Shown here in pieces: positions 1-64,000 of a stretch of 64,000 nucleotides of DNA (position 1 is the first letter of the stretch; every line of letters begins with the position of its first letter). The DNA is from Chloroflexota bacterium (GTDB lineage Bacteria; Chloroflexota; UBA11872; VXNJ01). The stretch covers positions 1,871,850 through 1,935,849 of the forward strand of contig OZ252242.1 in the NCBI GenBank assembly GCA_965249595.1. The letters are read 5' to 3'. Below the pieces are notes generated by a model. The model had not been told where the DNA came from. It was given only the letters and a program-made list of their open reading frames with translations, and searched no databases. The translations under genes were made by a program, and so were the position numbers.

Positions 1-636
1 CTCATTGCCGCCGCCGGATCGCCGGTTGGCGATATGTGCAAGCTGTGGGACGGGACCGGCGGACGCACCGCGATGCTGGAGTTTGGAAATTCCTGCATGG
101 GATATGAAATCCCGGCGGCGATCGGCGTACGCAAGACCAATCCGCCCGGTGAGATATTCGTCTCGCTCGGCGACGGCGGCTTCCTAATGCACCCCTCCGA
201 ACTGATCACCGCCCTGCAGGAGCGGGCCAAGATCACCGTGATCATCACCCGCAATCTCGGCTACCAATCGATCAACGCCCACCAGCGGCGCACCGTCGGC
301 CACAGCCTGGGTAATGAATTTCGCTGGCGTGACCCCGAATCGGGGGAATTGGATAAGGGCGATTTTGTAGAGATTCCCTTCGCCCAGATCGCCGCCGGCA
401 TGGGCGCAGCATCCTGGTCGGTGACCAACGCCGACGAATTTGTCGCCGCCCTGGAGGCTGCCCGGGCCGAGGAGCGGCCCTGCTTGATCGAGGTGGAAAT
501 GGACAAGTACCACACCCCGCCGCCATCTGGCGTCTGGTGGGATGTCTACGCCGCCGAGGTCACCAACGATCCATTGGTGGCCGAGCGCTCCGCCGAGAGC
601 CAAAAGGGCCGTTCACTGCAACGCTACTACTGGTAG
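1..636 (+). CDS. iolD: ThDP-dependent 3D-(3,5/4)-trihydroxycyclohexane-1,2-dione acylhydrolase, 5'-partial
   Basis: Frame open from base 1 (LIAAAGSPVGDMCKLW); EFGNSCMGYEI, the GDGGFLM...N ThDP motif and C-terminal WWDV are IolD-like. Confidence 0.85.
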   Translation, partial: LIAAAGSPVGDMCKLWDGTGGRTAMLEFGNSCMGYEIPAAIGVRKTNPPGEIFVSLGDGGFLMHPSELITALQERAKITVIITRNLGYQSINAHQRRTVGHSLGNEFRWRDPESGELDKGDFVEIPFAQIAAGMGAASWSVTNADEFVAALEAARAEERPCLIEVEMDKYHTPPPSGVWWDVYAAEVTNDPLVAERSAESQKGRSLQRYYW

Positions 637-646
637 CAAACGGCTC

Positions 647-1546
647 TTAGCTAAATCCGTTTTCGGTTAGCCAGCGCCGCGTCCGGGTGGCGATCGGGGC
701 GGGCACGTCGAAGCTGGCGACCGGGTAGAGATCCTGTTCAACGACGGCGTAGCCGGCAAACCCCACTTCGGCCAAGACGCGCCGGAAGTCGCGCAGGTCG
801 AACAGGCCCTGTTCGGGTTCGCAAAAAACACCGGCTCGCACGCTGGGCTGAAAGCCCAGTCCCTGCTCTTCGCAGGCGGCGTGGACCTGCCGATTGATGT
901 TCTTCAAATGCACATAGGGAATTCGCGCAAAGTTTCGCGCCATATAGGCGTTGGGGTCGCCCCCGCAATAGGCGTGGTGACCGGTGTCGAGCACCTGGCC
1001 CAGTTGGTCGTCGGCGGCCAGTTCAAAAAATCGATCCATCTGCTCTTCCGTGCGCACATGGGTTTCGGCGTGCGGGTGGAAGTAGGTTTTTAGGTCAAAG
1101 CGCTCACGCAGTGCGGCGGCAATTTCAACCACCCGCTCTACTAGCAGCAGGAACCGGGCATCGTCGAGGTCGGTTTCATCGATGAGCCGGTCGGTGGCCT
1201 TGTCGCGGTAGAGGCCCTCAATGAGAATGATCGCCTCGGCGCCCACTCCTGAAAGCAGCTCGGCCAATTGGAAGCATTCCTCGCGGATTGAGGCCAATTC
1301 ATCATCGAACAGGTAATGGCGCATCACCCGCCCGCCGCACATTGACAGGTTGTGGCTGGCCAGCAGCTCGGCCAGTCGCGAGCGATCGGTGGGCAGGTAG
1401 CCGTAACCGCCCGACTCAATCCAGCGATAGCCGGCCGCCGAGACCTCCGCTAAGAACCGATCCCAAGGCGGCTGGAGCGGATCTTCGGCGAACGAAACGC
1501 CCCAGGAGGTGGGCGAGCTGGCTATCTTGACCGGCAGGGAATTCAC
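647..1546 (-). CDS. iolE: IolE-like sugar-phosphate isomerase/dehydratase (TIM barrel)
   Basis: PTSWGV, FHPHAET, LDTGH, VHLKN and VVEQD motifs; likely GTG start at 1546, just downstream of the upstream gene's stop. Confidence 0.7.
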   Translation of the reverse strand: MNSLPVKIASSPTSWGVSFAEDPLQPPWDRFLAEVSAAGYRWIESGGYGYLPTDRSRLAELLASHNLSMCGGRVMRHYLFDDELASIREECFQLAELLSGVGAEAIILIEGLYRDKATDRLIDETDLDDARFLLLVERVVEIAAALRERFDLKTYFHPHAETHVRTEEQMDRFFELAADDQLGQVLDTGHHAYCGGDPNAYMARNFARIPYVHLKNINRQVHAACEEQGLGFQPSVRAGVFCEPEQGLFDLRDFRRVLAEVGFAGYAVVEQDLYPVASFDVPAPIATRTRRWLTENGFS

Positions 1547-1547
1547 G

Positions 1548-2171
1548 TTAGGCCTCTTCCAAATCGAGGTTGAACATCCGCCGGCGCCGGCCGCCGCCGA
1601 GCGCCGCATGGATTATGCGGCGGTCGATGATGACCAAATCGCCGGGTTCAGAGTTGAGCGCAATATGGCTGTGCCGAGCAAGCGGCGAACTGCCAAACCA
1701 ATGCGGGAGCGGCAGGATCGGCTGGCTGAGCTCGGGTCGAATCGGCTGGAGGATCTTCCAACGCTGCGACCCGGGCACGACGAGGAGGCAGCCGCGTCCG
1801 CGTCCGACCGGATCGAGATAGCAATTGATCCGCACGCGAGCCCCTTCGCGACCGACGCCGTCAACGTGCCAGGGCGTATCGCCGGCATGCAGATTGCCGT
1901 TCGACCCCGACTGACGGAGCACTTCACCATCGATTAATTCAGCCTGCAGATGATTGATCAATCTGTGCGATCGGAATCCATCGAGGCGCGGATCGAGGTC
2001 TAAAAAGCCGCCAACCACCTGCCGCGCATGCGTTTTATGGCGCTCGCGCGACGACCAGGCCGCTTCAAAGGCCGCTTCCAATTCGGCATATTCATCCCTA
2101 AGGGCCCCTTTGAGCACCAACGCCCCACAGGTGTGGAAGAGTTGGCGTTGCTGGGCAGTGAGCATCACCAT
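1548..2171 (-). CDS. Phytanoyl-CoA dioxygenase (PhyH)-family Fe(II)/2-oxoglutarate oxygenase
   Basis: WHVD (HxD) motif, distal IHAA His and RRMF; ATG at 2171 with GGAAGGA upstream. Confidence 0.8.
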   Translation of the reverse strand: MVMLTAQQRQLFHTCGALVLKGALRDEYAELEAAFEAAWSSRERHKTHARQVVGGFLDLDPRLDGFRSHRLINHLQAELIDGEVLRQSGSNGNLHAGDTPWHVDGVGREGARVRINCYLDPVGRGRGCLLVVPGSQRWKILQPIRPELSQPILPLPHWFGSSPLARHSHIALNSEPGDLVIIDRRIIHAALGGGRRRRMFNLDLEEA

Positions 2172-2205
2172 CGCAATCCTTCCCGGTTGATCTAGCTTTC
2201 GACGG

Positions 2206-2278
2206 TGCCCCCGGTGCGATTCGAACACACGGCCCGCTGCTTAGAAGGCAGCTGCTCTATCCCCTGAGCTACGGGGGC
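2206..2278 (-). tRNA. tRNA-Arg(TCT)
   Basis: Cloverleaf: GCCCCCG acceptor, GCTGC-CT TCT AA-GCAGC anticodon arm, TTCGAAT T-loop; CCA not encoded. Confidence 0.95.
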
Positions 2279-2294
2279 TCGATTGGCACGGCAA

Positions 2295-2326
2295 TGAAAT
2301 TCAACCCGGCCGGCCGGGTTATTTCA
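2295..2326. repeat. Inverted repeat between the divergent tRNA-Arg and sdh genes
   Basis: Perfect 18-bp palindrome AACCCGGCCGGCCGGGTT (2303-2320) flanked by TGAAAT/ATTTCA. Confidence 0.7.
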
Positions 2327-2407
2327 GCATTTAATTGACAGTGCACAAACTATCCTAGTTGGGTACTTGCGAATAGCGCCTGCCAGGGCGAGAGACAGCA
2401 ACCTGCA

Positions 2408-3190
2408 ATGGCCACAATTCCAGCCGCCGGTGACCGACTGGGCAAGACCCTGCGGGTCGATCGCTGGTGGATAGAACCGGTCCGATTCGGCCTGGTTTTT
2501 GGAGCATTTGTCGTCTATGCGAGCTGGGCCCTGCTACAGGGCGCCAACAACGATAACCACATCGCCGAACCATACCTTTCGCCCCTTTATTCGCCGCATT
2601 TTGCCGGCTTGATTTGGCCTGACTGGTGGCCCCAGTTCCTGCGCACCCCGGCTCTACTGATACTCTGGGCGCCGCTGTCCTTCCGCATTACCTGCTACTA
2701 CTACCGGCGCTCATACTACCGCTCGTACTTCCTCTCCCCGCCGGCCTGCGCGGTGGGTCGTCTAAACCTGCCTTACGCCGGTGAGCGGCGGCTGTTGGTA
2801 TTGCAAAACCTGCATCGCTATACGCTCATTTTTGCCCTCGCCCTGGTGGTGATCCTCAGCTACGACGCGGTTGTCGCCTTCTTCTTTGCCGAAGGCTTCG
2901 GCGTCGGCTTGGGCACCCTGATATTGCTCGCCAATGCGGTGGGGATTGCCGGATACACGTTCGGCTGCCATTCGTTGCGGCACCTAGTAGGCGGCCGCAT
3001 TGACTGTTTCTCCTGCTCGCTCGTTAGCCGTAGCCGCGGCCGCGCCTGGCGTTTTCTCACCCGATTTAACGAGCGGCACGGACAGTGGGCCTGGTACTCG
3101 CTGGTATGGGTCGCCCTAGCTGATGCCTACGTGCGATTGGTGGCCACCGGGACAATCACCGACCCGCGCTGGATCATCATCCCGGCATGA
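2408..3190 (+). CDS. Succinate dehydrogenase membrane anchor, mycobacterial Sdh1 (Rv0249c)-like
   Basis: Multi-TM protein with YLSPLYSP, FRITCYYYR and GCHSLRH motifs; overlaps the sdhA start (ATGA). Confidence 0.8.
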   Translation: MATIPAAGDRLGKTLRVDRWWIEPVRFGLVFGAFVVYASWALLQGANNDNHIAEPYLSPLYSPHFAGLIWPDWWPQFLRTPALLILWAPLSFRITCYYYRRSYYRSYFLSPPACAVGRLNLPYAGERRLLVLQNLHRYTLIFALALVVILSYDAVVAFFFAEGFGVGLGTLILLANAVGIAGYTFGCHSLRHLVGGRIDCFSCSLVSRSRGRAWRFLTRFNERHGQWAWYSLVWVALADAYVRLVATGTITDPRWIIIPA

Positions 3191-4989
3191 GCGTCAATCC
3201 CGAACGACTCGCCTACGACGTGTTGGTCATAGGCGCCGGCGGCGCCGGCCTGCGGGCCGCGCTCGCCGCCAGTTCGCTCGGCGCCAAGGTCGGGGTCGTT
3301 TGCAAGTCGCTGCTTGGCAAAGCCCACACCGTTATGGCCGAGGGTGGGATGGCCGCAGCGCTGCGCAACACCGACCCGCGTGACTCCTGGGAGGTCCACT
3401 TTCGCGACACCATGCGCGGCGGGAAACTGCTAAACCAATGGCGCATGGCCCAGATCCATGCCCTGGAGGCTCCCGACCGGGTCCGCGAACTGGAGGCCTG
3501 GGGGGCCGTGTTCGACCGCACTGATGACGGCCTGATCCTGCAGCGAAACTTCGGCGGCCATCGCTATCCCCGGCTGGCTCACGTCGGCGACCGCACCGGG
3601 CTGGAGATGATCCGCACGCTGCAAGATCACGGAATCCACCAGGGTCTCTCCGTTCATATGGAGGTCACCGTCACCAGCCTGCTAATTGACGATGGCCGGG
3701 TAGTGGGCGCCTTTGCTTACCAGCGCTCGGACGGAAAGCTTTTGGCCATCGCCGCCAAATCGGTAATCATCGCCACCGGCGGAGCCTGCCGGGCCTGGGC
3801 CATCAACACCAATTCCTGGGAGGGCACCGGCGACGGGCATGCCCTGGCTTGGCGCGCCGGAGCGGACCTGATCGATATGGAATTCGTCCAGTTCCACCCG
3901 ACCGGAATGGTTTGGCCGCCCTCGGTGCGCGGCATATTGGTCACCGAGGCGGTCCGCGGCGAAGGTGGAGTGCTGCGTAATCGGTCCGGTGAGCGTTTCA
4001 TGTTCGACAACGTGCCGGCGATGTTTGAAGGCGAATTCGCCGAAGACGAAAACGAGGCCCGCCGCTGGCTGGGCGGTGACAAATCAGCCCGTCGCCCACC
4101 CGAATTGCTCACCCGCGACGAGGTGGCAAGGGCGATATTGCGGCAGGTTGGAAACGAGGAGGGGTCACCGCACGGCGGTGTGTTTCTCGACATCGCCTCA
4201 CAGCGGTCGGCAAGCGACATCCGCTCGCGCCTGCCCTCGATGTACCACCAGTTTTCCGAATTGGCGCAGGTCGATATCACTCGCACACCAATGGAAGTCG
4301 GGCCCACCGCGCACTACATCATGGGCGGGATCCGCATCGATCCGGAAACCCAGCAATCAACAATGGCGGGATTGTTCGCTGCCGGCGAGGCCGCCGGTGG
4401 AATGCACGGCGCCAATCGACTGGGCGGCAATTCGTTGACCGACCTCTTGGTATTCGGTAAACGGGCCGGGCAGTTTGCCGCCGAGGCGGCCCTGGCCGCA
4501 GGCGAAATGCCGTCACTTTCAGAATCAATCATCGACGCCGCGACGACCGATGCGATGTCACCGTTTTCGCGCCCCAAAGATGAAAACCCATTCCAATTGC
4601 TCTCATCGCTACAGGAGATGATGGATCAAAAAGTGGGCATCATCCGCCGGGCCAGCGATCTGCAGTCAGCGCTCGGCGATCTTGACCAATACGCCGCGCG
4701 CGCCCAGCGCGCCGGGGTTGCGTCAGGCGGTTACTTTAACGTCGGCTGGCACCAAGTCCTCGATCTTGAAAGCGTATTCACGGTGGCCAGGGCCTCGGCC
4801 ATGGCCGGACTGATGCGCGAAGAGAGCCGGGGCGCCCATACCCGTGATGATCATCCGGCCGCTGAATCGGCCTGGGGCGACCGTTCAGTGATCGTCTCGC
4901 GCGCCGACGACGGTTCAATGTCTGTGCGCACCGAACAACTGGAAAAACCACCGGCCGACTTACAAGCCATCATCGACAGGGATAGTTAG
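3187..4989 (+). CDS. sdhA: Succinate dehydrogenase/fumarate reductase flavoprotein, intact
   Basis: GAGGAG, KAHTVMAEGG (FAD-His), QFHPTG, TEAVRGEGG, RDEVAR, HYIMGG and GANRLGGNSL all present. Confidence 0.95.
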   Translation: MSVNPERLAYDVLVIGAGGAGLRAALAASSLGAKVGVVCKSLLGKAHTVMAEGGMAAALRNTDPRDSWEVHFRDTMRGGKLLNQWRMAQIHALEAPDRVRELEAWGAVFDRTDDGLILQRNFGGHRYPRLAHVGDRTGLEMIRTLQDHGIHQGLSVHMEVTVTSLLIDDGRVVGAFAYQRSDGKLLAIAAKSVIIATGGACRAWAINTNSWEGTGDGHALAWRAGADLIDMEFVQFHPTGMVWPPSVRGILVTEAVRGEGGVLRNRSGERFMFDNVPAMFEGEFAEDENEARRWLGGDKSARRPPELLTRDEVARAILRQVGNEEGSPHGGVFLDIASQRSASDIRSRLPSMYHQFSELAQVDITRTPMEVGPTAHYIMGGIRIDPETQQSTMAGLFAAGEAAGGMHGANRLGGNSLTDLLVFGKRAGQFAAEAALAAGEMPSLSESIIDAATTDAMSPFSRPKDENPFQLLSSLQEMMDQKVGIIRRASDLQSALGDLDQYAARAQRAGVASGGYFNVGWHQVLDLESVFTVARASAMAGLMREESRGAHTRDDHPAAESAWGDRSVIVSRADDGSMSVRTEQLEKPPADLQAIIDRDS

Positions 4990-4991
4990 CC

Positions 4992-5750
4992 ATGGGCAAC
5001 AACGCAACTTTGCGGGTCCAGCGGGGAACCGCCCAAAACACCCACTTTGCCGAATACGAAGTGCCCCTCGCCGAAGGCACGGTTGTGCTTGACGCACTGC
5101 ACTGGGTTCAGCAGAACGCCGATCCTTCATTGGCCTGCCGTTGGAACTGCAAAGCCGGAAAATGCGGATCATGCTCGATGGAAATCAACGGCAAGCCGGC
5201 CCTGGCTTGCATGACCGGATTCCATGACATCGACACGGAGAAACCGGTCAATATCAGCCCGCTCAAGGCTTTTCCGGTCATTTCCGACTTGGTCAGCGAT
5301 GTCAGCTGGAATTATTCCGCCAAGCAATCGATTCGCAAGTTTTCACCGCGCGCTCAGACCCCCGATGAGCACATGGCCGGCGGCTGGAAAATGGCCCAGC
5401 AAGATATCGATCGCGTACAAGAATTTCGAAAGTGCATCGAGTGCTTCCTCTGCCAGGACGTGTGTCACGTCCTGCGCTCCAGCGCCCTCCATGAGCAGTT
5501 TGTCGGCCCGCGCCTGCTGGTCTATGCGGCCGCCCTGGAGATGCACCCGCTCGACGAATTGGACCGGCGCGAGGAGTTGCGGGAGGCCCACGGAGTGGGG
5601 TTTTGCAACATCACCAAGTGCTGCACCGAAGTTTGCCCGGAGGGAATCAAGATCACCGACAACGCCATCATTCCGCTCAAAGAGCGGGTGGCTGATGATG
5701 CCTATGACCCCTTGGCGAAGTTGTACAACAAGATTTTTGGTCGAATCTAG
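4992..5750 (+). CDS. sdhB: Succinate dehydrogenase iron-sulfur subunit, intact
   Basis: CKAGKCGSC...LAC, CIECFLCQDVC and CNITKCCTEVCP give complete ligand sets for all three clusters. Confidence 0.95.
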   Translation: MGNNATLRVQRGTAQNTHFAEYEVPLAEGTVVLDALHWVQQNADPSLACRWNCKAGKCGSCSMEINGKPALACMTGFHDIDTEKPVNISPLKAFPVISDLVSDVSWNYSAKQSIRKFSPRAQTPDEHMAGGWKMAQQDIDRVQEFRKCIECFLCQDVCHVLRSSALHEQFVGPRLLVYAAALEMHPLDELDRREELREAHGVGFCNITKCCTEVCPEGIKITDNAIIPLKERVADDAYDPLAKLYNKIFGRI

Positions 5751-5784
5751 CGCGGTTCCCGCACAATCAGGAGAACTTCGGGCG

Positions 5785-6711
5785 TTAGATTCCCATCACA
5801 TCGACTAGTTCGCGAACCGAAGCCGCCGAGCGCCGCAATCCGTCCAACTCTTCGTCGGTCAGCTGGAAGTCCATCACCGCTTCAGCGCCGCCGGCTCCCA
5901 GTTTTACGAGGACTCCGACGACAGTGTCGTTGATGCCAAATTCGCCCTCAAGCAGCACGGCGCAGGGGTAAAGACGATTTTGGTCTAACAAGATCGAATC
6001 GACCATCATGGCGCAGGCCTCGCCGGGGGCCTCATATGCCCCGCCGATCTTCATATGCTCGACAATCTCGCCGCCGCCATTGCGGGTCCTATCAACGATG
6101 GCCGTCAACCGCTCGGCCGATATCAGCGATCGCACCGGCATGCCGGCCACGGTGGTGTAGCTGGGGACCGGCACCATCGTGTCGCCGTGACCACCGAGCA
6201 CAAACCCGGTTATGTCAGTAGGGGAAACACCAAGTTCCCAGGCCAAAAAGGTGCGGTAACGGGAAGAATCCAGGATGCCGCCCTGGCCGATGACCCGTTC
6301 CTTGGGCAGACCGGAGACCCGCAACGCCAGTTGGGTCATGGCGTCCATCGGATTGGAGAGGATGATCAATATCGTCTCCGGCGATCGTGTCACCAGTTCG
6401 CGCGTGACCTGCTCAACGATCGCCTTGTTGGCCAGCAACAGATCGTCGCGGCTCATGCCCGGCTTGCGCGGAAATCCCGAGGTAATGACACAAACCTGTG
6501 AACCGGCGGTCTCGTCGTAGGAGTTGGTGCCAAGGATGTTGGGAGGATACCCGCACAGTGATCCGGCGTGATTGAGATCTAGCGCCTTACCCTGCGCCAG
6601 ACCCTCCACGATGTCGATCAAAACGACGTCGGCATATCCACGCTCGGCCACCCTGCGGGCGGTCGAGCCGCCGGTGGCGCCGGCGCCAACAACTGTTACT
6701 TTAGGTCGCAT
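5785..6711 (-). CDS. mdh: Malate dehydrogenase (LDH-like)
   Basis: GAGATG, RKPGMSRDDLL, SNPMDAM, LDSSR and GGHGD motifs. Confidence 0.95.
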   Translation of the reverse strand: MRPKVTVVGAGATGGSTARRVAERGYADVVLIDIVEGLAQGKALDLNHAGSLCGYPPNILGTNSYDETAGSQVCVITSGFPRKPGMSRDDLLLANKAIVEQVTRELVTRSPETILIILSNPMDAMTQLALRVSGLPKERVIGQGGILDSSRYRTFLAWELGVSPTDITGFVLGGHGDTMVPVPSYTTVAGMPVRSLISAERLTAIVDRTRNGGGEIVEHMKIGGAYEAPGEACAMMVDSILLDQNRLYPCAVLLEGEFGINDTVVGVLVKLGAGGAEAVMDFQLTDEELDGLRRSAASVRELVDVMGI

Positions 6712-6769
6712 TCACATATCCGGTTCTGGGGCAATTGCGCTAGTGCCCCGGCTGAAAAAACTGTCTTCA

Positions 6770-7483
6770 TTAGCGCGGGTCGGAAAAACCATTGACCGCG
6801 GCTGAGCGTTTCAACTTATCAATCTGGGCAAATGGAGCAAGCGAATAGGGACAGGGATCGCCAACGATGGATTCTGAATTGCAGGCCCAGACGCCGTCGC
6901 GACCAACCGCCAATTGCATTCGCTCGCGATCGAAATCGTCGCGCGTATCGGCCGCCAATCGGTAGGTCTTGAGCAGGAAACGGGCTCCGATGAAGTCGGA
7001 TGGCGGATGGCGCAGGGCTCCATCGCAAATCCCGCACATGTTGCAATATTCGCTGCGTTGCAGCCGGTCCAACTGTTCGCGGGTCATCTCCGTCGGCCGG
7101 CCCAAATCAACGCTTTCGGTGCGCTGCAGCCAGGGCCGCAGCTGGGCGATGCGGTTGGAGGCTATATCCGAATCGACCACCAGGTCGACGATTACCGCGT
7201 GGTTAGCCAGCGGCCCAATCCGGACTTCATCGTCCCCGGTTGGCAAAGGTTCACGCACCGGGAGCACCGGCCGCCCATTTAGGGCAACCGCCCCGATACC
7301 GGAAAAACCGCCGGGTTCGGCCTCGCGAAAGCGCAGACTGCAGTCTTGTTCATCACGGATTTGAATGAGCGCGTCCTGGACGGTCATCGCCGGTACCCGC
7401 CTGACCGAAAAGGATTGCCAGGTCGGGGACAATTCCAATTCGGGATCGAACCGGGAGATGCTCAGCACTGCCAGTGAAATCAT
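6770..7483 (-). CDS. Degenerate SdhB/FrdB-like Fe-S protein
   Basis: SdhB-like RFDPE, TVQDAL and VIVDLVVD; only CNMCGIC, one GVWAC Cys and the final CP are retained; ATG overlaps the upstream TGA. Confidence 0.8.
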   Translation of the reverse strand: MISLAVLSISRFDPELELSPTWQSFSVRRVPAMTVQDALIQIRDEQDCSLRFREAEPGGFSGIGAVALNGRPVLPVREPLPTGDDEVRIGPLANHAVIVDLVVDSDIASNRIAQLRPWLQRTESVDLGRPTEMTREQLDRLQRSEYCNMCGICDGALRHPPSDFIGARFLLKTYRLAADTRDDFDRERMQLAVGRDGVWACNSESIVGDPCPYSLAPFAQIDKLKRSAAVNGFSDPR

Positions 7484-9042
7484 GCTGCCACTCCCGCTTC
7501 CTGCGGGCTCAGGGATGCGGTTTGGTCGGTCACCACGGCCGCCCCTTGCTGCCGCAAAACTATGTGCATCGCTTCTTGGTCGTCGCCCTCCGGGTGGTCC
7601 GAGCGACGGTGACATCCACGTGATTCGGTTCGACTTTGGGCACCGGCGATGACGGCGCTGGCGGTTATTGCGGCCCGCCGCAGTTCGATCAACCGAACCA
7701 ATTCGAGGTTGTAGTGCGACCCATTCCAGGCCGGGGCGGCACGAGCGGCCGAGTCGCTGATTTCGGCGACCAATAGAGCGGCCTCGCCGAGACCATCGGC
7801 GCTGCGGGAGAGACCGACAAAGTCCGACATCACCGCCCTTAGGCGGCCAAACAGGGCGCCCGGATCGACCGAATCGTCGCCCCTGAAAGCCAGTTGCAGC
7901 CTGGCCTGGGCGTCTATCCGGGCCGATTCGGGCAGGTTTGCCGGCCGCGGCGCAATCCCGTTGGCGACGGATTTGGCGGAATCGACCAGGTCAAGAATCG
8001 CGTTGCCGGGCAGCAAGCCGCCACCAAGCAATGGCGAGGCGGCCGCCTCGCCGGCTACATAAAGCCCATCGACGCCGGTGCAGGGGTTAACTCCGCCAAG
8101 GGCGAAATGAACTGACGGGACCAGCGGGGATTTGAGGTCATCGCCGAGCAGTGCCGCAATTTCAGGAGCGACCAATTCAATTTCATCGGCAAAGGGGGAA
8201 AAATCGGCAGCCGGTGACGAACTCTCTTCAATTGCCAGGGCCAAAGACCCATGGGTCAATCCGGGCGCTGCGTCCAGCCCGGTGATTCCGCGTCCGGCCA
8301 TCGCCAGCGCGCCGCCAATGGCTGCGCCTTTGACTGAATCAGACGGGTGATCGATCCCGGCGGCCCATTCGATCATTTCCATATCGGCCAGTTGGGAACC
8401 GGCCGTTAAGGCCAGCGCCTGGCTGGTTCCGACGGCAAAACCCAGATTGTCGCTTACAGCAAAGAGGCCGCCCAGCGAACCATCGGTTAGCAACACGTTG
8501 CCGCTGGCGAAACCCTGCGCCAGGCCGGAGCGGATGTTGTAAGCAGTCAGGCCGCAGATTCCCGATTCGTCAGTGTGGAGATCCAGTGGCACCCATTCAG
8601 TAAAGACGTCGATCGAATAGGCGGCGACCCGGTCAATTAACGCATTGAGCACCGCCCGTCCGCTCCACCATCCGGCGGCCACGGTGTAGGCCACGCTGTT
8701 ATTGGCAAGTTTGATTTGGGCCAGACCGGCATCGTCGGAACGGGCAAATGCCGTTCCCATGTGCTCAAGTTCGACAACTACGGCGGCGGCGGCGGAACCG
8801 GCCGACTCTATCTGCTGCGGTTGTGCCAAACCCGCGCCGGCGGCGGTGCTGTCGGCAATGAAAGCCGCCATCTGATCGTCGCCGCTGGGGGCGTTGATCC
8901 CGTCGCGCAGATTGCCGTCGGGCGACTGGGCCAGAGCGGTCCGGCTGACGATGGCTACGTTTAGTTGCGCCTCAGCGGCGGCGATTGCGGCGCGTAGTCC
9001 GGCGATCCCGCCGCCCACGACAACCAGGTCGTACTCGATCAA
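7480..9042 (-). CDS. Degenerate SdhA/FrdA-like FAD-binding protein
   Basis: GGGIAG Rossmann motif, DMEM, HFALGG, GLYVAGE and ESRGCH present; catalytic His/Arg residues mostly replaced. Confidence 0.8.
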   Translation of the reverse strand: MIEYDLVVVGGGIAGLRAAIAAAEAQLNVAIVSRTALAQSPDGNLRDGINAPSGDDQMAAFIADSTAAGAGLAQPQQIESAGSAAAAVVVELEHMGTAFARSDDAGLAQIKLANNSVAYTVAAGWWSGRAVLNALIDRVAAYSIDVFTEWVPLDLHTDESGICGLTAYNIRSGLAQGFASGNVLLTDGSLGGLFAVSDNLGFAVGTSQALALTAGSQLADMEMIEWAAGIDHPSDSVKGAAIGGALAMAGRGITGLDAAPGLTHGSLALAIEESSSPAADFSPFADEIELVAPEIAALLGDDLKSPLVPSVHFALGGVNPCTGVDGLYVAGEAAASPLLGGGLLPGNAILDLVDSAKSVANGIAPRPANLPESARIDAQARLQLAFRGDDSVDPGALFGRLRAVMSDFVGLSRSADGLGEAALLVAEISDSAARAAPAWNGSHYNLELVRLIELRRAAITASAVIAGAQSRTESRGCHRRSDHPEGDDQEAMHIVLRQQGAAVVTDQTASLSPQEAGVAA

Positions 9043-9143
9043 GCGGCAGGGCCTCGGTCTGCTGATTGGGACAAGGGGGTCAAGGGCAACAAGTTAGTCA
9101 GTTTAGAAACCCTTAAAAACCCACGAGTTGGATTTTAAATTGC

Positions 9144-9176
9144 GACTGGCGGCTCGATCGCCCGGCGACGCCAATC
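9144..9176 (-). terminator. Stem-loop immediately after sucD
   Basis: Minus-strand GATTGGCG...CGCCAGTC stem with only a weak U tract. Confidence 0.35.
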
Positions 9177-10036
9177 TAGATGCGACTGGCAATCAGATCT
9201 CCCACCTGGTCGGGATAGTCGGCGACCGGAACGCCAACCTGGCGTAGTGCCGCAATCTTGTCGGCAGCCGCGCCCGAGCCGCCCGATACGATGGCCCCGG
9301 CATGCCCCATGCGGCGCTCGGGCGGGGCCGCCCGACCGGCGATGAATGACACGACCGGTTTGGTGACTTGTTGGGCGATGAATTCGGCGGCATTCTCCTC
9401 GTCCTGACCACCGATTTCGCCGATAAGGACGACGGCGTCGGTATCGGGATCGTCCTCAAAGAGCTCCAGGGCATCGTTGAAATTGGTCCCGATGAGTGGA
9501 TCACCGCCGATCCCCAGGCACAAGCCCTGGCCGATGTCACGGTTACTTAACGCTTGAATAACCTCATAGGTAAGGGTCCCGGAGCGCGAAACCACGCCGA
9601 TCCGGCCGGGCATGGCAATCGAACCCGGGATGATCCCCAGCTTGGTTTGGCCGGGCAGGATCAGGCCCGGGCAGTTTGGCCCGATGACCCGCGCCCCGCG
9701 GGCCGCGGCAAAGGAGAGCATCCGCGCCGAATCGAGGACCGGTATGCCCTCGGTTATGGCAACGATCAGCGAAATGCCGGCCGCGGCCTGTTCGCAAACC
9801 GCATCAGCGGCCGCAAATGCGGGCACAAACACCACTCCGGCCCGCGCACCGGAGTCGGCAACCGCGTCGCGCACACTGTCAAACACTGGCACGCCGTTTT
9901 CAGTTGTGCCACCTCGCCCCGGAACCACTCCCGAAACCACGTTGGCTCCGTAATCGAGCATTAGTCGCGTATGGAAGGATCCTTGGCGGCCTGTTATGCC
10001 CTGCACCAGAATCGGCGTGGCAGCGTCTACCAGCAA
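9176..10036 (-). CDS. sucD: Succinyl-CoA synthetase alpha subunit
   Basis: [30 protein letters not shown] and RMGHAGA (phospho-His); TTG start with GGAG. Confidence 0.95.
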
Positions 10037-10039
10037 GAT

Positions 10040-11173
10040 CTAGGCTCCGCTTGCGGCAATTGCCGCCTGCACCGCGCTGATCATGCCGCGGTGGGCTGAG
10101 ATCCCGGCAGCCCGCAAAATCGCGAGCCCCTCCTGTTCGTTGGTGCCCACCAAGCGGGTTACCAACGGCACCGAGCGGTCCAGGCTGGCCAGGGCCGCCG
10201 TTATCCCGCGGGCCACATCGTCACAGCGGGTGATACCACCGAATATGTTGACCAGCACGACTTTCACGCCGGGATCGGAGAGTATGATCTCCATCGCCTG
10301 GCGAACCTGGGCGGCATCGGCGCCGCCACCGACATCGAGGAAGTTGGCCGGCTGGCCGCCTTCGCTGACGATCACGTCCAGCAACGCCATTGCCAATCCG
10401 GCGCCGTTGACCATACAACCGATGGATCCGTCCAACTTCACGTAGGCAATGCCCGCGGCGCGGGCCGCTGCCTCCTGTGCCGTCTCCTCTTCCGGATTGC
10501 GCAGGGTGGCCAGGTCGGGGTGCCGGAACAGCGCCGAGTCGTCTAACGTGATCTTGGCGTCGATTGCCGACAGTTCCCCCTGGGCAGTGACCACCAGCGG
10601 GTTGATCTCAACCAAAGAGGCATCGTGATCCTCCAAGCAGCGCACCGTTTGGGCCGCGATATTGGCAAAGCGGGACACCAAATCCCCGGGGATGCCCAGG
10701 TCGTAGCCAAGTTGACGGCCCGCATATGGGGCCAGACCCTGGCCGGCGGGGCAATAAACGCGTTTTATCGCCGCCGGCTGCTCAGCGGCAACCTGTTCAA
10801 TGTCGACCCCTCCGGCGGCGGAGGCCATGACCATGACCTGCGCGCGGGCCCGATCCGGCAGGGCTGCCAAGTAGAACTCGGAGGCGATTTCAACCTGTTC
10901 GGCAACCATCAAGCGGTCAACCGAGTGCCCGCCAATTGAAAGCCCCAAGATTTCGGCGGCGGCGGCGCTGGCCGCGGGCGGATCGTCAGCCAGGCGGATA
11001 CCGCCAGCCTTGCCGCGCCCGCCGGAGAGGACTTGTGCTTTAACGACCACCGGGCGACCCAATTGAGCCGCCGCCGCCGCCGCCTCGGCCGGAGTACCCA
11101 CGACCACGGCGTTAGGAACCGGCAGGCCGCTTGCCGAGAGCAGCAGCCGGGATTGATGTTCGTGCAACTTCAA
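10040..11173 (-). CDS. sucC: Succinyl-CoA synthetase beta subunit
   Basis: KLHEHQ, KAQVLSGGRGKAGG, EINPL, NGAGLAM, NFLDVGGG and NIFGGI; likely TTG start at 11173. Confidence 0.95.
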   Translation of the reverse strand: MKLHEHQSRLLLSASGLPVPNAVVVGTPAEAAAAAAQLGRPVVVKAQVLSGGRGKAGGIRLADDPPAASAAAAEILGLSIGGHSVDRLMVAEQVEIASEFYLAALPDRARAQVMVMASAAGGVDIEQVAAEQPAAIKRVYCPAGQGLAPYAGRQLGYDLGIPGDLVSRFANIAAQTVRCLEDHDASLVEINPLVVTAQGELSAIDAKITLDDSALFRHPDLATLRNPEEETAQEAAARAAGIAYVKLDGSIGCMVNGAGLAMALLDVIVSEGGQPANFLDVGGGADAAQVRQAMEIILSDPGVKVVLVNIFGGITRCDDVARGITAALASLDRSVPLVTRLVGTNEQEGLAILRAAGISAHRGMISAVQAAIAASGA

Positions 11174-11347
11174 AGTGGGCAAAACTCGGATGCTAAAGGG
11201 CTTTCCAACGTAAGGCCCAACTATTTTTAGTTTCGACGATCCATGGCCCAATTGGCCGCCATGCCGCCCGGGCTTGGGGTAAGCCGTTCCCTAGAATCGC
11301 CCGACCCTACGTTACGCCTCGGGCGCGTAGCAGAGCAGGTGGTGGCC

Positions 11348-13630
11348 ATGAGTGAAAACGGAATCGAAAGCACCGCTGCCGCGGCGATTTATCAGAAACT
11401 GGCCGCAAACCTGGAAGTGATCCGGGAACGTCTGGGACGGCCGTTGACATTGGCCGAAAAGATTCTTTACGGGCATGCCGACGACCCCGCCAATATCGCC
11501 CTGGGCCCCGGCCAATGGATCATGTTGCGCCCCGACCGAGTGGCGCTACAGGACGTGACCGGGCAGATGGCCCTCCTCCAATTCCGCCTGGCGGGACAGC
11601 AAAGGACTCAGGTCCCCACCACCGTTCACTGCGACCACCTCATTCGGGCCCAGATCGGCGCCGATGAAGATCTGGCCCGCTCGCGGCTGGAGAACGATGA
11701 GGTGTTTACGTTCCTGCGGTCGGCGTCGGCGCGCTACGGCCTGGGATTCTGGGAACCGGGATCCGGAATCATTCACCAAGTGCTGCTCGAAAATTACGCG
11801 GTTCCCGGAACGATGATCATTGGCACCGATTCCCATACGCCCAATGCCGGCGGACTTGGCGCTTTGGCAATCGGCGTCGGCGGCGCCGATGCGGTTGACG
11901 TGATGGTGGGCTTCCCGTGGGAAGTGCAATCCCCGTCGGTCTTGGGAGTTCGCCTAACCGGCCAACTCTCGGGCTGGTCAGCCCCCAAGGACGTGATCCT
12001 CAAAGTCGCCGGCATCCTAACCACCAAGGGCGGCACCAACCGGATCGTGGAATACTTCGGGCCTGGTTGCGAATCGATATCGGCCACCGGCAAAGCCACC
12101 ATAACCAACATGGGGGCCGAACTCGGTGCCACCACCTCGGTGTTTCCCTACGATCGGCGGATGGAAACCTATCTGCGATCGACCGAACGCGCGGTGGCGG
12201 CCGAACAAGCCAACGCCAACCGCTCCCTAGTTACCGCCGATCCGGAAACCGCCGCTGAGCCCGGAAGCTTCTACGACCAAGTGATCGAGATCGACCTATC
12301 CGCTCTTGAGCCGCATGTCGTGGGCCCGCACCGTCCCGACCGGGCCCGTCCGCTTGCCGACCTGGTGAACGAGATCGAGGAGGAAAATTTTCCCACCGAA
12401 CTCTCCGCGGTACTAATTGGCAGCTGTACCAATTCCTCCTATGAGGACATCTCACGGGCGGCCGCCGTGGCCCGCCAGGCATCGGCCGCCGGCAAGACGG
12501 TGGCCACGCCGTTGTTGGTTACCCCGGGATCGGAAATGGTTCGGGCCACCTTGGAACGCGACGGGCAGATCGAGGCTTTGGAGGCGATTGGGGCCACCGT
12601 GCTGGCCAATGCCTGCGGTCCCTGCATCGGCCAGTGGCGGCGCGCAGATCCGGATGATCCACACGCCCCGCCCCCGGCAGCCAATTCGATCGTTACGTCA
12701 TTCAATCGCAACTTTCCGCGGCGCAATGACGGCAACCCCGAAACGCTAAATTTCATAACCAGCCCGGAGATCGCGGTTTCGATGGCGATCGGCGGGCGGT
12801 TGGGTTTTGACCCGCGGCGCGACAAGACCGCCGACGGGTTCGAACTGGACGCGCCGGGTCCCGCTCCGGAGATTCCGGCCCGGGGATTTTTGCAGCGTGG
12901 GGCCGGATATGTAGCCCCCAACGGTGCGGGCAGTGAAGTAAATGTTGACCCCGACAGTCGTCGACTGGAGTTGCTCAAACCGTTTGCCGAACGCACTCCC
13001 GCCCAATTCCAGAATTTGGCCGTGCTGCTAAAGGCGACCGGTCAATGCACCACCGACCACATCTCGGCGGCCGGACCCTGGCTACGATTTCGCGGACACC
13101 TAAACAACATTTCAGACAACATGTTCATCGGCGCCAACAACGCTTTCAGCCCGACCGCGGGAACGGGTTACAACCCCTTGACCGGCGAGACCGGCGAGAA
13201 ATTACCCGACATCGCCCGGCAACTTAAAGCCGCCGGCCAGGGATGGGTTGCAATTGGCGATGAGAACTACGGTGAGGGATCGTCGCGTGAACATGCTGCC
13301 ATGTCACCGCGATTGCTCGGCGCAGCGGTTGTCATCACCCGCTCCTTCGCCCGGATTCACGAGACAAATCTGAAGAAACAGGGCGTCTTGGCGCTGACGT
13401 TTAAAGATCAATCGTCCTATGAGTTAATTCGCCAAGGCGACTCAATTTCAATCGAGGGGATAGATTCGCTGGCACCCGGCTCGGCGTTGACAGCCTGTCT
13501 GCAACATTCCGATGGGTCTACTGATCGCTGCGCGGTCTCGCACACCCTCAACTCCGAACAGATCGCTTGGCTTTGGGCGGGATCGGCCCTAAACGTAATC
13601 CGCAGTCAGGCCGCGTCCGCTTCAGGCTAG
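11348..13630 (+). CDS. acnA: Aconitate hydratase, mitochondrial-type
   Basis: LTLAEKILYGH, DRVALQD, HCDHLI, DSHTPNAGG, GSCTNSS, NACGPCIG, SFNRNF and NYGEGSSREHAA; likely ATG at 11348. Confidence 0.93.
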   Translation: MSENGIESTAAAAIYQKLAANLEVIRERLGRPLTLAEKILYGHADDPANIALGPGQWIMLRPDRVALQDVTGQMALLQFRLAGQQRTQVPTTVHCDHLIRAQIGADEDLARSRLENDEVFTFLRSASARYGLGFWEPGSGIIHQVLLENYAVPGTMIIGTDSHTPNAGGLGALAIGVGGADAVDVMVGFPWEVQSPSVLGVRLTGQLSGWSAPKDVILKVAGILTTKGGTNRIVEYFGPGCESISATGKATITNMGAELGATTSVFPYDRRMETYLRSTERAVAAEQANANRSLVTADPETAAEPGSFYDQVIEIDLSALEPHVVGPHRPDRARPLADLVNEIEEENFPTELSAVLIGSCTNSSYEDISRAAAVARQASAAGKTVATPLLVTPGSEMVRATLERDGQIEALEAIGATVLANACGPCIGQWRRADPDDPHAPPPAANSIVTSFNRNFPRRNDGNPETLNFITSPEIAVSMAIGGRLGFDPRRDKTADGFELDAPGPAPEIPARGFLQRGAGYVAPNGAGSEVNVDPDSRRLELLKPFAERTPAQFQNLAVLLKATGQCTTDHISAAGPWLRFRGHLNNISDNMFIGANNAFSPTAGTGYNPLTGETGEKLPDIARQLKAAGQGWVAIGDENYGEGSSREHAAMSPRLLGAAVVITRSFARIHETNLKKQGVLALTFKDQSSYELIRQGDSISIEGIDSLAPGSALTACLQHSDGSTDRCAVSHTLNSEQIAWLWAGSALNVIRSQAASASG

Positions 13631-14113
13631 ATCGTCGGGCTCAAATATCCAGCGATCGGCGACACGCTCGAACTCCAATAATTCGCTCGCGTCGAAATAA
13701 ATCGCCAACTCGCGTTCGGCGCTCTCGGTTGAATCGGCGGCATGGACTAGATTGCGCAGCGGAGAAAGGGCCAGATCGCCGCGAATAGTGCCGGCATCAG
13801 CATCACCGGGGCGGGTTGCCCCAACCATGCGGCGAACTGAGGAGACCGCTGACGGGCCGGCTAGAACCATCGCCAATGCCGGTCCCGATGTGAGATGGTC
13901 GCACAGCCCGGCGTAGAAAAATTTGCCCTCATGTTCGGCGTAGTGGGTCTGGGCCTGACTCCGGCTGGGCAGCAGCAGCTTTAAGGCCAGCAAACGGTAC
14001 CCGCGCCGGTCAAAGCGAGAGAGGATTTCGCCGGCCAGCGACCTCTGCAGGGCATCCGGTTTCAGCAATACAAATGTGCGTTCAAGCATCCCGAAGATTC
14101 CTAGTAGTCTCAT
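13622..14113 (-). CDS. ndk: Nucleoside diphosphate kinase
   Basis: ERTFVLLKPD, GTIRGD and NLVHAAD (catalytic His); an alternative start lies at 14089. Confidence 0.95.
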   Translation of the reverse strand: MRLLGIFGMLERTFVLLKPDALQRSLAGEILSRFDRRGYRLLALKLLLPSRSQAQTHYAEHEGKFFYAGLCDHLTSGPALAMVLAGPSAVSSVRRMVGATRPGDADAGTIRGDLALSPLRNLVHAADSTESAERELAIYFDASELLEFERVADRWIFEPDDLA

Positions 14114-15321
14114 TCGCCTAAATTTTCTTCGGTCGGAGCCCCGTCCGCCGGGGCGGGCGCCACGGCCGCGTCGGCGCGGTGCCGACTGTATGTCAACTCA
14201 GCCAACTCGGTAAGCCCCGCCCGGGTGAGCTCATCACCCAATCGGGAGAGCAAATCCGGCGGGGTTTGGGCGAGCAATTCTTCGTCCAGCTGATTACCGG
14301 CAAACTGCAAAACGATCGCTACCTGCGGCCAATTTTCAGTAGCGATCAGATTGGGAAGTTCACCGGCATTTGATTCGACCCGCGGCAGTGATTCATCTGA
14401 TTCGCCCACGTCATTGGTCGTCGGCTGAGGCAGCAGCCGCTCACTAGGAGGCACAAATTCTTCTTCGGCGGTCACATCATGTAGTTCAGATTGCGGCGGG
14501 GCCGGAACGGCGCTCGAATTTCCGCCCAGGATGTCGTCGACGGCGGCCACAAGTGCGACCGGCACCGGCAGTGGCTCAGCATCCGGCAAGCGGATGCGTG
14601 AAACCGGGAGACTCTCAAATAGAGTGCGGGCCAGCAAATATTCGGCATCGTACTGAACGCTGGCCGCCAATTGCTCGGCGGACGCATCAAGCTGTCCCAG
14701 TTCGGCGTAGGCCTGGGCGGCCAGGAGCATCGCCGGCAGGCAATCGGCGTAGTTGTCAGCAAGCCGCTCGCACGTCCGCAGGACGCTGTGCGCGCGCCCG
14801 GTTTGGAGCTGAATGGAGGCAACCGGGATGCCAAGGGCTGGCCAGTGTTCCAACTCACGGGCGTCATCCAGATATCGTTCGGCCAATAGCAATCGGCCGG
14901 CCCGCAGATGCATAAAGCCGATGCCGGCACGGCTTTGCGCAGGTTCGATCGCGCATTGCCGGGCGAGCCGCACAACTCCCTCGCTGACCGGGTCGATGGC
15001 AACTAGCTGGGCCAGGTCGTCGGCCAGGGTCGTGGCCCCTTCACCCAGCGCCCGGCGGGCCTGCAATGAAAGCAGATTGGCCGGCCCAGCAAGCGGGTCA
15101 ATATCGAGCACGAAACGGGCGTCGGAAAGGGCAGCCGAAACGCGGCCCCGGGCCAGGCGTAGACGCGCCCGCTCCAGACGGGCGGGGCAGTTCATTGGCC
15201 AGGCCACCGTCAGGACGGCCAACAATTTGGCGGCCGATGAGAATTGCCGTTGCCGGCGAAGCCGGCGAGTTCGGTCAATGATCGCCGACGGTAATAGCAG
15301 AGGATCAGCCGAACGGTCCAT
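14110..15321 (-). CDS. TPR-like repeat protein, function unknown
   Basis: Ala/Leu-rich helical repeats and an acidic Pro-rich C-terminal region; coupled to ndk by an ATGA overlap. Confidence 0.6.
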   Translation of the reverse strand: MDRSADPLLLPSAIIDRTRRLRRQRQFSSAAKLLAVLTVAWPMNCPARLERARLRLARGRVSAALSDARFVLDIDPLAGPANLLSLQARRALGEGATTLADDLAQLVAIDPVSEGVVRLARQCAIEPAQSRAGIGFMHLRAGRLLLAERYLDDARELEHWPALGIPVASIQLQTGRAHSVLRTCERLADNYADCLPAMLLAAQAYAELGQLDASAEQLAASVQYDAEYLLARTLFESLPVSRIRLPDAEPLPVPVALVAAVDDILGGNSSAVPAPPQSELHDVTAEEEFVPPSERLLPQPTTNDVGESDESLPRVESNAGELPNLIATENWPQVAIVLQFAGNQLDEELLAQTPPDLLSRLGDELTRAGLTELAELTYSRHRADAAVAPAPADGAPTEENLGE

Positions 15322-15426
15322 GGCCTAATTTTCTTTGGTTGGGCAAGTCGCAACACGCTTGTTCGACGCATCGCTGGCGAAAATGGCGGCGAGACAGATT
15401 CGAATCGATCGCCCAGATGAGGGAAG

Positions 15427-16434
15427 ATGCTCAGCAACATTGACCGTGCACGGTCTATTGTCGAAAGATTTGCCGGGGCTCGCGTCATGGTGGTGGGCGA
15501 CTTGGTAATCGACGAGCACCGTATGGGAACGGTGGCCCGCCTTTCGCGTGAGGCTCCCCTGCCGGTAATTGAGCAACGCGAGCAAAGCTACCTGGCGGGC
15601 GGGGCCGCCAATTTGGCGATGAATCTGCGATCCGTTGGGGTCGCCGTTTCCGTGCTTGGGGCGATCGGCGACGATCCGTTAGGTCAACGGTTGGCCGAAC
15701 TGATCGGTTCCAGCGGGGCTGAAGTGACCCACCTGCTCACGGTCCCGGGCAGCAAGACGCCGTCCAAGTTGCGGATATGGGCCTCCGGCGACCGCCAGGC
15801 CAGCCATCAGCAGGTGGCCCGGATCGATGCTGATGTCGACATGATGCTCAGCGCCGATGTCAACAGGGAGTTGGCCGATCGCCTGCGCCGGGCCGTTGGC
15901 GGTTGCGACGCGGTAATTTTTTCCGACTACGAAGGGGGCGTGGTGGCCCCGCAAATCCTGGCCGCGGCCCGAAGCGCAGCCAACGAATCCGGGACGCTGC
16001 TGGTGGCCGATTCGCATGGTGGCTTTGAGCGATTCACCGGATATGACGCGATTACGCCAAACCAACCGGAGGCCGAATCATTCCTGGGCGAACGTTTTGC
16101 CGATGTCGAAGCTGTGCTGCGGCGGGGCGGGGCGATGCTGGAACGCATCGCCTGCCGCGAGGTGCTAATGACCCTGGGCGCCGACGGGATGGCCCTGTTC
16201 CAGGCCGGTCAGCGGCCGTTGCACATTGCCCCGCATCCGATATCGTCGGTTACCGATACAACGGGGGCCGGCGATACCGCGGCGGCGGTCTTTGTCGCCG
16301 GACGGATAGCCGGAGCCAGCGCCGCTGAGGCGGCAACGCTGGCCAACTGTGCGGCGGCGGTGATCGTAGGTCAGGTTGGTGTGGCCACAGTCACCGGCCC
16401 GCAGATCATAGACGGCCTCTTTGGGCGGGCGTGA
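15427..16434 (+). CDS. rfaE1: PfkB-family kinase, HldE/RfaE domain I-like (heptose-7-phosphate kinase)
   Basis: VGDLVIDE, RLSREAPLPV, GGAANLA, SDYEGG, TPNQPEA and DTTGAGDT motifs. Confidence 0.85.
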   Translation: MLSNIDRARSIVERFAGARVMVVGDLVIDEHRMGTVARLSREAPLPVIEQREQSYLAGGAANLAMNLRSVGVAVSVLGAIGDDPLGQRLAELIGSSGAEVTHLLTVPGSKTPSKLRIWASGDRQASHQQVARIDADVDMMLSADVNRELADRLRRAVGGCDAVIFSDYEGGVVAPQILAAARSAANESGTLLVADSHGGFERFTGYDAITPNQPEAESFLGERFADVEAVLRRGGAMLERIACREVLMTLGADGMALFQAGQRPLHIAPHPISSVTDTTGAGDTAAAVFVAGRIAGASAAEAATLANCAAAVIVGQVGVATVTGPQIIDGLFGRA

Positions 16435-16435
16435 G

Positions 16436-16939
16436 ATGAAGCGCCCGGCCGCGCCGGTATTCTCTCTGGCCGTCGCCGCTTCCCGCCTGGCGAAGCGCGG
16501 CGACCAAACGTTGGTACTTACCAACGGCGTATTTGACCTGTTGCATCCGGGCCATACATTCCTGCTGGCCGAATGCTCAAAGCTGGGGGATCTGGTGGCG
16601 GTGGGCGTAAATTGCGACGCCGCCGTGCGGGCCGCCAAGGGTCCCGGCAGACCGTTGCAAGGTCTTCCCCAGCGGTTGGCGGTACTCTCGGCGGTACGTT
16701 GGGTAGATTTCCTGATTCCATTTCCCCAAGCCGACGCCGGCGAGTTGATTGCGGCCCTGCGTCCCGATATTTATGTAAAGGGTAGCGAATACGACCCCGC
16801 CGGCGCCAACCCGCGCCCGCTGCCCGAGCTGGAATCGACTGGCCGCTTTGGGGTGAAGTGTCATTACGTGGCCATGGAGCCCGGCCATTCGACAACCGGC
16901 CTGGCCCGCCGCATCACCGCCGACCGAATGGACCAATAG
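16436..16939 (+). CDS. rfaE2: HldE/RfaE domain II-like nucleotidyltransferase
   Basis: TNGVFDLLHPGH, GVNCD, KGPGRP, YVKGSEY and GHSTT motifs; ATG at 16436. Confidence 0.85.
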   Translation: MKRPAAPVFSLAVAASRLAKRGDQTLVLTNGVFDLLHPGHTFLLAECSKLGDLVAVGVNCDAAVRAAKGPGRPLQGLPQRLAVLSAVRWVDFLIPFPQADAGELIAALRPDIYVKGSEYDPAGANPRPLPELESTGRFGVKCHYVAMEPGHSTTGLARRITADRMDQ

Positions 16940-16959
16940 GCAGCCCGCTGCGTCGGCAC

Positions 16960-18501
16960 ATGCTGGCAGCCGCCGGATTGGTGGCCGCCGGCAATGTAAT
17001 TTCACGACTGATCGGGTTTGTCCGCGAACCGGTAATCGCCGCCGTTTTTGGCGCCAGCACGCAAGCCGATGCCTTCGAGATCGCGGCGCGGGTGCCCAAC
17101 ACGCTGCTCGAGGTCGCCATCGGCGGTGCGGTTTCGGCGGTGCTCGTCCCGCTGCTGGCGGGAATGGGCGACGGCCCGGCGGCCCGGCGCTTGACCGGCA
17201 ATGTGGCCAGCGTCACCGCGTTGCTACTGGGATTGCTGACCATCGGTGGTTTGGTTTTTACCGACCAGCTAGTGGCGCTATTGGCACCCGATTTGCCGCA
17301 GTCAGCAAAGCCGCTGGCCGCGGCCATGCTGCGCTTTACGATCCCGGCCGCATTGCTGCTGGGAATATCGGCCGTCGTGACCGCCCGCCTAATAGCGCTC
17401 GAGCGCTTCGTCGGACCGGCCTTTTCCATATCGGCCCTCAATTCGGTGCTGGTGGTCGCCATTTTGGCGCTCACGCCCCTGGTCGGACCGGTCGCCGTGG
17501 CGGTCGGCTATCTCGTGGGGGCCGGGGCGCACCTGGCGGTGCAATTGCCAGGTCTGTTTCGCGCCGGAGTCTCTCGGCGCTGGCCAGATCCATGGGCCGA
17601 TTCCAACCTGCGTCGCGCCGTGCTGTTGTATTTGCCGGTCCTGGGTGGCCTGTTGATCGCCCAAGTAGTGATCCTGGTGGAAACCCGCCTGGCCACCAGC
17701 GCCGGGGAAGGCAGCCTGGCGATGATGCGGTACGCCACCCGATTGCAGCAATTTCCGCTCGGCGTGATCGTGGCCGCGATCGCCCTGGCATTGCTACCGC
17801 CACTGGCCCAGGCGGCGCCGGCAGCCCTGCGCCGAATGGCGGAGGCGGATGAATTCAAAGAGCTTTTCTGGGCTGCCGCACGGGTCCTCATCGTAGCTAT
17901 CGTGCCGGTGACCATAATCCTGGTATTGGCCGCCGAACCGGTGATTCGGATCGTTTACGAGCGCGGTCAATTCCAACCCGGAGACGTAGCGCCAACCGCC
18001 CTGGCGCTGGTCTATTACTCGGTGGCGTTGCCGCTGATCGCTATCGACCAATTGCTTATTTTTTCGCTTTACGCCGCCCGCAATACCATCGCCCCGGCGG
18101 CGGTGGGAGTAGTTGGTGTCGCGATCTATCTGCTGGTTGCTTTTCCCTTGGCTCAAGCTTTGGGTTTCCACGGACTGGTCCTGGCCAATTCCATCCAAAA
18201 CGGGGCCCACGCCGTAGTGCTCGGGGCCCTGATGCTCTATCTCTTGCGAACTCGGCCGAAGAGGTCAGTTTGGCGATTCGCAATCGGCGTGACGGCGGCG
18301 GCGGCGGCGGCGGGAGCCGCGCTCTGGATGGGAATGGCGCTGGCCCAGTTCATCGAACCGGCCCCTGAGCCGGGATTGGTGACGCTGGTGCTGGCCCTGC
18401 CCGGGACCGCTTTGGCCTATTTCGCGGTATTGCAAGTATTTGGCGTTAAGGAACCGGCATTGATTTGGGCAATGGTCAGCGAGCGACTCATGCGCCGCTG
18501 A
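16960..18501 (+). CDS. murJ: MurJ/MviN-family lipid II flippase
   Basis: SRLIGFVRE, ADAF...RVPN, RLQQFPLG and ERGQF motifs with many TM segments. Confidence 0.88.
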   Translation: MLAAAGLVAAGNVISRLIGFVREPVIAAVFGASTQADAFEIAARVPNTLLEVAIGGAVSAVLVPLLAGMGDGPAARRLTGNVASVTALLLGLLTIGGLVFTDQLVALLAPDLPQSAKPLAAAMLRFTIPAALLLGISAVVTARLIALERFVGPAFSISALNSVLVVAILALTPLVGPVAVAVGYLVGAGAHLAVQLPGLFRAGVSRRWPDPWADSNLRRAVLLYLPVLGGLLIAQVVILVETRLATSAGEGSLAMMRYATRLQQFPLGVIVAAIALALLPPLAQAAPAALRRMAEADEFKELFWAAARVLIVAIVPVTIILVLAAEPVIRIVYERGQFQPGDVAPTALALVYYSVALPLIAIDQLLIFSLYAARNTIAPAAVGVVGVAIYLLVAFPLAQALGFHGLVLANSIQNGAHAVVLGALMLYLLRTRPKRSVWRFAIGVTAAAAAAGAALWMGMALAQFIEPAPEPGLVTLVLALPGTALAYFAVLQVFGVKEPALIWAMVSERLMRR

Positions 18502-18509
18502 CAAAAGGA

Positions 18510-19367
18510 TCAGTTAACGCTTGGGCGCTGATCCAATTGGTTGCGCAGGTCCAGCGCCCCTTGATGCCGCTCGTCGGCGAACCAACGGAAGAAAACAATC
18601 GCCAGTGCGAACCAAAAAACGACCTTGCCGGGCGTCCACATGAGAAGGCCGCCCAGCTGTTGATCATCAGCAGCCGAAATTGAAAAGACCCGTGGGGCCT
18701 CAGCGTAGACCGAATAGACCGGCTCCTCGGCAAAGGTGAGCACGGCCCCAAAGAGGGACTGGGGAACCGGTAAGACAAATAGGTAAAAGATCTGAAACAC
18801 CGGGGCCAGGCGCGGCAATTGCTCAGATTGCGATGCCAGCGGCCACCACATCATCATTGAGACCACGATATAGGACATGTGCTCAGTGTCGTGAAGGAGC
18901 TGATTGGTCAGGGCGGCCTCATAAAGGGTCGGGACATGCCAAAGGGCTACCACCGCCTGGGAAGCGATGATCGCAACCACCGGGTTGGTCAGTATCCTGC
19001 CCACCGCCAGGGCCCCGGGCAGCCGCAGCAAGAGGCCGATCATCCAGCCTGGCGTCCCCAGGATCAGGCCCAGCGGGACGATGAAGAACATGATCAGGTG
19101 CTGGGTCATGTGGGCGGAGAACAAGTAGTGTTCGCCGATGTAATCAATCGGTGAAAAGATTGCCAGGGCCATGGCAACCAGGCCGGCCAAGAAAGCCGGC
19201 ACCCGCCATCGTTCCGGCGCCGGACCCAGATTGAAACGGACCCGCAGCGGACCCAGCAGATACAGATAGGCCGCCGCCGCCAATAGCATTCCAGTCGCCG
19301 CCGTGGGAGCGACCGACCAGACGTTGGTCTGCAGCGATTCAGCTACATGGGCGGTGTGCGGGAACAA
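18510..19367 (-). CDS. ctaG: CtaG (caa3-type) cytochrome c oxidase assembly factor
   Basis: SPID, FSAHMTQH, LWHVP...HDTEH and DQQLGGLLMW motifs. Confidence 0.85.
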   Translation of the reverse strand: MFPHTAHVAESLQTNVWSVAPTAATGMLLAAAAYLYLLGPLRVRFNLGPAPERWRVPAFLAGLVAMALAIFSPIDYIGEHYLFSAHMTQHLIMFFIVPLGLILGTPGWMIGLLLRLPGALAVGRILTNPVVAIIASQAVVALWHVPTLYEAALTNQLLHDTEHMSYIVVSMMMWWPLASQSEQLPRLAPVFQIFYLFVLPVPQSLFGAVLTFAEEPVYSVYAEAPRVFSISAADDQQLGGLLMWTPGKVVFWFALAIVFFRWFADERHQGALDLRNQLDQRPSVN

Positions 19368-19438
19368 TACGGCGACCCTCTAGCTAAACGTGACCGGTGG
19401 ATATTTGGCGCCCGTGCATTTGATTTTCGCGCAAGCGT

Positions 19439-20242
19439 TTAAATCTTGGCCCGCAGCCAAGCCCACACGCCAAACATCCGCAACGAAAAATAGATAAGCA
19501 AAGCCACAAAAACATAACGCAAGATCAGCTGGTCCAGCACCCCGCCGGCCAGCGCCCCGAAGACCAATCCGGTTGGGACCGAGAACACGGTAATGCCCGC
19601 CGCCCAGCGCCAGCGCACATTGCCCAGCCGAGTGTGCGCAATCACCCCGGCAATCGACGTCGGGATCATCATCGCCAAGGCGAAAGCCTGGGCGTCACGC
19701 TGGCCCAGCGAGAGAAAGAACACCGATACCGGCACGACAAAGATGCCGCCGCCAACACCCAGCAATCCACTCAAATAGCCAGCCAATAACCCGATCGTGA
19801 CCGCCGCCACGTAGCGCCCATAGCCGGAGATGCTCAAGAGCTCTTCGGGATCAGCCAGGGAAAAAAGCAGTATTGCGGCAACCAGCAGAAACCCGGCAAA
19901 CACCCGCCGCAGGGTCAGTTCCGGCATGGCCGACGCCGACCTGGCCCCCAGCGGGGCGGTGGCGATGGACGGCACGGTGGCCACGGCGACCAGGACCCAG
20001 TCGATCTCCACCGAAAGGGTGTAGCCAATCAAGCTTGCCAACGCCGTTAGAACCACGATGGCCAGCGAAGTGCCATGGGCGACGACTTGGCTGATGGAGA
20101 GCATGGAAACCATAAGTGGGACCATAAACGTGCCGCCACCGATGCCGGCCAACCCGGAGAACGTGCCGCCGCCGATGCCGATTGCTCCCAGCTGGGTCCA
20201 ACTTGAACGGCGCCCCGGCACCCTAGGTGAATCGCTCATCAA
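19439..20242 (-). CDS. TauE/SafE-family sulfite exporter-like membrane protein
   Basis: Two repeats of G-(L/I/V)-GGG...VP with GTSL-type motifs. Confidence 0.85.
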   Translation of the reverse strand: MMSDSPRVPGRRSSWTQLGAIGIGGGTFSGLAGIGGGTFMVPLMVSMLSISQVVAHGTSLAIVVLTALASLIGYTLSVEIDWVLVAVATVPSIATAPLGARSASAMPELTLRRVFAGFLLVAAILLFSLADPEELLSISGYGRYVAAVTIGLLAGYLSGLLGVGGGIFVVPVSVFFLSLGQRDAQAFALAMMIPTSIAGVIAHTRLGNVRWRWAAGITVFSVPTGLVFGALAGGVLDQLILRYVFVALLIYFSLRMFGVWAWLRAKI

Positions 20243-20338
20243 TAACCAGTGCGGATATTCTTGGCAGGCCCGGTCACTCCAATAGCGACCGTCCTCATTG
20301 CTAAATTGTTACTTGCCCAAACCCTCCGGAGAACACAG

Positions 20339-21325
20339 ATGACAAGTGTGCGTGATCGTCAGTTGCCCCGGATCGGTTCAACCGTCATCGACCTGATCGG
20401 CAACACGCCGCTGGTTCAGATAAACAATGCGGTGGCCGAATCAGGCGCCGTAATTGTGGGAAAACTGGAGTCGGCCAATCCGGGTGGCAGCGTCAAAGAC
20501 CGCACCGGATTGGCAATGATTGATGCCGCCGAAGCCGCCGCTGCCATCCGGCCGGGCGAGACAGTGGTCATCGAACCAACTTCCGGCAATACCGGCATCG
20601 CCCTGGCCATGGCCTGTGCCGCCAAAGGGTATCGCTGCGTGATAACAATGCCCGAGACGATGAGCATTGAGCGTCGCCAGGCCCTGCTGTTGTTCGGGGC
20701 CGAGCTGGTGCTCACGCCGGCCGCCGGCGGCATGCAGGGGGCGATCGACCAGGCAGAGACGCTGTGCGACTCAATCGAGGGCGGATGGATCCCACAGCAG
20801 TTTGAAAACCCCGCCAATCCCGACGTTCACTTCCGCACCACGGCCGAGGAGATCTGGCGCGACACCGAAGGCGAAGTCGACATCATCGTCTCGCCAGTCG
20901 GGACCGGTGGCACCGCCACCGGCTGTGCCCGGGCCTTAAAACCGCGTAAATCCAGCCTTGAGGTTGTCGGCGTGGAGCCCACCCGCAGCGCCGTAATTTC
21001 AGGCGGGGAACCGGGACCGCACCGGATTCAAGGAATCGGCGCAGGATTCGTTCCTTCAGTATTTGAGGGCGAATTGATTGATGAAATCATCAAGATCGAA
21101 GACGAGGCTGCCGAGCACATGGCGCGACAGCTTTGCTCCCGCGATGGCCTTTTCGTCGGCATCTCCGCCGGGGCCGGTGTGGCCGCGGCACTGGAGCTGG
21201 GCCAGCGCGAGGAAAACAAGGGCAATTTAATCGTTACGATCCTCCCCGATACCGGTGAGCGTTACCTGTCGCATCCAGGATTTGAGTCGGTCATCTATAA
21301 CGCTGAGTTGCAACGGCCGGTCTAA
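20339..21325 (+). CDS. cysK: Cysteine synthase A
   Basis: [16 protein letters not shown] (PLP Lys), [21 protein letters not shown] and HRIQGIGAG; ATG at 20339 with GGAGA. Confidence 0.95.
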
Positions 21326-21342
21326 GCCAATCCTGCAAATGA

Positions 21343-21372
21343 ATCCGCCCCGACCGACCGGTCGGGGCGGAT
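21343..21372. terminator. GC-rich hairpin between convergent cysK and rplL
   Basis: 13-bp perfect stem ATCCGCCCCGACC/GGTCGGGGCGGAT with a 4-nt loop. Confidence 0.75.
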
Positions 21373-21408
21373 ATCTAAAAAGCTGAAGTGCCGCTTGGCG
21401 GCATTGGG

Positions 21409-21795
21409 CTATTTGATCTCGATCGTTGCGCCTTCGGCCTCCAGCAATTTGGCAATCTCATCGGCCTCGTCCCGGGAAACGCCTTCTTTGACGGCGTTGG
21501 GGGCTTGGTCAACGATCGCCTTGGATTCCTTGAGTCCCAGACCGGTGATCTGTCGCACCACCTTGATTACCGGAATCTTGTTGGGACCGATCTCGGAGAG
21601 CACCACGTCGAATTCGGTTTGCTCGGCCGCCGCGGCCTCGCCGTTGGATGAGGCGTCTGCCGCCGCCGGCGCCGCCGCCATCGCGGTGACCCCGAATTTT
21701 TCTTGGAGCAGTTCGACCAACTCGGCCAACTCCAATACCGTCATCGACCCGATCGCCTCGATCAGATCATTTAGCTTTGTGTTTTCTGAAGCCAT
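21409..21795 (-). CDS. rplL: 50S ribosomal protein L7/L12
   Basis: [18 protein letters not shown] and GLGLKESK motifs. Confidence 0.97.
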
Positions 21796-21876
21796 TTATT
21801 TCTCCTTGAAAAGTTGTTTAGCTTTGCAATGCTTGCCGGCAAGCAACGTTGACGGCAAAAGTTTTGGGTGGTTGCC

Positions 21877-22398
21877 CTAGGCAGCCTTTTGTTCGCGAAT
21901 CTGATCGATGGCCACCGCCAGCCGCGATATGGTGGCCGCGAGAGTAAAGACCAGGCCCGTCAGCGGACTGGCCACGCTGCCAACGACCGTTGCAACCAAA
22001 ACGTCGCGTGAAGGGATCGCCGCTATGCGCGTTACCAGTGGAACGTCGACCAATTCACCGTCAACCCGACCACCGCGAATCTCATACTCAGGGTTTCGAG
22101 CCGCCAGGCGCGTGAGCACCTTGGCCGCCCCGGAGGGATCGTCGGCGCAGATCGTCAATGCGACCGGACCGTCGAACAGTTCGCTCAGGTCGCCGAAACC
22201 GGCATTGGTGGCGGCGATACGGGCCAGGGTGTTTTTGACCACGTGATAGCTGGCTCCAACCTCGCCCAATTCACCACGTAGATCGGCTATGGCGGGAACC
22301 GAGAGGCCCCGATAGTAGCTGACCAGCCACGACGGCGTTGATTCGAAGAGGGTCTGGAGGTCGCTCACGCGGGCTTCTTTTTCAGCCCTTGTTGCCAA
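21877..22398 (-). CDS. rplJ: 50S ribosomal protein L10
   Basis: YRGLSV, VVKNTLARIA and GPVA motifs; TTG start at 22398 with AAGGAG. Confidence 0.95.
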   Translation of the reverse strand: MATRAEKEARVSDLQTLFESTPSWLVSYYRGLSVPAIADLRGELGEVGASYHVVKNTLARIAATNAGFGDLSELFDGPVALTICADDPSGAAKVLTRLAARNPEYEIRGGRVDGELVDVPLVTRIAAIPSRDVLVATVVGSVASPLTGLVFTLAATISRLAVAIDQIREQKAA

Positions 22399-22427
22399 TT
22401 GAGCTCCTTTATTGAAATGATCTAAAA

Positions 22428-22585
22428 GAAAAAACCGCACAGATTCAATGTCCCATGCGGTCGGATTGGCGATTGGTCGAAAGTTGCGCCTGAGCGCCGC
22501 TTTAGAAACCCTGTACCTGGGCGGGCGTCCTTAAAGGCTTGTTCGCCTTTTTGGAAATTAACCGCAAGCGATTGCGGCACCGGCC
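22428..22585 (-). promoter_or_regulatory. L10 leader (rplJL autoregulatory RNA) with terminator-like hairpin
   Basis: Minus strand CCAGACGGCCGGT...TTAA...CCCGCCCAGGT resembles the L10 leader core; followed by CCGCA...TGCGG plus a U7 run. Confidence 0.7.
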
Positions 22586-22624
22586 GTCTGGGGCATCAAA
22601 TTGAGTTGTTACAAGTTAGGGATT

Positions 22625-23338
22625 TTAGGCCTGTTGACGAGCCTCATTTATTGCCTCGGCGACATCGAGCGGGATTCCCGGGCCCATAGTCGTCGAAAGA
22701 GTTATTGATTGCACATAGGTGCCGCGGGCACCATCGGGTCGAGCATTAACGATCGCATTTAGCGCCGTGTATAGGTTTTCACGCAGGCCCTCTAGCGCGA
22801 ATGACACCTTGCCAATTACAAAATGAACGTTGCCGCTTTGGTCGGCCCGATATTCGATCTGGCCTCCCTTGATCGCGTCCACGACTTGGCCGATCCGCGG
22901 GCTGACCGTGCCGGCCCGGGCGTTGGGCATCAAGCCGCGTGGACCCAATATTCGACCCAGCGGACCGACGATCCGCATCATGTCCGGAGTGGCCACGGCC
23001 GCATCAAAGTCGAGCCAACCAGCCTGAATCCGCTTGGCCAGATCCGCGCCGCCAACTTCCACGGCGCCGGCATCACGCGCCTCGGCCGCGGCGTCGCCGG
23101 CGGCAAAAGCAATGATGCGACGAGTCCGGCCGGTTCCGTGGGGGAGCACCACGGTGCCGCGGACCTGTTGGTCCTGGTGCCGCGTGTCGATGCCCAATTT
23201 CGAATGCAGTTCGACAGTGGAATCGAATTTTGTCGGATCCCATGTCTGGGCCAATTCAAGAGCGTCGGCTATCACATACTCACGGCCGGACTCTACGGTT
23301 TCGGCGGCCGCTTCATAGCGCTTGGAATTTTTGGTCAT
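22625..23338 (-). CDS. rplA: 50S ribosomal protein L1
   Basis: KFDSTVE, VRGTVVLPHGTG, LGPRGLMPN and STTMGPG motifs. Confidence 0.97.
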   Translation of the reverse strand: MTKNSKRYEAAAETVESGREYVIADALELAQTWDPTKFDSTVELHSKLGIDTRHQDQQVRGTVVLPHGTGRTRRIIAFAAGDAAAEARDAGAVEVGGADLAKRIQAGWLDFDAAVATPDMMRIVGPLGRILGPRGLMPNARAGTVSPRIGQVVDAIKGGQIEYRADQSGNVHFVIGKVSFALEGLRENLYTALNAIVNARPDGARGTYVQSITLSTTMGPGIPLDVAEAINEARQQA

Positions 23339-23373
23339 AGTGGCGAACTCTTAAGGGGTTGAAATCGGCTCGG

Positions 23374-23805
23374 TCAGGCCGGCGTTTGGACCGTAATGCC
23401 CATGCTGCGGGCAGTACCGGCCACAATTTTCTTTGCTTGATCTAGGTCTTTGGTGTTGAGGTCGGGCATCTTGATCGTGGCAATCTCGGCCAGCTGCTCA
23501 TCGGTCACCGAGCCAACCACCTCTTGGCTGGGATTGCTGGCACCCACCGATACCCCGGCAGCCTTGCGCAGCAGGTCTGAAGCGGGCGGCGTCTTGGTGA
23601 TAAACGAATAGGAGCGGTCGGAGAAGATCGTCACCTCGCACGGGATGATGTTGCCGATCTGGTCCCGGGTCTTGGCGTTGTAATCCTTTACGAATTGGAC
23701 GCTGTTGACGCCGTGTTGCCCCAGTGATGGGCCTACCGGAGGGGCCACCGTGGCCTGGCCACCGGCCAGTTGCATCTTGACGATGGCAATCACTTTCTGC
23801 GCCAA
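23374..23805 (-). CDS. rplK: 50S ribosomal protein L11
   Basis: APPVGPSLG, KTPPAS and GTARSMG motifs; TTG start. Confidence 0.97.
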   Translation of the reverse strand: MAQKVIAIVKMQLAGGQATVAPPVGPSLGQHGVNSVQFVKDYNAKTRDQIGNIIPCEVTIFSDRSYSFITKTPPASDLLRKAAGVSVGASNPSQEVVGSVTDEQLAEIATIKMPDLNTKDLDQAKKIVAGTARSMGITVQTPA

Positions 23806-23860
23806 ATTAGAACTCTCTTTAAGTAGCTTGTGGGAATTTTTGGTTTGCGCCGATTAGGGC

Positions 23861-24418
23861 TCAGGCGCCCGAGCGGACACGTTCGACTTGCAGGAAATCC
23901 AGTTCGACCGGGGTGTCGCGACCGAAGAAAGAAACCATTACTCGAACGCGGCCGCGTTCTAGGTTCACCTCGTCGACGGTTCCCAAGAATTCGGAGAAAG
24001 GACCGTCAACAATTTTCACGGTATCACCCGCGGCCATCGAAACCTGGACCCTTGGCGCTTTGCCGTGGATCTGTTCAAAGATCCTCTCGACTTCAACCTT
24101 GGGCAGCGGCATCGCGCGCTGGCTGCCACCGACGAAGTTGACGACGCCCGGGGTATTGCGAACTATGGTGCCGGAGGTGGTGTTGTAATCCATCCGCACC
24201 AACACGTAGCCCTGAAACATCTTGCGCTTGACGGTCTGGCGTTCGCCGTTGCGAACTTCCTCGACGTCTTTCTCCGGGATAACGACCTCGAAGATCGCGT
24301 CCTCAGCGTCCATGGACCGGATTCGGGAGAGTAGATTGTCGCGAAAGCGGTTCTCGTAACCCGAATAGGTCTGAACCACGTACCAGTCGCCGCGCAGGTT
24401 GGTATCGGTCGCCATCAA
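23861..24418 (-). CDS. nusG: Transcription termination/antitermination factor NusG
   Basis: WYVVQTYSGYE, GYVLV, VRNTPGV and a KOW domain (GPFSEF...FFGRDTPVEL). Confidence 0.97.
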   Translation of the reverse strand: MMATDTNLRGDWYVVQTYSGYENRFRDNLLSRIRSMDAEDAIFEVVIPEKDVEEVRNGERQTVKRKMFQGYVLVRMDYNTTSGTIVRNTPGVVNFVGGSQRAMPLPKVEVERIFEQIHGKAPRVQVSMAAGDTVKIVDGPFSEFLGTVDEVNLERGRVRVMVSFFGRDTPVELDFLQVERVRSGA

Positions 24419-24652
24419 CTATGCCTGGATAAAGATCAAATCTGAAAGTTTGGAAAGGCCGAAATCAAAAAATCCAAGGAACAGCGCCAGCGCGATTACC
24501 ACACCCAACACGATCACCGTAAGGCGAATCGTCTCGTCTCGCGTTGGCCAGTGCGATCGGCGCAATTCGGCTACGGTTTCCCGCGCGAAATTGGCAGGTC
24601 CATTCGACTGGCGGGCGGTCGCACGACGTCTAGTTCTTGCTCTGCCAGCCAA
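24419..24652 (-). CDS. secE: Preprotein translocase subunit SecE
   Basis: ELRRSHWPTRDE followed by one TM helix, directly upstream of nusG; likely TTG start at 24652. Confidence 0.9.
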   Translation of the reverse strand: MAGRARTRRRATARQSNGPANFARETVAELRRSHWPTRDETIRLTVIVLGVVIALALFLGFFDFGLSKLSDLIFIQA

Positions 24653-24791
24653 ATCTTGTCCTGTGTCGGGAAGCGCCGATTGGCGGACGCCAACTAGCCT
24701 TCCCAATTGCTCATTTCTTGGGCAACAACACGGCTTTTGGCAACCGCGCCATTGCGGCGGATTCTAGCACCGGATTGATACAGCGCCCTCC

Positions 24792-25565
24792 CTACCAGAG
24801 GCTGTAACCACCGTCTACGATCAGGTCCAACCCAACGACAAATGTCGATGCCGGAGTCGCCAAAAACAATACCGCGCCGGCCAGTTCGTCGACAGTTCCG
24901 CGCCGGCCGATCGGGGTAATGTCCATCCAGCGGCCGCGGAAGGGTTCGGCGGCCGGATTGGCTGCGGCGGTGTTAGTCGCAATGTATCCGGGTGATATGC
25001 AATTGCAATAGATTCCGTCCTTGATCCATTCAGCGGCCAGGCTTTTGGTCAGGTGCACGCACCCGGCCTTCGACGCGTTGTAGGTCGACTGCATCTGCGG
25101 ATGATTAACTATTGATCCCGACATCGAAGCGTTGTTGATGATTCGACCACCGCCATGCTCGCGCATCCAGCGGGCCTCGGCCTGCATGCACAAGAACACG
25201 CCCTTCATGTTGGTGCCGACGATTCGATCCCATTCGGCCTCTTCCACCTCGTAGCCGTCGAACCAACCGAATGCACCGGCGTTGTTAAATGCCACGTCGA
25301 GTTGTCCGAATTGGCCGGTCACCGTATCAATCATGGCGTTGACGGAATCGGCATCCCGCACATCGCACCCAACGGTTGCGACCCGGCGGCCAAGGGCCTC
25401 AATATCGGCGGCGCTCTCACGCAACGTCGCCAGCGTGCGACCGGCCAGGGCGATATCGGCGCCGGCCTCGGCCAGGCCGCGCGCCACCGCCCGGCCGATG
25501 CCGGTGCCGCCACCGGTGACCAAGGCCACCTTGCCGGCCAAGCAAAAATCGTCCAACAGTCCCAT
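24792..25565 (-). CDS. Short-chain dehydrogenase (polyol/sugar dehydrogenase-like)
   Basis: TGGGTGIG, NNAG, ASMSG, YNASK and SPGY motifs. Confidence 0.9.
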   Translation of the reverse strand: MGLLDDFCLAGKVALVTGGGTGIGRAVARGLAEAGADIALAGRTLATLRESAADIEALGRRVATVGCDVRDADSVNAMIDTVTGQFGQLDVAFNNAGAFGWFDGYEVEEAEWDRIVGTNMKGVFLCMQAEARWMREHGGGRIINNASMSGSIVNHPQMQSTYNASKAGCVHLTKSLAAEWIKDGIYCNCISPGYIATNTAAANPAAEPFRGRWMDITPIGRRGTVDELAGAVLFLATPASTFVVGLDLIVDGGYSLW

Positions 25566-25598
25566 GGTGTCCTCTTTTCGAATCCGCTGTGCCGCGGG

Positions 25599-26414
25599 TT
25601 AGTCGGTGGCCAAAGTCTCGACCAGCGAGGTGCCGCCGGTGCCGACAACCGTCCAATTCAGATCCAGCACCGCGCCGGTCATCAGTCCAGAGTCGGAAGA
25701 CGCTAGGAATCTGACCGTATTGGCCACATCGTATGGTTTGAGCATTCGCCCGAAGGGCAGCAGTGGCTCGATCTCCTCACGCCAATTCGGACCGGCCCCG
25801 TGGAACGTGGTTTGAATGCGCTGTTCGCCGGGCGTATCGGTCCAGCCGAGGGCGATCCCGTTGATGCGTATACGCTCGTTAACAAGGTAATTGGCCGCGT
25901 TTTTGGTCAGGGTGAGCAGGCCGCCCTTGGATGTGGAATACGGTGCCAACTCCATGCCCCCGCCATAGGCATTGGCCGAGAGAACGTTGACGATGGCGCC
26001 ACCGCCACCCTGCTCGATCATCACCTTGGCGGCATCCTGCATCAGGAAGAAGGGCGCCCGCAAATTCAGGTCCAACGTCTTTTGATACAGATCCGGGCTG
26101 GTGTTTAGGATGTTGCCGCGGTCGGTGATTGCCGCTGAATTTACCAGCGCGTCGACACGGCCATAGGATTCCAAAGCGGCCGGGATTAGCGAGCGGACTT
26201 GCGCCAGGTCAGTCAGGTCGGAGGGCACAAACCGGCTCTTGGCGCCAAGGGCCTCGATTTCGGCTGCCACGGCGGCGCCATTTGCTTCATTGCGGCCGCA
26301 GATTAACACCCCGGCGGCACCTTCGCGCGCGAACATGCGGGCAACCTCGGCCCCCACCCCTTGCGTGGAGCCGGTCACCACGGCAACGCTGCCGGCAAAT
26401 TTACCATCTGTCAT
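25599..26414 (-). CDS. Short-chain dehydrogenase
   Basis: TGSTQGVG, NSAA and YSTSK motifs; likely ATG at 26414. Confidence 0.9.
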   Translation of the reverse strand: MTDGKFAGSVAVVTGSTQGVGAEVARMFAREGAAGVLICGRNEANGAAVAAEIEALGAKSRFVPSDLTDLAQVRSLIPAALESYGRVDALVNSAAITDRGNILNTSPDLYQKTLDLNLRAPFFLMQDAAKVMIEQGGGGAIVNVLSANAYGGGMELAPYSTSKGGLLTLTKNAANYLVNERIRINGIALGWTDTPGEQRIQTTFHGAGPNWREEIEPLLPFGRMLKPYDVANTVRFLASSDSGLMTGAVLDLNWTVVGTGGTSLVETLATD

Positions 26415-26442
26415 CAATTTCCCCTTACCGTTAATTTCAACA

Positions 26443-28458
26443 TCATTTTCGGCTCCGCCGCCGGTCGAGCGAGTATTCCGGAGCATACGGTCGCCGATCG
26501 ACTAAAAGCTGGTATACGGCGCTGGACCCGCGGATTTCGGTTGGCACGGCCCCGAAGCCGTTGGGCAGGATCAGAAACGGCCGCGATTGCTCACCACCGG
26601 CGCCGCCGTGCACGCTGACCTGGTTTTCAAACGCAACCACCTGGCCGCTTTCGAGCTGAGCGCCGTTAACGATAAGGTCGCCGGAATTCGAATACGATGC
26701 CAGATTGCGGATCGAATCACGGAGCTGGCGAGGATAAGCGGCGAGCGGGTCGGAGCCGTTGAGGGCGTCAGCCGATAGATTTATCATGCCGGCGGCGCCC
26801 TGAACCAGAACCTCGCCGGCCCGATTGCGAGTGATCACAAAATCGATCCCGGGATGATTGGCCAGGGTCGTGATCAATTCGGGGTAAAGATCGGCGATGT
26901 CCTCGACCGCCAATTGACCCGGTTGGCCGGTCAAATATATGTTGGCCAGGTTCCCAGACGGGCAAACGACGATGTCATCGGCGGAAACTTTGCGCAGGGC
27001 CGGTGCCAGCCCGGCCGCTGAGGCGGCCGCCGCGCCGCCCATTCGCTGCAGCAAAGACCGCATCGCAAAGCCCGCCGCGCGGGTTGATTCAGCGGCCGCG
27101 ATCGCCGAGTTGTGACCGGTCAATTCGAGTTCGCTCCGGTTGGTACGAATCCGCACCAACCGGGCGGCGCTGGTGACCAGCTCGGCGAGCGGGTATTCGA
27201 ACAGGCTCTCAAATGGGACGGCGGCGGTCTGTCCGTGGTCAGAGAGGATCACCATCGTGTATTCGCGCGGAGACGACTGGGCCGCCCGCCGCAGCCTGGC
27301 CAAGTGCCGGTCAAGGGTCTTTAGCGACCGCAGCGCGTTACTGCTGCGAGCTCCGCGGTAATGGGCAACCACGTCGTAGCCCACGTAAGTCATATATATC
27401 GCCGGAGTGCCATTGAAGAGTTCGCGGGTGGCAAAAAAGGTGGTCATCTCAGCGAACAGCACGGTGGTCACGGCCCGCTTTATCGGAAAGGTGAAATGCG
27501 CGCCGCCCGAACGCAGCAAGCGCAGTTCGGAAACCGTGGAGACCGCAACTTCAAAGATCATTTCCACGAGCAGGCGGAAAAAGCTGTGTGGGTTTTGGAA
27601 GAACAAAAACGCAGTTTCAAGCTGTTCGCGCATCCGATTTCTGGCTTTTACTTCGCTGGCCGTGGCCAACGCGGTGCTGGCCCCGCCACCTAAGAGATTG
27701 GCGATGCTGGTGCCGCCGCGGAGCAGGGCTCGCGGATGGTCCCGCTGGCGGGCGATGGCCGCCGCGTCGTCGACGTCGGAAGATTCGATCATTCGCCCGG
27801 CCGATTTGTCATACCAGCGAAAACCCGGGATTTCGCTCTCGTCGCCATAGAGGATTCCGGCCTGTGAGGACGATGTTTGAGTCGGCAGTTCGCACCACCA
27901 TTCGCGCACCTCAAATTGCCGGCCCAGTAACCATCGGCGCAGATTTGGCATCCGCCGCGCCTCCACCGCTTCGCGCAGTATTGGTGCCGCCAATCCATCG
28001 ATCTCAACCATCAACAGACCCGGTCCGACCAGCTCCGCATCAGTGGTGCGGGCGGTCAGGCGATGGGCAAAGTAGTAGGAAAAATCATCGTCATCGTCCT
28101 TGAGCGAGAGCACCGTGGCCAGGCTATGGACGACCGTGCTGGCCAGGGCCAGCAGCAGCACGGTACCGATTTCGGCCGGCGGTTGTCCGGGAACCCAATC
28201 TATCGCGACGTTTATGACAACGGCATTTAACACCAGCGACCAGAGGCCCAGCGTTCCGATCACCAGCGGCAGGGTGAATATCAATAGCAGCGGCCGCAGC
28301 AGAATATTGCCCAGCACGATCGCCGCCGCCAACTTCAGGCCCTGCTCCAGATCGGCGACTGAAAATCCGGGCAACAGGAAGGACATCAGTTCCAATGCGC
28401 CCAGCTGCAGGGCAATGACAAATACCGTCTGCCGCAGTACCCGGCCCAGCCGCGGCAT
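26443..28458 (-). CDS. Membrane protein: YvlD/phage-holin-like N-terminus fused to an alkaline-phosphatase-superfamily domain
   Basis: Four N-terminal TM helices (TLGLWSLVLNA), then EIDGL, TQTSSSQAGIL, YDVVAH, LSDHGQ and HGG metal-ligand motifs. Confidence 0.75.
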   Translation of the reverse strand: MPRLGRVLRQTVFVIALQLGALELMSFLLPGFSVADLEQGLKLAAAIVLGNILLRPLLLIFTLPLVIGTLGLWSLVLNAVVINVAIDWVPGQPPAEIGTVLLLALASTVVHSLATVLSLKDDDDDFSYYFAHRLTARTTDAELVGPGLLMVEIDGLAAPILREAVEARRMPNLRRWLLGRQFEVREWWCELPTQTSSSQAGILYGDESEIPGFRWYDKSAGRMIESSDVDDAAAIARQRDHPRALLRGGTSIANLLGGGASTALATASEVKARNRMREQLETAFLFFQNPHSFFRLLVEMIFEVAVSTVSELRLLRSGGAHFTFPIKRAVTTVLFAEMTTFFATRELFNGTPAIYMTYVGYDVVAHYRGARSSNALRSLKTLDRHLARLRRAAQSSPREYTMVILSDHGQTAAVPFESLFEYPLAELVTSAARLVRIRTNRSELELTGHNSAIAAAESTRAAGFAMRSLLQRMGGAAAASAAGLAPALRKVSADDIVVCPSGNLANIYLTGQPGQLAVEDIADLYPELITTLANHPGIDFVITRNRAGEVLVQGAAGMINLSADALNGSDPLAAYPRQLRDSIRNLASYSNSGDLIVNGAQLESGQVVAFENQVSVHGGAGGEQSRPFLILPNGFGAVPTEIRGSSAVYQLLVDRRPYAPEYSLDRRRSRK

Positions 28459-28461
28459 TTA

Positions 28462-29217
28462 TCAAACCCTCAATTTGCTGTTGGAACCGGGCGGGAGCAC
28501 CGCCAGATCAACTCCGGGCGCCAATTCGGCCAAGGCCGACCGGAATTTAGCGACCGGATCCCGATCCGCGGACGCCGCTCGTGGAAGCCAACGCTGCCGA
28601 TAGGCGCCCCAGTGGATAGGGATCACCCAACGCGGTTTCAGCTGGGCGGCGGCCCGGGCTGCCGAGCGGGGATTTAGATGTCCGCGGCCAACCGCGGCGC
28701 CCCAACCGGAAATTGGCAAAAAGGCAAGATCCAATCGTGTCGGCGATGGGCGCATTGACTCGAAGTAATCGGTGTCGCCGGCAAAGTAAAGCGTGCGCGA
28801 ACCCTTTATTTCATACGCCAGGGCCTCGCCGTGCGGACCCATAGGAACCCGTTCGCCGGGATGGACGACCGGGAGGGCCGCTATCGTCAGCCCGAAGCAT
28901 TCGATGCTGTTGCCGATCCCGATCTCGACTGACGGCAGGCCATGCCGGTGGAGAAAATCGCCGGTTCCGGCAGGGGCTATTACCAACGGTCGGCCAGGGA
29001 TGCGCTTTAGTGTCCAGGGGTCGCAATGATCGTGATGCAGGTGCGAAATCAAAACGATGTCGACTGCCGGCAATCGGGCCGGATTCACCTGTGGACAGAT
29101 CCGATCAATGGTCTGGAATAGGCGGCGGCGCAGCAGGGGGTCGGTGAGTATGACGGCGCCGTCAATCTCAATCAGGCAGGTCGCATGGCCCGGATGCGAG
29201 ACCTGACAGCCAGTCAT
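28462..29217 (-). CDS. Metallo-beta-lactamase-fold hydrolase (UlaG/RomA-like)
   Basis: GHAT, LTDP, ISHLHHDH (HxHxDH), FAGDT and PIHWG motifs. Confidence 0.9.
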   Translation of the reverse strand: MTGCQVSHPGHATCLIEIDGAVILTDPLLRRRLFQTIDRICPQVNPARLPAVDIVLISHLHHDHCDPWTLKRIPGRPLVIAPAGTGDFLHRHGLPSVEIGIGNSIECFGLTIAALPVVHPGERVPMGPHGEALAYEIKGSRTLYFAGDTDYFESMRPSPTRLDLAFLPISGWGAAVGRGHLNPRSAARAAAQLKPRWVIPIHWGAYRQRWLPRAASADRDPVAKFRSALAELAPGVDLAVLPPGSNSKLRV

Positions 29218-29285
29218 GGGTTAGGTGCTCTTGCACCCATACTGGGGACGGCGATCAATGATGCCTTGGGCCAGTCGGTGGGCCC

Positions 29286-29317
29286 GGGCCGCGCAACCAG
29301 TGTGCGCGGCCCTTTTT
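29286..29317. terminator. Hairpin downstream of binding-protein copy A (repeated at 31104-31135)
   Basis: GGGCCGCGCA/TGCGCGGCCC 10-bp stem followed by TTTTT on the + strand. Confidence 0.55.
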
Positions 29318-29343
29318 CAAGCGGAGTTATTCCGCCATAAGTC

Positions 29344-30825
29344 CTAGAGGTAGCCGCCCGAGGCTGGCGGGAATGTCCGCTCGGTCGGCTCATCAACTTC
29401 CAGAGCTCGATCGATAGCGGCCTGGGCTTCTTCGTTATATCGCGGTGCAGCTTCACGCGGATCGGCGTTGCCAAGGATGACGGCTTCCTGGAGCTTGGCA
29501 TAGGAAGTCCAGACTTCAGCTGTTGCCGGTCCGTAGTAGAACGCAAACGAGTTCTTTTGGCCGTCAATGAACGGTTGCACTCCCGGAATCGACCGCCGGT
29601 AGGCACTGTAGACGACCGAGTCGCGGAACGAGAAGCGTGGCGGAATTTGGCCGAACGCCGTGCACCAGATCGAGTCGTTTTCAGGGTCGTTACCAATGAA
29701 ATTGGTAAAGTGCCAGCCACCTTCAGAGTTCCTGCCGCCAGCGGGCAACTGCAATGCACCATAACCGATCGGGTTCAGGTTGGAAATCGGGCCGGCCGGC
29801 AGCAGGGCAACGCGCCCAACTTCCACGCCCAGGTTCTGAACGGCATTCTGCAGGCGCGACGGGTAGGCGCCGTAATGGCCCAGCAGGCCGGTGCCAAAGT
29901 CGTTCGTCTGCGAGGTTTCGTCGGCAGCCTTGAATTGGAGTGTTTCAGCATCCACGAACCTGGCCACCCAATCAAAATAATTGATCATTTCGGGGCTGTC
30001 CAGGATGGCCTTGGTTCCGGATTCGTCGACACCGAAGGCGCCGAAGCGGAAAAACCAACCGGTAGAAAGGTTTCCGGTGCCGGTATTGGGCTTGGTCGTC
30101 AGTGACATCCCGGTCACCTCGTCGCCAACCAAGTGAACCCTTGATGCGTTTTCGAACAGCTCTTCGGTCGTCGCCGGCGGAACGTCGGGGTCCAGACCAG
30201 CGGCTCGGTACAGGTCGGCGTTGTAATAAAGCGACATCGTACCGCTGTTGACCGGCATCGCCCACATCTTGCCGCGCCAGGTGATCGACTCGGTAATCGA
30301 CGGGACAAAATCAAAGCTCTGGATGTCCGGTTCGAACTGGTCCAACTCGTGCATGACGCCGCGGCGGAAGAACGCGTTAATCAGAATGGATCCACCAACG
30401 CGAACGACGTCGGGCGGATTGCCACCGGCGATTGCGGCGGTCAGCTTGACGGTCAATTCGTTGTTTGGAACAAGAATCGGGTCCAGCCGGTAGGCGCTTT
30501 GCTGGCGGTGATAGTGGCCGACAACATGCTTTTCAAAGTTTGCTTGCTGGGTGGCCTGGTTGAACCATACGTTGGTGACTTGGGTCACCGGTTGAGCAGC
30601 CTCGCCCTCGACCAAGATCGTCACGACCCTCGTCTCGCCGGCTTCGCCCGGAACCTCAACGGTTACTACCTTGGGTTCGGAGGGAACCTCGACGGTCACT
30701 ACCCTTTCGACAACCTCGGTTACTACCTCGGGGTCGCCACAGCCGGCCAGGGCGGCCGTTGTCGCTAGTCCGGCAGCACCCACCGCGGACACCCGCAGGG
30801 CTGTCCGGCGGCTTACTTTCCGCAT
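29344..30825 (-). CDS. CUT1-type sugar ABC substrate-binding lipoprotein, copy A
   Basis: Tat-like SRRTAL, lipobox LAGC, GNPPD, MPVNS and LYYNADLYRAAGLDP; ATG at 30825 with GGAAGG (GTG at 30840 also possible). Confidence 0.9.
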   Translation of the reverse strand: MRKVSRRTALRVSAVGAAGLATTAALAGCGDPEVVTEVVERVVTVEVPSEPKVVTVEVPGEAGETRVVTILVEGEAAQPVTQVTNVWFNQATQQANFEKHVVGHYHRQQSAYRLDPILVPNNELTVKLTAAIAGGNPPDVVRVGGSILINAFFRRGVMHELDQFEPDIQSFDFVPSITESITWRGKMWAMPVNSGTMSLYYNADLYRAAGLDPDVPPATTEELFENASRVHLVGDEVTGMSLTTKPNTGTGNLSTGWFFRFGAFGVDESGTKAILDSPEMINYFDWVARFVDAETLQFKAADETSQTNDFGTGLLGHYGAYPSRLQNAVQNLGVEVGRVALLPAGPISNLNPIGYGALQLPAGGRNSEGGWHFTNFIGNDPENDSIWCTAFGQIPPRFSFRDSVVYSAYRRSIPGVQPFIDGQKNSFAFYYGPATAEVWTSYAKLQEAVILGNADPREAAPRYNEEAQAAIDRALEVDEPTERTFPPASGGYL

Positions 30826-30887
30826 GCTTTTTCCTTCCACTTAGTGCGCCAGCAACTAACTCGCGCCAATTGTCAAAATAACACGCC

Positions 30888-30908
30888 TTTAAGGACATGA
30901 CCCTTAAA
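30888..30908. promoter_or_regulatory. Candidate operator upstream of copy A (identical at 32706-32726)
   Basis: TTTAAGG-N7-CCTTAAA perfect inverted repeat, 12 bp from a minus-strand TTGACA at 30871-30876. Confidence 0.55.
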
Positions 30909-30948
30909 TTCCGTGCTTCCAATATTAATGGCGGCCGGGCCGCCGACG

Positions 30949-31035
30949 CTAAAGGGCGTCGGTAAATACGACGGCGCCGTCAATCTCAATCAGGCAGGTC
31001 GCATGGCCCGGATGCGAGACCTGACAGCCAGTCAT
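30949..31035 (-). pseudogene. Chimeric 28-codon remnant at the duplication junction (MBL-gene 5' end joined to the transketolase 3' end)
   Basis: Reads MTGCQVSHPGHATCLIEIDGAVVFTDAL*: the MBL N-terminus followed by the DAL* end of the transketolase C subunit. Confidence 0.8.
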
Positions 31036-31161
31036 GGGTTAGGTGCTCTTGCACCCATACTGGGGACGGCGATCAATGATGCCTTGGGCCAGTCGGTGGG
31101 CCCGGGCCGCGCAACCAGTGTGCGCGGCCCTTTTTCAAGCGGAGTTATTCCGCCATAAGTC

Positions 31162-32643
31162 CTAGAGGTAGCCGCCCGAGGATGGCGGGAATGTCCGCTC
31201 GGTCGGCTCATCATCTTCCAGAGCTCGATCGATAGCGGCCTGGGCTTCTTCGTTATATCGCGGTGCAGCTTCACGCGGATCGGCGTTGCCAAGGATGACG
31301 GCTTCCTGGAGCTTGCCAAAGGAAGTCCAGACTTCAGCTGTTGCCGGTCCGTAGTAGAACGCAAACGAGTTCTTTTGGCCGTCAATGAACGGTTGCACTC
31401 CCGGAATCGACCGCCGGTAGGCACTGTAGACGACCGAGTCGCGGAACGAGAAGCGTGGCGGAATTTGGCCGAACGCCGTGCACCAGATCGAGTCGTTTTC
31501 AGGGTCGTTACCAATGAAATTGGTAAAGTGCCAGCCACCTTCAGAGTTCCTGCCGCCAACCGGCAACTGCAGGACCCCAACACCAATCGGGTTCAGGTTG
31601 GAAATCGGGCCGGCCGGCAGCAGGGCAACGCGCCCAACTTCCACGCCCAGGTTCTGAACGGCATTCTGCAGGCGCGACGGGTAGGCGGCGTAATGGCCCA
31701 GCAGGCCGGTGCCAAAGTCGTTCGTCTGCGAGGTTTCGTCGGCGGACTTGAACTGGAGTATTTCGGCATCCACGAACCTGGCCACCCAATCAAAATAGTT
31801 GAGCATTTCGGGGCTGTCCAGGAGAGCCTTGGTTCCGGATTCGTCGACACCGAAGGCGCCGTGGCGAAAGAATAATCCGGAAGAGGTGTTTCCAGTGCCC
31901 AAATTGGGCTTGGTCGGCAGCGACATCCCGGTGACCTCGTCGCCAACCGAATCAATCTTCTGCGAGTTCACAAAGAGCTCTTCGGTCGTCGCCGGCGGGG
32001 AGTCGGGGTCCAGACCAGCGGCTCGGTACAGGTCGGCGTTGTAATAAAGCGACATCGTACCGCTGTTGACCGGCATCGCCCACATCTTGCCGCGCCAGGT
32101 GAGTGCCTGGGTAATCGACGGGACAAAATCAAAGCTCTGGATGTCCGGTTCGAACTGGTCCAACTCGTGCATGACGCCGCGGCGGAAGAACGCGTTAGAC
32201 AGGGTAATTCCACCAACGCGAACGGCGTCGGGCGGATTGCCACCGGCGATTGCGGCGGTCAGCTTGACGGTCAATTCGTTGTTTGGAACAAGAATCGGGT
32301 CCAGCCGGTAGGCGCTTTGCTGGCGGTGATAGTGGCCGACAACATGCTTTTCAAAGTTTGCTTGCTGGGTGGCCTGGTTGAACCATACGTTGGTGACTTG
32401 GGTCACCGGTTGAGCAGCCTCGCCCTCGACCAAGATCGTCACGACCCTCGTCTCGCCGGCTTCGCCCGGAACCTCAACGGTTACTACCTTGGGTTCGGAG
32501 GGAACCTCGACGGTCACTACCCTTTCGACAACCTCGGTTACTACCTCGGGGTCGCCACAGCCGGCCAGGGCGGCCGTTGTCGCTAGTCCGGCAGCACCCA
32601 CCGCGGACACCCGCAGGGCTGTCCGGCGGCTTACTTTCCGCAT
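31162..32643 (-). CDS. CUT1-type sugar ABC substrate-binding lipoprotein, copy B
   Basis: Paralog of copy A with about 33 amino-acid differences by manual count. Confidence 0.9.
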   Translation of the reverse strand: MRKVSRRTALRVSAVGAAGLATTAALAGCGDPEVVTEVVERVVTVEVPSEPKVVTVEVPGEAGETRVVTILVEGEAAQPVTQVTNVWFNQATQQANFEKHVVGHYHRQQSAYRLDPILVPNNELTVKLTAAIAGGNPPDAVRVGGITLSNAFFRRGVMHELDQFEPDIQSFDFVPSITQALTWRGKMWAMPVNSGTMSLYYNADLYRAAGLDPDSPPATTEELFVNSQKIDSVGDEVTGMSLPTKPNLGTGNTSSGLFFRHGAFGVDESGTKALLDSPEMLNYFDWVARFVDAEILQFKSADETSQTNDFGTGLLGHYAAYPSRLQNAVQNLGVEVGRVALLPAGPISNLNPIGVGVLQLPVGGRNSEGGWHFTNFIGNDPENDSIWCTAFGQIPPRFSFRDSVVYSAYRRSIPGVQPFIDGQKNSFAFYYGPATAEVWTSFGKLQEAVILGNADPREAAPRYNEEAQAAIDRALEDDEPTERTFPPSSGGYL

Positions 32644-32766
32644 GCTTTTTCCTTCCACTTAGTGCGCCAGCAACTAACTCGCGCCAATTGTCAAAATAAC
32701 ACGCCTTTAAGGACATGACCCTTAAATTCCGTGCTTCCAATATTAATGGCGGCCGGGCCGCCGACG

Positions 32767-33786
32767 CTAAAGGGCGTCGGATCGATAGTCCGCTCGCGTC
32801 GACTCAAAACCGACCTGCGCCAGGTCGCCATCGGCAATACCCAACCTGTCGCCCACCAATTGCTCGGCCGCCCGGACCAGCGCCAACCCATCCATGTTGT
32901 GGAGGCGCAGCAGGTAGTCCGGATTGGCCCCGTGGGCATACGTATCCTTTAGGCCCAGGCGCACCAATTTGGAGCCGAGCCCTTCGGCGGCGATGGTTTC
33001 GGCGACCGCTGTCCCCAGCCCACCGACCGTTAGATGGTTCTCCAGGGTGATCACCCCCAGGCGGCCGCGCCCGATCGATTCGGCGATCTGGGGATCGTCA
33101 AACGGCTTTAGGGTCGAGACGTGGACGTGTTCTACCGAAAGCCCGCGCTGCCGCAATAAGGTAACCGCGCGGATCGCATGCTCGGTGACGAGTCCAGATG
33201 AAACAACGGTCAGGTCTTCGCCACGTTCGAGCACTCGAACACGGTCAATGACGAACGGTTCCGATTCAGGGAAGAGGCGCGGGATGCGGCCACGGTTCAT
33301 CCGCGCGTAAACCGGGCCCGGATGTTGGTAGATCGCCTCCAGTACGGTTTCGATTTCGGTGGCGTCTCCGGCGTCGATGACCGTCATGTTGGGCAGCGGG
33401 CGCATCAACGCCACATCATCGATCGCGTGGTGGGTGGCCCCGCCGGGGGAGATGATGCCCGGCAAAAACCCCAATATCTTGACCGGCGTGTTCGGGTAGG
33501 CAACCGCCATCTCGATCTGGTCCATCACCCGACGGGTGGCAAATACACCAAAAGTGTGAACGAATGGGACAAGCCCCTCGCGGGCCATTCCGCCGGCGAA
33601 TCCGATCATGTTCTGTTCGGCCATCCCCATTGAGATACACCGCTGGGGGAACTGTTCGCGGAACAACCCCAGTTCGCAGGGCCGCGTAAGGTCGGCAGTG
33701 AGCGCATAGACGTCGCTGTGGCGCTCGGCAAAACGCGGGAAATTGTGATGGTGCGGCCGTACGACATAGTGTCCGTTTGTAATCAT
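32767..33786 (-). CDS. Split transketolase, C-terminal subunit
   Basis: TADL, GMAEQNMIG, GGATHHA, VYARMNR and LENHLTVGGLG motifs. Confidence 0.9.
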   Translation of the reverse strand: MITNGHYVVRPHHHNFPRFAERHSDVYALTADLTRPCELGLFREQFPQRCISMGMAEQNMIGFAGGMAREGLVPFVHTFGVFATRRVMDQIEMAVAYPNTPVKILGFLPGIISPGGATHHAIDDVALMRPLPNMTVIDAGDATEIETVLEAIYQHPGPVYARMNRGRIPRLFPESEPFVIDRVRVLERGEDLTVVSSGLVTEHAIRAVTLLRQRGLSVEHVHVSTLKPFDDPQIAESIGRGRLGVITLENHLTVGGLGTAVAETIAAEGLGSKLVRLGLKDTYAHGANPDYLLRLHNMDGLALVRAAEQLVGDRLGIADGDLAQVGFESTRADYRSDAL

Positions 33787-34736
33787 GCCGCTTGCGCCTT
33801 AAGGATGGAGAGGCGCCGTTCGAAGGCGGTCTGCTCTTCGGGGTCGGAAAAGATCACGTAGTGCAATTCGGGCAGCCGCGGGGCCATTTCCGGTATGCCG
33901 CGCATCGGGTCGGTACGGGCGATGACGAATAAAGTTTGGCCCGGGCTGTGGGATTGCGGAATGGCCAAAAGGGCATCTATATCATTCCCGTCAATCTCAA
34001 GCACCCGCGCGCCGAAGGCGTCCAGGCGTCCCGCGATTGGCTCGGTGCGCATGACACTATCCAGCAGGCCATCGACCTGTTGCCCGTTGGCGTCGATGAT
34101 TACCGTGAGGTTGTCTAAGTCGTGAAAGGCGCAGGCCGCGACGGCCTCCCAGGTTTGACCTTCCTGCAATTCGCCATCGGACATGAACAGCCAGGTACGA
34201 CCGCTTTCGCCCTTGACCCGCCGGGCAAAAGCAATACCGGCGGCCTGTGAGAGCGATTGCCCAAAGGATCCCGAAGTTATCGCGATTCCCGGCGAATGCT
34301 CGGCCCCAATTCGCTCCATAACCGCCCCATCTTCCTCAACCTGCGAGAGGGCTGCCGGCGAGAGCCGCCCGACCTCGACCAGCGCCGAATAGAGGGCGAG
34401 CGAGTAGTGGGTGGGCGAGAAGATGAAGCGATCCAGGTCCGGGGCGCGCGGTCCGTTGTAGCGGTCGCCGTCAAAGTGATCGGGGTTGTGAGCCGATGGC
34501 ACGCCCGAAAACGGGGGCGGCAGGGCCGGCGCAACCGAGGGTCCCAACTGCATCAGGCGGGTGTAGAGAGTCGCCAGTATCTCGGCCGATGAACAGCTCT
34601 GGGAAAGGTAACCGCCTCCCAGTTGCAATGAGCTTTCCAGGGTGTGAATCCGGATGCCCAGTGCCACTCGAGCCGGGTCGAGGCTCCCGGGTTCGATGGC
34701 CGCAGCGTGCATCTGCTCGCCGTTGCGGTCGTTCAT
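33783..34736 (-). CDS. Split transketolase, N-terminal (ThDP-binding) subunit
   Basis: DRFIFSPTH, GSFGQS and SDGELQEGQTWEA...DAN; ATGA overlap with the C subunit. Confidence 0.88.
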   Translation of the reverse strand: MNDRNGEQMHAAAIEPGSLDPARVALGIRIHTLESSLQLGGGYLSQSCSSAEILATLYTRLMQLGPSVAPALPPPFSGVPSAHNPDHFDGDRYNGPRAPDLDRFIFSPTHYSLALYSALVEVGRLSPAALSQVEEDGAVMERIGAEHSPGIAITSGSFGQSLSQAAGIAFARRVKGESGRTWLFMSDGELQEGQTWEAVAACAFHDLDNLTVIIDANGQQVDGLLDSVMRTEPIAGRLDAFGARVLEIDGNDIDALLAIPQSHSPGQTLFVIARTDPMRGIPEMAPRLPELHYVIFSDPEEQTAFERRLSILKAQAA

Positions 34737-34759
34737 TATTTGTCCAATCCCAGGTTGGG

Positions 34760-34832
34760 AGCCCACATCCGGAATTGAACCGGAGACCTCATTCTTACCA
34801 AGAATGCGCTCTTCCTACTGAGCTATGTGGGC
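34760..34832 (-). tRNA. tRNA-Thr(GGT)
   Basis: GCCCACA acceptor, CATTC-TT GGT AA-GAATG anticodon arm, TTCAATT T-loop. Confidence 0.95.
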
Positions 34833-34929
34833 GCGCGGGAAACGTGAGTTCACCGGAACGGTTGCGCGTCGATCGCCCAAGATTTTATTGACCTTGGCCG
34901 CATGCATCCGCCGTGATGGGAAAATTCGG

Positions 34930-35075
34930 CTACAAGGAGAGGCCCCAGTCGGACCCCCGTTTAACGGGGGCCACGAGCGGGGAATGCGGTTCGATTCCGC
35001 AGCGGACGCGCCACCGTGATTGACCGGGTGCTGGGACTGCCAGCTTCCGTCATGAGCCGGGCTACCGGGCCGGGG
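34930..35075 (+). ncRNA. Cobalamin riboswitch
   Basis: GGGAA-TGCGG TTCGATT CCGCA, GCCACCGTGA and GAGCCGGGCTACC match the B12-element core; lies upstream of btuFCD. Boundaries approximate. Confidence 0.85.
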
Positions 35076-35209
35076 TCTTCGCCCAAACGCCGTTCGCGCA
35101 AGCAATCTAGACATTTTTTTCAGATCTCGACGGCCGGGCGCGCCGGCGGCGTTGGCGTGCTCGTCGCCAGGGCTGCAACATGCAAACCCTCCTTCAACCT
35201 CTCTAGGCC

Positions 35210-36151
35210 ATCGCCGGTCGAACGGCATTTCTGCTGACGCTGGCCGGATTTTTGCTAATGGCCTGTTCACCATTCGCCGACCCGGACGATTCAGCGGGTC
35301 AGGGCGAGACAGTCGATTCAACCGGCAAGACCGTTACGGCCCCGCGCGCGCCCGATCGACTGATCTCGCTGGCCCCGTCGGCAACCGAGTTGCTGGTGCT
35401 GCTCAACGCCGGCGAGCTATTGGTCGGAGTCGATGATTACAGTCCGCTTGAGGGCCTCTCCGGCGAAGTCGCCAGGGTTGGGACCTTTCCACCGGATTAC
35501 GAACTGATCGCCAGCTTGGACCCCGATCTGATCATCGGAGCGTTCATTACCCCGGCGGAGCATGTCGACCGCCTGGAATCACTCGGCTTTCCGGTCTTTA
35601 TTGCCGACAGCCGTTCGGTTGAGGGAATTCCGGCAGCCTTAGAGGCCTTGGCCGGCGCAGTGGACCGGGAAGACGCCTACGCCGAGATCGCCGATTCGTT
35701 CAACGACCGAATGGCGGCAATCGCCGACGCCTCGTCAACCGACGGCGACGCGCCGACCATCTATTGGGAGATAGACGCTACCGACCCGGCGCGGCCATTT
35801 GTGGCCGGCCCGGGCTCGCTGGCCAACGACGTTATTCGTTTGGCTGGCGGCGTGAACGTTTTCGCCGATCTGACCGATCCATATCCACAGGTATCGCTTG
35901 AAGCGGTGTTGGCCCGCAATCCCGACCTGATCGTCCTCGGCAACGCCCCCTGGGGCGAGAGCATCGCCACCCTGGGCGGGCGCCCCGGTTGGGCTAGCCT
36001 GCGAGCGATTTCCAATCGCCAGGTCTTGGAGCTGTCCGAATCGCAGGCCGATGCCGCATCCCGGGCCACGCCGGCGATGCTTGACCTGATCGAATACATG
36101 GCCGATTCACTCTCAGCGGCGCAGGTCAAATCATTACCCGCCGCGGCCTGA
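35210..36151 (+). CDS. btuF: Cobalamin/iron-siderophore ABC substrate-binding lipoprotein
   Basis: RLISLAPSATE, LVGVDDYS, LDPDL and EAVLARNPD; lipobox LMAC. Start unresolved because of an in-frame TAG at 35204. Confidence 0.8.
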   Translation: MAGRTAFLLTLAGFLLMACSPFADPDDSAGQGETVDSTGKTVTAPRAPDRLISLAPSATELLVLLNAGELLVGVDDYSPLEGLSGEVARVGTFPPDYELIASLDPDLIIGAFITPAEHVDRLESLGFPVFIADSRSVEGIPAALEALAGAVDREDAYAEIADSFNDRMAAIADASSTDGDAPTIYWEIDATDPARPFVAGPGSLANDVIRLAGGVNVFADLTDPYPQVSLEAVLARNPDLIVLGNAPWGESIATLGGRPGWASLRAISNRQVLELSESQADAASRATPAMLDLIEYMADSLSAAQVKSLPAAA

Positions 36152-37176
36152 TTCTCCCGGCCGCTGCCGCGGCAGCGCTGGTTGCAACGGCGCTGGCGGT
36201 CGCATTTGGCTCGGTTGAATTAGACATCGAAGCCCTGGTCAACGGCTTAGGGATTACCAGCGGCGAACCCGCCGGAGAAGCAGATGCCCGAATCAACAGC
36301 CAGATCCTGCTGCAGATCCGCCTGCCACGGGTAATTGCCGGACTATTGGTGGGCGCCGCGCTGGCCGCGGCCGGGGTCATTTACCAAGGACTGCTTCGAA
36401 ATCCGCTGGCCGATCCTTTTGTGATCGGCGCCTCCGGCGGGGCCGCATTGGGGATCGTGGGTGGTCATTTGCTGCTGGCACTCCTTATCGTGCCGGCCGC
36501 ATTGGGGAGCACGGTCATACCACTGCTGGGGTTCCTCGGCGCCCTGGCCGCGGTCTGGCTGGTCTACCTGCTGGCCAGCGGTCGCCACCAGGTAACGTCC
36601 AGCTCGTTGGTGCTGACCGGATTTGCCATCGGCTCCCTCCTGGGCGCCGCCAATTTCCTGTTGCTGCTCACCGCCCAACCCCTGCGCGAGCGACTGCTTG
36701 AACACTTGAGCTGGATGCTCGGCGGGGTCAAGGTCGTCGGCTGGGCGCCCTTGGTCGTTACCGCTCCGCCCCTGCTGGTGGCTTTGCTGGCGGCCATCCT
36801 GCTGGCCCGTCAACTCGATTACCTGGCCCTGGGGCCGGCCGGGGCAGCTCGCCTGGGGGTCAACATTGCCCACGCTCGGGCCTTGTTTATCGTGCTGGCC
36901 TCACTGCTCACCGCCCTGGCCGTGAGCCTGTCGGGAATCGTGGCCCTGGTCGGGCTCTTGGTGCCCCACGCCGTCCGTCTGCTCATCGGTCCGGCCAACC
37001 GGATGCTGCTCCCAACCAGCGCCCTGGCCGGTGGGGCCTATTTGGTCTTAATCGATTTGATGGCTCGATTCATTTGGCGGCCGACCGAGCTGCCGGTGGG
37101 GATCCTGGCCGCATTGCTGGGAGCCCCGGCCTTGGTTTGGCTTCTCCGGCGGGCTGGTGGATCTTATGACTTCTAG
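36133..37176 (+). CDS. btuC: BtuC/FecCD-family ABC permease
   Basis: IRLPRV, GLLRNPLADP and SLSGIVALVGLLVPH; hydrophobic frame open back to 36085, likely non-canonical start near 36133. Confidence 0.85.
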   Translation: MTRRGLILPAAAAAALVATALAVAFGSVELDIEALVNGLGITSGEPAGEADARINSQILLQIRLPRVIAGLLVGAALAAAGVIYQGLLRNPLADPFVIGASGGAALGIVGGHLLLALLIVPAALGSTVIPLLGFLGALAAVWLVYLLASGRHQVTSSSLVLTGFAIGSLLGAANFLLLLTAQPLRERLLEHLSWMLGGVKVVGWAPLVVTAPPLLVALLAAILLARQLDYLALGPAGAARLGVNIAHARALFIVLASLLTALAVSLSGIVALVGLLVPHAVRLLIGPANRMLLPTSALAGGAYLVLIDLMARFIWRPTELPVGILAALLGAPALVWLLRRAGGSYDF

Positions 37177-37954
37177 GCAGTTGGCCATTTCCGTCAAAGG
37201 GATGCGCACCAAACGCGGGCAATTTGAGCTTGCCGTTCCCAATTTGTCGGTTGCCTTCGGACAGCTGACGGTCTTGGTTGGACCCAATGGTTCGGGAAAG
37301 TCCACGCTGCTCAGGTCCATCGATGGCACCGTGGCCACCGATGGCCACATCGAGTTGGCCGGGCTGCCGGTCGCCGACATCTCCAACCGGCAACGGGCAC
37401 GCCTATTGGCGGCCGTGCCGCAAGAATTTGCGGTGCCGTTCGCCTACAGCGCCCGACAACTGGTCGCCTTTGGACGGGCACCCCATCTGGGGTTGCTTGG
37501 GCAGCTGGGCGCGCAAGACCGGGTTGCCGTCGACGCAGCCCTTTCGACATGCGACCTTGTCTGCTTCGCCGATCGGCCGGTCGGCGATCTGTCCGGCGGC
37601 CAGCGTCGCCGGGTCGCCCTGGCGATGGCCCTGGCTCAGCAAACCCCGATTTTGCTGGTCGATGAGCCCACTGCCCATCTAGACATCGGTCGGGCGCGCT
37701 GGTGCTGGCAGCAACTGGCCGAATTCGCTGCTGCTGGCGGGGCCGTTCTGGCGGCGGCCCACGACTTGGCCGCGGCCGCGGTTTGGGCGGACCGCCTGGT
37801 GCTGCTCAGCGCGGGACAGATCAAAGCGCAAGGAACTCCGACACGGGTCCTCACAGCGGCCAACTTGCGCTCGGTGTTTAAGGTCGATGCCACCTTCGAC
37901 GCGCCCGCTGGCCAACTGATCGTCGGCGATGGCGGGCGATCAACTACGAGTTGA
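37157..37954 (+). CDS. btuD: BtuD/FepC-family ABC ATPase
   Basis: GPNGSGKS, LSGGQ, DEPTAHLD and H-loop motifs. Confidence 0.9.
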   Translation: MDLMTSRQLAISVKGMRTKRGQFELAVPNLSVAFGQLTVLVGPNGSGKSTLLRSIDGTVATDGHIELAGLPVADISNRQRARLLAAVPQEFAVPFAYSARQLVAFGRAPHLGLLGQLGAQDRVAVDAALSTCDLVCFADRPVGDLSGGQRRRVALAMALAQQTPILLVDEPTAHLDIGRARWCWQQLAEFAAAGGAVLAAAHDLAAAAVWADRLVLLSAGQIKAQGTPTRVLTAANLRSVFKVDATFDAPAGQLIVGDGGRSTTS

Positions 37955-39985
37955 AAATTCGGATTCAGAGACCCCGCTGGTGCCGTTGACTACAAAACTG
38001 ACCGTAAATCGATAGCGCGTCGATGGGTCGAGCGGCTCGTGCGGAACAAACGAGAGCGCCCGTCGCCATTGACTGGTCTGCATCGTTCCGGCGATATGGA
38101 CGCCATCGCTAACGCGCACCAAATTGGCCGAATTCCAGACCACGGCATCGCCAACCCGCAATGCGGCGGTAATCGGATAGCCCAATGGACGTCGAATGCC
38201 CGGTGCCGGATCCGGCGATTCAAATCCATCCCAGCTGGTGGGGATGTCACGTGCGCCATCGAAAGGGTGGATGCTGGCGGTAGGTGGTGAACCGGACCGG
38301 TCGGCCTGCAATCCGACGTTAAAGATCGTAACTACGATATTGCCGTCGCTGGCCGTGCCGTAACCCATGTGGACCGCCGATGGATGAAGGAACATGTAGC
38401 GGTGGTAGACGGTGTTAATCGCCCACTCCAAGGTGCGACTGGGAGTGAGCAACCCCGCCACTTCGTCGATCCAATTGAGCTCGTAGCCGGCTGATTTGGC
38501 CCGGTCGAAGATCGTTACCCCCGAATAGTGGGTCAGGCCCGGAATTTCATTGTGGAAATCTCCGCGGTTGGTGATCCAATACTGGGCATGGCTGCTGGCC
38601 GCGGCATTGAGCGGGCCCGAATGCTCAAGATCGATCAGCCCCATCTGCCGGCGCAGCCCGTTGACACGGTCAAGCAGGGCGGCGTCGAGTTCGCTGGGCG
38701 GTTGGAGCGGATCGGGTTGGATGGCTGATATCTCTCCAAGATAGGCAGCCGCCACCCAGCCACCCAATTCCAGCTCGCGCCAGTTGATGCCATCGGCTAG
38801 CACGACAGGTCCAATTACGGTGAGTACCCGCTGGTGCTGGGCGCGTCCGATTACGGTGGCCGAAATAGACGGAAGAGCGCGGATGTTTAAGACGCCGTCG
38901 GGCGTGTTCACCTGCCATTGTTCGCCAGTTACCGGCGTTGCGGTCGGCGTTGCGGTGGGGACCACGGTCGGTTCGACCACCGGGCTGGTACCCGAATCCC
39001 CCGGGTCGGCCGCCAGGTACTGACCGACGACCCATCGGTCACCACCGACCAGTTGCACCCAGGCAAATCCGTCGACATTGACCGTAAGACCGGTCGGAAA
39101 TACTTCCCCTCCGTCGTCAACCGTGTCGACGATTGCGGCGGTGACCGTGGGGCCGGCCCGCACATTCACGTGCGAACCCGGAGTTGCGGCGAACCAGCGG
39201 CCGGCGCCGTACTCCGTTGGCGGCAGTTCGATCGGGTCGGTTGGAGCCTGGGTAGTCGGGATTTGCCCCGGTAGATGGGGTTGGGTTGCCGTTAGCGGAA
39301 AAAGCCCCAGCTGCTTGGCCAAATCGCCCCCGTTGGCCACGGTGACCGTACCGGCCGCCGCCCAAGGGCGATCGCTGGTCCAAAGTTGCAGGACCGCCCG
39401 CTGCAGGCGAATCGCCAATAGCCCTTCGTAAATTTGAACGCTGGATGTCGGCAGGCCATACCAACGCAGGTAGTCGCCTGCCTGAAAGTACGCGTCGGCA
39501 AGTTCCGGAACCCTCGACAACAGCTCGGTGCGACGGGCAATGATCTGGCTCCATACCAGGCCGGCTTCGTTGAATTGTTCCTGCTCCGGGACCAGCAGAT
39601 CGGCCAACGCCTGGTCGTAGCCAAACCGCGACAGGTCATCAAAAACGTTGATAAATACCGTGGTTTGAGAGTCTGGCCGCCATTGAAAAACGGCCTTTTG
39701 CATCGCCTGGGTGACGAATCCATTCCATATAAAGCGGCGTGAAACCGGATAACCCACCGCTTGCACCCCACCGCTGTCGACAAATGCTTGCCAGAAGCGG
39801 GCCTCTCCATCGTCGATGACCGCGTAGCCGTCGAGAGGATCGGCGGTGTCGCCGCCGGTCTGGGTGAAAAACCAACCACCAGCGATCGCGTAGTCTCCGC
39901 TCTGGGCGTCAACCCCGGCCGGCCAGGCCAAAGTCGCCAGCAGTACCAAAAGGGCCGCCAACTGACGCCAAGCTGGCAGCCTCAA
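37940..39985 (-). CDS. Secreted multidomain protein: LGFP-like, two SH3b, CAP/SCP and an Ig-like C-terminus
   Basis: Signal peptide ending VDA-Q; VGYPVSRRF; VNVRAGP and LNIRALP; VNGLRRQMGL...LNAAASSHA; likely TTG start at 39985. Confidence 0.7.
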   Translation of the reverse strand: MRLPAWRQLAALLVLLATLAWPAGVDAQSGDYAIAGGWFFTQTGGDTADPLDGYAVIDDGEARFWQAFVDSGGVQAVGYPVSRRFIWNGFVTQAMQKAVFQWRPDSQTTVFINVFDDLSRFGYDQALADLLVPEQEQFNEAGLVWSQIIARRTELLSRVPELADAYFQAGDYLRWYGLPTSSVQIYEGLLAIRLQRAVLQLWTSDRPWAAAGTVTVANGGDLAKQLGLFPLTATQPHLPGQIPTTQAPTDPIELPPTEYGAGRWFAATPGSHVNVRAGPTVTAAIVDTVDDGGEVFPTGLTVNVDGFAWVQLVGGDRWVVGQYLAADPGDSGTSPVVEPTVVPTATPTATPVTGEQWQVNTPDGVLNIRALPSISATVIGRAQHQRVLTVIGPVVLADGINWRELELGGWVAAAYLGEISAIQPDPLQPPSELDAALLDRVNGLRRQMGLIDLEHSGPLNAAASSHAQYWITNRGDFHNEIPGLTHYSGVTIFDRAKSAGYELNWIDEVAGLLTPSRTLEWAINTVYHRYMFLHPSAVHMGYGTASDGNIVVTIFNVGLQADRSGSPPTASIHPFDGARDIPTSWDGFESPDPAPGIRRPLGYPITAALRVGDAVVWNSANLVRVSDGVHIAGTMQTSQWRRALSFVPHEPLDPSTRYRFTVSFVVNGTSGVSESEFSTRS

Positions 39986-40040
39986 AACAAAATTGGTCGT
40001 CTTGATTGGAATCCGGCCACGGCCGACGGATAGGGCACCG

Positions 40041-41072
40041 GTGCAACTGGATCGAACCAATGCGGCAGACGTTGCCGGTCGAATTGGCCGCTTGAAGGGC
40101 GCAAACCGGGCCAGAGTGAGCGATCTATCGGCCGGCGGGGTATCGAATGCGGTCTTCAAAGTCGAATCTGATCATGGTTGTCTGGTGCTTAAACAGCCGT
40201 TTGCAAAACTGCGAGTCGCCGCCGATTGGCACATCGACCGAGTGCGCGTGATCCGGGAGGCGGCTGGCATGCGCGTTTGGTCAACCCTGGTGGACAACTC
40301 GAGCTGCCCGGCCGTCCTTGGGCTGGATGAATCCAACTACATTTTGGCAATGGGGTGTGCGCCCGCCGATTTCGTCAATTGGAAATCGGCATTGTTGGCT
40401 GGTCGGACAACGATGGTCACCGCCGAAGCTCTGGGGCGCCGGTTGGCCGCCCTACAGCGGGCCAGCGCCGGGCAAGGTCATCTGGCGGACCGGTTTCCGA
40501 ATCACGACACATTCGTGCAGGGCCGGCTCGATCCATACTTCGGCTCCCAGCTGCGATCAAGTCACCCGGAATCGGCAGCCGCCTTGGCTGACCTGACCGG
40601 CCAATTGGGAGGGCGCCAGCATTGCCTGGTGCACGGGGATTTTTCGCCCAAGAACGTGCTGGTCGACTCCGACGGGGCCCCTTTTCTAATCGATTTCGAA
40701 ATCTTCCACTACGGCCATCCAGCCTTCGATCCGGCGTTCATGCTTTCGCACCTGCTGCTCAAATGCCTCCATCTCCCGGCCGCGGCGGCCGATCTGGCCC
40801 AACTGGGCCGAACATTCTGGCGCAGCTATCGTCGCCAACTGAGCGGTTGGATCATTGCCGATCAGGAGGCGGTGACAATACGGTGCCTGGGAGCGCTGTT
40901 GCTGGCCCGGATCGACGGCAAATCGCCAGTCGAATACATCACGACCGACATCGATCGGCAGCGCGTCGTAGATTTGGGGCGGTCCCTGTTGCTGGGCGAA
41001 TGCAACTCAATTGCGGCCGCTTGCGGCCGAACCGAAAACATGTCCGTCAGCGCCCCAAATAAAGGAATCTAA
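40041..41072 (+). CDS. APH/5-methylthioribose-kinase-like phosphotransferase
   Basis: GGVSN, VLKQ, HGDFSPKN and IDFE...GHPAFD; GTG start at 40041. Confidence 0.8.
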   Translation: MQLDRTNAADVAGRIGRLKGANRARVSDLSAGGVSNAVFKVESDHGCLVLKQPFAKLRVAADWHIDRVRVIREAAGMRVWSTLVDNSSCPAVLGLDESNYILAMGCAPADFVNWKSALLAGRTTMVTAEALGRRLAALQRASAGQGHLADRFPNHDTFVQGRLDPYFGSQLRSSHPESAAALADLTGQLGGRQHCLVHGDFSPKNVLVDSDGAPFLIDFEIFHYGHPAFDPAFMLSHLLLKCLHLPAAAADLAQLGRTFWRSYRRQLSGWIIADQEAVTIRCLGALLLARIDGKSPVEYITTDIDRQRVVDLGRSLLLGECNSIAAACGRTENMSVSAPNKGI

Positions 41073-42346
41073 TGCCGATCATTCACTCGATCCATGCCCG
41101 CGAAGTGCTCGATTCGCGCGGGCTGCCGACGGTCGAGGTCGATTTGAAATGCGATGGCGGATTCGGGCGCGCGATCGTCCCGGCCGGTGCCTCGACCGGC
41201 ACCTTCGAAGCGCATGAATTACGCGACCTGGACCCCGGTCGATACAGTGGGCGCGGCGTACTGGCGGCAGTGGCCAATGTCAACGGCGAGATCGCGTCCT
41301 ATGTGATCGGAATGGACTGCGCCGAACAGGACGAGATCGATCAGGCGCTCATTAACCTCGACGGCACGAATTCCAAGTCGCGACTGGGGGCCAATGCGCT
41401 GCTCGGGGTCTCGTTGGCCTGCGCCCACGCCAGCGCCGATGCCGCTGGCATCCCTCTGTACCGGCAAATTGCCCGACCGGGCTTTGCTCCCAGCCTGCCG
41501 ACGCCGATGATCAACATCATTTCAGGAGGCCTACATGCCGGCGGTCGACTGGATTTTCAGGATTACCTGGTAGTGCCCGGCGGGGCCAGCTCAATCTCAC
41601 AGGCCCTTGAATGGGTAGCCGAAATCCGGGCCGCCGGGGCCACCTTGCTGGAAGAGGGTGGGCACAGCCTGCTATTGGCCGACGAAGGTGGATTCGGGCC
41701 GCGATTGCCGGACAATCGGGCCGCGATCGCCCTGTTGGTGGAGGCGATTGGACGAGCCGGCCTTACACCCGGGTCGCAGGTTGCCATCGCCATCGACGTG
41801 GCAGCCCAGCATTTTGCCAGCACCGACGGATATCGCCTCGCCGCCGAGGATCGCGACATATCAACCGCCGGCATGATCGAGATGCTCTCGCGATTGGTTG
41901 AAGAGTTCCCAATAATCTCGATCGAGGACGGTTTGGCCGAAGACGATTGGGATGGTTGGGCCCAGCTCAATTCGGCCCTGGCCCCGATCCAGGTTCTCGG
42001 TGACGACCTCTTTACAACGAATCTGGCCCGCTTGGAGCGAGGTATCGCCAATGCGGCGGCCAACGCGATTCTGATCAAGGTCAATCAGATCGGCACCCTC
42101 ACCGAAGCCCTCTTAGCACTGCGCCGGGCCCAGGCTGCGGATTTCGCTACGGTTGTCTCGGCCCGATCTGGCGAGACCGAAGACAGCACCATCGCTGATA
42201 TCGCCGTGGCAACCGGCGCCGGCCAAATAAAAATCGGCTCATTGGCTCGTTCCGAACGCGGCGCCAAATACAACCAGCTGCTACGGATAGAAGAACAGCT
42301 AGCCGACGGGCACGGCTACGCCGGTTGGGCGCCGTTCTCGCGCTGA
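41072..42346 (+). CDS. eno: Enolase, atypical variant
   Basis: DSRGLPTVEV, GASTG, DEGGF, GDDL, LIKVNQIG, RSGETED and ER-AKYN; TAATG coupling to the kinase. Confidence 0.85.
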   Translation: MPIIHSIHAREVLDSRGLPTVEVDLKCDGGFGRAIVPAGASTGTFEAHELRDLDPGRYSGRGVLAAVANVNGEIASYVIGMDCAEQDEIDQALINLDGTNSKSRLGANALLGVSLACAHASADAAGIPLYRQIARPGFAPSLPTPMINIISGGLHAGGRLDFQDYLVVPGGASSISQALEWVAEIRAAGATLLEEGGHSLLLADEGGFGPRLPDNRAAIALLVEAIGRAGLTPGSQVAIAIDVAAQHFASTDGYRLAAEDRDISTAGMIEMLSRLVEEFPIISIEDGLAEDDWDGWAQLNSALAPIQVLGDDLFTTNLARLERGIANAAANAILIKVNQIGTLTEALLALRRAQAADFATVVSARSGETEDSTIADIAVATGAGQIKIGSLARSERGAKYNQLLRIEEQLADGHGYAGWAPFSR

Positions 42347-42395
42347 TCGTCGGTCAAGATTGCTCTTCGGCAATCCCGTTGCCAACGGATGGTAC

Positions 42396-42489
42396 TGGCG
42401 GAGGAGGCGGGATTCGAACCCGCGACCCGGCTTTAAACCGGGTAACCGCTTAGCAGGCGGCCGCACTAGACCAACTATGCGACTCCTCC
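42396..42489 (-). tRNA. tRNA-Ser(GCT)
   Basis: GGAGGAG acceptor, GCT anticodon, long variable arm, encoded CCA. Confidence 0.95.
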
Positions 42490-42507
42490 ATCCCCGATTG
42501 CGAGGGG

Positions 42508-42591
42508 CGGAGGGGGTGGGATTCGAACCCACGAACCTCATCGGTTAGTGGTTTTCAAGACCACCGCCTTAAACCACTCGGCCACCCCTCC
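42508..42591 (-). tRNA. tRNA-Ser(TGA)
   Basis: GGAGGGG acceptor, GTGGT-CT TGA AA-ACCAC anticodon arm, variable arm. Confidence 0.95.
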
Positions 42592-42606
42592 CAAAGGAGC
42601 GCCGAG

Positions 42607-42612
42607 ATTATA
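42607..42612 (-). promoter_or_regulatory. -10 box for the tRNA-Ser pair
   Basis: Perfect TATAAT 15 nt upstream of tRNA-Ser(TGA); no clear -35. Confidence 0.5.
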
Positions 42613-42664
42613 GGAAAGCACCCACTTGCGTGCCCGCTTTAATTGGCTAGCGGCGCCGCTTTCC

Positions 42665-43771
42665 TCACCGGCGACGGGCCGCCGCCAAAACCGCCACCGC
42701 CCGCTGAACGCGGGCCGATCGGCGGCCACTGGCCAGGATTGTTATCAGGGCCGACGGTGGTGCGTAGATGGCCGGATCGGTGACCGTGTACAAGACCGCG
42801 CCGGTGGCTCCGACGGCGGCGCCCAGGTGAGCCGGTGCCGAATCGTTGGCGATAAACAACCCGCCATCTTCAAGCAGCACGGCGAGTTCGTCAAATTCGA
42901 GTTGTCCGAGCAAATTGGCGGCCGGATTTCCCAAATTATCAAGAACCTGGGCCACCGAATCGGTGTCGCTGGCACTGCCAACTAGCACCGGCAGTAATCC
43001 GCAGTCGTCGCGGAGGATCCGGGCCACGGCGGCAAACCCGGCCGGGTCCCAGCGCTTGGCCAACATCCGCGAACCGGCATTGACGCCGCCGCCGGGAGCA
43101 ACAACCAAGTAGCCGCTTCGTTCGGCGCCCCATTCGCTCAGCAACGAACGCGCTCGCGCGCGAGACGAGTCAGCGGGTCGATACCAACGCCGAGGAGCGA
43201 GCGCCGAAATTCCCACTTTCCGCGCCACATCGAGATAGATTTCGCTTTCGCGGCGTCGCCGGGCCACCGGGACACGGTGCGTTAGTGAAAAGCCACGTCC
43301 GCCGCTGTCTAGGCCAACCCGCAGCGGGATCCGCGCCAGCAGCGGCAGCAGGGTCATAAGCGGCGATCGGTCCAGCACGAAGGCCGCATCGAATCGACCG
43401 TCTCGCAATGTCGCAGCGACGCCAAACAGTTGCTGCAGGCTGTATGCCCCCGGCGTGCCCACCGGCCCGCAGTCGATAAGCTCATCGACTCCCTCGAGCC
43501 CGGCCGCCGCCGGGCTCGACCAGCTCCCCACCAGCATCGTGATCCGGGCCGAGGGCCAGGCCTGGCGCAGCGAGTACAAAAATGGGCCCGCCATCAGCAC
43601 GTCGCCCAGTGCTCCAGGTTTTATGACGATGAGCCGGCAGTCGCTAGAGGGAATTGAAAATCGGCGACGCCGATTACCGATAAAAGGGATCGCCAGCAGG
43701 CGGCAGACAATGGTCACCGCCAGGTGCCCGAAGGCGCCGCGCAGACGCCTAGTCCATGACCTGCTCAGCAC
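42665..43771 (-). CDS. Glycosyltransferase family 9 (heptosyltransferase-like)
   Basis: GALGDVLM, APGGG...KRW and ANDSAPAHLGAAVG motifs. Confidence 0.88.
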   Translation of the reverse strand: MLSRSWTRRLRGAFGHLAVTIVCRLLAIPFIGNRRRRFSIPSSDCRLIVIKPGALGDVLMAGPFLYSLRQAWPSARITMLVGSWSSPAAAGLEGVDELIDCGPVGTPGAYSLQQLFGVAATLRDGRFDAAFVLDRSPLMTLLPLLARIPLRVGLDSGGRGFSLTHRVPVARRRRESEIYLDVARKVGISALAPRRWYRPADSSRARARSLLSEWGAERSGYLVVAPGGGVNAGSRMLAKRWDPAGFAAVARILRDDCGLLPVLVGSASDTDSVAQVLDNLGNPAANLLGQLEFDELAVLLEDGGLFIANDSAPAHLGAAVGATGAVLYTVTDPAIYAPPSALITILASGRRSARVQRAVAVLAAARRR

Positions 43772-44207
43772 TCACCAACCCGAAAGTGAGTTTGCCGGCA
43801 ACCGCAATTTGGTCACCGATCTTCGCTTCACCAACGCCGCGCCCCACGCTGGACCGCAGACGTTCCACCGTAACGGTCAAATTGAGAAGGTCGCCGGGCC
43901 GCACGATGCGCCGGAAGCGCAGGCCGTCAATGCCGGCGAATACCACCAACTTGCCCTCGTTGGCCGGCGCTGACATGGCCAGGCAGGCACCGGTCTGAGC
44001 CAGCGCTTCGACCAGGAGCACACCCGGCATGACCGGGTTGCCGGGAAAGTGGCCTTTGAAGAAATATTCATCCCCGCGGACCCGGTACTGGGCCACCGCG
44101 CGACGTCCGGGGTCCAGTTCCAAAAGGCGGTCGAGAAATAGGAATGGGTCGCGCTGTGGAATCAGGTCCTCGACCGCCGGAAGGTCGAAAGGTGTTGGCT
44201 CAGACAT
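43749..44207 (-). CDS. fabZ: 3-hydroxyacyl-ACP dehydratase
   Basis: IPQRDPFLFLD, FFKGHFPGNPVMPGVLLVEALAQ and FRRIVRPGD; ATG at 44207. Confidence 0.95.
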   Translation of the reverse strand: MSEPTPFDLPAVEDLIPQRDPFLFLDRLLELDPGRRAVAQYRVRGDEYFFKGHFPGNPVMPGVLLVEALAQTGACLAMSAPANEGKLVVFAGIDGLRFRRIVRPGDLLNLTVTVERLRSSVGRGVGEAKIGDQIAVAGKLTFGLVSAEQVMD

Positions 44208-45732
44208 GCTGACGGGCCAGCCGGGAGAGGGAATGATTGGGATCGCGCAGGTGGCCGTAGAGTTCCATGTATTGCTGGTAGTACTGCTTGTAGATCGCAA
44301 CCTGATCGGATTGCGGTTCGAGCGGCGGCCGGTAGCGCACGCAAGCGGCGACCGCCGAGAGTACGTCACTATGGCCGCCGCCAACGACCGAGCCGAGCAC
44401 CGCGGCACCGAAGGCTGGGCCTTCTTCAGCCTCAACCTGCTGCACCGGACGGTCGAAGGCGTCGGCCAGCATCTGTTGCCAGAAAGGCGAACGGGCACCG
44501 CCGCCGGTGGCGACCACGTTGGTGGTGGACACTCCCAAATCGGCGATCAGGCGCATGGAATCGCAAAGAGCGAAGGTTATGCCTTCAATCACTGCCCGAC
44601 TCACATGGGCGAGACCGTGTCGCAAGGTCAATCCGACCAGGGCGCCGCGCGCATCGGGGTCAATGTGAGGAGTGCGCTCGCCGGCCAGATAGGGCAGGAA
44701 CACCAGGCCCTCGCTGCCGGGCGGGGCCTTGGCCGCCGCCGCCGTGAGCAATTCATAGGCATCGATATCAGTTGGCGGGCGGGCGTCGTAGATCGGGTCA
44801 AGCAACAGGTCGCGAAGCCAACGCAAACACATGCCCGCCGAGAGGATCACACCCATGTAATGGAATGCCGACGGCACCGAATGGCACATCGTATGGATCC
44901 GGCCAGCCGGGTCGGCGACCGGCTGCTCGGCATGGGCAAAGACCACGCCGCTGGTGCCGATGCTGGCCGATACGACACCGGGGCGAATGATCCCGGTGCC
45001 GATGGCGGCGGCCGAATTGTCACCGCCGCCGCCAGCTATCGGGATTCCTGCCGGCAACCCCAATTCGCGGGCGATCGCCGGCGACACCGTGCCGGTGGCG
45101 GCCGGCCCCTCGAAGACTTCCGGCAACCAGCGGCGAGGTATGTCAAATGCATCGAGCAATTCGGCTGACCAGTCGCGCCCTGCCACATCCAATAACAAAA
45201 CACCGGAAGCATCGGCAACATCGGTGGCGCGGTCACCGGAAAGGCGGAATCGAATGTAATCCTTGGGCAGCAGGACCGTATGCAGGCGGGCAAAATTTTC
45301 GGGCTCGTTGTCGCGCAGCCAGAGAATCTTGGGGGCCTGAAATCCGGTAATGGGCGGGCTCAGCGCAATGTCGCGCAGTTGACGGCCGGCGACTTGCTCC
45401 ATCGCTTCCACTTGAGCGGCGGTGCGTTGGTCATTCCACAGCGGGGCCGGACGGATAACGCGGTCCTGGCGGTCCAGGAAAACCGCCCCGTGCATTTGAC
45501 CGGTCAAACCTATTCCCCTGGCTTCGGCGAGGTTCAGTCGTCCTCCAAGGGCCAGGCAGGCCCGTCGGACCGAATCCCACCAATCGGTGGGATTCTGCTC
45601 GGTCCACCCAGGTTGGGGCGTGCTCAGCGGGTGCTCGCTGGCGGCTGTTCCCAATATGTTGCCGTCATCGTCGATGGCGATAACGCGGCTGCCTTGGGTA
45701 CCGACATCCATCCCCAAATACATAGCGACCAT
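44200..45732 (-). CDS. xylB: Xylulokinase (FGGY family)
   Basis: GMDVGT, TGQMHG, LWND, GGGDN, GTSG, PYLAGERTP and GGGARS motifs. Confidence 0.88.
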   Translation of the reverse strand: MVAMYLGMDVGTQGSRVIAIDDDGNILGTAASEHPLSTPQPGWTEQNPTDWWDSVRRACLALGGRLNLAEARGIGLTGQMHGAVFLDRQDRVIRPAPLWNDQRTAAQVEAMEQVAGRQLRDIALSPPITGFQAPKILWLRDNEPENFARLHTVLLPKDYIRFRLSGDRATDVADASGVLLLDVAGRDWSAELLDAFDIPRRWLPEVFEGPAATGTVSPAIARELGLPAGIPIAGGGGDNSAAAIGTGIIRPGVVSASIGTSGVVFAHAEQPVADPAGRIHTMCHSVPSAFHYMGVILSAGMCLRWLRDLLLDPIYDARPPTDIDAYELLTAAAAKAPPGSEGLVFLPYLAGERTPHIDPDARGALVGLTLRHGLAHVSRAVIEGITFALCDSMRLIADLGVSTTNVVATGGGARSPFWQQMLADAFDRPVQQVEAEEGPAFGAAVLGSVVGGGHSDVLSAVAACVRYRPPLEPQSDQVAIYKQYYQQYMELYGHLRDPNHSLSRLARQHV

Positions 45733-45845
45733 CCTGAATATTGAATCGGCTCTAGGACCTGAGCTTCAAGTTTGCCAGCGACCGTTAGTCGACACCGGGA
45801 TAATCTCGTCGCCAGCTTGGAAAAATAACCAGAAAGTCGCCCGCC

Positions 45846-46709
45846 TTGCCAGAGGATGCCTCGTTACCGCGACTTTTGGCGCTCGACATTGACGGCACGC
45901 TGCTGCCCAGCGGCGGGCAAATATCAGACCGTACCATCAGGGCCGTTCGCGCCGCCGAGGCGGCCGGCATCGTGATCGTTATCGCCACCGGCCGGCGTTG
46001 GCGTACCGCCAGGATGGTTTTGGAGCCGCTTGGGGCCGGCCAATACCTGATCGGGAGTTCGGGCGCCCTGGTGCGCGAGATAGCCGACCTCGACAAACCA
46101 AAGATCATCCGCCGCCGCTACATGACCCATGCCGACGCATTGGCGGTATGCCGCGCCGCACTGGCCCTTGACCTCACGCCGGTTTGGTTCGACACGCCAG
46201 ATCGAACCCGCCGGCTGTTTGTTTTCGGCCAAATCGAAGGCAATTCGCAGTTGGAGATTTATTCGCGATCCAATCCCGACGCGTTCGTGGAGAGAACTAC
46301 GTTCGACGGACTGGGCGATGCGCTGGAAATTGTTTGCTTTGGTCGTTCTGCCCAACTTGGTGCGCTGGCCCGGCAAGTCGGCGGTTGGGAGCGGCGGCCG
46401 GCGCGGGCTATGACCTGGAACAGTGCCCGTTACTTGGGGACGGTGCTCGAAATAATCGCCGCCGACGCCTCCAAGGGCGCCGCTCTGGCCTGGCTGAGTG
46501 CTCGACTGGGTATCGATCGAAGCGATACCGTCGCCGTTGGTGACGACATCAATGACCTGGAGATGCTCAACTGGGCCGGTCGCGCCTGGGGCATAGAGGG
46601 TGGCGCCGGGCCGATATTGGAGGTTGTCGACGGAGTACTCCCGCCACCGCAACGGGAGGGCGTGGCCGATCTGATCGAGGGCTGGCTAGCAGCGTCCTAT
46701 CACTCCTAA
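45846..46709 (+). CDS. Cof-type HAD-IIB phosphatase
   Basis: DIDGTL, ATGR, SKG and GDDIND motifs. Confidence 0.9.
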   Translation: MPEDASLPRLLALDIDGTLLPSGGQISDRTIRAVRAAEAAGIVIVIATGRRWRTARMVLEPLGAGQYLIGSSGALVREIADLDKPKIIRRRYMTHADALAVCRAALALDLTPVWFDTPDRTRRLFVFGQIEGNSQLEIYSRSNPDAFVERTTFDGLGDALEIVCFGRSAQLGALARQVGGWERRPARAMTWNSARYLGTVLEIIAADASKGAALAWLSARLGIDRSDTVAVGDDINDLEMLNWAGRAWGIEGGAGPILEVVDGVLPPPQREGVADLIEGWLAASYHS

Positions 46710-46721
46710 AATTCCACGCCG

Positions 46722-46793
46722 GCCGACGTGGCTCAATGGTAGAGCGGGGCTTTCGTAAAGCTCAGGTTGTGGGTTCGACTCCCACCGTCGGCT
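46722..46793 (+). tRNA. tRNA-Thr(CGT)
   Basis: GCCGACG acceptor, GGGCT-TT CGT AA-AGCTC anticodon arm, TTCGACT T-loop. Confidence 0.93.
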
Positions 46794-47029
46794 CCCGGCT
46801 CCGGTGCCGTCCCTGCGCCGGCCTACAGCTGGCCTGCGGAGATGACGCGCTGTTGGGCGGCGGCCGGGGTGCGGCTCAGGAAAGGCTAACGATGAACGTT
46901 TTGAACGGGCCGAGTGGTCGACCACCTGGCGGCCCATCCGCCAGCGAAAAATTCCAATGGCCAGAATTGCACGGCTTACTCTGGCCTGTAACCCGACCAA
47001 CTTCCCTCGCCTAAAGGACGACCTTAGGG

Positions 47030-47824
47030 ATGGCAAATCCAAGCATGAAGCAATGGGCGGTTGTCCTGGGCGTTTCGTCGGGATTCGGCGCCGCCACCGC
47101 CAAGCGATTGGCAAGCGACGGCATCAACATTTTTGGCTTTCACCTCGATCGTCGATCTACCATGGCCGAGGTGGAGGCAGTCAAGTCAGAAATTGAAGCC
47201 GAGGGCGTTCAAGCCGAGTTTTTCAACGCCAATGCGGCCGACGAATCGGTTCGCGAATCTTCCATTGCCAAGATGGCCACGATCGCCGAAGGCGGTTCGG
47301 TCAAGGTGATGCTGCACTCGCTGGCGTTTGGAAACCTTTTGCCCTATTTCCCTGATGACCACGGGCGCTCCGTCAATCAGCGGCAGTTGGAAATGACATT
47401 CGATGTGATGGCCCATAGCCTGGTGTATTGGACCCGCGGGTTGATCAATTCGTCTTTGATGGGTCAAGGCGGCCGGGTATTCGCGATGACCTCGGCCGGG
47501 TCAACCCGTATCTGGCCCCACTACGGATCGGTCGGCCCGGTAAAGTCGGCCCTCGAGGCCCACACTCGACGACTGGCTTTCGAATGTGGCCCGTTTGGAA
47601 TCACCGTCAATGCGATCCGGGCCGGCGTCACCCACACCCCGGCGTTGGAAAAAATTCGCGGTTTCGAAGAATTGATGGAGCGCTCCTCCAGTCTCAATCC
47701 CGGTGGACGCCTCACTACCCCGGAGGATGTCGCCGAGGCTATTTCGCTACTCTGCGATGACCGGTCCCACTGGATCACCGGCAATGTCATCGGCGTCGAT
47801 GGCGGCGAGGATCTGATGGGGTAA
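47030..47824 (+). CDS. Enoyl-ACP reductase-like SDR (FabL/FabI type)
   Basis: LGVSSGFG, HSLAFG, YGSVGPVKSALE, GVTHTPAL and PGGRLTTPEDVA motifs. Confidence 0.75.
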   Translation: MANPSMKQWAVVLGVSSGFGAATAKRLASDGINIFGFHLDRRSTMAEVEAVKSEIEAEGVQAEFFNANAADESVRESSIAKMATIAEGGSVKVMLHSLAFGNLLPYFPDDHGRSVNQRQLEMTFDVMAHSLVYWTRGLINSSLMGQGGRVFAMTSAGSTRIWPHYGSVGPVKSALEAHTRRLAFECGPFGITVNAIRAGVTHTPALEKIRGFEELMERSSSLNPGGRLTTPEDVAEAISLLCDDRSHWITGNVIGVDGGEDLMG

Positions 47825-47851
47825 TTTGGCCGGGCTAACAACCCGGTAACG

Positions 47852-48811
47852 CTACAACCAGGGCGCGTAATGATCTCTCGGCGCACGTTCAACGGCGCTG
47901 GCTAAGCGAGAATCCGCTTCAATTTGGGCCACCAGCTGGTCCGGCCCTTCGAAGCGCTGCACCGGCCGCAGAAACCGTTCCAGGAAAACCCGCAGCGGCG
48001 ATCCCGCCAGGTCGCCTTCGAATTCGAAAATGTGAACTTCCAGCAGGCGGGCGTGACTGTCAAATGTTGGGCGTGGGCCCAGATTTGCCACCGCGGGGCG
48101 CAAATCAAATTCACCAGGCAGCAGAGCCGAGACCGCGTACACGCCGTCGGGCGGGAACTGCAAAGCCGAATCCGGGATGATGTTGGCGGTCGGGAACCCC
48201 AGCTGCGAACCACGACCCTGGCCACGGCGAACGATCCCGCCAACACTATGATGTCTCCCTGAAATCTCGCCAAATGCGTCAAGTCGGCCGGCCGCCAGTG
48301 TCGACCGCAGATTTCGGGTGTTTAGCTCTTCAGACCCCGATGCGATTGGTACCGAAATCAATTCAACGCCCAATTGCCGACAGATGGCCCCGATCTCAGT
48401 TATCCCGGCTGCCCCGCCGCGGCCGATGCGGGTATTTAGTCCGGCCACCAATAATTCCATGCCCGCTTTTTTGGCCAGGTCGCCCAGAAACCGGGCCGCC
48501 GGCTGGGCGGCCAGCTCTTGGTCGAAATTGAGCATCTTGACGTTGTCGACCGGCAGCTGGGCGAGCAGATCGAGACGGTCGGATGGTGAATTGATGGCGG
48601 TTGGTTGAGACCCGGGGGCAAGGACCGCCAAAGGATGCGGATCCAAGGCTACCACGACGCTTTCGAGGCCCGCTGCGGCCGCCCTCGACGAGAGCACCGA
48701 CAGCAATCGACGATGGCCCTTGTGGACTCCGTCAAACTTGCCAATTGACACTGCCAGGCGACCCACCGGCAACGGATCAGACCGTCGCCAAATGCGGGCG
48801 CCGGATCCCAT
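47852..48811 (-). CDS. ribF: Bifunctional riboflavin kinase/FAD synthetase
   Basis: FDGVHKGH, GRGSQLGFPTAN, GPRPTF and LEVH motifs. Confidence 0.93.
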   Translation of the reverse strand: MGSGARIWRRSDPLPVGRLAVSIGKFDGVHKGHRRLLSVLSSRAAAAGLESVVVALDPHPLAVLAPGSQPTAINSPSDRLDLLAQLPVDNVKMLNFDQELAAQPAARFLGDLAKKAGMELLVAGLNTRIGRGGAAGITEIGAICRQLGVELISVPIASGSEELNTRNLRSTLAAGRLDAFGEISGRHHSVGGIVRRGQGRGSQLGFPTANIIPDSALQFPPDGVYAVSALLPGEFDLRPAVANLGPRPTFDSHARLLEVHIFEFEGDLAGSPLRVFLERFLRPVQRFEGPDQLVAQIEADSRLASAVERAPRDHYAPWL

Positions 48812-49759
48812 TTAAGCCGCTTCCAATACCCGGCGCGGATGCAGCAGTCCGTCTGCGGTTAATTCACCCAACCCCAAAAAGCGCCCATCGATCGCATACA
48901 CGCGACGGCGGCCGGGAGGGCCAGCGATAGTTGAGCGGGCGCCATTGCTAAATCGCGCGCTGAGCTCATCGTCGAGCAGGATTGGGGCGATCGGCCCCAA
49001 AACGCTATCCGGCGCGAAAACGACGTGGGCCAGCGAATCTGCCTTGGCCAGGGCCACGGCCTGCTCAAGTCGGACCGCCTCGGTCAATCCAAATGGGCCG
49101 CTGTGAGTTCGCAGCAATCCGGCCAGACAGGCACAGGTGCCAAGCGCTTCACCGAGATCACGGGCAATGGACCGGATGTATGTCCCGGCCGAACAACTCA
49201 CGTCAATGGCGGCCACCAGTCGGCCAGCGGGATCGGGCACCGCCAGTCCGGCGCCGGCCAGGGCCGACCGTGGCCAGTAGCTAAAATCCGGCGCAGATAT
49301 TGAATGAACGATAACCGGGCGTGCTTTGAGCACCGGCGCCGAGCCGGCCCGGGCCAGGTCATAAGCTCGCTGTCCTGCGACGTGAACCGCCGAATAGGCG
49401 GGCGGGATTTGCGAAATCGCTCCGGAAAACCGCGAGAGCGCAGCGCGCACTTGCCATGGCGCCGGGGTGACAGGGCTGCTAGCCGAAATACGCCCACCCA
49501 GATCGTCGGTATCGGTGCCGATCCCAAACAGCACAAATGCCAAATAGCGCTTGGGCAACTCGTGCAATTGTTCGGTTAACCGGGCAGCCGGACCGACCGC
49601 GATCGGCAATACGCCTTCCGCCAACGGGTCGAGCGTCCCGCAATGCCCGATCCGCTTGAATCGCCCGGCCCGCTTGAGTTGTCGCACCACTTCGGTTGAT
49701 GTGAGCCCACGTGGTTTGTAGATGGGCAGGAAGAATGATGCTGGATAGCTATCGTTCAC
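48812..49759 (-). CDS. truB: tRNA pseudouridine(55) synthase
   Basis: KPRGLTS, GHCGTLDP, PPAYSA and CSAGTYIRS; start likely GTG at 49759. Confidence 0.95.
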   Translation of the reverse strand: MNDSYPASFFLPIYKPRGLTSTEVVRQLKRAGRFKRIGHCGTLDPLAEGVLPIAVGPAARLTEQLHELPKRYLAFVLFGIGTDTDDLGGRISASSPVTPAPWQVRAALSRFSGAISQIPPAYSAVHVAGQRAYDLARAGSAPVLKARPVIVHSISAPDFSYWPRSALAGAGLAVPDPAGRLVAAIDVSCSAGTYIRSIARDLGEALGTCACLAGLLRTHSGPFGLTEAVRLEQAVALAKADSLAHVVFAPDSVLGPIAPILLDDELSARFSNGARSTIAGPPGRRRVYAIDGRFLGLGELTADGLLHPRRVLEAA

Positions 49760-50126
49760 CGGAATCGGAATCGTTGGCGGGGTCGGAATCAATATCCAAT
49801 TTTGAAAGCAGCTCGATTACATCCATGCCGGTCCAGTAACCACGGTCGGGGCGAAGATCGAGTTCGGGTACCACGCGCAGGGCCAGTACCCGACCCAGTC
49901 GAAAACGCAAGAATCCCTTTGCCTTCTGCATTGCCCGATGGAGGCCATCGAGGTCTTCGGTGTCAATCGAGGCCCCGTACAGAACACGGGCGTGTTTGAG
50001 GTCCTGCGAGACGGTCACCTGGGTAATTAAGACCTTGGCCAGGCGGGGATCGCGAACCTCGTGGGCTAGGATCTGCCCCAATTCACGGGCCAATTGCGAG
50101 GCGATTTTTTCAGATCGGTAGGCCAT
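49749..50126 (-). CDS. rbfA: Ribosome-binding factor A
   Basis: VRDPRL, SQDLKHA and LRVVPEL motifs; ATG at 50126. Confidence 0.93.
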   Translation of the reverse strand: MAYRSEKIASQLARELGQILAHEVRDPRLAKVLITQVTVSQDLKHARVLYGASIDTEDLDGLHRAMQKAKGFLRFRLGRVLALRVVPELDLRPDRGYWTGMDVIELLSKLDIDSDPANDSDSGER

Positions 50127-50146
50127 GCCCGGGGGCGACCGGGTGA

Positions 50147-52027
50147 TTAACCCGGAAGTCGCTCTTCTTCGTGAAAGGCCTCTATTACGTCGCCTTCGCC
50201 GAGAACACGTCGCAAATTGGCCGACAAACCACACTCAAAACCGGCACTGACTTCGCGGACCTTGTCCTGGAAGCGCTGCATCGCCAGTACCCGTCCGGTC
50301 TGTATCAATTCTTCGCCGCGGAAATGGCGAATGGCCAAGTCGGTGGCGATGCGACCCTCGGTAACGAGGCCACCAAATATCTTCAGCGATCGCTCGGTTC
50401 TAAAGACTCCGCGCACTTCTAGGCGTCCGTCAATCACTTCGACGATCTCGGGTTCGAGACGCCCTTCTAGGGTTTTCTCGATGTCCTCAATTAAGTTGTA
50501 AATGATTGAGTATTCACGGATCTGGACCCCGTTCTGATCAGCCAAGGCGGCAGCGTTGGTGCTCGGCTGAACCCCAAAGCCCAACACGATGGCCTTGGCC
50601 GCGGTGGCCAGGTTGATATCGTTTTCAGTAATCGCCCCGACGCCGTGAAATACCACGTTCACGCGGACGACCGCTGACGAGAGTCCCTCGACGGCCTGGA
50701 CCGTGGCTTGGGCAGCGCCTTCAGTCTCGGCCTTTATGACGAGATCGACCTGCTGTACGCGACCTTGCGTAAGCTGCTGCGCCAATTGCTCCAGGCTCAT
50801 TTGGCTGGCCAGCGAATTTCTGGCCGCGGCCCGGTCAGAGACGCCTTTGCGGGTCTGGGCAATCGAACGCGCCAATTTATCGACCGTGACCCCGTAGAGG
50901 ATTTGACCAGGGATTGGGATCTCTTTGATCCCGACTACCTCCACCGCCATTGAGGCTGTTGCCTCTCGCACGCGCTGGCCATGCGGGTCTACCAGGACCC
51001 GGACTTTACCGGCACTTGATCCGAGCACGAATGGATCGCCCACTCGTAGAACGCCGCCGGTGACCAGCACGGTTGCTACAGGCCCTAGCGATCGGTCTAG
51101 CCTGGTTTCCAAAACTGTCGCCCGAGCCGGGCCGGTCAATCGGGCTTGCGGCGGGTCAAGATCGGCAGTCAGCAAGATCAATTCAAGCAATTCAGCGACG
51201 CCGGTACCAGTCAGCGCGGAGACCTCCACGCTTACCACATCGCCGCCCATCTGCTCCACCGCCAAGTTAGCGCTCGCCAATTCGGTGAGAGATCGCATCG
51301 GATTTGCCGATTCGAGATCAATCTTGTTGACGGCCACGATGATTTGGGCCTTGTCGGCGGCCTGGGCGTGGCCGATGGCATCACGTGTTTGCGGCATCAC
51401 CCCGTCATCGGCGGCGACAACTAGGACAACAATATCGGTGACATCAGCACCACGGGCCCGCATCTGAGTAAAGGCGGCGTGACCGGGAGTGTCGATGAAG
51501 GTGATGGTCCGATCGCCAATTTCGACCTGGTAGGCACCGATGCTCTGAGTGATGCCGCCAGCTTCACTGTTGGCTACATCGCTCTTGCGAATCTGATCGA
51601 GCAGGGTCGTCTTGCCGTGGTCGACATGACCCATCACCGTGACCACCGGCGGGCGGGGGCCCATTTCTCCTTCGGGCTCAGGGATATCTGATTCGGGCTG
51701 GGCCTCGGCTTCGGGCTCGGCCTCCATCAGAACTGCGTCGACCCCAAGGTCGGCCAGCATCAATCCGGCGGTCTCGAAATCCAAGGGTGCGTTGATATTT
51801 GCCGAGATGCCCTGCTTGAATAGCTCACCGACGAGTTCGGCGCCGGACATATAGATCATCTCGGCCAGATCGGAAACAGTGATGGTCGGCGGAATCGCCA
51901 CCTGCTGCGGCCGCTCAACCACCGGGGCCGTTACGACGGCGGTGCTGCCATCCGATTCAGCCGGTCGCGGGGCGGCGGCCGGACGACGACGCGGCGGTGG
52001 CCTGCGACGGGCGCGACGACGAGCCAT
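50147..52027 (-). CDS. infB: Translation initiation factor IF-2 (short N-terminus)
   Basis: PPVVTVMGHVDHGKTTLLD, GGITQ, DTPGH, NKID and GFECG motifs. Confidence 0.97.
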   Translation of the reverse strand: MARRRARRRPPPRRRPAAAPRPAESDGSTAVVTAPVVERPQQVAIPPTITVSDLAEMIYMSGAELVGELFKQGISANINAPLDFETAGLMLADLGVDAVLMEAEPEAEAQPESDIPEPEGEMGPRPPVVTVMGHVDHGKTTLLDQIRKSDVANSEAGGITQSIGAYQVEIGDRTITFIDTPGHAAFTQMRARGADVTDIVVLVVAADDGVMPQTRDAIGHAQAADKAQIIVAVNKIDLESANPMRSLTELASANLAVEQMGGDVVSVEVSALTGTGVAELLELILLTADLDPPQARLTGPARATVLETRLDRSLGPVATVLVTGGVLRVGDPFVLGSSAGKVRVLVDPHGQRVREATASMAVEVVGIKEIPIPGQILYGVTVDKLARSIAQTRKGVSDRAAARNSLASQMSLEQLAQQLTQGRVQQVDLVIKAETEGAAQATVQAVEGLSSAVVRVNVVFHGVGAITENDINLATAAKAIVLGFGVQPSTNAAALADQNGVQIREYSIIYNLIEDIEKTLEGRLEPEIVEVIDGRLEVRGVFRTERSLKIFGGLVTEGRIATDLAIRHFRGEELIQTGRVLAMQRFQDKVREVSAGFECGLSANLRRVLGEGDVIEAFHEEERLPG

Positions 52028-52077
52028 TTAGTCCCGCCCGACCTGAGGTTGCCGGCTGTTACCGCTTTTGAAAGTAA

Positions 52078-53265
52078 TCAAGCGCCGTCACGTTCCAAGA
52101 TGTCACTCGCTTCGGCCTCAAACGGGTCGCTATCTTCAAGTTCGCTAAGGTCCTGACCCAGTATCTGAGCAAGATCCGCAAGGTCTTCATCGCCGAGCAG
52201 GATGGTTGGATCCGGAGCGGCTTCGGAACGGAGTTTATCCGGCTGTGCGGCATCGCGGATATTAATCCGCCACCCGGTAAGGCGGGCCGCCAGGCGCGAG
52301 TTTTGGCCCTCGCGGCCAATGGCCAACGAGACCATATCGGAGGCCACCTGAACATCGGCCAGATTCTGTTCAGCATCAACTATTACGCGCATCGAGCGGG
52401 CTGGGCTCAGGGCATTGGCCACATAGGTGGACGGGTCCTCTGAATATTCGACGATCTCGACTTTTTCAGGAACCAAATCCCGCACGATGTTTTGAATTCG
52501 CGACCCACGGATTCCAACACAGGTACCGATCGGATCCAGCCCTTCCTGAATCGCCTGCACCGCCACTTTCGAGCGAACGCCGGCATCGCGTGCGATATTG
52601 ACGATCTCAACCAGGCCGTTGTTGATTTCGGGCACCTCGCGTTCAAACAGGCGGCGCACAAAATCGGGATGACGGCGTGAAACGAGGAGCTGGGGGCCAC
52701 GCCCGGCCTCCCTGACTTCAAGCAGGATCACCCGCAGCCAGGAGTTGGGGCGCAAACGCTCGCCGTTGATCTGTTCGGACGGCGGCAGTAGGGCCTCGGC
52801 GCGACCGAATTCCAGTATTGCGCCGCGGTTCTCGAGCCGAATGATCTTGCCAACCAGCAATTCATTCACGTGATCTGAATAGAGATCACGAACCAACATT
52901 CGCTCGGTTTCGCGCAGCGTGTCACGCATCGCCTGGCCGGCCTTCTGGGCCGCAATTCGCGAAAACCCGGTCGGCGTCACGTCGATGTGAACAACGCTGC
53001 CGACATCGGCCGCGGGATCGACTCGCCGAGCACCGACAACGCTAATCTCGGTGTCGGGATTGGTGACCCGTTCCACGACGGTCTTGTTGGCGAAGACTGA
53101 GAACGAGCCTTCCGAATCAACCTCGGCGGCAATGTCGTCGAGCGATCCAGGTAAATCAATGTAGGCAGACTCAACCGCCACTCGGACGGCTTCAATGACG
53201 TGCTCCATCGTGAGGCCTTTGTCGGCCGCAATCTGCGCAACGGCGAGTTCAAACTCGCTTTTCAC
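52078..53265 (-). CDS. nusA: Transcription factor NusA
   Basis: FSRIAAQKA, S1 domain, SRRHPDFV, RSKVAV and AIGREGQNSRLAARLTGW; likely GTG start at 53265. Confidence 0.96.
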   Translation of the reverse strand: MKSEFELAVAQIAADKGLTMEHVIEAVRVAVESAYIDLPGSLDDIAAEVDSEGSFSVFANKTVVERVTNPDTEISVVGARRVDPAADVGSVVHIDVTPTGFSRIAAQKAGQAMRDTLRETERMLVRDLYSDHVNELLVGKIIRLENRGAILEFGRAEALLPPSEQINGERLRPNSWLRVILLEVREAGRGPQLLVSRRHPDFVRRLFEREVPEINNGLVEIVNIARDAGVRSKVAVQAIQEGLDPIGTCVGIRGSRIQNIVRDLVPEKVEIVEYSEDPSTYVANALSPARSMRVIVDAEQNLADVQVASDMVSLAIGREGQNSRLAARLTGWRINIRDAAQPDKLRSEAAPDPTILLGDEDLADLAQILGQDLSELEDSDPFEAEASDILERDGA

Positions 53266-53460
53266 CGACTTGTCCTCCGATGTGTCTGCTTTTGGGCCTC
53301 CACAACAATCTGCTAGCAAACAAAGAAAGTGGGCCGTTGTGCCCACCCTCGATCGCTGGCGCGGTCTGGCTGTTTGTTAGTGAATCAGAGTATAGCCGCA
53401 ATCCCAGTTTTGCAGCTTGCGAAATCGCATTTATGTAAATCACAAAAAAGACGTCTTCGG

Positions 53461-54582
53461 CTAGTTGAAAAGTACACCGCGGCGGTCAAAAACTACCCAC
53501 CGAGCCGGGTCCGCAGCGAGTGGCAGGACATCGCCGCGTTCGACGCGATTCGATTGCGAGACATAGGCATAAACTATCGCCCCGGCCACCGAACCCGAAA
53601 CTAAGACCGCTTGCCGTTCCGGGCGCGGTTGCACCGTTTCAACCGGCAGAGCCAACTGCACCCTATCGGCCAGGGGCTCGATCATCAATTCATCGGGCGT
53701 TATCCCCAGCGATACCGGTTCGCCATTTAATATGCGGCGCGGCGGCCCGGGCAGCGGCAGTTGCTTGCCCATCAACTCGACCTGGCCATCAACGACCCGG
53801 CCGGGCAACAGATTCATCGGCGGGGTGCCGATAAACCCGGCCACGGTGACATTGGCAGGGCGTTCGGCCAATTCGCGGTAACTTCCCCATTGGACGATTC
53901 GGCCGGCGTCCATCACCGCGATTTTGTCGCCGACGGCTGCGGCTTCGCGCTGATCATGGGTCACATACAAAGCGGTCGTTCGAAAGCGTCGCAAGAGGCG
54001 TTTCGTCTCCACTCGAACCCGTGATCGCAAACTTGCGTCGAGGTTTGCCAACGGCTCGTCGAACAGAAACATCTGCGGGTCGCGAATGATGCAGCGGGCA
54101 ATTGCCACCCGCTGCTGTTCGCCGCCCGAAAGCGTACCGGGGCGCCGGTCAAGCAGATCTTCGAATCCCGGCCCCATGATTTCGCAGGCCCGCACCAGGC
54201 GTTCGTCGATTTCTCGTTCCCGCCGATGCATGCGGAAGAAAAAAGAGACGATGCCACTGCTGGACATATGAGGGTAGAGAGCGTATTCCTGAAATACAAC
54301 TGCGACGTTGCGTTCGCGCGGCCCCAGCGCGGTCACCTCGCGATCGCCAAACCAAATCGAACCGTCATCGACCGGTTGTAAGCCGGCCAGGGCTCGAATC
54401 AAGGTGGTCTTGCCACAACCGGAAGCGCCGATGACGGCCAGAGTTTGCCCTTCCGGGATATGGATGTCAAGGCCATCTAGGGCGGTTACTTGGCCATTCC
54501 CGGTGTCGGCGTGCTTTTCGGGGCGATTGGCCGAAGATGCCCTAAAACGCACCGTCAACTGGGACGCCCGGACCTCGGTCAT
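53461..54582 (-). CDS. MalK/MsmX-type sugar ABC ATPase
   Basis: GASGCGKTT, VFQEYALYPH, LSGGEQQR, DEPLANLD, YVTHDQ and FIGTPPMN motifs. Confidence 0.9.
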   Translation of the reverse strand: MTEVRASQLTVRFRASSANRPEKHADTGNGQVTALDGLDIHIPEGQTLAVIGASGCGKTTLIRALAGLQPVDDGSIWFGDREVTALGPRERNVAVVFQEYALYPHMSSSGIVSFFFRMHRREREIDERLVRACEIMGPGFEDLLDRRPGTLSGGEQQRVAIARCIIRDPQMFLFDEPLANLDASLRSRVRVETKRLLRRFRTTALYVTHDQREAAAVGDKIAVMDAGRIVQWGSYRELAERPANVTVAGFIGTPPMNLLPGRVVDGQVELMGKQLPLPGPPRRILNGEPVSLGITPDELMIEPLADRVQLALPVETVQPRPERQAVLVSGSVAGAIVYAYVSQSNRVERGDVLPLAADPARWVVFDRRGVLFN

Positions 54583-54606
54583 TACGGCTATTCCGACGCG
54601 ATTCGG

Positions 54607-55359
54607 TCAGGGACTCTTTTGCAGTTGTAGCCGGTCCAAGAGATCCCGAGCCACCAACTGGCCCCCGAGCGCAAGGGCGGTTGGACAAGCCAGCAGCACA
54701 AGCAGGTTGAGAAATACCGACGCGACGATCGTGAACGCAGTAACAACCAGCATCGCCAGGGCACAGGAAAAACTGGAAAAAGTTAGTGCCGCCGCATAGC
54801 GGAACGTGCCGGTAACCGAAGCATCCAATTGGGTGAGGGCAGGCATCAGAAACGGCTGCATCATGAACCAAAAGACCAACGGGTAGGTAACGAGCACGGC
54901 GATAACGCGCAGGAAAAGTTCGCCCTGGTTCCAGTAGAAAAAGAACGCCAGCACGAGGGCGTAAAACGCTATCAGGTCGAGCACGGCGACGATCCAAGCG
55001 CGCCAGTAGAAATGGCGCATCGAGCTGAAAAATCCACTCCAGCTCGGATCTTGGTGACGGTCATGGAATCGCCAGGTGGCATCGTAGAGGGCGGCTGTGG
55101 CGGGGCCGGCAGCGGCCATCGCCAGCACCGTGAGGGCCGGCAACCCAATTAGTTCGTAGGGGTGGAAACTGGTAGTTCTGACCGCGGTGGCAAATTGCTC
55201 GCTACCAATCGCGAGGACGACGGAAGTCGTCATCAATATCAACCAGGGCAACATGCAGATCAACCAGGGCAGGTGGGTGCGATACGTCAAAGGCATCAAA
55301 TCGTAGTACAGGACGCTAAGGCCGGTCCAAAGGTGGCGAAACGGAATTAACATTCCCAT
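54607..55359 (-). CDS. YesL/DUF624-like membrane protein
   Basis: Five or six TM segments with GPATAALY...FF-MR; upstream of the sugar ABC ATPase. Confidence 0.65.
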   Translation of the reverse strand: MGMLIPFRHLWTGLSVLYYDLMPLTYRTHLPWLICMLPWLILMTTSVVLAIGSEQFATAVRTTSFHPYELIGLPALTVLAMAAAGPATAALYDATWRFHDRHQDPSWSGFFSSMRHFYWRAWIVAVLDLIAFYALVLAFFFYWNQGELFLRVIAVLVTYPLVFWFMMQPFLMPALTQLDASVTGTFRYAAALTFSSFSCALAMLVVTAFTIVASVFLNLLVLLACPTALALGGQLVARDLLDRLQLQKSP

Positions 55360-55470
55360 GGCCCATGCTCCTTCTGGCTGATGCGGCCAATTGACCGTTG
55401 CTGCGGCCGGCGCCGAATGCAGCGGCAGCGAATTGATTGTATGGGCGGCAAGGATCGCCACTGAGTTGGT

Positions 55471-56055
55471 GTGCGACCCAAAAACTTTTTAGTGCTCGCT
55501 TGCCTTTCGGGGTTAGCGCTGGCCGTTTTTTTCGCGGCCCAGCCTACGGTCGATCGCACGGGGCTACCCTCGCTGGCGGCCTCGGAACTGGACCTGCGCC
55601 ATCTGGACGAAAAGTTGGCCCCGGCGATTAGTGCGATCGAAGCCTCCCGGCTTACCGGGATTTCACAACCGGTAATGATCGAGATCACCGAGGCTGAGCT
55701 CTTTAGCAAGGTGGCCAGTTGGTCGCATCCGGGCATTTTTCTGCTTGGCATTAGCGACGTAGAAACCTACCTCTCCGATGACGGCATGACATTCATCGGT
55801 CGGCTCAATTTCCTCGCTCTCGATTTCGAATTTCGCACCGACACCCGAATCCGAATCGAAAACGGTCGACGCGACCTGTCAATCGTGGCCGCCCAGATCG
55901 GATCTGTTCACGCGCCCGAGTGGATGCGCAATCTAACTGTCGGAGCGATCGAATCGACGGTCAACGCCGGGCTGCCGCGGATCCCGATGAATGTTCGGAC
56001 GCTCATTGTCAGCGACCATGTCTTGGTGATATCGGGAGTCACGCTGGGCGTTTGA
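55471..56055 (+). CDS. Hypothetical exported protein, possibly DUF2140/LmeA-like
   Basis: N-terminal anchor, ITEAEL motif and an alternating beta-strand pattern; family is inferred. Confidence 0.5.
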   Translation: MRPKNFLVLACLSGLALAVFFAAQPTVDRTGLPSLAASELDLRHLDEKLAPAISAIEASRLTGISQPVMIEITEAELFSKVASWSHPGIFLLGISDVETYLSDDGMTFIGRLNFLALDFEFRTDTRIRIENGRRDLSIVAAQIGSVHAPEWMRNLTVGAIESTVNAGLPRIPMNVRTLIVSDHVLVISGVTLGV

Positions 56056-56097
56056 CCCCATAGCCACAACGGCAGGGCTCGGCGGAGTTGGCCTCCC

Positions 56098-56919
56098 TCA
56101 GCCGGCGCTGTTGTCTGGTAGGGGTCTGAAATTGGCCCCGCCCGCAGCCACCAGGGCCTCGAATTCGGCAAGCACCGTGGCGATATCAGCGCCTTTATCC
56201 TGGCGCCGCACGATGACGTCCACCGGCAATCCCACTTCACGATCGCCGAGAGCGACGTAAGCCTTCAGGTAGGCATTTTCGTGACGGGCCATTATTTGAC
56301 CGAGGATGGGCGAGATTTCCGATTCAAACATCGTTACCAGCACCCGGGTCGACTCGGTTCGCCCGCCATACCAAGCGGAGATCAACGGCTCAAATCCGGA
56401 TGCAAATACCGATTTCATCTCCCGCGGCGGACCGGGCATAAAACCCAAAACAGTCTCCTCGACGTTTACCGCAAAGCCCGGTGCCCACCCGTTCTGGTTC
56501 TCAAATATCTGCGCGCCCAACGGCACCGACGACATCTTGTAGAGATGCGGCGGCAGCTCGGCGTCGGCGGACAGCCCGCGGCGCTGGCGGTAGGTCGCCA
56601 TCACCTTTTCGCTCGGCGATGCCGGACGGCGAGCCAGTTCGGCCACCGTTTCTACAGTCAAGTCATCCGGCGTAGGACCGAGTCCACCGGTGCCCAGAAC
56701 CAGGCCGACTCGCCGATCAACGGCGCTTTGCAACGTCTCGCGCAGCAGGCGCGGTTCATCAGCCACGGCGGTGATTCGTTCAACAACCGCCCCGGTCCGG
56801 GTCAAGCGATCGGCCAACCAGGAAGAGTTGGTGTCCTGGATCCGGCCGATGACGACCTCCGTCCCGATCGCTACGATCTCTGCCGGTCGGGTCGGGTCGA
56901 ACATCTGCACCGCGGTCAC
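56098..56919 (-). CDS. CinA N-terminal-like molybdopterin-binding protein (COG1058), no PncC domain
   Basis: IGTEV, DTNSSWL, TGGLGPTPDDLT and MPGPPREM motifs. Confidence 0.85.
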   Translation of the reverse strand: MTAVQMFDPTRPAEIVAIGTEVVIGRIQDTNSSWLADRLTRTGAVVERITAVADEPRLLRETLQSAVDRRVGLVLGTGGLGPTPDDLTVETVAELARRPASPSEKVMATYRQRRGLSADAELPPHLYKMSSVPLGAQIFENQNGWAPGFAVNVEETVLGFMPGPPREMKSVFASGFEPLISAWYGGRTESTRVLVTMFESEISPILGQIMARHENAYLKAYVALGDREVGLPVDVIVRRQDKGADIATVLAEFEALVAAGGANFRPLPDNSAG

Positions 56920-56921
56920 CG

Positions 56922-58058
56922 CTAAGGCTCCAAATGCTGGCGGCCGGCCGCCGAGTCCGACGAAATCTCAATATCAGAATCCCCGGTCGGGGCGTTGTCA
57001 AGCAATTCGCTGACATAGCTCCGAATCACCTGGCGATTGGGCAGCAGCACCTGGGCCCCGTTTTCCGATGTGACGGGCACGGCCATGGCATCGCTGTAGT
57101 CAATAACCCCGGAAACGATGGACTCGGCAGGCACCCGCAAAGCCAGCTTTACCAATGATGGCAGCGAGGCAATCGGGATATCGGTCTCGAAAGTGGCCGC
57201 CAACTGGGACGCCAGCGCCGGCGCTTGAACCAACAGGGCGGGTGAAATCAATTGATCATGTACCGCCCGCAGGAACTGCTGCTGACGCTGCACGCGCCCA
57301 AAATCGCCATCCTGGTAGCGGGTACGCACGAATTTGAGGGCCAAATCACCGTCCAGCCGATGCAGGCCTCGGTCGAGGTAGAACGATTCATAGCGCGTGT
57401 CGTCAAGCGAGGGGTAGATATCGTCGCGAATTGGCGCTTCGATGTCAACTTCAACGCCGCCAAAGAAATCGACTAGCTCCACGAACCCGGCAAATTCCAT
57501 CGTCACGTGGTAATCGACCGGCTGCGAAATAAGGTTTGCTACCTCTCCCTTTAGCCCTGCGACGCCGTGCAGATCCTTGACCGCATTGATTCGCACCGGC
57601 TCGGTTTCACAGGCGGCTACGCATATGTCGCGCGGTATCGAGACCGCCGTGGCGGCCGCGGTAATCGGGTCCACATGGAGCCAAATCATGGAATCGGTGC
57701 GCCCGGACGGATCGTCGCCGCGGCGGTCAATCCCGAGGAACAGCACCGTGAACGCTCGGTTCTGCGGCCAGCTAGGGATCAGATCGGATGGATCGTTGAT
57801 CGTATCCGGCGCTTCGGCGACCGTTTCGATCAAGGACTCCAATTTCTCCTGGAAGGGCGCAAGACGGCTAGCTGGCGTGGCGGTTGAGACAGGTTCGATT
57901 TCAACCTGGATCTGGGCTTCGGCGGTCATCAGCCAGGCCACAAATACCGCCAACAGGACGGCGAAAAATACGGGAACGGTCCACGACAAGCGATGCCATA
58001 TCGGCGGGTGATCGCTCGCCAAGAATTCATCGGAGCCAAAACGGTCAATATCGCGCAT
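56922..58058 (-). CDS. LytR-CpsA-Psr (LCP) family glycopolymer ligase
   Basis: One TM helix; LFLGID, GRTDS, SIPRD, FVRTR and DFGRVQRQQ motifs. Confidence 0.92.
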   Translation of the reverse strand: MRDIDRFGSDEFLASDHPPIWHRLSWTVPVFFAVLLAVFVAWLMTAEAQIQVEIEPVSTATPASRLAPFQEKLESLIETVAEAPDTINDPSDLIPSWPQNRAFTVLFLGIDRRGDDPSGRTDSMIWLHVDPITAAATAVSIPRDICVAACETEPVRINAVKDLHGVAGLKGEVANLISQPVDYHVTMEFAGFVELVDFFGGVEVDIEAPIRDDIYPSLDDTRYESFYLDRGLHRLDGDLALKFVRTRYQDGDFGRVQRQQQFLRAVHDQLISPALLVQAPALASQLAATFETDIPIASLPSLVKLALRVPAESIVSGVIDYSDAMAVPVTSENGAQVLLPNRQVIRSYVSELLDNAPTGDSDIEISSDSAAGRQHLEP

Positions 58059-58197
58059 TTAGATATGTCTCAGATACTGCCTTGCCGGCCTGGCGGAGCG
58101 CACCAAACTGACGCCCAAATATTATTGTCATTGCGCGTTGGCGGACCGGACCTGGCAATGCGCGCAGCAGGGTTATGAATTTAAGGCGGATGAGTTT

Positions 58198-59115
58198 ATG
58201 GGCCTCCGGCAAATCGCCGTAATCGGCAGCATCAATACCGATCTCGTTCTGCAGCTAGATCGCCTGCCGCGTCCCGGCGAGACCGTGTTGTCACCGTCGT
58301 CGCTGCGCGTCATCGGTGGCGGTAAGGGTGCCAACCAGGCGATTGCGGCAGCCCGATTGGGGGCCTCGGTGGCGATGGTCGGATCGGTTGGCGACGATGA
58401 TTTCGGACGGGCCCGGATTGACCAACTGACCGGCGAAGGGATTGATGCCAGCAGCATTCGCACGGTGCCCGAAATGGCCACCGGGGTGGCCCTGATCAGT
58501 GTCGATGCGGCCGGCGAAAACGCTATTGCCCTGGGCGCCGGCGCCAATCTGGCAGTTTCCGCATCGCAGGCCGACTGCCCGGCCGTAGCCAACGCCGCGG
58601 TGGCCTTGGCGGTGCTCGAAATCCCGGCCGCGGCTGTAACTGCGGCCCTGGCAATCGCCCGCGCCAATTCGGCAACCACCATCCTCAACGCGGCTCCGCC
58701 CGGGCAACTTCCGGACTCCCTGCTCCGCCTGGCGGATTACCTAATCGTTAACGAGACCGAAGCCGGCGCCTTGGCTCAGTGCCCCCCGCCCGACCGGCGA
58801 ACCGCCCCAGCGGTGGCCAAAAAACTTGCCGCACGAACCGGCGGCAGCGTGATCATCACGCTTGGTTCGGCCGGTTTGGTCGCCACCGACCGCAACGAGC
58901 AATACCATATCGACGCGCACCCAATTTCGGCGGTTGACGCCACGGCCGCCGGCGATGCCTTCTGCGGGGCGTTTGCGACGGCCTTGTTAGACGGCCAATG
59001 CATGGCGGCGGCGCTCAAATTCGCCAATGCCGCCGGGGCATCGGCATGTCTGCGATTGGGCGCCTCGTCATCGCTGCCCAACCGCGATCAGGTTCTCAAG
59101 ATCCTGGCCGGTTAG
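58198..59115 (+). CDS. rbsK: Ribokinase
   Basis: GSINTD, GGKGANQA, NAAP, NETEA and DATAAGDAF; ATG at 58198. Confidence 0.88.
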   Translation: MGLRQIAVIGSINTDLVLQLDRLPRPGETVLSPSSLRVIGGGKGANQAIAAARLGASVAMVGSVGDDDFGRARIDQLTGEGIDASSIRTVPEMATGVALISVDAAGENAIALGAGANLAVSASQADCPAVANAAVALAVLEIPAAAVTAALAIARANSATTILNAAPPGQLPDSLLRLADYLIVNETEAGALAQCPPPDRRTAPAVAKKLAARTGGSVIITLGSAGLVATDRNEQYHIDAHPISAVDATAAGDAFCGAFATALLDGQCMAAALKFANAAGASACLRLGASSSLPNRDQVLKILAG

Positions 59116-59161
59116 GCGAAACCCCGATCGCCACGAAGCAGGGTGGCGGTCGCTTCCGCAA

Positions 59162-60190
59162 TCAAGCAGCCGATTTTGCCCGTTGCCAACGAGCCTGGAC
59201 CATGTCGGCCGCCAGCAAGGTGGCGTTTAGCATCGAGGTTTCATCGGCACGGTTGTCGCCGGCCCGGCCGTAGGCCGTGCCGTGGTCGACCGAGGTGCGA
59301 ATTACCGGTGTCCCCAGGGTGACGTTGATGCCATTGTGGATTCCAAGCATCTTGACGGCGATGTGCCCTTGGTCGTGGTACATTGCCACGACTCCGTCGT
59401 ACTCGCCGCCGGCGCCCCGCGCAAAAACGGTGTCGGGCGGCATCGGCCCGATGGCGTCAATTCCCATAGCCACCGCCCGGTCGACCGCCGGTTCAACTTC
59501 GGCCGAATCCTCCATGCCGAACAAATTACCCGGTTCGGCATGCGGATTTAGGCCGGCCACGGCAATCTTGGGCCGAGCGATACCCAAATCTTCGAGGGCG
59601 CGCTGGAAGATTTCTATCACGCTGACGATGCGATCAGTCTTAACCAGCGTGACGGCTTCTGCCAAGCCGACATGGGTCGAGACGTGGATCACCCGCAATT
59701 TGCCGGCCACCAGCATCATTCGCGATGCCGCTGCACCGGAAAACTCCTGGACTATTTCGGTGTGACCCGGATAGTCGTAGCCGGCCATCTTCATGGCCAG
59801 CTTATGCAGCGGCGAGGTGGCCATCGCATCCAGTCGGGCGGCGGCGCAGAGCTTGACCGCTTCAACTACCGCGGTCACCGCGGCTTCCCCGCCGGCGGCG
59901 GTGACGCCTTTGAACGGCAGCTGGCTGTGGTCGACGTCCCAGAGGTCCAACGTGTCAATGACGCCGTACTCGTGCCGGGCTTGTGAAAGATCGCTAACCC
60001 GCCGAACGGATTGCTCCAGCCCGCAGATATCGATGATGCGTTCCAGGGCCGAAGCGCTGCCGATGGCAACTGGCCGCAGGCGATCGTAGATCCGGCGATG
60101 GACCAGGGCTTTGGCGACCACCTCGGGCCCGACTCCAGTCGGGTCGCCAAGGGTTAAGCCGATCAGCGGCAGTTTCGCTTCGATTGACAT
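59162..60190 (-). CDS. pdxA: PdxA/PdxA2-family 4-phospho-sugar-acid dehydrogenase
   Basis: GDPTGVGPE, GHTE, STHV, GLNPHA, PPDTVF, AMYHDQG and IRTSVDHGT; ATG at 60190. Confidence 0.9.
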   Translation of the reverse strand: MSIEAKLPLIGLTLGDPTGVGPEVVAKALVHRRIYDRLRPVAIGSASALERIIDICGLEQSVRRVSDLSQARHEYGVIDTLDLWDVDHSQLPFKGVTAAGGEAAVTAVVEAVKLCAAARLDAMATSPLHKLAMKMAGYDYPGHTEIVQEFSGAAASRMMLVAGKLRVIHVSTHVGLAEAVTLVKTDRIVSVIEIFQRALEDLGIARPKIAVAGLNPHAEPGNLFGMEDSAEVEPAVDRAVAMGIDAIGPMPPDTVFARGAGGEYDGVVAMYHDQGHIAVKMLGIHNGINVTLGTPVIRTSVDHGTAYGRAGDNRADETSMLNATLLAADMVQARWQRAKSAA

Positions 60191-60361
60191 CAATATTTGC
60201 CGATTCGTAATTGGTGGATTGGGGCCGCGGCCGGTCAAAGCGACGCAACCCGGAAATGGCAGCTAGATTTTCACCTGTATGGAGGCGGGCCTTCGTCCGG
60301 CGCTGCGCCCGAATACCATTTGAAAGCCGATCCCAGCTACGACCGCCATAAGTAGGGCAAA

Positions 60362-61801
60362 TTGGCCGACAAACGCCCCAACATAATTCTGATCATCACT
60401 GACCAGCAGCGCTACGACACGATCGCCGAGTTGGGATTTGATTACATGGACACGCCGAATCTGGATCGCCTGGTCCGCGAGGGAGTCTCGTTTTCGAATT
60501 GCTTCATCCCGGCAACTTCCTGCGCACCGGGGCGGGCCAGCCTTTTTACCGGCCGTTATCCACACACCACCAAAATCTTCAAAAACGGAGATCCCTGGCG
60601 CCATACCTGGGTCTCGGACCTTCAGGCCGGTGGATATCACACAGTCAATATCGGCAAGATGCACACCACCCCGTTTACCGCCCCGGCCGGTTTCGACGAA
60701 CGCTACGTGGTCGAAAACAAAGATCGATATCTTCAGGGGGCCAATTTTCTCGACGAATGGGACAAGGCCTTAATCGCCCGCGGGGTGCACCCAAAGCCCG
60801 GCCGCATCGTCTATCGACAACGCGACGACTATCAAACGTCGCTGGGGGCCTTCGTCTGGGAGCAGGACGAGGACCTTCAATCTGACAATTTTGTCGGCCG
60901 CTTCGCCTGCCATTGGATCGCCAACCAGCAGCTGCGTGAGCCTCTGTTCCTGCAGATTGGCTTCCCGGGACCGCATCCGCCCTACGACCCCACCCCTGAC
61001 TATGAACGCAGCTACTCGCAACGGGACTTTGCGATCTGTGACCCCAGCGAAGCTGAAATAGCCGATCAGCCAGAGCCGCTGCAACGCATGCGCGAGCACA
61101 ATACCGAAGTGGACCACGATTCAATCGTTCACCAGCTCAACCCGACAGCGGCCCAACGTCAGCACCAGCGTGCCTGTTACATGGCCAATGTGGGAATGAT
61201 CGATAAACAGGTGGGATCGATCATGGACGCGCTCGAGCAGCGCGGTCTGCTGGAAGACGCGGTGGTGATTTTTACGTCCGATCACGGCGATGCCCTCGGC
61301 GACCACGGCCACAGCCAGAAGTGGACGTTTTACGATATCGTTGCCCGGGTTCCGGCGATCATCTGGTCGCCCTCACGGTTTTCGGGCGGCCGCCAAGTCG
61401 ACGATTTGTATTCATGGATCGACTTGGCGCCAACCATCTTCGACCTGGCCGGATTGGCCCAGCCTGAGGGCTTTGAAGCGATTTCGATGCTCCCGGCGAT
61501 CTCCGGCGACCCGACCGCCAAGGGGCGCGAATATGTGTTCTGCGAACAGTGCCGCGAGGACATGATGGGCCTGGAATGGGACTTTATGACGATGGTCCGC
61601 GACCAACGGTGGAAGATGGTGCGGCTGCTCGATTCAGCGCAGGGCCAGCTATTCGATCTTGAAACTGATCCCGGCGAAACAAAGGATCTTTGGGACGACC
61701 CCGGGGCGGCGGCGGAAAAAATCCGCCTTAACGAAGTGCTCACCGACTGGCTGGTACGGTCTTCCTATGAAACCTCCGATTGGGGACAACAATGGCGGTA
61801 G
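60362..61801 (+). CDS. Cys-type formylglycine sulfatase
   Basis: PNII..ITDQQR, CAPGRASLFTG (CxPxR), GKMH, PHPPY, TSDHG and QK motifs. Confidence 0.92.
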   Translation: MADKRPNIILIITDQQRYDTIAELGFDYMDTPNLDRLVREGVSFSNCFIPATSCAPGRASLFTGRYPHTTKIFKNGDPWRHTWVSDLQAGGYHTVNIGKMHTTPFTAPAGFDERYVVENKDRYLQGANFLDEWDKALIARGVHPKPGRIVYRQRDDYQTSLGAFVWEQDEDLQSDNFVGRFACHWIANQQLREPLFLQIGFPGPHPPYDPTPDYERSYSQRDFAICDPSEAEIADQPEPLQRMREHNTEVDHDSIVHQLNPTAAQRQHQRACYMANVGMIDKQVGSIMDALEQRGLLEDAVVIFTSDHGDALGDHGHSQKWTFYDIVARVPAIIWSPSRFSGGRQVDDLYSWIDLAPTIFDLAGLAQPEGFEAISMLPAISGDPTAKGREYVFCEQCREDMMGLEWDFMTMVRDQRWKMVRLLDSAQGQLFDLETDPGETKDLWDDPGAAAEKIRLNEVLTDWLVRSSYETSDWGQQWR

Positions 61802-63144
61802 GCGAGAACTTAATCGGTCTTCACCGCGATCCGGCCGCGATTCTGCGCCGGTTGATCAGGTTCGACACCACCAACCCGCCCGGCAACGAAAGAGCCTGCA
61901 TCGAGTGGATTGCCGATCTGCTCTCGGCCTACGGTGTCCAAAGTCAACTGTTCGCCCGCGACCCGGCCCGTCCCAATCTGGTGGCCCGCATCCCCGGCGG
62001 GAGCGCCCCGCCGCTGCTCCTCTACGGACACGTTGATGTTGTTACCACGAGCGACCAGCCTTGGACCCGCGATCCGTTCGCGGCCGAGGAGGAACAGGGC
62101 GTTATCTGGGGGCGCGGGGCGCTGGACATGAAGGGCGGCGACGCGATGATGATCGCCGCTTTCTTGCGAGCCGCCAGCGAGCGGACGCCGCTGCCGGGCG
62201 ACGTGATCCTGTGCACGCTCGCGGATGAGGAGGCGGGCGCCGAGTTCGGCGCCAAGTTCCTGGTAGATGAGCACCCCGACCTGTTTTCCGGGGTGCGCTA
62301 CGCGCTCGGTGAATTTGGCGGCTATCGCCAGAAATTTATGGGCGCCGACTTCTATCCGATCCAGGTGTCGGAAAAAACCGTGGTGCGCCTCAAAGGCCGC
62401 CTGCGCGGCCCGGGCGGGCATGGCGCAATGGTCCATCGCGACGGAATAATGGCGCGCCTGGGCAGGATGTTGACCACTCTAAATGACAACCGCCTGCCGC
62501 CCAACGTCTCGCCCGCGACCGCTGCAATGCTCACGGTGCTCAGCGCCAACCTTCCGCCGCAGCAGCAAGAAGCTGTCGCCGAACTGTCGCAACCGGAACT
62601 AACCGATGCCGCCCTGGATCGGCTGGGGCCGGATGGGGCGTCACTGGACGCCGTGCTGCACGACACCGTAAACGTGACGGTGCTGCGGGCGGGCGAGAAA
62701 TTTAACGTCGTTCCCAGCGTGATCGAATTCAATCTCGACGCGCGGATCCTGCCAAATTCTTCGCCGCAAAAGTTGATCGCCGACCTCGGCACCCTGCTGG
62801 GGCCAGATGTTGAATTTGATCCACCGCAGGCGATGAGCGATCCGATGGGCGATCCGGACCTGGCCATGCTGCCATTGTTGACCCGAATCTTGCGGCGCCA
62901 AGATCCGCAGGCCAATCCGCTGCCGATGCTGATGATTGGCGCCACCGACGGACGCGAATTTGCCCGCATCGGAATCCAGACCTACGGATTCCTGCCGATG
63001 GATCTGCCGTCGGATATTGAGATTTTCAGGCTAATTCACGCCGCCGACGAACGCATCCCGGTTAGCTGCCTCGAGTTTGGTGCCCGGGCAATATTCGAAG
63101 TGCTAGAGCAGTTCGGTGACTTAGATTCGGCCGAGCCTGGCTAA
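61792..63144 (+). CDS. M20-family amidohydrolase/peptidase
   Basis: GHVDVV, GRGALDMK, DEE, GGHG, GATD and HAADE motifs. Confidence 0.92.
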   Translation: MAVGENLIGLHRDPAAILRRLIRFDTTNPPGNERACIEWIADLLSAYGVQSQLFARDPARPNLVARIPGGSAPPLLLYGHVDVVTTSDQPWTRDPFAAEEEQGVIWGRGALDMKGGDAMMIAAFLRAASERTPLPGDVILCTLADEEAGAEFGAKFLVDEHPDLFSGVRYALGEFGGYRQKFMGADFYPIQVSEKTVVRLKGRLRGPGGHGAMVHRDGIMARLGRMLTTLNDNRLPPNVSPATAAMLTVLSANLPPQQQEAVAELSQPELTDAALDRLGPDGASLDAVLHDTVNVTVLRAGEKFNVVPSVIEFNLDARILPNSSPQKLIADLGTLLGPDVEFDPPQAMSDPMGDPDLAMLPLLTRILRRQDPQANPLPMLMIGATDGREFARIGIQTYGFLPMDLPSDIEIFRLIHAADERIPVSCLEFGARAIFEVLEQFGDLDSAEPG

Positions 63145-64000
63145 GTCGAATCGCCACCGGCCGACACCCCGGCCGGTGGATCATCCACCCTAACCAACCG
63201 CTTGCCGAAGTTTTCGCCCACCAAAAGGCCAATAAGGGCATCGGGCATCTGCTCGAATCCCATTACGGTCTCTTCGCGGTAGTAGAGCTGACCGCTCTCG
63301 ATCCAGCCGGCCAGGCGTTCTCGCGCCGCCACGCGGCGGTGCCACCAATCGCGAACCAAGAGACCCTGCATGGTCGCCCGGTTGGTCAGCAGGGCCCGCG
63401 TCGGGCGAATCGCCAGCTCCGGTTCGGGCAGGTTGTACTCGGAGATCATCCCGCAGATGGCGATCCGGGCACCCAAATTTATGCGGGCCAACACGGCGTC
63501 AAGAATTGGGCCGCCGACATTGTCGAAATAGACATCGATTCCCCCCGGACAGGCGGCATCCAGGGCATCGCCAACATCCTCGGCCGCTCGATTGATGCAG
63601 GCGTCGTAACCCAATCGATCCAGGCAGTAGGAGCGTTTGGCCTCGGACCCGACTATCCCGACCGTTCGGGCGCCGCCGATCCGGGCCATCTGGCCCACGA
63701 CTCCACCCACCGCGCCGGATGCCGCGGAAACCACCACGGTGTCCCCGGCCTGTGGTCGGCCGACTTCCAGCAGTCCGAAGTAAGCGGTCATGCCAGGCAT
63801 GCCCAGAACGCCCAGAGCGGTGGATATCGGCGCGATATCCGGATCGACCTTATCCAGTTCGCTGGCGTCGATAACCGGCATCGTCTGCCAGCCGAAATCG
63901 CCTTCCACAATGTCGCCGGCGGCAAATTGTGAAGACCGCGATTCGATCACCTCGCCGACGCCGCTGCCGACCATCACCTCACGCAGGTCGGCCGGCGAGG
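63141..64000 (-). CDS. curA: NADP-dependent oxidoreductase (CurA/YncB-like MDR), 5'-partial
   Basis: LGVLGMPGMTAYFGL, AASGAVG, YFDNVGG, ICGMISEY and GENFGK; frame open to the window edge. Confidence 0.88.
   Translation of the reverse strand, partial: SPADLREVMVGSGVGEVIESRSSQFAAGDIVEGDFGWQTMPVIDASELDKVDPDIAPISTALGVLGMPGMTAYFGLLEVGRPQAGDTVVVSAASGAVGGVVGQMARIGGARTVGIVGSEAKRSYCLDRLGYDACINRAAEDVGDALDAACPGGIDVYFDNVGGPILDAVLARINLGARIAICGMISEYNLPEPELAIRPTRALLTNRATMQGLLVRDWWHRRVAARERLAGWIESGQLYYREETVMGFEQMPDALIGLLVGENFGKRLVRVDDPPAGVSAGGDST
63154..63179. terminator. Hairpin at the convergent M20/oxidoreductase junction
   Basis: CCACCGGCCG/CGGCCGGTGG 10-bp stem, 9 nt after the M20 stop and inside the opposite gene's tail; no U tract. 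Confidence 0.35.

Follow-up and report, generated by a model that had tools for sequence, protein, structure and literature searches.

Why would a bacterium keep, in its TCA operon, a pair of genes for what looks like the head of a succinate dehydrogenase (Sdh) stripped of its succinate site, when a complete Sdh is encoded next door? This question is raised by a 64,000-nucleotide stretch of a Chloroflexota genome (contig OZ252242.1; hereafter the window), in which the minus strand carries the run sucC-sucD-A'-B'-mdh. A' is an SdhA-like flavoprotein homolog and B' an SdhB-like protein, and both frames are open (Table 1). A first-pass annotation of the window, made from its letters, had proposed that the operon's original Sdh was displaced and that the old pair was kept as a structural, sensory or regulatory pseudoenzyme. 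We examined the gene neighborhood, conservation, residue losses and relatives of the pair, and weighed this explanation against its alternatives.

Genomic context of the A'B' pair

Our ORF calls and gap lengths confirmed the gene order, the open frames, the ATGA overlap and the lack of an anchor between A' and B', all of which had been noted in the first-pass annotation. The gaps flanking the pair are 133 nt on the sucD side and 58 nt on the mdh side, leaving no space for an anchor gene beside A'B', and no ORF for either an anchor or a CCG docking subunit fits in them. At the junction of the two genes the sequence reads GCAGC ATGA TTT, with GGGAG upstream of the B' start. Scans of positions 5600-11500 for consensus promoters and terminators returned nothing above shuffled expectation, and searches of the A'B' region at the Rfam gathering threshold returned no RNA family.

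A complete anchor-SdhA-SdhB operon had also been claimed at 2408-5750, and both model scores and alignments bear this out, with all catalytic motifs in SdhA and three cluster motifs in SdhB. By its closest family this enzyme is of the Mycobacterium Sdh1 type. In every locus of the window clade that we examined, a complete Sdh adjoins the A'B' pair and is convergent with mdh.

Table 1. Genes and sequence features of the A'B' locus and the adjoining Sdh, in window positions
Feature	Position	Strand	Details
Membrane anchor of the complete Sdh (M. smegmatis Sdh1 SdhC type)	2408..3190	+	260 aa; 7d6v_C, E = 2e-48
Intact SdhA	3187..4989	+	600 aa; NF005866, 906 bits vs cut-off 819
Intact SdhB	4992..5750	+	252 aa; NF009052, 372 bits vs cut-off 256
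mdh (malate dehydrogenase)	5785..6711	-	Last gene of the run
B' (SdhB-like protein)	6770..7483	-	237 aa from ATG
B' DPC211PY	6845..6859	-	Fourth [4Fe-4S] ligand (Cys-Pro); invariant
B' C147-x2-C150-x2-C153	7025..7045	-	Three of four [4Fe-4S] ligands; next Cys ([3Fe-4S] ligand) replaced
B' former [2Fe-2S] loop, DCSLRFREAEPGGFSGIGAV	7286..7345	-	Residues 47-66; four ligand Cys replaced; loop nearly invariant in the family
ATGA overlap, A' stop (TGA) and B' start	7480..7483	-	4 nt; translational coupling (predicted)
A' (SdhA-like flavoprotein homolog)	7480..9042	-	520 aa; TTG start
A' LGGGLLPGN	8002..8028	-	Residues 339-347; replaces HGANRLGGN; R399 to Leu343
A' SVHFAL	8098..8115	-	Residues 310-315; His312 is the H354 equivalent, kept
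A' IGGALA	8302..8319	-	Residues 242-247; replaces (V/I)TEAxR; T254/E255 to Gly243/Gly244
A' EWAAGI	8353..8370	-	Residues 225-230; replaces QFHPTG; H242 to Ala227
A' QSPDGN	8911..8928	-	Residues 39-44; Pro41 at the covalent-FAD His position (E. coli 45)
A' GGGIAG dinucleotide-binding loop	8998..9015	-	Residues 10-15; invariant in the family
sucD-A' intergenic leader	9043..9175	-	~100 nt upstream of A' conserved among orthologs
sucD (succinyl-CoA synthetase alpha)	9176..10036	-	
sucC (succinyl-CoA synthetase beta)	10040..11173	-	Called at 377 aa; longest ORF reaches 11251
Aconitase	11243..13630	+	Divergent from sucC, within the conserved TCA neighborhood

Conservation and selection

The same intact, overlapping A' and B' genes were found in the same order in six further genomes (seven loci), and the carriers make up a small clade of uncultured Chloroflexota that are apparently marine or sponge-associated. 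All six orthologous loci have the 4-nt overlap, with ATG, GTG or TTG as the B' start, and sucD and mdh flank the pair in all seven. Two loci have insertions between sucD and A', a defence island or an HTH gene, and at both of them A'-B'-mdh and the conserved leader of A' stay intact. About 14 intact A' orthologs (50-53% identity) were recovered, and among 5.8 billion database proteins B' accounts for nine clusters. A scan of the genome collection with an A' profile found two true orthologs (L003 and L004), the remaining matches being NadB or unrelated Rossmann N-termini. Metagenome contigs scanned with a B profile yielded one new locus (L076), along with a duplicate of L073 (L077) and two distant loci (L078 and L079).

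Where estimated on pairs with unsaturated dS, dN/dS was 0.184 on average for A' (range 0.14-0.23) and 0.107 for B' (range 0.08-0.16), compared with 0.136 for intact SdhA, 0.119 for SdhB, 0.093 for sucD and 0.074 for mdh (neighboring housekeeping genes 0.07-0.16). Taken domain by domain, all values for A' and B' fell within 0.09-0.35, including 0.20 for the shrunken capping domain of A'. The non-synonymous rate of A' is about 2.4 times that of intact SdhA, indicating weaker constraint on A'. The pair is held by purifying selection and is not decaying, which is what the first-pass annotation had expected of it.

Decaying pseudogenes, or an artefact of assembly or annotation, could also account for a pair in which the catalytic residues and seven of 11 cluster cysteines are missing and in which A' evolves faster than intact SdhA. 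We find this hardly credible, because the seven loci hold no stops or frameshifts across ~50% amino-acid divergence, every one of the nine B' clusters has a length of exactly 237 aa, the overlap of stop and start has been kept, and dN/dS lies at 0.1-0.2. An identical A' was also present on an independent short-read contig from a different sample (L002), so A'B' is not an assembly artefact.

Residues kept and lost in A'

For this comparison we used E. coli SdhA, in which H45 is the covalent-FAD His and the numbering and roles of H242, T254/E255, R286, R399 and H354 are established. The GGGIAG loop and the AGEAA motif (residues 330-334) are invariant across the 14 A' orthologs, ESRGCH (residues 473-478) is retained, and His312, in the context SVHFALGG, is nearly invariant. 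Judging by these motifs, A' has probably kept the ability to bind an ADP-containing cofactor (FAD). The dicarboxylate and catalytic positions H242, T254, E255, R286 and R399 are lost across all orthologs, though at the R286 equivalent, which is non-Arg, the alignment is uncertain owing to a deletion. The capping domain has lost about 60 residues to deletion.

The edge of the flavin site has been altered as well. FAD binding is less than certain, for AxQGG, ATGG and TGDG, the motifs close to the flavin, are changed, and in A' a derived R-D-G motif comes after QSPDGN in place of Q-G-G. More broadly, an invariant derived N-x-R-[DE]-G next to the flavin position, also present in the L073 clade, replaces A-x-Q-G-G, and new invariant polar residues, D42, N44 and R46 (with D47 in most), occupy the place of the flavin edge of SdhA. 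The first-pass annotation had counted the FAD-His among the things that a soluble SdhAB needs; the A' of the window has Pro41 there, but 13 of the 14 aligned A' sequences have His at this position, orthologs reading AHHDGN for QSPDGN. In the outgroups L073, L075 and P0016-18 the position is Met, Gly and Asn. Its description of the pair as catalytically stripped likewise needs narrowing, as the succinate site is lost but the [4Fe-4S] ligands of B' and the FAD/ADP dinucleotide motifs of A' are invariant.

Profile searches placed A' within the SdhA fold and outside its named families. Pfam recognized FAD_binding_2 (residues 5-227 only) and Succ_DH_flav_C, and the best match to a curated model was TIGR01812 (193 bits vs cut-off 567). 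The NCBIfam equivalogs, whose cut-offs are 450-1100 bits, all scored under 160, and no SdhA/FrdA family cut-off was reached. On these scores, all far below threshold, the pair matches no characterized family with its own intact active site, an outcome in favor of the first-pass reading. An AF2 model of A' (pLDDT 90.4, pTM 0.92) has the four-domain SdhA fold, and complex II or Frd flavoproteins make up nearly all of its top ~40 Foldseek hits (TMq up to 0.89; best complex II ~0.88).

A flavoprotein altered in this way may instead be a neofunctionalized enzyme that binds FAD and carries out another redox reaction at a rebuilt site with a soluble acceptor, B' being its structural partner only. The new invariant polar residues D42, N44 and R46 could just as well mark such an active site, and the neighboring N-x-R-[DE]-G, the kept His312, the His at the covalent-FAD position of most orthologs and the purifying selection on all A' domains, the capping domain included, are consistent with it. 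The pattern in the relative L075, where only H242 and R399 are lost, also resembles a change of substrate. In the window clade, however, neither the proton-shuttle Arg nor the T/E pair remains, several FAD-contact motifs are altered and A' matches no characterized family. We consider a new redox function possible, though on balance unlikely, and the cluster losses in B' bear on it further.

One cluster site left in B'

All four [4Fe-4S] ligands are present in B' (C147, C150, C153 and C211), where they are the only invariant cysteines, and the same four are invariant in two B' outgroups as well. None of the four [2Fe-2S] ligands (C-x4-C-x2-C-x11-C) remains in B' or in any ortholog, and the cysteines of the [3Fe-4S] (or second [4Fe-4S]) cluster are down to one of three in the window and to none of three in orthologs. 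B' also lacks the [3Fe-4S] and quinone-site region, where a loop is shortened. Every ortholog lacks the same set of catalytic residues and cysteines in A' and B', the pattern of shared loss that the first-pass annotation had proposed to look for. Pfam assigned Fer2_3 only; B' exceeded the cut-off of the broad subfamily model TIGR00384 (127 bits vs 88) and fell below that of every equivalog and other subfamily model, such as PRK05950 (124 bits vs 228). The AF2 model of B', built from a 9-sequence family alignment, was uninformative (pLDDT 42).

The ligand pattern indicates that B' probably still binds one [4Fe-4S] cluster, and the fact that only this central cluster is kept suggests that the SdhB fold depends on it and can do without the other two. 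In the absence of the [2Fe-2S] relay, the remaining cluster would lie too far from the flavin site for electron transfer, and by complex II geometry it is most likely structural or sensory. The missing relay also weighs against a neofunctionalized A', as there would be no path to B' without [2Fe-2S], and the constraint on B' (dN/dS 0.11) would need a separate reason. Taken together, the lost catalytic residues and the purifying selection allow A'B' to be classed, from its sequence, as a putative pseudoenzyme.

Replacement of fumarase was also among the roles we considered for A'B', given that class I fumarases depend on a [4Fe-4S] cluster and that the pair lies between sucD and mdh. The relatives L072 and L075 carry fumC nearby. 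B', however, keeps four Cys ligands, not three, and we set this candidate aside.

Relatives and origin

In the B tree, B' groups with P0130/L076 and P0131 (bootstrap 100/100/99), and the sister of this group is a type E SdhB (P0137) that adjoins a CCG protein. The A tree is congruent (bootstrap 100/100/72); both are NJ trees of few sequences. Members of the A clade (P0016-19) lie in SdhA-SdhB-CCG(-small ORF) operons, that of P0016 being A-B-CCG-small ORF. Residue states change by degrees from type E enzymes to A'B', and by trees and neighborhoods together the pair stands last in a series whose first members are type E SdhABE(F) enzymes.

The least degenerate member, L075, has the locus icd-sucCD-A-B-mdh-fumC with no adjacent Sdh, and its A protein has lost only the distal-carboxylate ligands H242 and R399, with T254, E255 and R286 remaining. 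Purifying selection also acts on a sister degenerate clade (L073; dN/dS of 0.13 in A and 0.06 in B), which at the same position faces a complete Sdh of the FrdABCD type. The third cluster and R399 were lost before the window clade arose. The presence of another type of complete Sdh opposite the sister clade agrees with repeated replacement of an old resident enzyme. The displacement of the operon's original Sdh, as put forward in the first-pass annotation, may thus have taken place, being consistent with the type E relatives, the L075 operon and the second Sdh type opposite the sister clade, though any order of events is tentative.

The constant company of a complete Sdh, found at every window-clade locus examined and at the L073 locus, raises another explanation, in which one or both of A' and B' would join intact SdhA or SdhB, or compete for the anchor, and so regulate the active enzyme or aid its assembly. 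The almost invariant former [2Fe-2S] loop of B', which corresponds to the A/B interface in complex II, would suit such a role. Yet the adjoining enzymes are of two unrelated anchor types (Sdh1 and FrdCD) and the pair derives from a third, type E, so specific docking of A'B' is unlikely. B' moreover lacks the [3Fe-4S] and quinone-site region, with its loop shortened, and L075 has no Sdh beside it. We therefore regard an alternative or decoy head as improbable.

Proposed role and implications

We suggest, at about an even chance of being right, that A'B' is the surviving head of an old, anchor-less, type-E-derived Sdh that now serves as a non-catalytic scaffold or regulator of the TCA enzymes or Sdh. 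The ancestral setting would have been a TCA operon of the form icd-sucCD-sdhAB-mdh-fumC. Judging from the trees and neighborhoods, a first step may have cost the pair its CCG-type docking subunits together with the distal cluster and the C-terminal extension of B, and a second the [2Fe-2S] cluster with the dicarboxylate-binding and proton-shuttle residues, succinate oxidation now presumably being the task of a separate complete Sdh encoded next door. What remains is under purifying selection and is predicted to form a translationally coupled heterodimer, in which A' still has an SdhA-like fold. Its most likely role is that of a non-catalytic subunit, presumably expressed together with mdh and in most cases with sucCD, that would scaffold or regulate TCA or Sdh function.

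More speculatively, A'B' could be the first bacterial complex II pseudoenzyme, a dead heterodimer derived step by step, through exaptation, from a type E enzyme that had been displaced. Its isolated [4Fe-4S] cluster, perhaps together with FAD, would then sense redox state, oxygen or iron or provide a scaffold, and would thereby control or organize SucCD, Mdh and the active Sdh; we hold this fuller version only tentatively and think it rather unlikely in all its parts. If A'B' does regulate or scaffold TCA enzymes, this would be a novel way of controlling central metabolism. The relatives in any case form a natural loss series, running from type E SdhABE(F) through a two-cluster, anchor-less AB to a one-cluster pair without the active site, in which the head of a respiratory enzyme appears to have been displaced by incoming isoenzymes and yet kept for another purpose. 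There is also a practical consequence. Automatic annotation labels B' a "2Fe-2S iron-sulfur cluster-binding protein", and some pipelines label A' a succinate dehydrogenase flavoprotein, so metabolic reconstructions of these apparently sponge-associated Chloroflexota could count a second, non-existent Sdh or Frd.

Comparison with known systems

The first-pass annotation knew of no description of such a module, and our literature searches for an A'B'-type pair found no published one. Cluster N7 of the complex I subunit NuoG is an example of an off-pathway, structural Fe-S cluster. Such clusters and pseudoenzyme subunits share with A'B' the concept of a dead paralog or isolated cluster that is kept, with no homology to it, and we know of no described case involving paired SdhA and SdhB.

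L-aspartate oxidase NadB resembles A' in being an SdhA-fold flavoprotein with neither covalent flavin nor anchor, and A' scores on NadB models much as it does on SdhA models. NadB differs in keeping the H/R catalytic set, in having no SdhB partner and in sitting with nadA/nadC. We rejected A' as a NadB given its lost catalytic His/Arg and its TCA context; a NadB locus that we scanned (L005) has nadC/nadA and intact motifs.

The canonical complex II head (E. coli 1NEK; mitochondrial) shares with A' the four-domain fold (TMq 0.81-0.88) and resembles B' in having a Fer2_3 domain and in its pattern of [4Fe-4S] ligands. Unlike that head, A' lacks H242, T254, E255, R286 and R399, and in the window also the covalent-FAD His, and the pair lacks the [2Fe-2S] and full [3Fe-4S] ligands and an anchor. 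Mycobacterium smegmatis Sdh1 (PDB 7D6V) represents the family of the complete enzyme that faces A'B' and is not that of the pair itself, as B' matches 7d6v_B at only E = 5e-07, compared with 1e-16 to 1e-22 for other SdhB chains.

The closest parallel is the type E, or non-classical, SQR SdhABE(F) of Sulfolobus and Acidianus, to which sdhABE of Wolinella and Campylobacter, a methylmenaquinol:fumarate reductase, also belongs (PMC2754724, PMC2680327). A'B' differs from these enzymes in lacking the CCG subunit, the ~80-aa C-terminal extension of SdhB and the distal cluster, and also the [2Fe-2S] cluster and the active-site residues. Type E is nevertheless the nearest intact relative of the pair in both trees, and the two share the A-then-B gene order and the absence of a transmembrane anchor.

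Locus architecture and conservation

We found an SdhA-like frame (A') and an SdhB-like frame (B') between sucD and mdh in the TCA operon, with the stop codon of A' and the start codon of B' sharing an ATGA tetranucleotide and a GGGAG lying 5' of it. The flanking gaps (133 nt from sucD to A', 58 nt from B' to mdh) leave no space for an anchor gene. Opposite lies a complete Sdh. For its 260-aa anchor the match is to 7d6v_C, the anchor of M. smegmatis Sdh1 (E = 2e-48), and its SdhA (600 aa; 906 bits against an equivalog cut-off of 819) and SdhB (252 aa; 372 bits against 256) score above their model cut-offs. The layout described in the first-pass annotation was confirmed. A' is not an assembly artefact, because the identical protein is also encoded on a short-read contig (L002) obtained independently from a different sample. 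At the same position in L073, a locus of a sister degenerate clade, an unrelated complete Sdh type is likewise convergent with mdh: it is FrdABCD-like with two small anchors, whereas that of the window is Sdh1-like with one. Five tRNA genes were detected in the window, one of them immediately 5' of the gene for the Sdh anchor, along with a cobalamin riboswitch upstream of an ORF beginning at 35252 (Rfam RF00174; 43 bits, gathering threshold 31.5). A 403-aa ORF between ndk and a PfkB kinase had no Pfam match in the window; its position is kept in the orthologous loci, one ortholog giving a weak TPR_19 match.

Coordinates of features in the window and in related loci
Feature	Locus	Position	Strand	Remark
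Complete Sdh (anchor, SdhA, SdhB)	window	2408-5750	+	
mdh	window	5785-6711	-	
B' (SdhB-like, 237 aa)	window	6770-7483	-	
Cys201 codon of B'	window	6881-6883		
Cys48 codon of B'	window	7340-7342		
A' (SdhA-like, 520 aa)	window	7480-9042	-	
Pro41 codon of A'	window	8920-8922		
A' leader counterpart	window	9043-9175	-	
sucD	window	9176-10036	-	
sucC	window	10040-11173	-	
403-aa ORF	window	14110-15321	-	
tRNA genes	window	2206-2278 (-), 34760-34832 (-), 42399-42591 (-), 46722-46793 (+)		
Cobalamin riboswitch	window	34930-35087	+	
Inserted 95-aa HTH_3 gene	L069	7176-7463	-	one ortholog
Insertion between sucD and A'	L070	1869-7563		
Complete Sdh	L073	9851-13168	-	
A subunit, P0016-P0018	L081	105-1724		
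A subunit, P0016-P0018	L072	7001-8623		

A search of 5.8 billion proteins returned about 14 A' clusters (519-545 aa, 50-53% identity) and nine B' clusters, each exactly 237 aa. Six orthologous loci (L003, L004, L068-L071) were retrieved, all ordered acn / sucC-sucD-A'-B'-mdh / SdhB-SdhA-anchor, and in all six the frames are intact and the 4-nt start/stop overlap is present, with B' starting at ATG, GTG or TTG. Across these six genomes, which leave out that of the window and have a mean dS of about 0.5-0.8, Nei-Gojobori dN/dS came to 0.184 (A') and 0.107 (B'), compared with 0.136 for the intact SdhA, 0.119 for SdhB, 0.164 for sucC, 0.093 for sucD, 0.074 for mdh and 0.129 for the anchor, and it fell between 0.09 and 0.35 in every domain of A' and B'. 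Despite non-synonymous change about 2.4 times faster than in the intact SdhA, A' is clearly under constraint. The pair is conserved, translationally coupled and under purifying selection, and neutral decay, against which the first-pass annotation had argued from the open frames, is essentially excluded by the intact orthologs and these ratios. Comparing orthologs as it had proposed, we found the losses in A' and B' common to all, save for the covalent-FAD His. The window lineage is an outlier in the family, its A' sharing 50-53% identity with other orthologs, against 72-87% among those.

Active-site residues and cluster ligands

We aligned A' with PDB chains and the intact paralog, using the E. 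coli SdhA/SdhB residue numbers and the roles established for complex II. Pro41 occupies the covalent-FAD H45 position, Ala227 that of H242, Gly243/Gly244 those of T254/E255 and Leu343 that of R399; the proton-shuttle R286 position holds a non-Arg residue, in an alignment locally uncertain owing to a deletion, and the capping domain is shorter by about 60 residues. Judged by this alignment, A' lacks the residues needed for succinate binding and oxidation or fumarate reduction. It retains GGGIAG, AGEAA, His312 (equivalent to H354) and the C-terminal ESRGxHxRxD. The AF2 model (70-sequence alignment; pLDDT 90.4, pTM 0.92) predicts an SdhA fold, with complex II and Frd flavoproteins as top PDB matches (query-normalised TM-scores up to 0.89). 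The covalent-FAD position carries His within AHHDGN in 13 of 14 aligned A' sequences, and the window protein alone, with QSPDGN, is without it.

Judging from the retained motifs, A' has probably kept the ability to bind the ADP moiety of FAD. Changes in the flavin-proximal motifs make its flavin occupancy uncertain: N-x-R-[DE]-G, a derived state common to the L073 clade, replaces A-x-Q-G-G, and ATGG and TGDG are also changed. The main rival reading, a flavoenzyme put to a new use through a rebuilt site, draws on the invariance of the new polar residues in A' and on the intermediate state of the less degenerate relative L075, and we consider it rather unlikely.

B' has none of the four [2Fe-2S] cysteines, and its [3Fe-4S] cysteines are absent save one in the window protein only, so by alignment it is without the [2Fe-2S] and distal clusters. 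It keeps C147-x2-C150-x2-C153 and C211-P, precisely the set of four that ligates the central [4Fe-4S] cluster in SdhB. AF2 gave no usable model of B' from its shallow family alignment (pLDDT 42). The window B' alone carries two extra cysteines, Cys48 and Cys201, of which one takes the place of the first [3Fe-4S] ligand. The earlier description of the pair as catalytically stripped holds for the succinate site and electron relay, which are gone, but not for the four [4Fe-4S] ligands, GGGIAG, AGEAA and His312. In complex II, the flavin site lies too far from the central cluster for physiological electron transfer once the [2Fe-2S] relay is lost, so we infer that the putative [4Fe-4S] cluster of B' would be structural or sensory. 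Our preferred reading, with about even chances, is that A'B' forms a heterodimer without catalytic activity, expressed together with mdh and usually also sucCD, and serves as a scaffold or regulator. That it serves instead as a decoy or assembly factor for the real Sdh is improbable, a role weakened because the neighbouring Sdh enzymes of the two clades have unrelated anchor types.

Origin of the pair

In an exhaustive HMMER search of 1.84 billion representatives with a B' profile, just two clusters, P0130 (234 bits) and P0131 (183 bits), came out as intermediates between B' and ordinary SdhB; after them the score drops to 143 bits.

Graded series of relatives, residues in E. coli numbering
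Stage	Loci	Neighbourhood	A subunit	B subunit
Type E	L081 (P0016); L080 (P0137)	A-B-CCG-small ORF; A-B-CCG	P0016-18: canonical set except H45 to Asn	319 aa; 314 aa; three clusters complete
Two-cluster	L075 (P0131), 3.2-Mb circular contig	acn / icd-sucC-sucD-A-B-mdh-fumC	563 aa; without H45, H242 (to N), R399 (to P)	252 aa; [2Fe-2S] and [4Fe-4S] full, distal absent
One-cluster, sister clade	L073, L074, L076 (P0130; L076 from Tara)	same operon position, full view in L073; convergent FrdABCD-type Sdh in L073/L074	547 aa; without H45, T254/E255, R286, H354, R399	236 aa; complete ligands for [4Fe-4S] only
One-cluster, window clade	window, L003, L004, L068-L071	acn / sucC-sucD-A'-B'-mdh / Sdh1-type Sdh	520 aa	237 aa; [4Fe-4S] ligands only

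Purifying selection acts on the sister clade as well (dN/dS between L073 and L076 of 0.13 for A and 0.06 for B, where dS is at least 1). A neighbour-joining tree of B grouped B', P0130/L076 and P0131 (bootstrap 100/100/99), with P0137, the SdhB of an SdhA-SdhB-CCG operon, as sister group. The A tree was congruent, supporting A' at 100, its union with L073/L076 at 100 and the addition of L075 and P0016-19 at 72. By these sequence comparisons A'B' is SdhAB by descent, most probably from type E, and fumC lies just upstream of P0017, a relative of P0016. A type E SdhABE(F) would have given rise to a two-cluster, anchor-less AB pair within the TCA operon, and this to a pair left with a single cluster and without an active site. 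Displacement of an old resident Sdh, as first proposed, fits the graded series and the two incoming Sdh types in two clades, although the order of events is unproven. P0016-P0018, with Asn for the covalent-FAD His and all other catalytic residues kept, may bind FAD non-covalently.

Leader and insertions upstream of A'

About 100 nt immediately 5' of A' are conserved in the six orthologous loci (consensus CCAATTTAAGATT..CGTGGGGTGGCCGGCCGGCGCAGCCGG...), even where insertions part sucD from A', which suggests that A'-B'-mdh probably has its own promoter and leader. Two hairpins are predicted in this leader, with weak covariation, and the window copy is divergent. The insertion in L069 is an HTH gene; that in L070 is a 6.8-kb island that looks like a defence islet within the TCA operon. 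The island carries a candidate PDC-S57 (T5orf172/MUG113) and a fused AriAB (PARIS-like) ATPase-DUF4435 gene (PADLOC AriAB, E = 2e-57), as well as a type II methyltransferase-like ORF that is truncated and two further ORFs without family.

Distribution and comparison with known systems

The degenerate pair occurs in just three small clusters, all of uncultured Chloroflexota-type genomes, whose sample names suggest sponge and marine sources. NCBI names the orthologs "FAD-binding protein" (A') and "2Fe-2S iron-sulfur cluster-binding protein" or "hypothetical protein" (B'). On the evidence here the 2Fe-2S name is wrong; MXX99785.1, MXW29061.1 and other B' orthologs carry it with none of the four [2Fe-2S] ligand cysteines. 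No account of a degenerate SdhA/SdhB pair turned up in full-text literature searches, in agreement with the first-pass annotation, whose observation proved real and conserved and whose interpretation was supported in part. Nothing so far characterised works like the pair. A' differs from SdhA/FrdA in its defining catalytic features and falls far under every curated SdhA, FrdA and NadB cut-off (top model TIGR01812, 193 bits against 567), and B' differs from SdhB in two of the three cluster motifs yet passes the broad TIGR00384 model.

Follow-up and report, generated by a model that had tools for sequence, protein, structure and literature searches.

The window, that is, the whole stretch of 64,000 nucleotides of Chloroflexota DNA that was analysed, carries a five-gene operon on its reverse strand. 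The order sucC-sucD-sdhA'-sdhB'-mdh recurs in seven genomes of Chloroflexota, and two sister clades conserve it as well. A complete set of succinate dehydrogenase (SDH) genes lies on the forward strand at the mdh end. The features are as follows.

2408..5750, forward strand: sdhC-sdhA-sdhB, a complete class-F set of the type of Mycobacterium smegmatis Sdh1, running convergently towards the mdh end of the operon
5785..6711, reverse strand: mdh (malate/lactate dehydrogenase family), last gene of the operon; Ldh_1_N and Ldh_1_C in orthologous loci
6770..7483, reverse strand: sdhB', a 237-aa SdhB/FrdB paralogue with a single [4Fe-4S] cluster predicted (from the ORF, Pfam, PDB, AF2 and dN/dS)
7480..9042, reverse strand: sdhA', encoding a 520-aa paralogue of SdhA/FrdA, its end overlapping the sdhB' start in ATGA (translational coupling)
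9176..10036, reverse strand: sucD, upstream in the same operon; Pfam CoA_binding and Succ_CoA_lig in orthologous loci, orthologues 73–77% identical
10040..11251, reverse strand: sucC, first gene of the operon, assigned from orthologous loci

As listed, the sucC ORF probably starts some 25 codons too early, and the orthologues align from residue 22–27. The mdh gene lies 58 nt downstream of sdhB', and its orthologues are 79–83% identical. No terminator-like site was found in the 133-nt gap between sucD and sdhA' or in the 58-nt gap between sdhB' and mdh; apart from this absence inside the operon, the promoter and terminator scan was uninformative. The operon contains no membrane anchor gene in any clade, the nearby anchors belonging to the genuine SDH, and no candidate partner gene for SdhB' has been added to it in any of the clades.

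Judged by its sequence, the convergent class-F SdhCAB is the genome's genuine SDH. Its SdhC matches 7d6v_C with an E-value of 2.3e-48, its SdhA passes NF005866 (905.7 against 819), and its SdhB passes NF009052 (371.5 against 256) with 11 of 11 Fe-S ligands. A genuine SDH also adjoins sdhA'B' in the P0010 clade, where it has FrdC/FrdD anchors instead of the Sdh1-type SdhC of the window clade. That sdhA'B' arose by recent duplication of the resident genes was considered and rejected. SdhB' is far closer to mitochondrial and proteobacterial-type SdhB (4.8e-22 for the mitochondrial type) than to 7d6v_B (5.4e-07); M. smegmatis Sdh1 (PDB 7d6v) is the type of the adjacent SdhCAB and not of SdhB'.

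Gene start, homology and fold of SdhB'

The product of sdhB' begins with MISLAV. A GGGAG sequence stands 8 nt 5' of the ATG, which shares the four letters ATGA with the TGA of sdhA'. All nine SdhB' family proteins have 237 residues and the identical start. A longer ORF of 281 aa from an ATG at 7615 was rejected as sdhB': it overlaps the 3' end of sdhA', the homologues all begin with MIS or MIA, and the common length and start of the family indicate that it is not the gene.

The Pfam match of SdhB' is Fer2_3, the N-terminal plant-ferredoxin-like domain (1.4e-13), and the C-terminal half, where complex II iron-sulphur subunits have a helical domain like that of bacterial ferredoxins, has no match to the Pfam Fer4 models. 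In a phmmer search against the PDB, the protein aligned over its full length with mitochondrial and bacterial SdhB/FrdB, with E-values from 4.8e-22 to 8.4e-16 for the canonical subunits (E. coli SdhB/FrdB and mitochondrial SDHB; PDB entries include 1nek_B, 2wp9_B and 1kf6_B). Its AlphaFold model has a pLDDT of 93.3 and a TM-score of 0.87 to E. coli SdhB (2wp9_B/1nek_B), both values coming from a 121-sequence input alignment of mostly ordinary SdhB that biases the model towards the canonical fold. A model from the shallow 10-sequence family alignment (pLDDT 50.8) was unusable and was discarded. Of the NCBIfam cut-offs, SdhB' cleared that of TIGR00384, a broad subfamily model, and no other (126.8 bits, with 88 required). 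It failed all of the equivalogs, the best being NF009226 (114.5 against 344), and scored 41.3 against 256 with NF009052. By sequence and predicted fold, SdhB' is a homologue of the iron-sulphur subunit of complex II. It resembles canonical complex II in its [4Fe-4S] ligand positions, in its predicted two-domain fold and in the coupling of its gene directly after an SdhA-type gene.

Iron-sulphur ligands of SdhB'

In E. coli SdhB, the [2Fe-2S] cluster is bound by C55/C60/D63/C75, the [4Fe-4S] cluster by C149/C152/C155/C216 and the [3Fe-4S] cluster by C159/C206/C212. Alignment with the E. coli K-12 protein (from NC_000913.3) placed the corresponding segments as follows.

7256..7330, reverse strand: former [2Fe-2S] loop F52–V76, FREAEPGGFSGIGAVALNGRPVLPV, with E56, S61, G64 and V76 now at the ligand positions
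7025..7045, reverse strand: Cys motif I, C147-N-M-C150-G-I-C153, three [4Fe-4S] ligands, from alignment to E. coli SdhB
6863..6883, reverse strand: former [3Fe-4S] half of motif II, with C201 kept and V207 (E. coli C212) lost, from alignment
6848..6853, reverse strand: C211-P212 (C216-P217 in E. coli), with C211 as the last of the four [4Fe-4S] ligands

The original prediction, made from the DNA of the window, held that SdhB' retains the four [4Fe-4S] ligands while the [2Fe-2S] ligands are all lost, and the alignment agrees on both points. C147, C150, C153 and C211 (codons 7043–7045, 7034–7036, 7025–7027 and 6851–6853) align with E. coli C149, C152, C155 and C216. None of the four [2Fe-2S] ligands is kept, and the replacing residues E56, S61, G64 and V76 are common to all nine clade members. 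The predicted loss of two of the three [3Fe-4S] ligands holds for the window protein, in which E. coli C159, C206 and C212 correspond to L157, C201 and V207. The retained C201, however, is special to the window genome and is L, V or I in the eight orthologues, which have V/L/I, L/V/I and A/V where the three [3Fe-4S] ligands once stood. The peptide strings quoted in the original prediction are all present; CNMCGICDGAL extends over 7013–7045 rather than 7025–7045 (the low end was 12 nt off), and L157, in place of the fourth Cys of motif I, is encoded at 7013–7015.

C211-P212 is invariant in every family member and in all 102 ordinary SdhB proteins of the alignment (A7). To judge from the aligned residues, the former [3Fe-4S] positions hold hydrophobic fill. 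Residues of the quinone-site region are replaced as well (E. coli P160, W163/W164 and H207). Thus far, sequence and model predict that SdhB' binds one cubane [4Fe-4S] cluster via C147, C150, C153 and C211. The former [2Fe-2S] loop is nearly invariant across the window clade. No reason is apparent for the invariance of its REAEPGGFSG stretch or of D154, which follows the third Cys, and this hints at a function beyond that of a scaffold.

Conservation and selection

Exactly the four [4Fe-4S] Cys are kept in the eight orthologues, and five of the nine family proteins, all of them orthologues, have no other Cys at all. Across three related clades these four residues are unchanged in all 19 proteins, and every other ligand position decays. 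The original prediction also called the ligand pattern non-random, which the numbers support. Random retention of five of the 11 ligands would include the whole [4Fe-4S] set with p = 7/462 = 0.015, and the chance of keeping exactly those four, as the orthologues do, is p = 1/330 = 0.003. All 11 ligands are present in 232 of the 267 SdhB-type proteins fetched; several unrelated SdhB-like representatives lack only their [3Fe-4S] ligands.

Over the same pairs of genomes, dN/dS was 0.09–0.12 for sdhB', 0.14–0.19 for sdhA' and 0.06–0.15 for the comparison genes sdhA, sdhB, mdh and sucD. Purifying selection acts on sdhB' as strongly as on mdh, sucD and the genuine sdhB. The Cys invariance, the Cys-poor orthologues and the low dN/dS together support the view that selection maintains a protein retaining only the [4Fe-4S] site. 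The single-cluster protein proposed originally is sustained to that extent; a role as an electron carrier in an SDH-like chain, in contrast, is unlikely because the [2Fe-2S] loss would isolate the cluster from the flavin.

The partner flavoprotein SdhA'

SdhA' matches FAD_binding_2 partially (1–253 of 414) and Succ_DH_flav_C, and it keeps the GxGxxG, GEAA and ESRGxH motifs. It fails every NCBIfam cut-off, and its capping domain lacks about 60 residues. The E. coli residues H45, H242, R286 and R399 are replaced by P, A, H and L, and the TE motif (T254/E255) is gone. H354 is present in the window protein and is Ala in L004 and L009, and H45, the His for covalent FAD attachment, is still present in six orthologues; both H45 and H354 vary even inside the window clade. 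The identity between the window genome and its relatives is about 51% for SdhA' and about 80% for the genuine SdhA. On its residue pattern, SdhA' is a catalytically disabled flavoprotein that has lost dicarboxylate-binding and proton-transfer residues. Both proteins thus combine what characterises pseudoenzymes as far as sequence can tell, namely homology to enzymes, loss of essential residues and purifying selection.

Sister clades and the order of cluster loss

A sister clade with two clusters (P0011 and P0159–P0166) contains the nearest relatives and matches SdhB' at 35–39% identity with E-values of 1e-75 to 1e-94, and a gap in similarity follows, the next match being at 1e-50. Identity between the clades of the SdhB' family is only 38–44%. 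The 19 degenerate SdhB-type proteins were monophyletic in 97% of 60 neighbour-joining bootstraps. The two-cluster clade keeps all four [2Fe-2S] Cys, has lost the equivalents of E. coli C159 and C212, and shares with the window clade the C-D pair at the third Cys. The nesting of the clades in the tree implies that the [3Fe-4S] ligands were lost first and the [2Fe-2S] ligands second, with the [4Fe-4S] site never lost.

The SdhA' of the two-cluster clade is much less degraded than that of the window clade. It keeps T254, E255, R286 and H354, has lost H45, H242 and R399, and reaches 550.7 bits against the TIGR01812 cut-off of 567.3. The operon there reads (icd)-sucC-sucD-sdhA'-sdhB'-mdh-(fumC). 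A scan of 10 kb of contig to either side showed no second SDH, and the ancestral module may therefore still have been an enzyme.

Discussion

SdhB', which a small set of uncultured Chloroflexota carry as a strongly conserved additional SDH iron-sulphur subunit, appears, from its ligands and its operon, to be a repurposed one-cluster protein that is part of no working succinate dehydrogenase. Unlike canonical SdhB, it has no [2Fe-2S] ligands, and of the three [3Fe-4S] ligands the window protein keeps one and the orthologues keep none; unlike canonical complex II, its operon has no anchor gene and its partner flavoprotein lacks the catalytic residues. The reading that we prefer, to which sequence and model together would give an even chance, is that SdhA'B' is a retired soluble pseudoenzyme pair whose single [4Fe-4S] cluster is structural and possibly sensory. 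SdhB' would be the iron-sulphur half of a retired SDH/FRD module, made together with SdhA' from the operon, and the two most likely pair as a soluble heterodimer. Its fold would be kept, the four Cys would hold the one cubane, the conserved Cys-free loop would replace the [2Fe-2S] site, and aliphatic side chains would fill the [3Fe-4S] site. The class-F SdhCAB next door would do the SDH job.

The pair would be incapable of SDH or FRD work because SdhA' has lost dicarboxylate-binding and proton-transfer residues, because the [2Fe-2S] relay between the flavin and the [4Fe-4S] cluster is gone, and because there is no [3Fe-4S] cluster, quinone site or membrane anchor. With the [2Fe-2S] gone, the remaining cluster would be cut off from the flavin, and with the [3Fe-4S] and the anchor gone, it would have no quinone exit; it would be electrically isolated. 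In the structure of the Chloroflexus SDH, the centres stand in line, with about 9.8 Å from FAD to [2Fe-2S] and less than about 10.6 Å between neighbours (PMC12663545). By analogy with this spacing, removing the relay would leave FAD and [4Fe-4S] farther apart than the physiological tunnelling limit of about 14 Å. The cluster is most likely a structural keystone of the C-terminal domain, and the protein a non-catalytic scaffold or regulatory component of the TCA operon. In the structural case, the stability of SdhB' would automatically be tied to iron, O2 and oxidant status. Several points stand against this reading. The scaffold tolerated two cluster losses, which argues that a cluster is not intrinsically indispensable for folding and that the retained one may exceed a structural role; and neither an interaction partner nor a regulatory output of SdhA'B' was identified. 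The bias of the fold model, the invariant loop and D154, and the lack of a nearby second SDH in the two-cluster clade count against it as well.

The strict conservation of four ligands on a scaffold that could dispense with its two other clusters also suits a neofunctionalised redox protein, which we consider rather unlikely. The low-potential [4Fe-4S] cluster would then be a one-electron centre apart from the FAD-quinone wire, exchanging electrons with an outside partner, be it a ferredoxin, a further enzyme or a substrate bound at a novel site. The two-cluster sister clade does resemble a soluble flavo-iron-sulphur enzyme with an external acceptor, and the unrelated representatives without [3Fe-4S] ligands point the same way. 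However, the aliphatic fill of the [3Fe-4S] cavity buries the cluster on the partner-docking side, the flavin-site residues vary inside the window clade, and the absence of a candidate partner gene from the operon in every clade weighs against it too. A dedicated sensor, one of the roles suggested in the original prediction, is a doubtful proposition, further down in our estimate. As in aconitase/IRP1 or FNR, the state of the cluster (assembled, oxidised or lost) would report O2, oxidants or iron, switch SdhA'B' between states and modulate TCA enzymes; the pair would be an iron-sulphur regulatory pseudoenzyme whose isolated cluster controls the co-transcribed SucCD and Mdh. The isolated cluster, the purifying selection without a catalytic site, and the presence of sucCD and mdh in the same operon in every clade are consistent with this. 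Against it, Pfam and NCBIfam showed no output domain in SdhA' or SdhB' (DNA- or RNA-binding, kinase or other signalling), there is no evidence for interaction with any target, and the ligation is all-Cys and buried in the canonical fold. Buried, all-Cys-ligated clusters are atypical of labile sensor clusters. If the regulatory reading were true, it would be a case of aconitase/IRP1-like moonlighting that arose from succinate dehydrogenase.

In both the window clade and the P0010 clade the two gene sets adjoin, as would be expected if SdhA' or SdhB' were an auxiliary or alternative subunit of the resident class-F SDH, replacing its subunits or binding to them as an assembly factor, a decoy or a regulator. 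This is improbable. The class of the adjacent genuine enzyme differs between the two clades, which makes a conserved specific interaction unlikely; SdhB' comes from a different SdhB lineage by the E-values given above, and its anchor-contact surface lacks the [3Fe-4S] and quinone-site residues. The lost cofactor ligands and catalytic residues and the lower identity of SdhA' than of the genuine SdhA could be taken for a decaying duplicate, a pseudogene in progress with the Cys pattern as a snapshot of random loss. We hold this to be extremely improbable. The frames are intact and the length constant in seven genomes and two sister clades, and the family persists across clades in spite of its low identity. 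The dN/dS values and the ligand invariance (a p of about 0.003 for one lineage alone) exclude random decay.

The retired pseudoenzyme pair has partial parallels. L-Aspartate oxidase, yeast Osm1 and Shewanella flavocytochrome c3 are soluble SdhA homologues without the quinone half-reaction (PMC10238741). Like SdhA', they derive from SdhA and work away from the membrane, but they keep the dicarboxylate site and have no SdhB-type partner, the reverse of SdhA' on both counts. Yeast Tim18 is an SDHD paralogue in the TIM22 translocase, and the SDHC-Tim18 dimer binds no haem (PMC10238741). It is likewise a complex II paralogue kept for a non-respiratory role after the loss of a cofactor site. Tim18, however, is a eukaryotic membrane subunit whose new role is known, whereas SdhA'B' comprises both soluble subunits with one cofactor site selectively kept. 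The split SdhB of Euglenozoa (PMC2663770) shows that SdhB consists of two separable modules, an N-terminal half with [2Fe-2S] and a C-terminal half. Unlike SdhB', that protein keeps all three clusters, on two polypeptides, in an active enzyme. In the open-access literature searched, no description was found of an SdhB'-like single-cluster paralogue or of the function of the two-cluster sister clade.

For complex II, the family offers a natural series from three to two to one cluster in which the central [4Fe-4S] always survives. Of the steps in the complex II wire, this low-potential cluster is the one least understood, and SdhB' may give a route to the spectroscopy and electrochemistry of a lone [4Fe-4S] cluster without overlapping [2Fe-2S] and [3Fe-4S] signals. 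For the evolution of pseudoenzymes, both soluble subunits would have been kept after losing their chemistry, under selection like that on housekeeping enzymes. The strong selection suggests some function tied to the TCA operon. Since SdhB' passes TIGR00384, metabolic reconstructions of Chloroflexota MAGs, marine ones included, can wrongly count the pair as an additional SDH or fumarate reductase. The NCBI name of the two-cluster clade proteins is only '2Fe-2S iron-sulfur cluster-binding protein [Chloroflexi bacterium]'.

Results and discussion

Identification of SdhB'

6770–7483, minus strand: sdhB' (SdhB paralogue), ORF of 237 aa with the N-terminus MISLAV
7480–9042, minus strand: sdhA' (SdhA/FrdA paralogue), 520 aa, upstream of sdhB' and translationally coupled to it

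The ATG of sdhB' shares ATGA with the TGA of the preceding gene, and GGGAG is located 8 nt upstream. All database homologues of SdhB' have 237 aa and the identical start. Therefore, the coordinates of the original prediction (6770–7483) are right, and a longer ORF of 281 aa was ruled out as the gene. SdhB' matched Fer2_3 in Pfam (1.4e-13) and PDB chains of mitochondrial and bacterial SdhB/FrdB (4.8e-22 to 8.4e-16). By these sequence matches, it is a full-length SdhB/FrdB homologue. An AlphaFold model from a 121-sequence alignment, composed mostly of ordinary SdhB, reached a pLDDT of 93.3 and was superposed by Foldseek on E. coli SdhB with a TM of 0.87. The model from a shallow alignment was unusable (pLDDT 50.8).

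Iron-sulphur ligands and selection

The ligands were mapped by aligning SdhB' to E. coli K-12 SdhB (Ec) from NC_000913.3.

Table. Cluster ligands of E. coli SdhB and the aligned residues of SdhB'
[2Fe-2S]: Ec C55/C60/D63/C75; SdhB' E56/S61/G64/V76; four of four lost
[4Fe-4S]: Ec C149/C152/C155/C216; SdhB' C147/C150/C153/C211; four of four kept
[3Fe-4S]: Ec C159/C206/C212; SdhB' L157/C201/V207; one of three kept

The alignment agrees exactly with the pattern claimed from the sequence, namely all [4Fe-4S] ligands kept, all [2Fe-2S] ligands lost and two of three [3Fe-4S] ligands lost. The motif positions are assigned to clusters likewise in the solved SDH of Chloroflexus aurantiacus (PMC12663545). 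The window clade has nine members at 90% clustering, with 66–71% identity to the window protein. The four [4Fe-4S] ligands are invariant in 9/9 and no other Cys is, five proteins having exactly four Cys in total. The sole [3Fe-4S] Cys of the window protein, C201, is replaced by L, V or I in the other eight. Random retention of exactly these four of eleven ligands has p = 1/330; for the window SdhB', with five kept and all four [4Fe-4S] ligands among them, p = 7/462. All eleven ligands are present in 232 of the 267 SdhB-type proteins fetched.

dN/dS was calculated by the Nei-Gojobori method with orthologous genes from six related genomes, using pairs with unsaturated dS.

Table. Ranges of dN/dS
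sdhB': 0.09–0.12
sdhA': 0.14–0.19
genuine sdhB: 0.08–0.11
genuine sdhA: 0.09–0.13
mdh: 0.06–0.10
sucD: 0.10–0.15

The constraint on sdhB' thus equals that on housekeeping TCA genes, and a decaying duplicate is refuted. Identity to the window copy is similar for SdhB' (66–69%) and SucC (67–69%); SdhA' reaches only about 51%, compared with about 80% in genuine SdhA. The former [3Fe-4S] positions of the window clade are now V/L/I, L/V/I and A/V, which looks like hydrophobic fill. Two further features are conserved.

7313–7342, minus strand: Cys-free loop in place of the [2Fe-2S] site, region of residues 48–57
7022–7024, minus strand: D154, the Asp immediately following the third [4Fe-4S] Cys

The loop, R-E-(A/S)-E-P-G-G-(F/Y/W)-S-G, is near-invariant in the window clade and the clade of the marine protein P0010, and the Asp is invariant in 19/19 degenerate proteins. 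Both suggest a function beyond that of a scaffold.

The partner flavoprotein

Pfam detected only positions 1–253 of 414 of FAD_binding_2, and Succ_DH_flav_C, in SdhA'. Its residues were read against E. coli SdhA and the SdhA' orthologues. The GxGxxG dinucleotide fold, GEAA and ESRGxH are retained. At the position of Ec H45, where FAD is attached covalently, the window protein has Pro, most aligned window-clade orthologues have His and the related locus L009 has Gln. H242 is replaced by Ala and R399 by Leu, the T254/E255 motif is lost, and R286 is His or Leu. H354 is present in the window protein and is Ala in L004 and L009. The capping domain is shorter by about 60 residues. No NCBIfam cut-off was reached by SdhA' (top score 192.9 against 567.3). 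SdhA' is remarkable in its own right, with these catalytic and capping losses and yet a dN/dS of 0.14–0.19. SdhA' of the P0011 clade scores 550.7, just short of the TIGR01812 cut-off of 567.3, and retains T254, E255, R286 and H354 without H45, H242 and R399. As read from the residues, the decay of SdhA' runs parallel to the cluster loss in SdhB'.

The family and the order of cluster loss

When 1.84 billion cluster representatives (50% identity) were searched with a profile, just three clusters scored above the range of ordinary SdhB; a second profile search confirmed the gap (1e-75 to 1e-50).

Table. Ligands retained in the three clades
Window clade (Chloroflexota MAGs): [2Fe-2S] none; [4Fe-4S] four; [3Fe-4S] none (window protein, one)
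P0010 (from marine metagenomes, among them a Tara Oceans contig): [2Fe-2S] third Cys only; [4Fe-4S] four; [3Fe-4S] none
P0011 and eight relatives (Chloroflexi MAGs): [2Fe-2S] four; [4Fe-4S] four; [3Fe-4S] no more than the first motif II Cys

All three share the operon position (icd)-sucC-sucD-sdhA'-sdhB'-mdh-(fumC). Neighbour-joining of 121 sequences, with 60 bootstraps, recovered the 19 degenerate proteins as monophyletic (97%) and the window clade together with P0010 (100%). Most parsimoniously, [3Fe-4S] would have been lost in the common ancestor and [2Fe-2S] later, and [4Fe-4S] never. The P0010 clade adjoins a genuine SDH of another class, with FrdC/FrdD-type anchors. No canonical SDH was seen within 10 kb of the P0011-clade pair (L014), so the two-cluster form may still be a working enzyme of its own genome. 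L014 carries the longer operon icd-sucC-sucD-sdhA'-sdhB'-mdh-fumC (5090–13254).

Among unrelated SdhB-like representatives, P0061, P0064, P0113 and P0118 have independently lost [3Fe-4S] ligands and kept [2Fe-2S] and [4Fe-4S]; loss of the membrane-proximal cluster seems recurrent. P0046 and P0140 have partly lost [2Fe-2S] ligands, and all three sites are degenerate in P0155. In P0014, an SdhB-like representative of 334 aa, about 95 residues across the first Cys motif are tandemly duplicated within the protein; this may be an assembly artefact.

The operon and the genuine SDH

2408–5750, plus strand: complete sdhC-sdhA-sdhB, convergent with the operon at the mdh end

The operon order is sucC-sucD-sdhA'-sdhB'-mdh, no terminator-like sites were found in its internal gaps, and the gene order is identical in all related genomes (Chloroflexota MAGs, chromosomes of 2.1–2.4 Mb). 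The resident anchor is a single protein of 260 aa that matches SdhC of Mycobacterium smegmatis Sdh1 (7d6v_C, 2.3e-48) and no Pfam or NCBIfam model. Resident SdhA and SdhB clear the curated equivalogs NF005866 and NF009052. Class-F SDH is best known from Actinobacteria. The resident enzyme is a genuine SDH, class F by the scheme reviewed in PMC10238741, here of the M. smegmatis Sdh1 type in Chloroflexota. SdhB' as a recent copy of resident SdhB was ruled out (7d6v_B match 5.4e-07; NF009052 41 bits, cut-off 256).

As listed, the sucC (minus) and aconitase (plus) ORFs share 9 nt at their 5' ends (11243–11251). Since orthologues align only from about residue 22–35 of each, the true starts are probably further downstream, which would leave about 150 bp between them for divergent promoters. 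In L001, a locus from a related Chloroflexota MAG, an IS605 OrfB/TnpB gene (Cas12f-like TNB domain; 15386–16534) has inserted just past sdhC; it is missing there in L004.

Proposed role of SdhA'B'

The redox centres of canonical complex II are arranged in line, and established electron-transfer theory gives a physiological tunnelling limit of about 14 Å. In the Chloroflexus SDH structure, FAD and [2Fe-2S] are about 9.8 Å apart and each neighbouring pair of centres is within about 10.6 Å (PMC12663545). Without [2Fe-2S], the distance from [4Fe-4S] to the flavin would be over 20 Å, past the tunnelling limit. The electron exit would also be gone, as [3Fe-4S], the quinone-site residues and the anchor all are, and the dicarboxylate site is missing from SdhA'. 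Together with the hydrophobic fill, these losses suggest that SdhA'B' is most likely what remains of an ancestral SDH/FRD of the TCA operon, now soluble, non-catalytic and retained in a different role, its former function presumably taken over by an SDH acquired laterally or inherited separately. Starting from the four conserved Cys, we infer cluster binding, the heterodimer, isolation and a structural role. In the simplest view, the predicted single cluster would be a keystone joining motifs I and II of the C-terminal domain.

Fe-S supply and oxidants would then set how stable SdhB' is, so sensory use would be only a small further step. A dedicated sensor of O2, oxidants or iron, as originally suggested, is nevertheless improbable; an output domain was looked for and none was found. 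Somewhat less doubtful, while still unlikely, is an active one-electron [4Fe-4S] centre serving an external partner. In its favour, the scaffold has lost two other clusters and never this one, and the two-cluster sister clade is enzyme-like in appearance. That the pair is an auxiliary subunit of the resident SDH is very hard to credit, because the class of the resident enzyme differs from clade to clade.

An SdhAB paralogue pair with one retained cluster is not described in the open-access full-text literature searched or in a 2023 review of non-canonical complex II. The sole public name for any family member, '2Fe-2S iron-sulfur cluster-binding protein', belongs to the sister clade. SdhB' passes the broad TIGR00384 model and thus could be mis-annotated as a second SDH/FRD. 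It is within the SdhB superfamily, yet does not qualify functionally as a complex II subunit.

Elsewhere in the window, a cobalamin riboswitch (Rfam RF00174; 43.4 bits, gathering score 31.5) is located upstream of an ORF at 35252–36151.

34930–35087, plus strand: cobalamin riboswitch

What the first reader, a model, noticed from the sequence alone, without database searches (positions are those of the whole stretch)
7480..9042. SdhA-like flavoprotein lacks the covalent-FAD His and most catalytic residues
Seen against the intact copy in this window: KAHTVMAEGG becomes QSPDGNLRDG (FAD-His lost); QFHPT becomes EWAAG; TEAVRGEGG and RDEVAR are unrecognisable and the capping domain is shortened; NRLGGNSL becomes LLPGNAIL. 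The Rossmann GxGxxG, HFALGG, AGE and ESRGCH motifs are kept. Inference: the FAD-binding fold and C-terminal domain are maintained without a dicarboxylate site, giving either a pseudo-enzyme or a new substrate.
Basis: partly seen in the sequence, partly recalled or inferred. Interest (0 to 1): 0.62.

Follow-up and report, generated by a model that had tools for sequence, protein, structure and literature searches.

The report
Stripped-down succinate dehydrogenase paralog pair
This gene and the one after it encode copies of the two catalytic succinate dehydrogenase subunits that have lost the substrate site and two of three iron-sulfur clusters, yet selection keeps them in a small group of uncultured Chloroflexota next to a normal enzyme, so they must now do something else that is still unknown.

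Summary
Window 7480-9042 (-) encodes a 520-aa protein (A') with the full SdhA/FrdA fold (AF2 pLDDT 92, TM 0.85-0.90 to solved SdhA/FrdA). It lacks the equivalents of SdhA H45, H242, T254, E255, R286 and R399, and its capping domain is shortened.

It is not a lone oddity or a decaying gene.
- Its stop overlaps (ATGA) the start of an SdhB-like gene (B', 6770-7483). B' keeps exactly the four [4Fe-4S] cysteines and has lost all [2Fe-2S] ligands and two (window) or all three (relatives) [3Fe-4S] ligands.
- The order sucC-sucD-A'-B'-mdh, facing an intact SDH operon, recurs in about 15 Chloroflexota lineages (mostly sponge metagenome MAGs) and in a more distant marine lineage.
- Both genes are under purifying selection (dN/dS: A' 0.15-0.23, B' 0.09-0.17).
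- T254->G, loss of R286 and R399->L are family-wide. The covalent-FAD His is kept in 13 of 15 core members and lost in this window's copy.

Succinate/fumarate chemistry and the FAD-to-quinone electron path are therefore gone. The best reading is a maintained SdhAB-derived heterodimer with a new role, either non-catalytic (about 0.45) or acting on a new substrate (about 0.35). I found no description of such a pair in the literature searched.

The parts
7480..9042 (-). A': degenerate SdhA/FrdA-like flavoprotein, 520 aa, TTG start, GAGG about 10 nt upstream
   Evidence: Searches give the motif states. Searches give the AF2 model (pLDDT 92.2, pTM 0.93) and the Foldseek top hits SdhA/FrdA (TMq 0.85-0.90). 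Searches give dN/dS of 0.15-0.23.
6770..7483 (-). B': degenerate SdhB/FrdB-like protein, 237 aa. The true start is ATG at 7483; the 281-aa ORF to 7615 is an over-extension. It keeps only C147, C150, C153 and C211-P, the [4Fe-4S] ligands.
   Evidence: (TIGR00384 126 bits, above the cut-off of 88). Searches give the AF2 model (pLDDT 83.5) and Foldseek TM 0.85 to E. coli SdhB/FrdB. One search gives dN/dS of 0.09-0.17.
7480..7483 (-). ATGA overlap of the A' stop (TGA) with the B' start (ATG), which suggests translational coupling
   Evidence: One search shows it in the window. The same 4-nt overlap is present in L001, L003, L006, L007, L008 and L009.
5785..6711 (-). mdh, malate dehydrogenase, last gene of the string
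   Evidence: TIGR01763, 402 bits, above cut-off.
9176..10036 (-). sucD, succinate--CoA ligase alpha subunit
   Evidence: TIGR01019, 400 bits.
10040..11251 (-). sucC, succinate--CoA ligase beta subunit. The profile match starts at residue 27, so the real start is probably near 11173.
   Evidence: NF001913, 450 bits.
9043..9175 (-). 133-nt spacer between sucD and A'. In relatives this spot holds inserted restriction-modification or defence genes.
   Evidence: One search shows the spacer. Searches show the insertions in L003/L004, L008 and L009. No consensus promoter or terminator was found.
2408..5750 (+). Intact sdhC-sdhA-sdhB operon of the Mycobacterium smegmatis Sdh1 type, convergent with mdh. 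It has all catalytic residues and all Fe-S cysteines.
   Evidence: One search gives NF005866 at 906 bits, above the cut-off. Searches give 7d6v_A at 724 bits and 7d6v_C at 168 bits.

Best explanation
A' is the flavoprotein half of an SdhAB/FrdAB-derived heterodimer (A'B'). The pair arose by duplication or retention of an FrdAB-like enzyme in an ancestor of a marine and sponge-associated Chloroflexota group. It was then remodelled and is kept by selection.

Shown here:
- Both proteins keep the complete subunit folds.
- The genes are translationally coupled and sit in a conserved sucCD-A'B'-mdh string next to an intact SDH.
- Both are under purifying selection.
- All of the dicarboxylate-site residues tested family-wide (T254, R286, R399) are replaced.
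- B' retains only the ligands of the middle [4Fe-4S] cluster.

Inferred:
- The pair cannot oxidise succinate or reduce fumarate.
- It cannot pass electrons from flavin to quinone, because the flavin-proximal [2Fe-2S] and the quinone-proximal [3Fe-4S] are missing.
- FAD, or at least its ADP part, is probably still bound but non-covalently. The Arg and the dicarboxylate needed for flavinylation are absent.
- The Cys4 site most likely holds a structural or sensing [4Fe-4S].

The mechanism I commit to is a soluble, cofactor-bearing but non-respiratory module. Its value lies in its surfaces and its solitary cluster, as a scaffold, regulator or sensor tied to the TCA genes it is encoded with. It does not turn over a C4 dicarboxylate.

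Probabilities:
- About 0.85 that it is a selected, non-SDH/FRD protein pair.
- About 0.45 that its role is non-catalytic.
- About 0.35 that it has a remodelled active site for another substrate.
For: Fold.

Lost residues across 15 core and 2 outlying members:
- T254->G in all.
- R286->L/P/H/D in all.
- R399->L in all.
- H242 lost in the core clade.
- E255->D (G in the window).

B' cysteines: only C147, C150, C153 and C211 are invariant across the B' family and canonical SdhB. The [2Fe-2S] positions read E/S/G/V.

Synteny and the 4-nt overlap.

Selection:
- dN/dS is 0.15-0.23 for A' and 0.09-0.17 for B', against 0.07-0.14 for the intact SdhA.
- The FAD-domain segments are the most constrained part of A'.
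- The ratio of A' dN to SdhA dN is 2-3 in every lineage, including the window's, so this copy shows no special decay.

B' is more conserved than A' (66-70% against 50-53% identity to relatives). A pure new-substrate flavoenzyme would not need that, since NadB and soluble fumarate reductases have no Fe-S subunit.

Independent assemblies from four samples (runs X5, X6, X9, X10) carry the genes with 1-5 SNPs and no indel.

The Arg equivalent to SdhA R399 and a bound dicarboxylate are required for covalent flavinylation (PMC9557727).

Exact-match contig pieces of A' occur in three probable RNA runs, alongside pieces of sucC, sucD, mdh, sdhA and sdhB.
Against: No cofactor content, partner or activity was measured or modelled. 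The tools gave no coordinates and no docking.

A new invariant motif, D42-x-N44-x-R46-[DE]-G48, replaces the loop over the flavin. R46 aligns with FrdA E49 / SdhA Q50. It is shared with the distant lineage as NIREG. This looks like a selected site near the flavin and favours the new-substrate rival.

The four Cys could bind Zn rather than an Fe-S cluster.

Within the window's own population, 5 of 6 SNPs in A'B' change the protein, against 11 of 28 in thirteen neighbouring genes. Fisher p = 0.08, and the SNP list is incomplete. This may mean weaker constraint in this lineage.

The RNA runs are only guessed to be RNA.
Confidence: 0.45

Rival explanations
1. A' is a working flavoenzyme with a remodelled, more open active site for a substrate other than succinate, fumarate or aspartate. 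It exchanges electrons directly with a soluble acceptor or O2, as NadB does. B' then serves only as a structural partner.
For: - The invariant D-x-N-x-R-[DE]-G loop at the flavin face is shared by the core and the distant lineages.
- The H354 equivalent is kept in 13 of 15 core members.
- The FAD domain is under the strongest constraint.
- The truncated cap is conserved in length between lineages that are only 34% identical.
Against: - No residue that could replace the general acid/base R286 is evident.
- The two remaining candidate His residues are each lost in some members. H41 is lost in the window and in L015. H312 is lost in P0013/L015.
- B' is more strongly conserved than A', although such an enzyme would not need it.
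Confidence: 0.35
2. A'B' is an accessory of the intact SDH or of TCA enzymes in a specific way. It could compete for, or dock on, the Sdh1-type membrane anchor. It could act as an assembly platform for the real SdhAB. It could tether SucCD and Mdh into a metabolon.
For: - It always lies between sucCD and mdh and faces an intact SDH operon.
- The C-terminal helices of B', which in SdhB face the anchor, are well conserved.
- There is a precedent for an SDH-subunit paralog co-opted without its cofactor: Tim18 with Sdh3 in the yeast TIM22 complex (PMC10238741).
Against: The neighbouring intact SDH is of two different types. It is Sdh1-type in the core clade and FrdABCD-type in L010/L016. A fixed docking partner in the anchor is therefore unlikely. 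No interaction was tested.
Confidence: 0.12
3. It is a decaying relic (pseudogene in progress) of the original sdhAB of a sucCD-sdhAB-mdh operon, made redundant when a second SDH was acquired.
For: - A' evolves 2-3 times faster than SdhA.
- The window's copy has lost further residues: the His pair and E255->G.
- Population SNPs are mostly non-synonymous.
Against: - The reading frames are intact in about 17 lineages that have diverged to 34-50% identity.
- dN/dS is 0.1-0.3.
- The conserved set is exact: only the four [4Fe-4S] Cys are kept.
- New invariant motifs have appeared.
- Four independent population samples show no indels.
Confidence: 0.04
4. It is still a succinate dehydrogenase or fumarate reductase that uses non-canonical residues.
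For: The overall fold, the Rossmann motif, the GE motif and the C-terminal ESRGxH are kept.
Against: - T254, R286 and R399 are lost in all members.
- H242 is lost in the core clade.
- The cap is shortened.
- B' has no [2Fe-2S] or [3Fe-4S] to carry electrons.
- A complete SDH is encoded next door.
Confidence: 0.02

Closest known systems
Complex II soluble domain, SdhA-SdhB / FrdA-FrdB (closest by profile: E. coli FrdA and SdhA; E. coli SdhB and FrdB by fold)
   Same: - Same two-subunit gene order with coupled translation.
- Same folds (TM 0.85-0.90).
- A' keeps the GxGxxG, GE and ESRGxH motifs.
- B' keeps the four [4Fe-4S] ligands.
- The genes sit among TCA genes.
   Different: - No dicarboxylate-binding or proton-shuttle residues.
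- The cap is shorter by roughly 40-60 residues.
- No [2Fe-2S] and no [3Fe-4S] ligands.
- No adjacent anchor gene in the same operon.
- All NCBIfam SdhA/FrdA models score below their cut-offs.
L-aspartate oxidase (NadB)
   Same: - A member of the SdhA superfamily of similar length (about 520-540 aa).
- It lacks covalent FAD and works without an Fe-S wire.
- The tree places the A' clade next to NadB, with support 0.96 for the larger group. Long-branch attraction is possible.
   Different: - NadB keeps the equivalents of H242, R286, H354 and R399.
- NadB has no SdhB-like partner.
- The nadB models score 144 bits against a cut-off of 453.
Yeast Tim18-Sdh3 (SDH membrane-subunit paralog used in the TIM22 translocase)
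   Same: A paralog of an SDH subunit that has lost its redox cofactor and been taken over for a non-respiratory role (PMC10238741).
   Different: It concerns the membrane subunits of a eukaryote, not the catalytic flavoprotein and Fe-S pair. It is an analogy only, with no homology of function implied.
Other degenerate SdhA-like proteins in metagenomes (P0149, P0193, P0198, and the Dehalococcoidia group L017-L023)
   Same: They show partial loss of the same catalytic residues. P0193 also has an N/C-I-R-E-G loop.
   Different: They sit in sdhC(D)AB operons with anchors, and those whose partners were read (L017-L028, L029, L030) have Fe-S subunits with full Cys sets. They do not share the A'B' operon context.

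Membership tests
Succinate dehydrogenase / fumarate reductase flavoprotein (SdhA/FrdA) | Homologous fold: FAD-binding, capping, helical and C-terminal domains | tested here: met
   AF2 pLDDT 92.2. Foldseek TMq 0.85-0.90 to 7d6v_A, 5vpn_A and 1nek_A. The cap is present but shortened.
Succinate dehydrogenase / fumarate reductase flavoprotein (SdhA/FrdA) | Dicarboxylate site: H242, T254, E255, R286, H354, R399 (E. coli SdhA numbering) | tested here: not met
   In the window's copy H242->A, T254->G, E255->G, R286 is not alignable and R399->L. Only H354 is kept. T254, R286 and R399 are lost in all 17 family members.
Succinate dehydrogenase / fumarate reductase flavoprotein (SdhA/FrdA) | His for 8-alpha-N3-histidyl FAD (SdhA H45 / FrdA H44) | tested here: not met
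   The window has Pro at this column (AQSPDGN). 13 of 15 core relatives keep His. Two pelagic relatives have Met.
Succinate dehydrogenase / fumarate reductase flavoprotein (SdhA/FrdA) | Score above curated family cut-offs (NCBIfam) | tested here: not met
   TIGR01812 scores 192.9 against 567.3. TIGR01816 scores 153 against 727. TIGR01176 scores 137 against 933. The Pfam domains FAD_binding_2 and Succ_DH_flav_C do pass.
Succinate dehydrogenase / fumarate reductase flavoprotein (SdhA/FrdA) | FAD bound | not testable with these tools
   The GxGxxG, S-[KR] and G-E motifs are kept, and the FAD domain is the most constrained region. No docking or cofactor measurement was possible.
SdhB/FrdB iron-sulfur subunit (partner B') | Three clusters: [2Fe-2S] with 4 ligands, [4Fe-4S] with 4 Cys, [3Fe-4S] with 3 Cys | tested here: not met
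   Only the four [4Fe-4S] Cys are conserved. All [2Fe-2S] positions are replaced in the core clade. The [3Fe-4S] positions are replaced except for one non-conserved Cys in the window. The assignment of ligands to clusters rests on established E. coli SdhB knowledge.
SdhB/FrdB iron-sulfur subunit (partner B') | Homologous fold and family score | tested here: met
   TIGR00384 scores 126 bits against a cut-off of 88. Foldseek gives TM 0.85 to 2wp9_B and 1kf6_B.
L-aspartate oxidase (NadB) | Catalytic His/Arg set equivalent to SdhA H242, R286, H354 and R399, and a score above the equivalog cut-off | tested here: not met
   The residues are lost. TIGR00551 scores 144.5 against 452.75.
Adenylylsulfate reductase alpha (AprA) | Score above the equivalog cut-off; partner AprB with two [4Fe-4S] clusters | tested here: not met
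   NF005331 scores 41.6 against 557. The partner is SdhB-like, not AprB-like.

The most novel reading that the evidence does not exclude
A'B' is a true 'pseudo-complex II'. It would be the first case of the catalytic flavoprotein and iron-sulfur pair of succinate dehydrogenase being converted as a unit into a non-respiratory module. Its solitary [4Fe-4S] cluster, and perhaps its flavin, would sense redox, oxygen or iron status. Its conserved surfaces would organise or regulate the TCA enzymes it is co-encoded with.
Probability: 0.3. Interest if true: 0.8.

Novelty: new variant of a known kind. Interest (0 to 1): 0.58.

Why it matters
**Biology.** Complex II is among the most conserved respiratory enzymes, and its electron path (FAD, then [2Fe-2S], [4Fe-4S], [3Fe-4S], then quinone) is textbook. 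Here selection has kept both catalytic subunits while removing the active site and both ends of that path. Only the middle cluster remains. This is a natural experiment on what the SdhAB scaffold can do besides succinate oxidation. It is also a candidate for a new class of pseudoenzyme or a new flavoenzyme activity.

**Annotation.** B' passes the curated 'succinate dehydrogenase/fumarate reductase iron-sulfur subunit' threshold, and A' is named 'FAD-binding protein' or 'succinate dehydrogenase flavoprotein' in sources. Automated metabolic reconstructions of these sponge and marine Chloroflexota will therefore count a second SDH/FRD that almost certainly does not exist.

Tried and rejected
- **Whole-genome checks.** I wanted to check for fumarase, nadB, SdhE and further sdh copies. 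The genome search and the fetch from genomes were shut. The idea that A'B' replaces a missing TCA or NAD enzyme could not be tested. No fumarase was among the ten largest other ORFs of the window.
- **Literature.** Four full-text searches found no description of such a pair. Only the Tim18 analogy emerged.
- **Promoter and terminator scan of the operon.** Nothing rose above the shuffled expectation.
- **Expression.** Only three small runs guessed to be RNA hold fragments. This shows presence but is not quantitative.
- **Population SNPs as a second selection test.** There were too few SNPs, and the list was truncated by the tool. The result is suggestive only (p = 0.08).
- **Wider family.** I considered that the nearest degenerate representatives (P0149, P0193) belong to the same family. 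I rejected this because they sit in anchor-containing sdhCDAB operons.
- **Dehalococcoidia and Poribacteria hits.** I considered that the hits of the B' profile (L017-L028) were further B' members. I rejected this because all three Cys sets are present.
- **Complex prediction and FAD or cluster docking.** These were not possible. The tool predicts monomers only and returns no coordinates.
- **Origin of the pair.** The tree next to NadB may reflect long-branch attraction (core stem 1.1 substitutions per site). Profile and fold ranks point to an FrdAB/SdhAB type C/D ancestry instead.
Full report
**1. What is at the coordinates**

Window 7480-9042 (-) is an uninterrupted 520-codon ORF, here called A'. 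Pfam finds FAD_binding_2 over profile positions 1-253 of 414 only, plus the Succ_DH_flav_C domain. Every NCBIfam model for SdhA, FrdA, NadB, TfrA and AprA matches far below its curated cut-off. The best is TIGR01812 at 193 bits against 567.

An intact SdhA lies 2.5 kb away on the other strand at 3187-4989. It scores 906 bits on NF005866, above the cut-off. With its SdhB and single anchor subunit, it is of the Mycobacterium smegmatis Sdh1 type: 7d6v_A at 724 bits and 7d6v_C at 168 bits.

**2.

| Intact copy | A' |
|---|---|
| GKAHTVMAEGG | AQSPDGNLRDG |
| VQFHPTG | IEWAAGI |
| TEAVRGEGG | IGGALAMAGR |
| TRDEVARA segment | cannot be aligned |
| GANRLGGNSL | GGGLLPGNAI |

GGGIAG, PSVHFALGG, VAGEAA and TESRGCH are kept. 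A profile of the family aligns to E. coli FrdA only over residues 3-228 and 307-491. So 78 residues stand where FrdA has about 115 of capping domain.

That alignment fixes three equivalences. The second His of the family's AHH corresponds to FrdA H44. The family 'V' corresponds to H232. The family 'L' corresponds to R390.

**3. The fold is intact**

AlphaFold2 with a 119-sequence alignment gives mean pLDDT 92.2 and pTM 0.93. Foldseek against the PDB returns only SdhA and FrdA chains at the top, with TMq 0.85-0.90.

**4. It is half of a pair**

The A' stop codon overlaps the start of the next gene (GCA GCA TGA / ATG ATT). That gene, B' (6770-7483, 237 aa), is a clear SdhB/FrdB homolog.
- TIGR00384 scores 126 bits against a cut-off of 88.
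- The AF2 model has pLDDT 83.5.
- Foldseek gives TM 0.85 to E. coli SdhB and FrdB.

In an alignment with canonical SdhBs, the only cysteines invariant across all sequences are C147, C150, C153 and C211-P. By the established E. coli assignment, C149, C152, C155 and C216 bind the [4Fe-4S]. C55, C60, D63 and C75 bind the [2Fe-2S]. C159, C206 and C212 bind the [3Fe-4S]. The invariant cysteines in B' are therefore exactly the [4Fe-4S] ligands.

The four [2Fe-2S] positions read E, S, G and V. The [3Fe-4S] positions are lost. The two extra Cys of the window's copy are not conserved in relatives.

**5. It is a conserved family in a conserved place**

A search of 5.8 billion clustered proteins finds about 15 clusters at 50-53% identity to A', then a drop to 32%. 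B' has 9 clusters and nothing else.

An exhaustive HMMER search of 1.84 billion representatives finds one full-length 50%-identity cluster for the family (876 bits), plus a 137-aa fragment. The next full-length hit, P0138, scores 298 bits.

In every locus recovered (L001, L003/4, L006-L009, L011-L015, L026) the order is the same: aconitase, then divergent sucC-sucD-A'-B'-mdh, then a convergent intact sdhCAB. The records are 'Chloroflexota bacterium' MAGs with chromosomes of about 2.4 Mb. Several sample names point to sponge metagenomes.

P0138 and L016 come from pelagic marine samples, L016 from a Tara MAG. They carry the same sucCD-A'-B'-mdh string, but the neighbouring intact enzyme there is of the FrdABCD type.
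- Their B' keeps the four [4Fe-4S] Cys plus two of the four [2Fe-2S] Cys.
- Their A' keeps FHP, but has Met at the covalent-His column and Leu at the R399 column.
- This looks like a less advanced stage of the same remodelling.

The tree unites the core and pelagic A' clades with support 0.88. The core has a long stem of 1.1 substitutions per site.

**6. Selection**

Nei-Gojobori dN/dS between loci:

| Gene | dN/dS |
|---|---|
| A' | 0.15-0.23 |
| B' | 0.09-0.17 |
| SdhA | 0.07-0.14 |
| SdhB | 0.07-0.13 |
| Mdh | 0.03-0.09 |

All four regions of A' are constrained. The FAD-binding segments are the most constrained, with dN/dS of 0.03-0.23 (N-terminal 0.08-0.18). The cap remnant and the C-terminal helices are at 0.11-0.31.

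A' changes 2-3 times faster than SdhA in every comparison, including those with the window. So the window's low identity to relatives (50-53%) reflects its deep branch, not a burst of decay.

Contigs from four other samples carry the region with 1-5 SNPs and no indel. Five of the six SNPs in A'B' are non-synonymous, against 11 of 28 in neighbouring genes (p = 0.08). They fall at positions that vary within the family. This is too thin to weigh.

**7. Which residues are really gone**

Counts are across 15 core and 2 pelagic members.

| E. coli SdhA residue | Core clade (15) | Pelagic (2) |
|---|---|---|
| T254 | G in all | G |
| R286 | L, P or H | D |
| R399 | L in all | L |
| H242 | lost | kept |
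| E255 | D (G in the window) | D |
| H354 | kept in 13 | R |
| Covalent His (H45) | kept in 13; P in the window, Q in L015 | M |

According to PMC9557727, covalent flavinylation needs a bound dicarboxylate and the Arg equivalent to SdhA R399 / FrdA R390. So even the His-bearing members are unlikely to attach FAD covalently. This is an inference.

New family-invariant features appear in their place:
- D42-x-N44-x-R46-[DE]-G48 over the flavin face, with R46 at the column of FrdA E49.
- G-W-W-T-G-R in place of the A-D-[RK]-T-G motif.
- E225 in place of the Q of QFHPT.

**8. What it most likely is**

- Succinate/fumarate chemistry is excluded by the loss of the substrate-polarising Thr, the proton-shuttle Arg and the carboxylate-binding Arg.
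- Electron transfer to a quinone is excluded by the loss of the first and last clusters. A single middle cluster is too far from the flavin in the canonical geometry. This rests on established structural knowledge and was not measured here.
- Decay is excluded by section 6.

What remains is a maintained heterodimer with a new role. I favour a non-catalytic, cofactor-bearing module acting as scaffold, regulator or sensor (about 0.45).
- B' would be useless to a stand-alone flavoenzyme, yet it is more conserved than A'.
- B' keeps precisely one cluster.
- No replacement catalytic base is visible in A'.
- Both remaining active-site His residues are dispensable in some members.

The rival is a remodelled active site for a different substrate (about 0.35). 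It is supported by the invariant charged loop at the flavin and by the strong constraint on the FAD domain.

A specific docking role on the SDH anchor seems less likely, because the neighbouring SDH type differs between lineages.

**9. Comparison with what is known**

The pair is homologous to SdhAB/FrdAB. Profile and fold ranks place E. coli FrdA/SdhA and SdhB/FrdB above the co-resident Sdh1 type. The pelagic A' is closest to quinol:fumarate reductase flavoproteins, at 35% identity.

It fails the defining functional features of SdhA/FrdA, SdhB/FrdB, NadB and AprA (see the membership table). I therefore do not file it as a succinate dehydrogenase.

I found no report of a degenerate SdhA/SdhB pair. 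The nearest analogy is yeast Tim18-Sdh3, a cofactor-less paralog pairing of the membrane subunits used in protein import (PMC10238741).

**10. Limits**

- Genome-wide searches were shut. I could not test whether A'B' tracks the absence of fumarase, NadB or SdhE.
- No coordinates, docking or multimer prediction were available.
- Expression evidence is limited to exact-match fragments in three small runs whose RNA nature is only guessed.

**Verdict**

This is a real, selected, previously undescribed variant of the complex II catalytic pair with unknown function.

Noticed in passing
L003/L004 1869-7563; L009 5300-7797; L008 7176-7463 (equivalent to window 9043-9175): The short spacer between sucD and A' is a recurrent insertion site in relatives. 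L003/L004 hold a NotI-like endonuclease, a T5orf172 protein and an ABC-ATPase/DUF4435 gene. L009 holds an Eco57I-like methylase plus a XamI-like endonuclease. L008 holds an HTH gene. A'-B'-mdh must therefore be transcribable without sucCD.
   Followed up: partly
L017, L019-L023 (4330-5988 and 5989-6945): A group of Dehalococcoidia MAGs (3.3-3.4 Mb) has an SdhA-like protein with QFAPT (H242->A), ITAAARGEGA (E255->A) and SSNDVV (R286->N). It keeps H354 and R399. It is paired with a 318-aa SdhB that has all three cysteine sets and a C-terminal extension. This is a different, partial kind of active-site erosion.
   Followed up: no
P0149 (L030), P0193 (L029), P0198, P0140, P0142, P0146-P0150 and others: Many metagenomic SdhA-like proteins of 520-560 aa lack one or more of the covalent His, H242, R286 or R399. 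The two whose context was read sit in ordinary sdhC(D)AB operons with anchors. Erosion of the SdhA site may be more common than annotation suggests.
   Followed up: partly
window 6770-7615: The longest ORF for B' (281 aa, ATG at 7615) runs 132 nt into A'. All relatives start at the ATG at 7483 (MIS...), so gene callers that take the longest ORF will over-extend it.
   Followed up: yes
window 2408-5750 versus L010 10056-13373 and L016 8565-11071: The intact SDH operon that faces mdh is Sdh1-type (single anchor, 7d6v-like) in the sponge-associated clade. It is FrdABCD-type (two small anchors) in the pelagic lineage. The same genomic slot holds two different complex II types.
   Followed up: partly
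window 29344-30840 and 31162-32658: Two adjacent 498-aa solute-binding-protein genes (SBP_bac_8) of identical length and domain limits. They look like a tandem duplication.
   Followed up: no
window 34930-35087 (+): A cobalamin riboswitch (Rfam RF00174, 43 bits) lies upstream of the genes starting at 35252.
   Followed up: no
window 26443-28458 (-): A 671-aa protein combines an N-terminal 4-TMS holin-like domain (Phage_holin_4_2) with a type I phosphodiesterase / nucleotide pyrophosphatase domain. This is an unusual fusion.
   Followed up: no
window 10040-11251 (-): The sucC ORF as listed (403 aa, TTG) is about 26 residues longer than the profile match and than relatives (375 aa). The real start is probably near 11173, which would remove the overlap with the divergent aconitase gene at 11243.
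   Followed up: no
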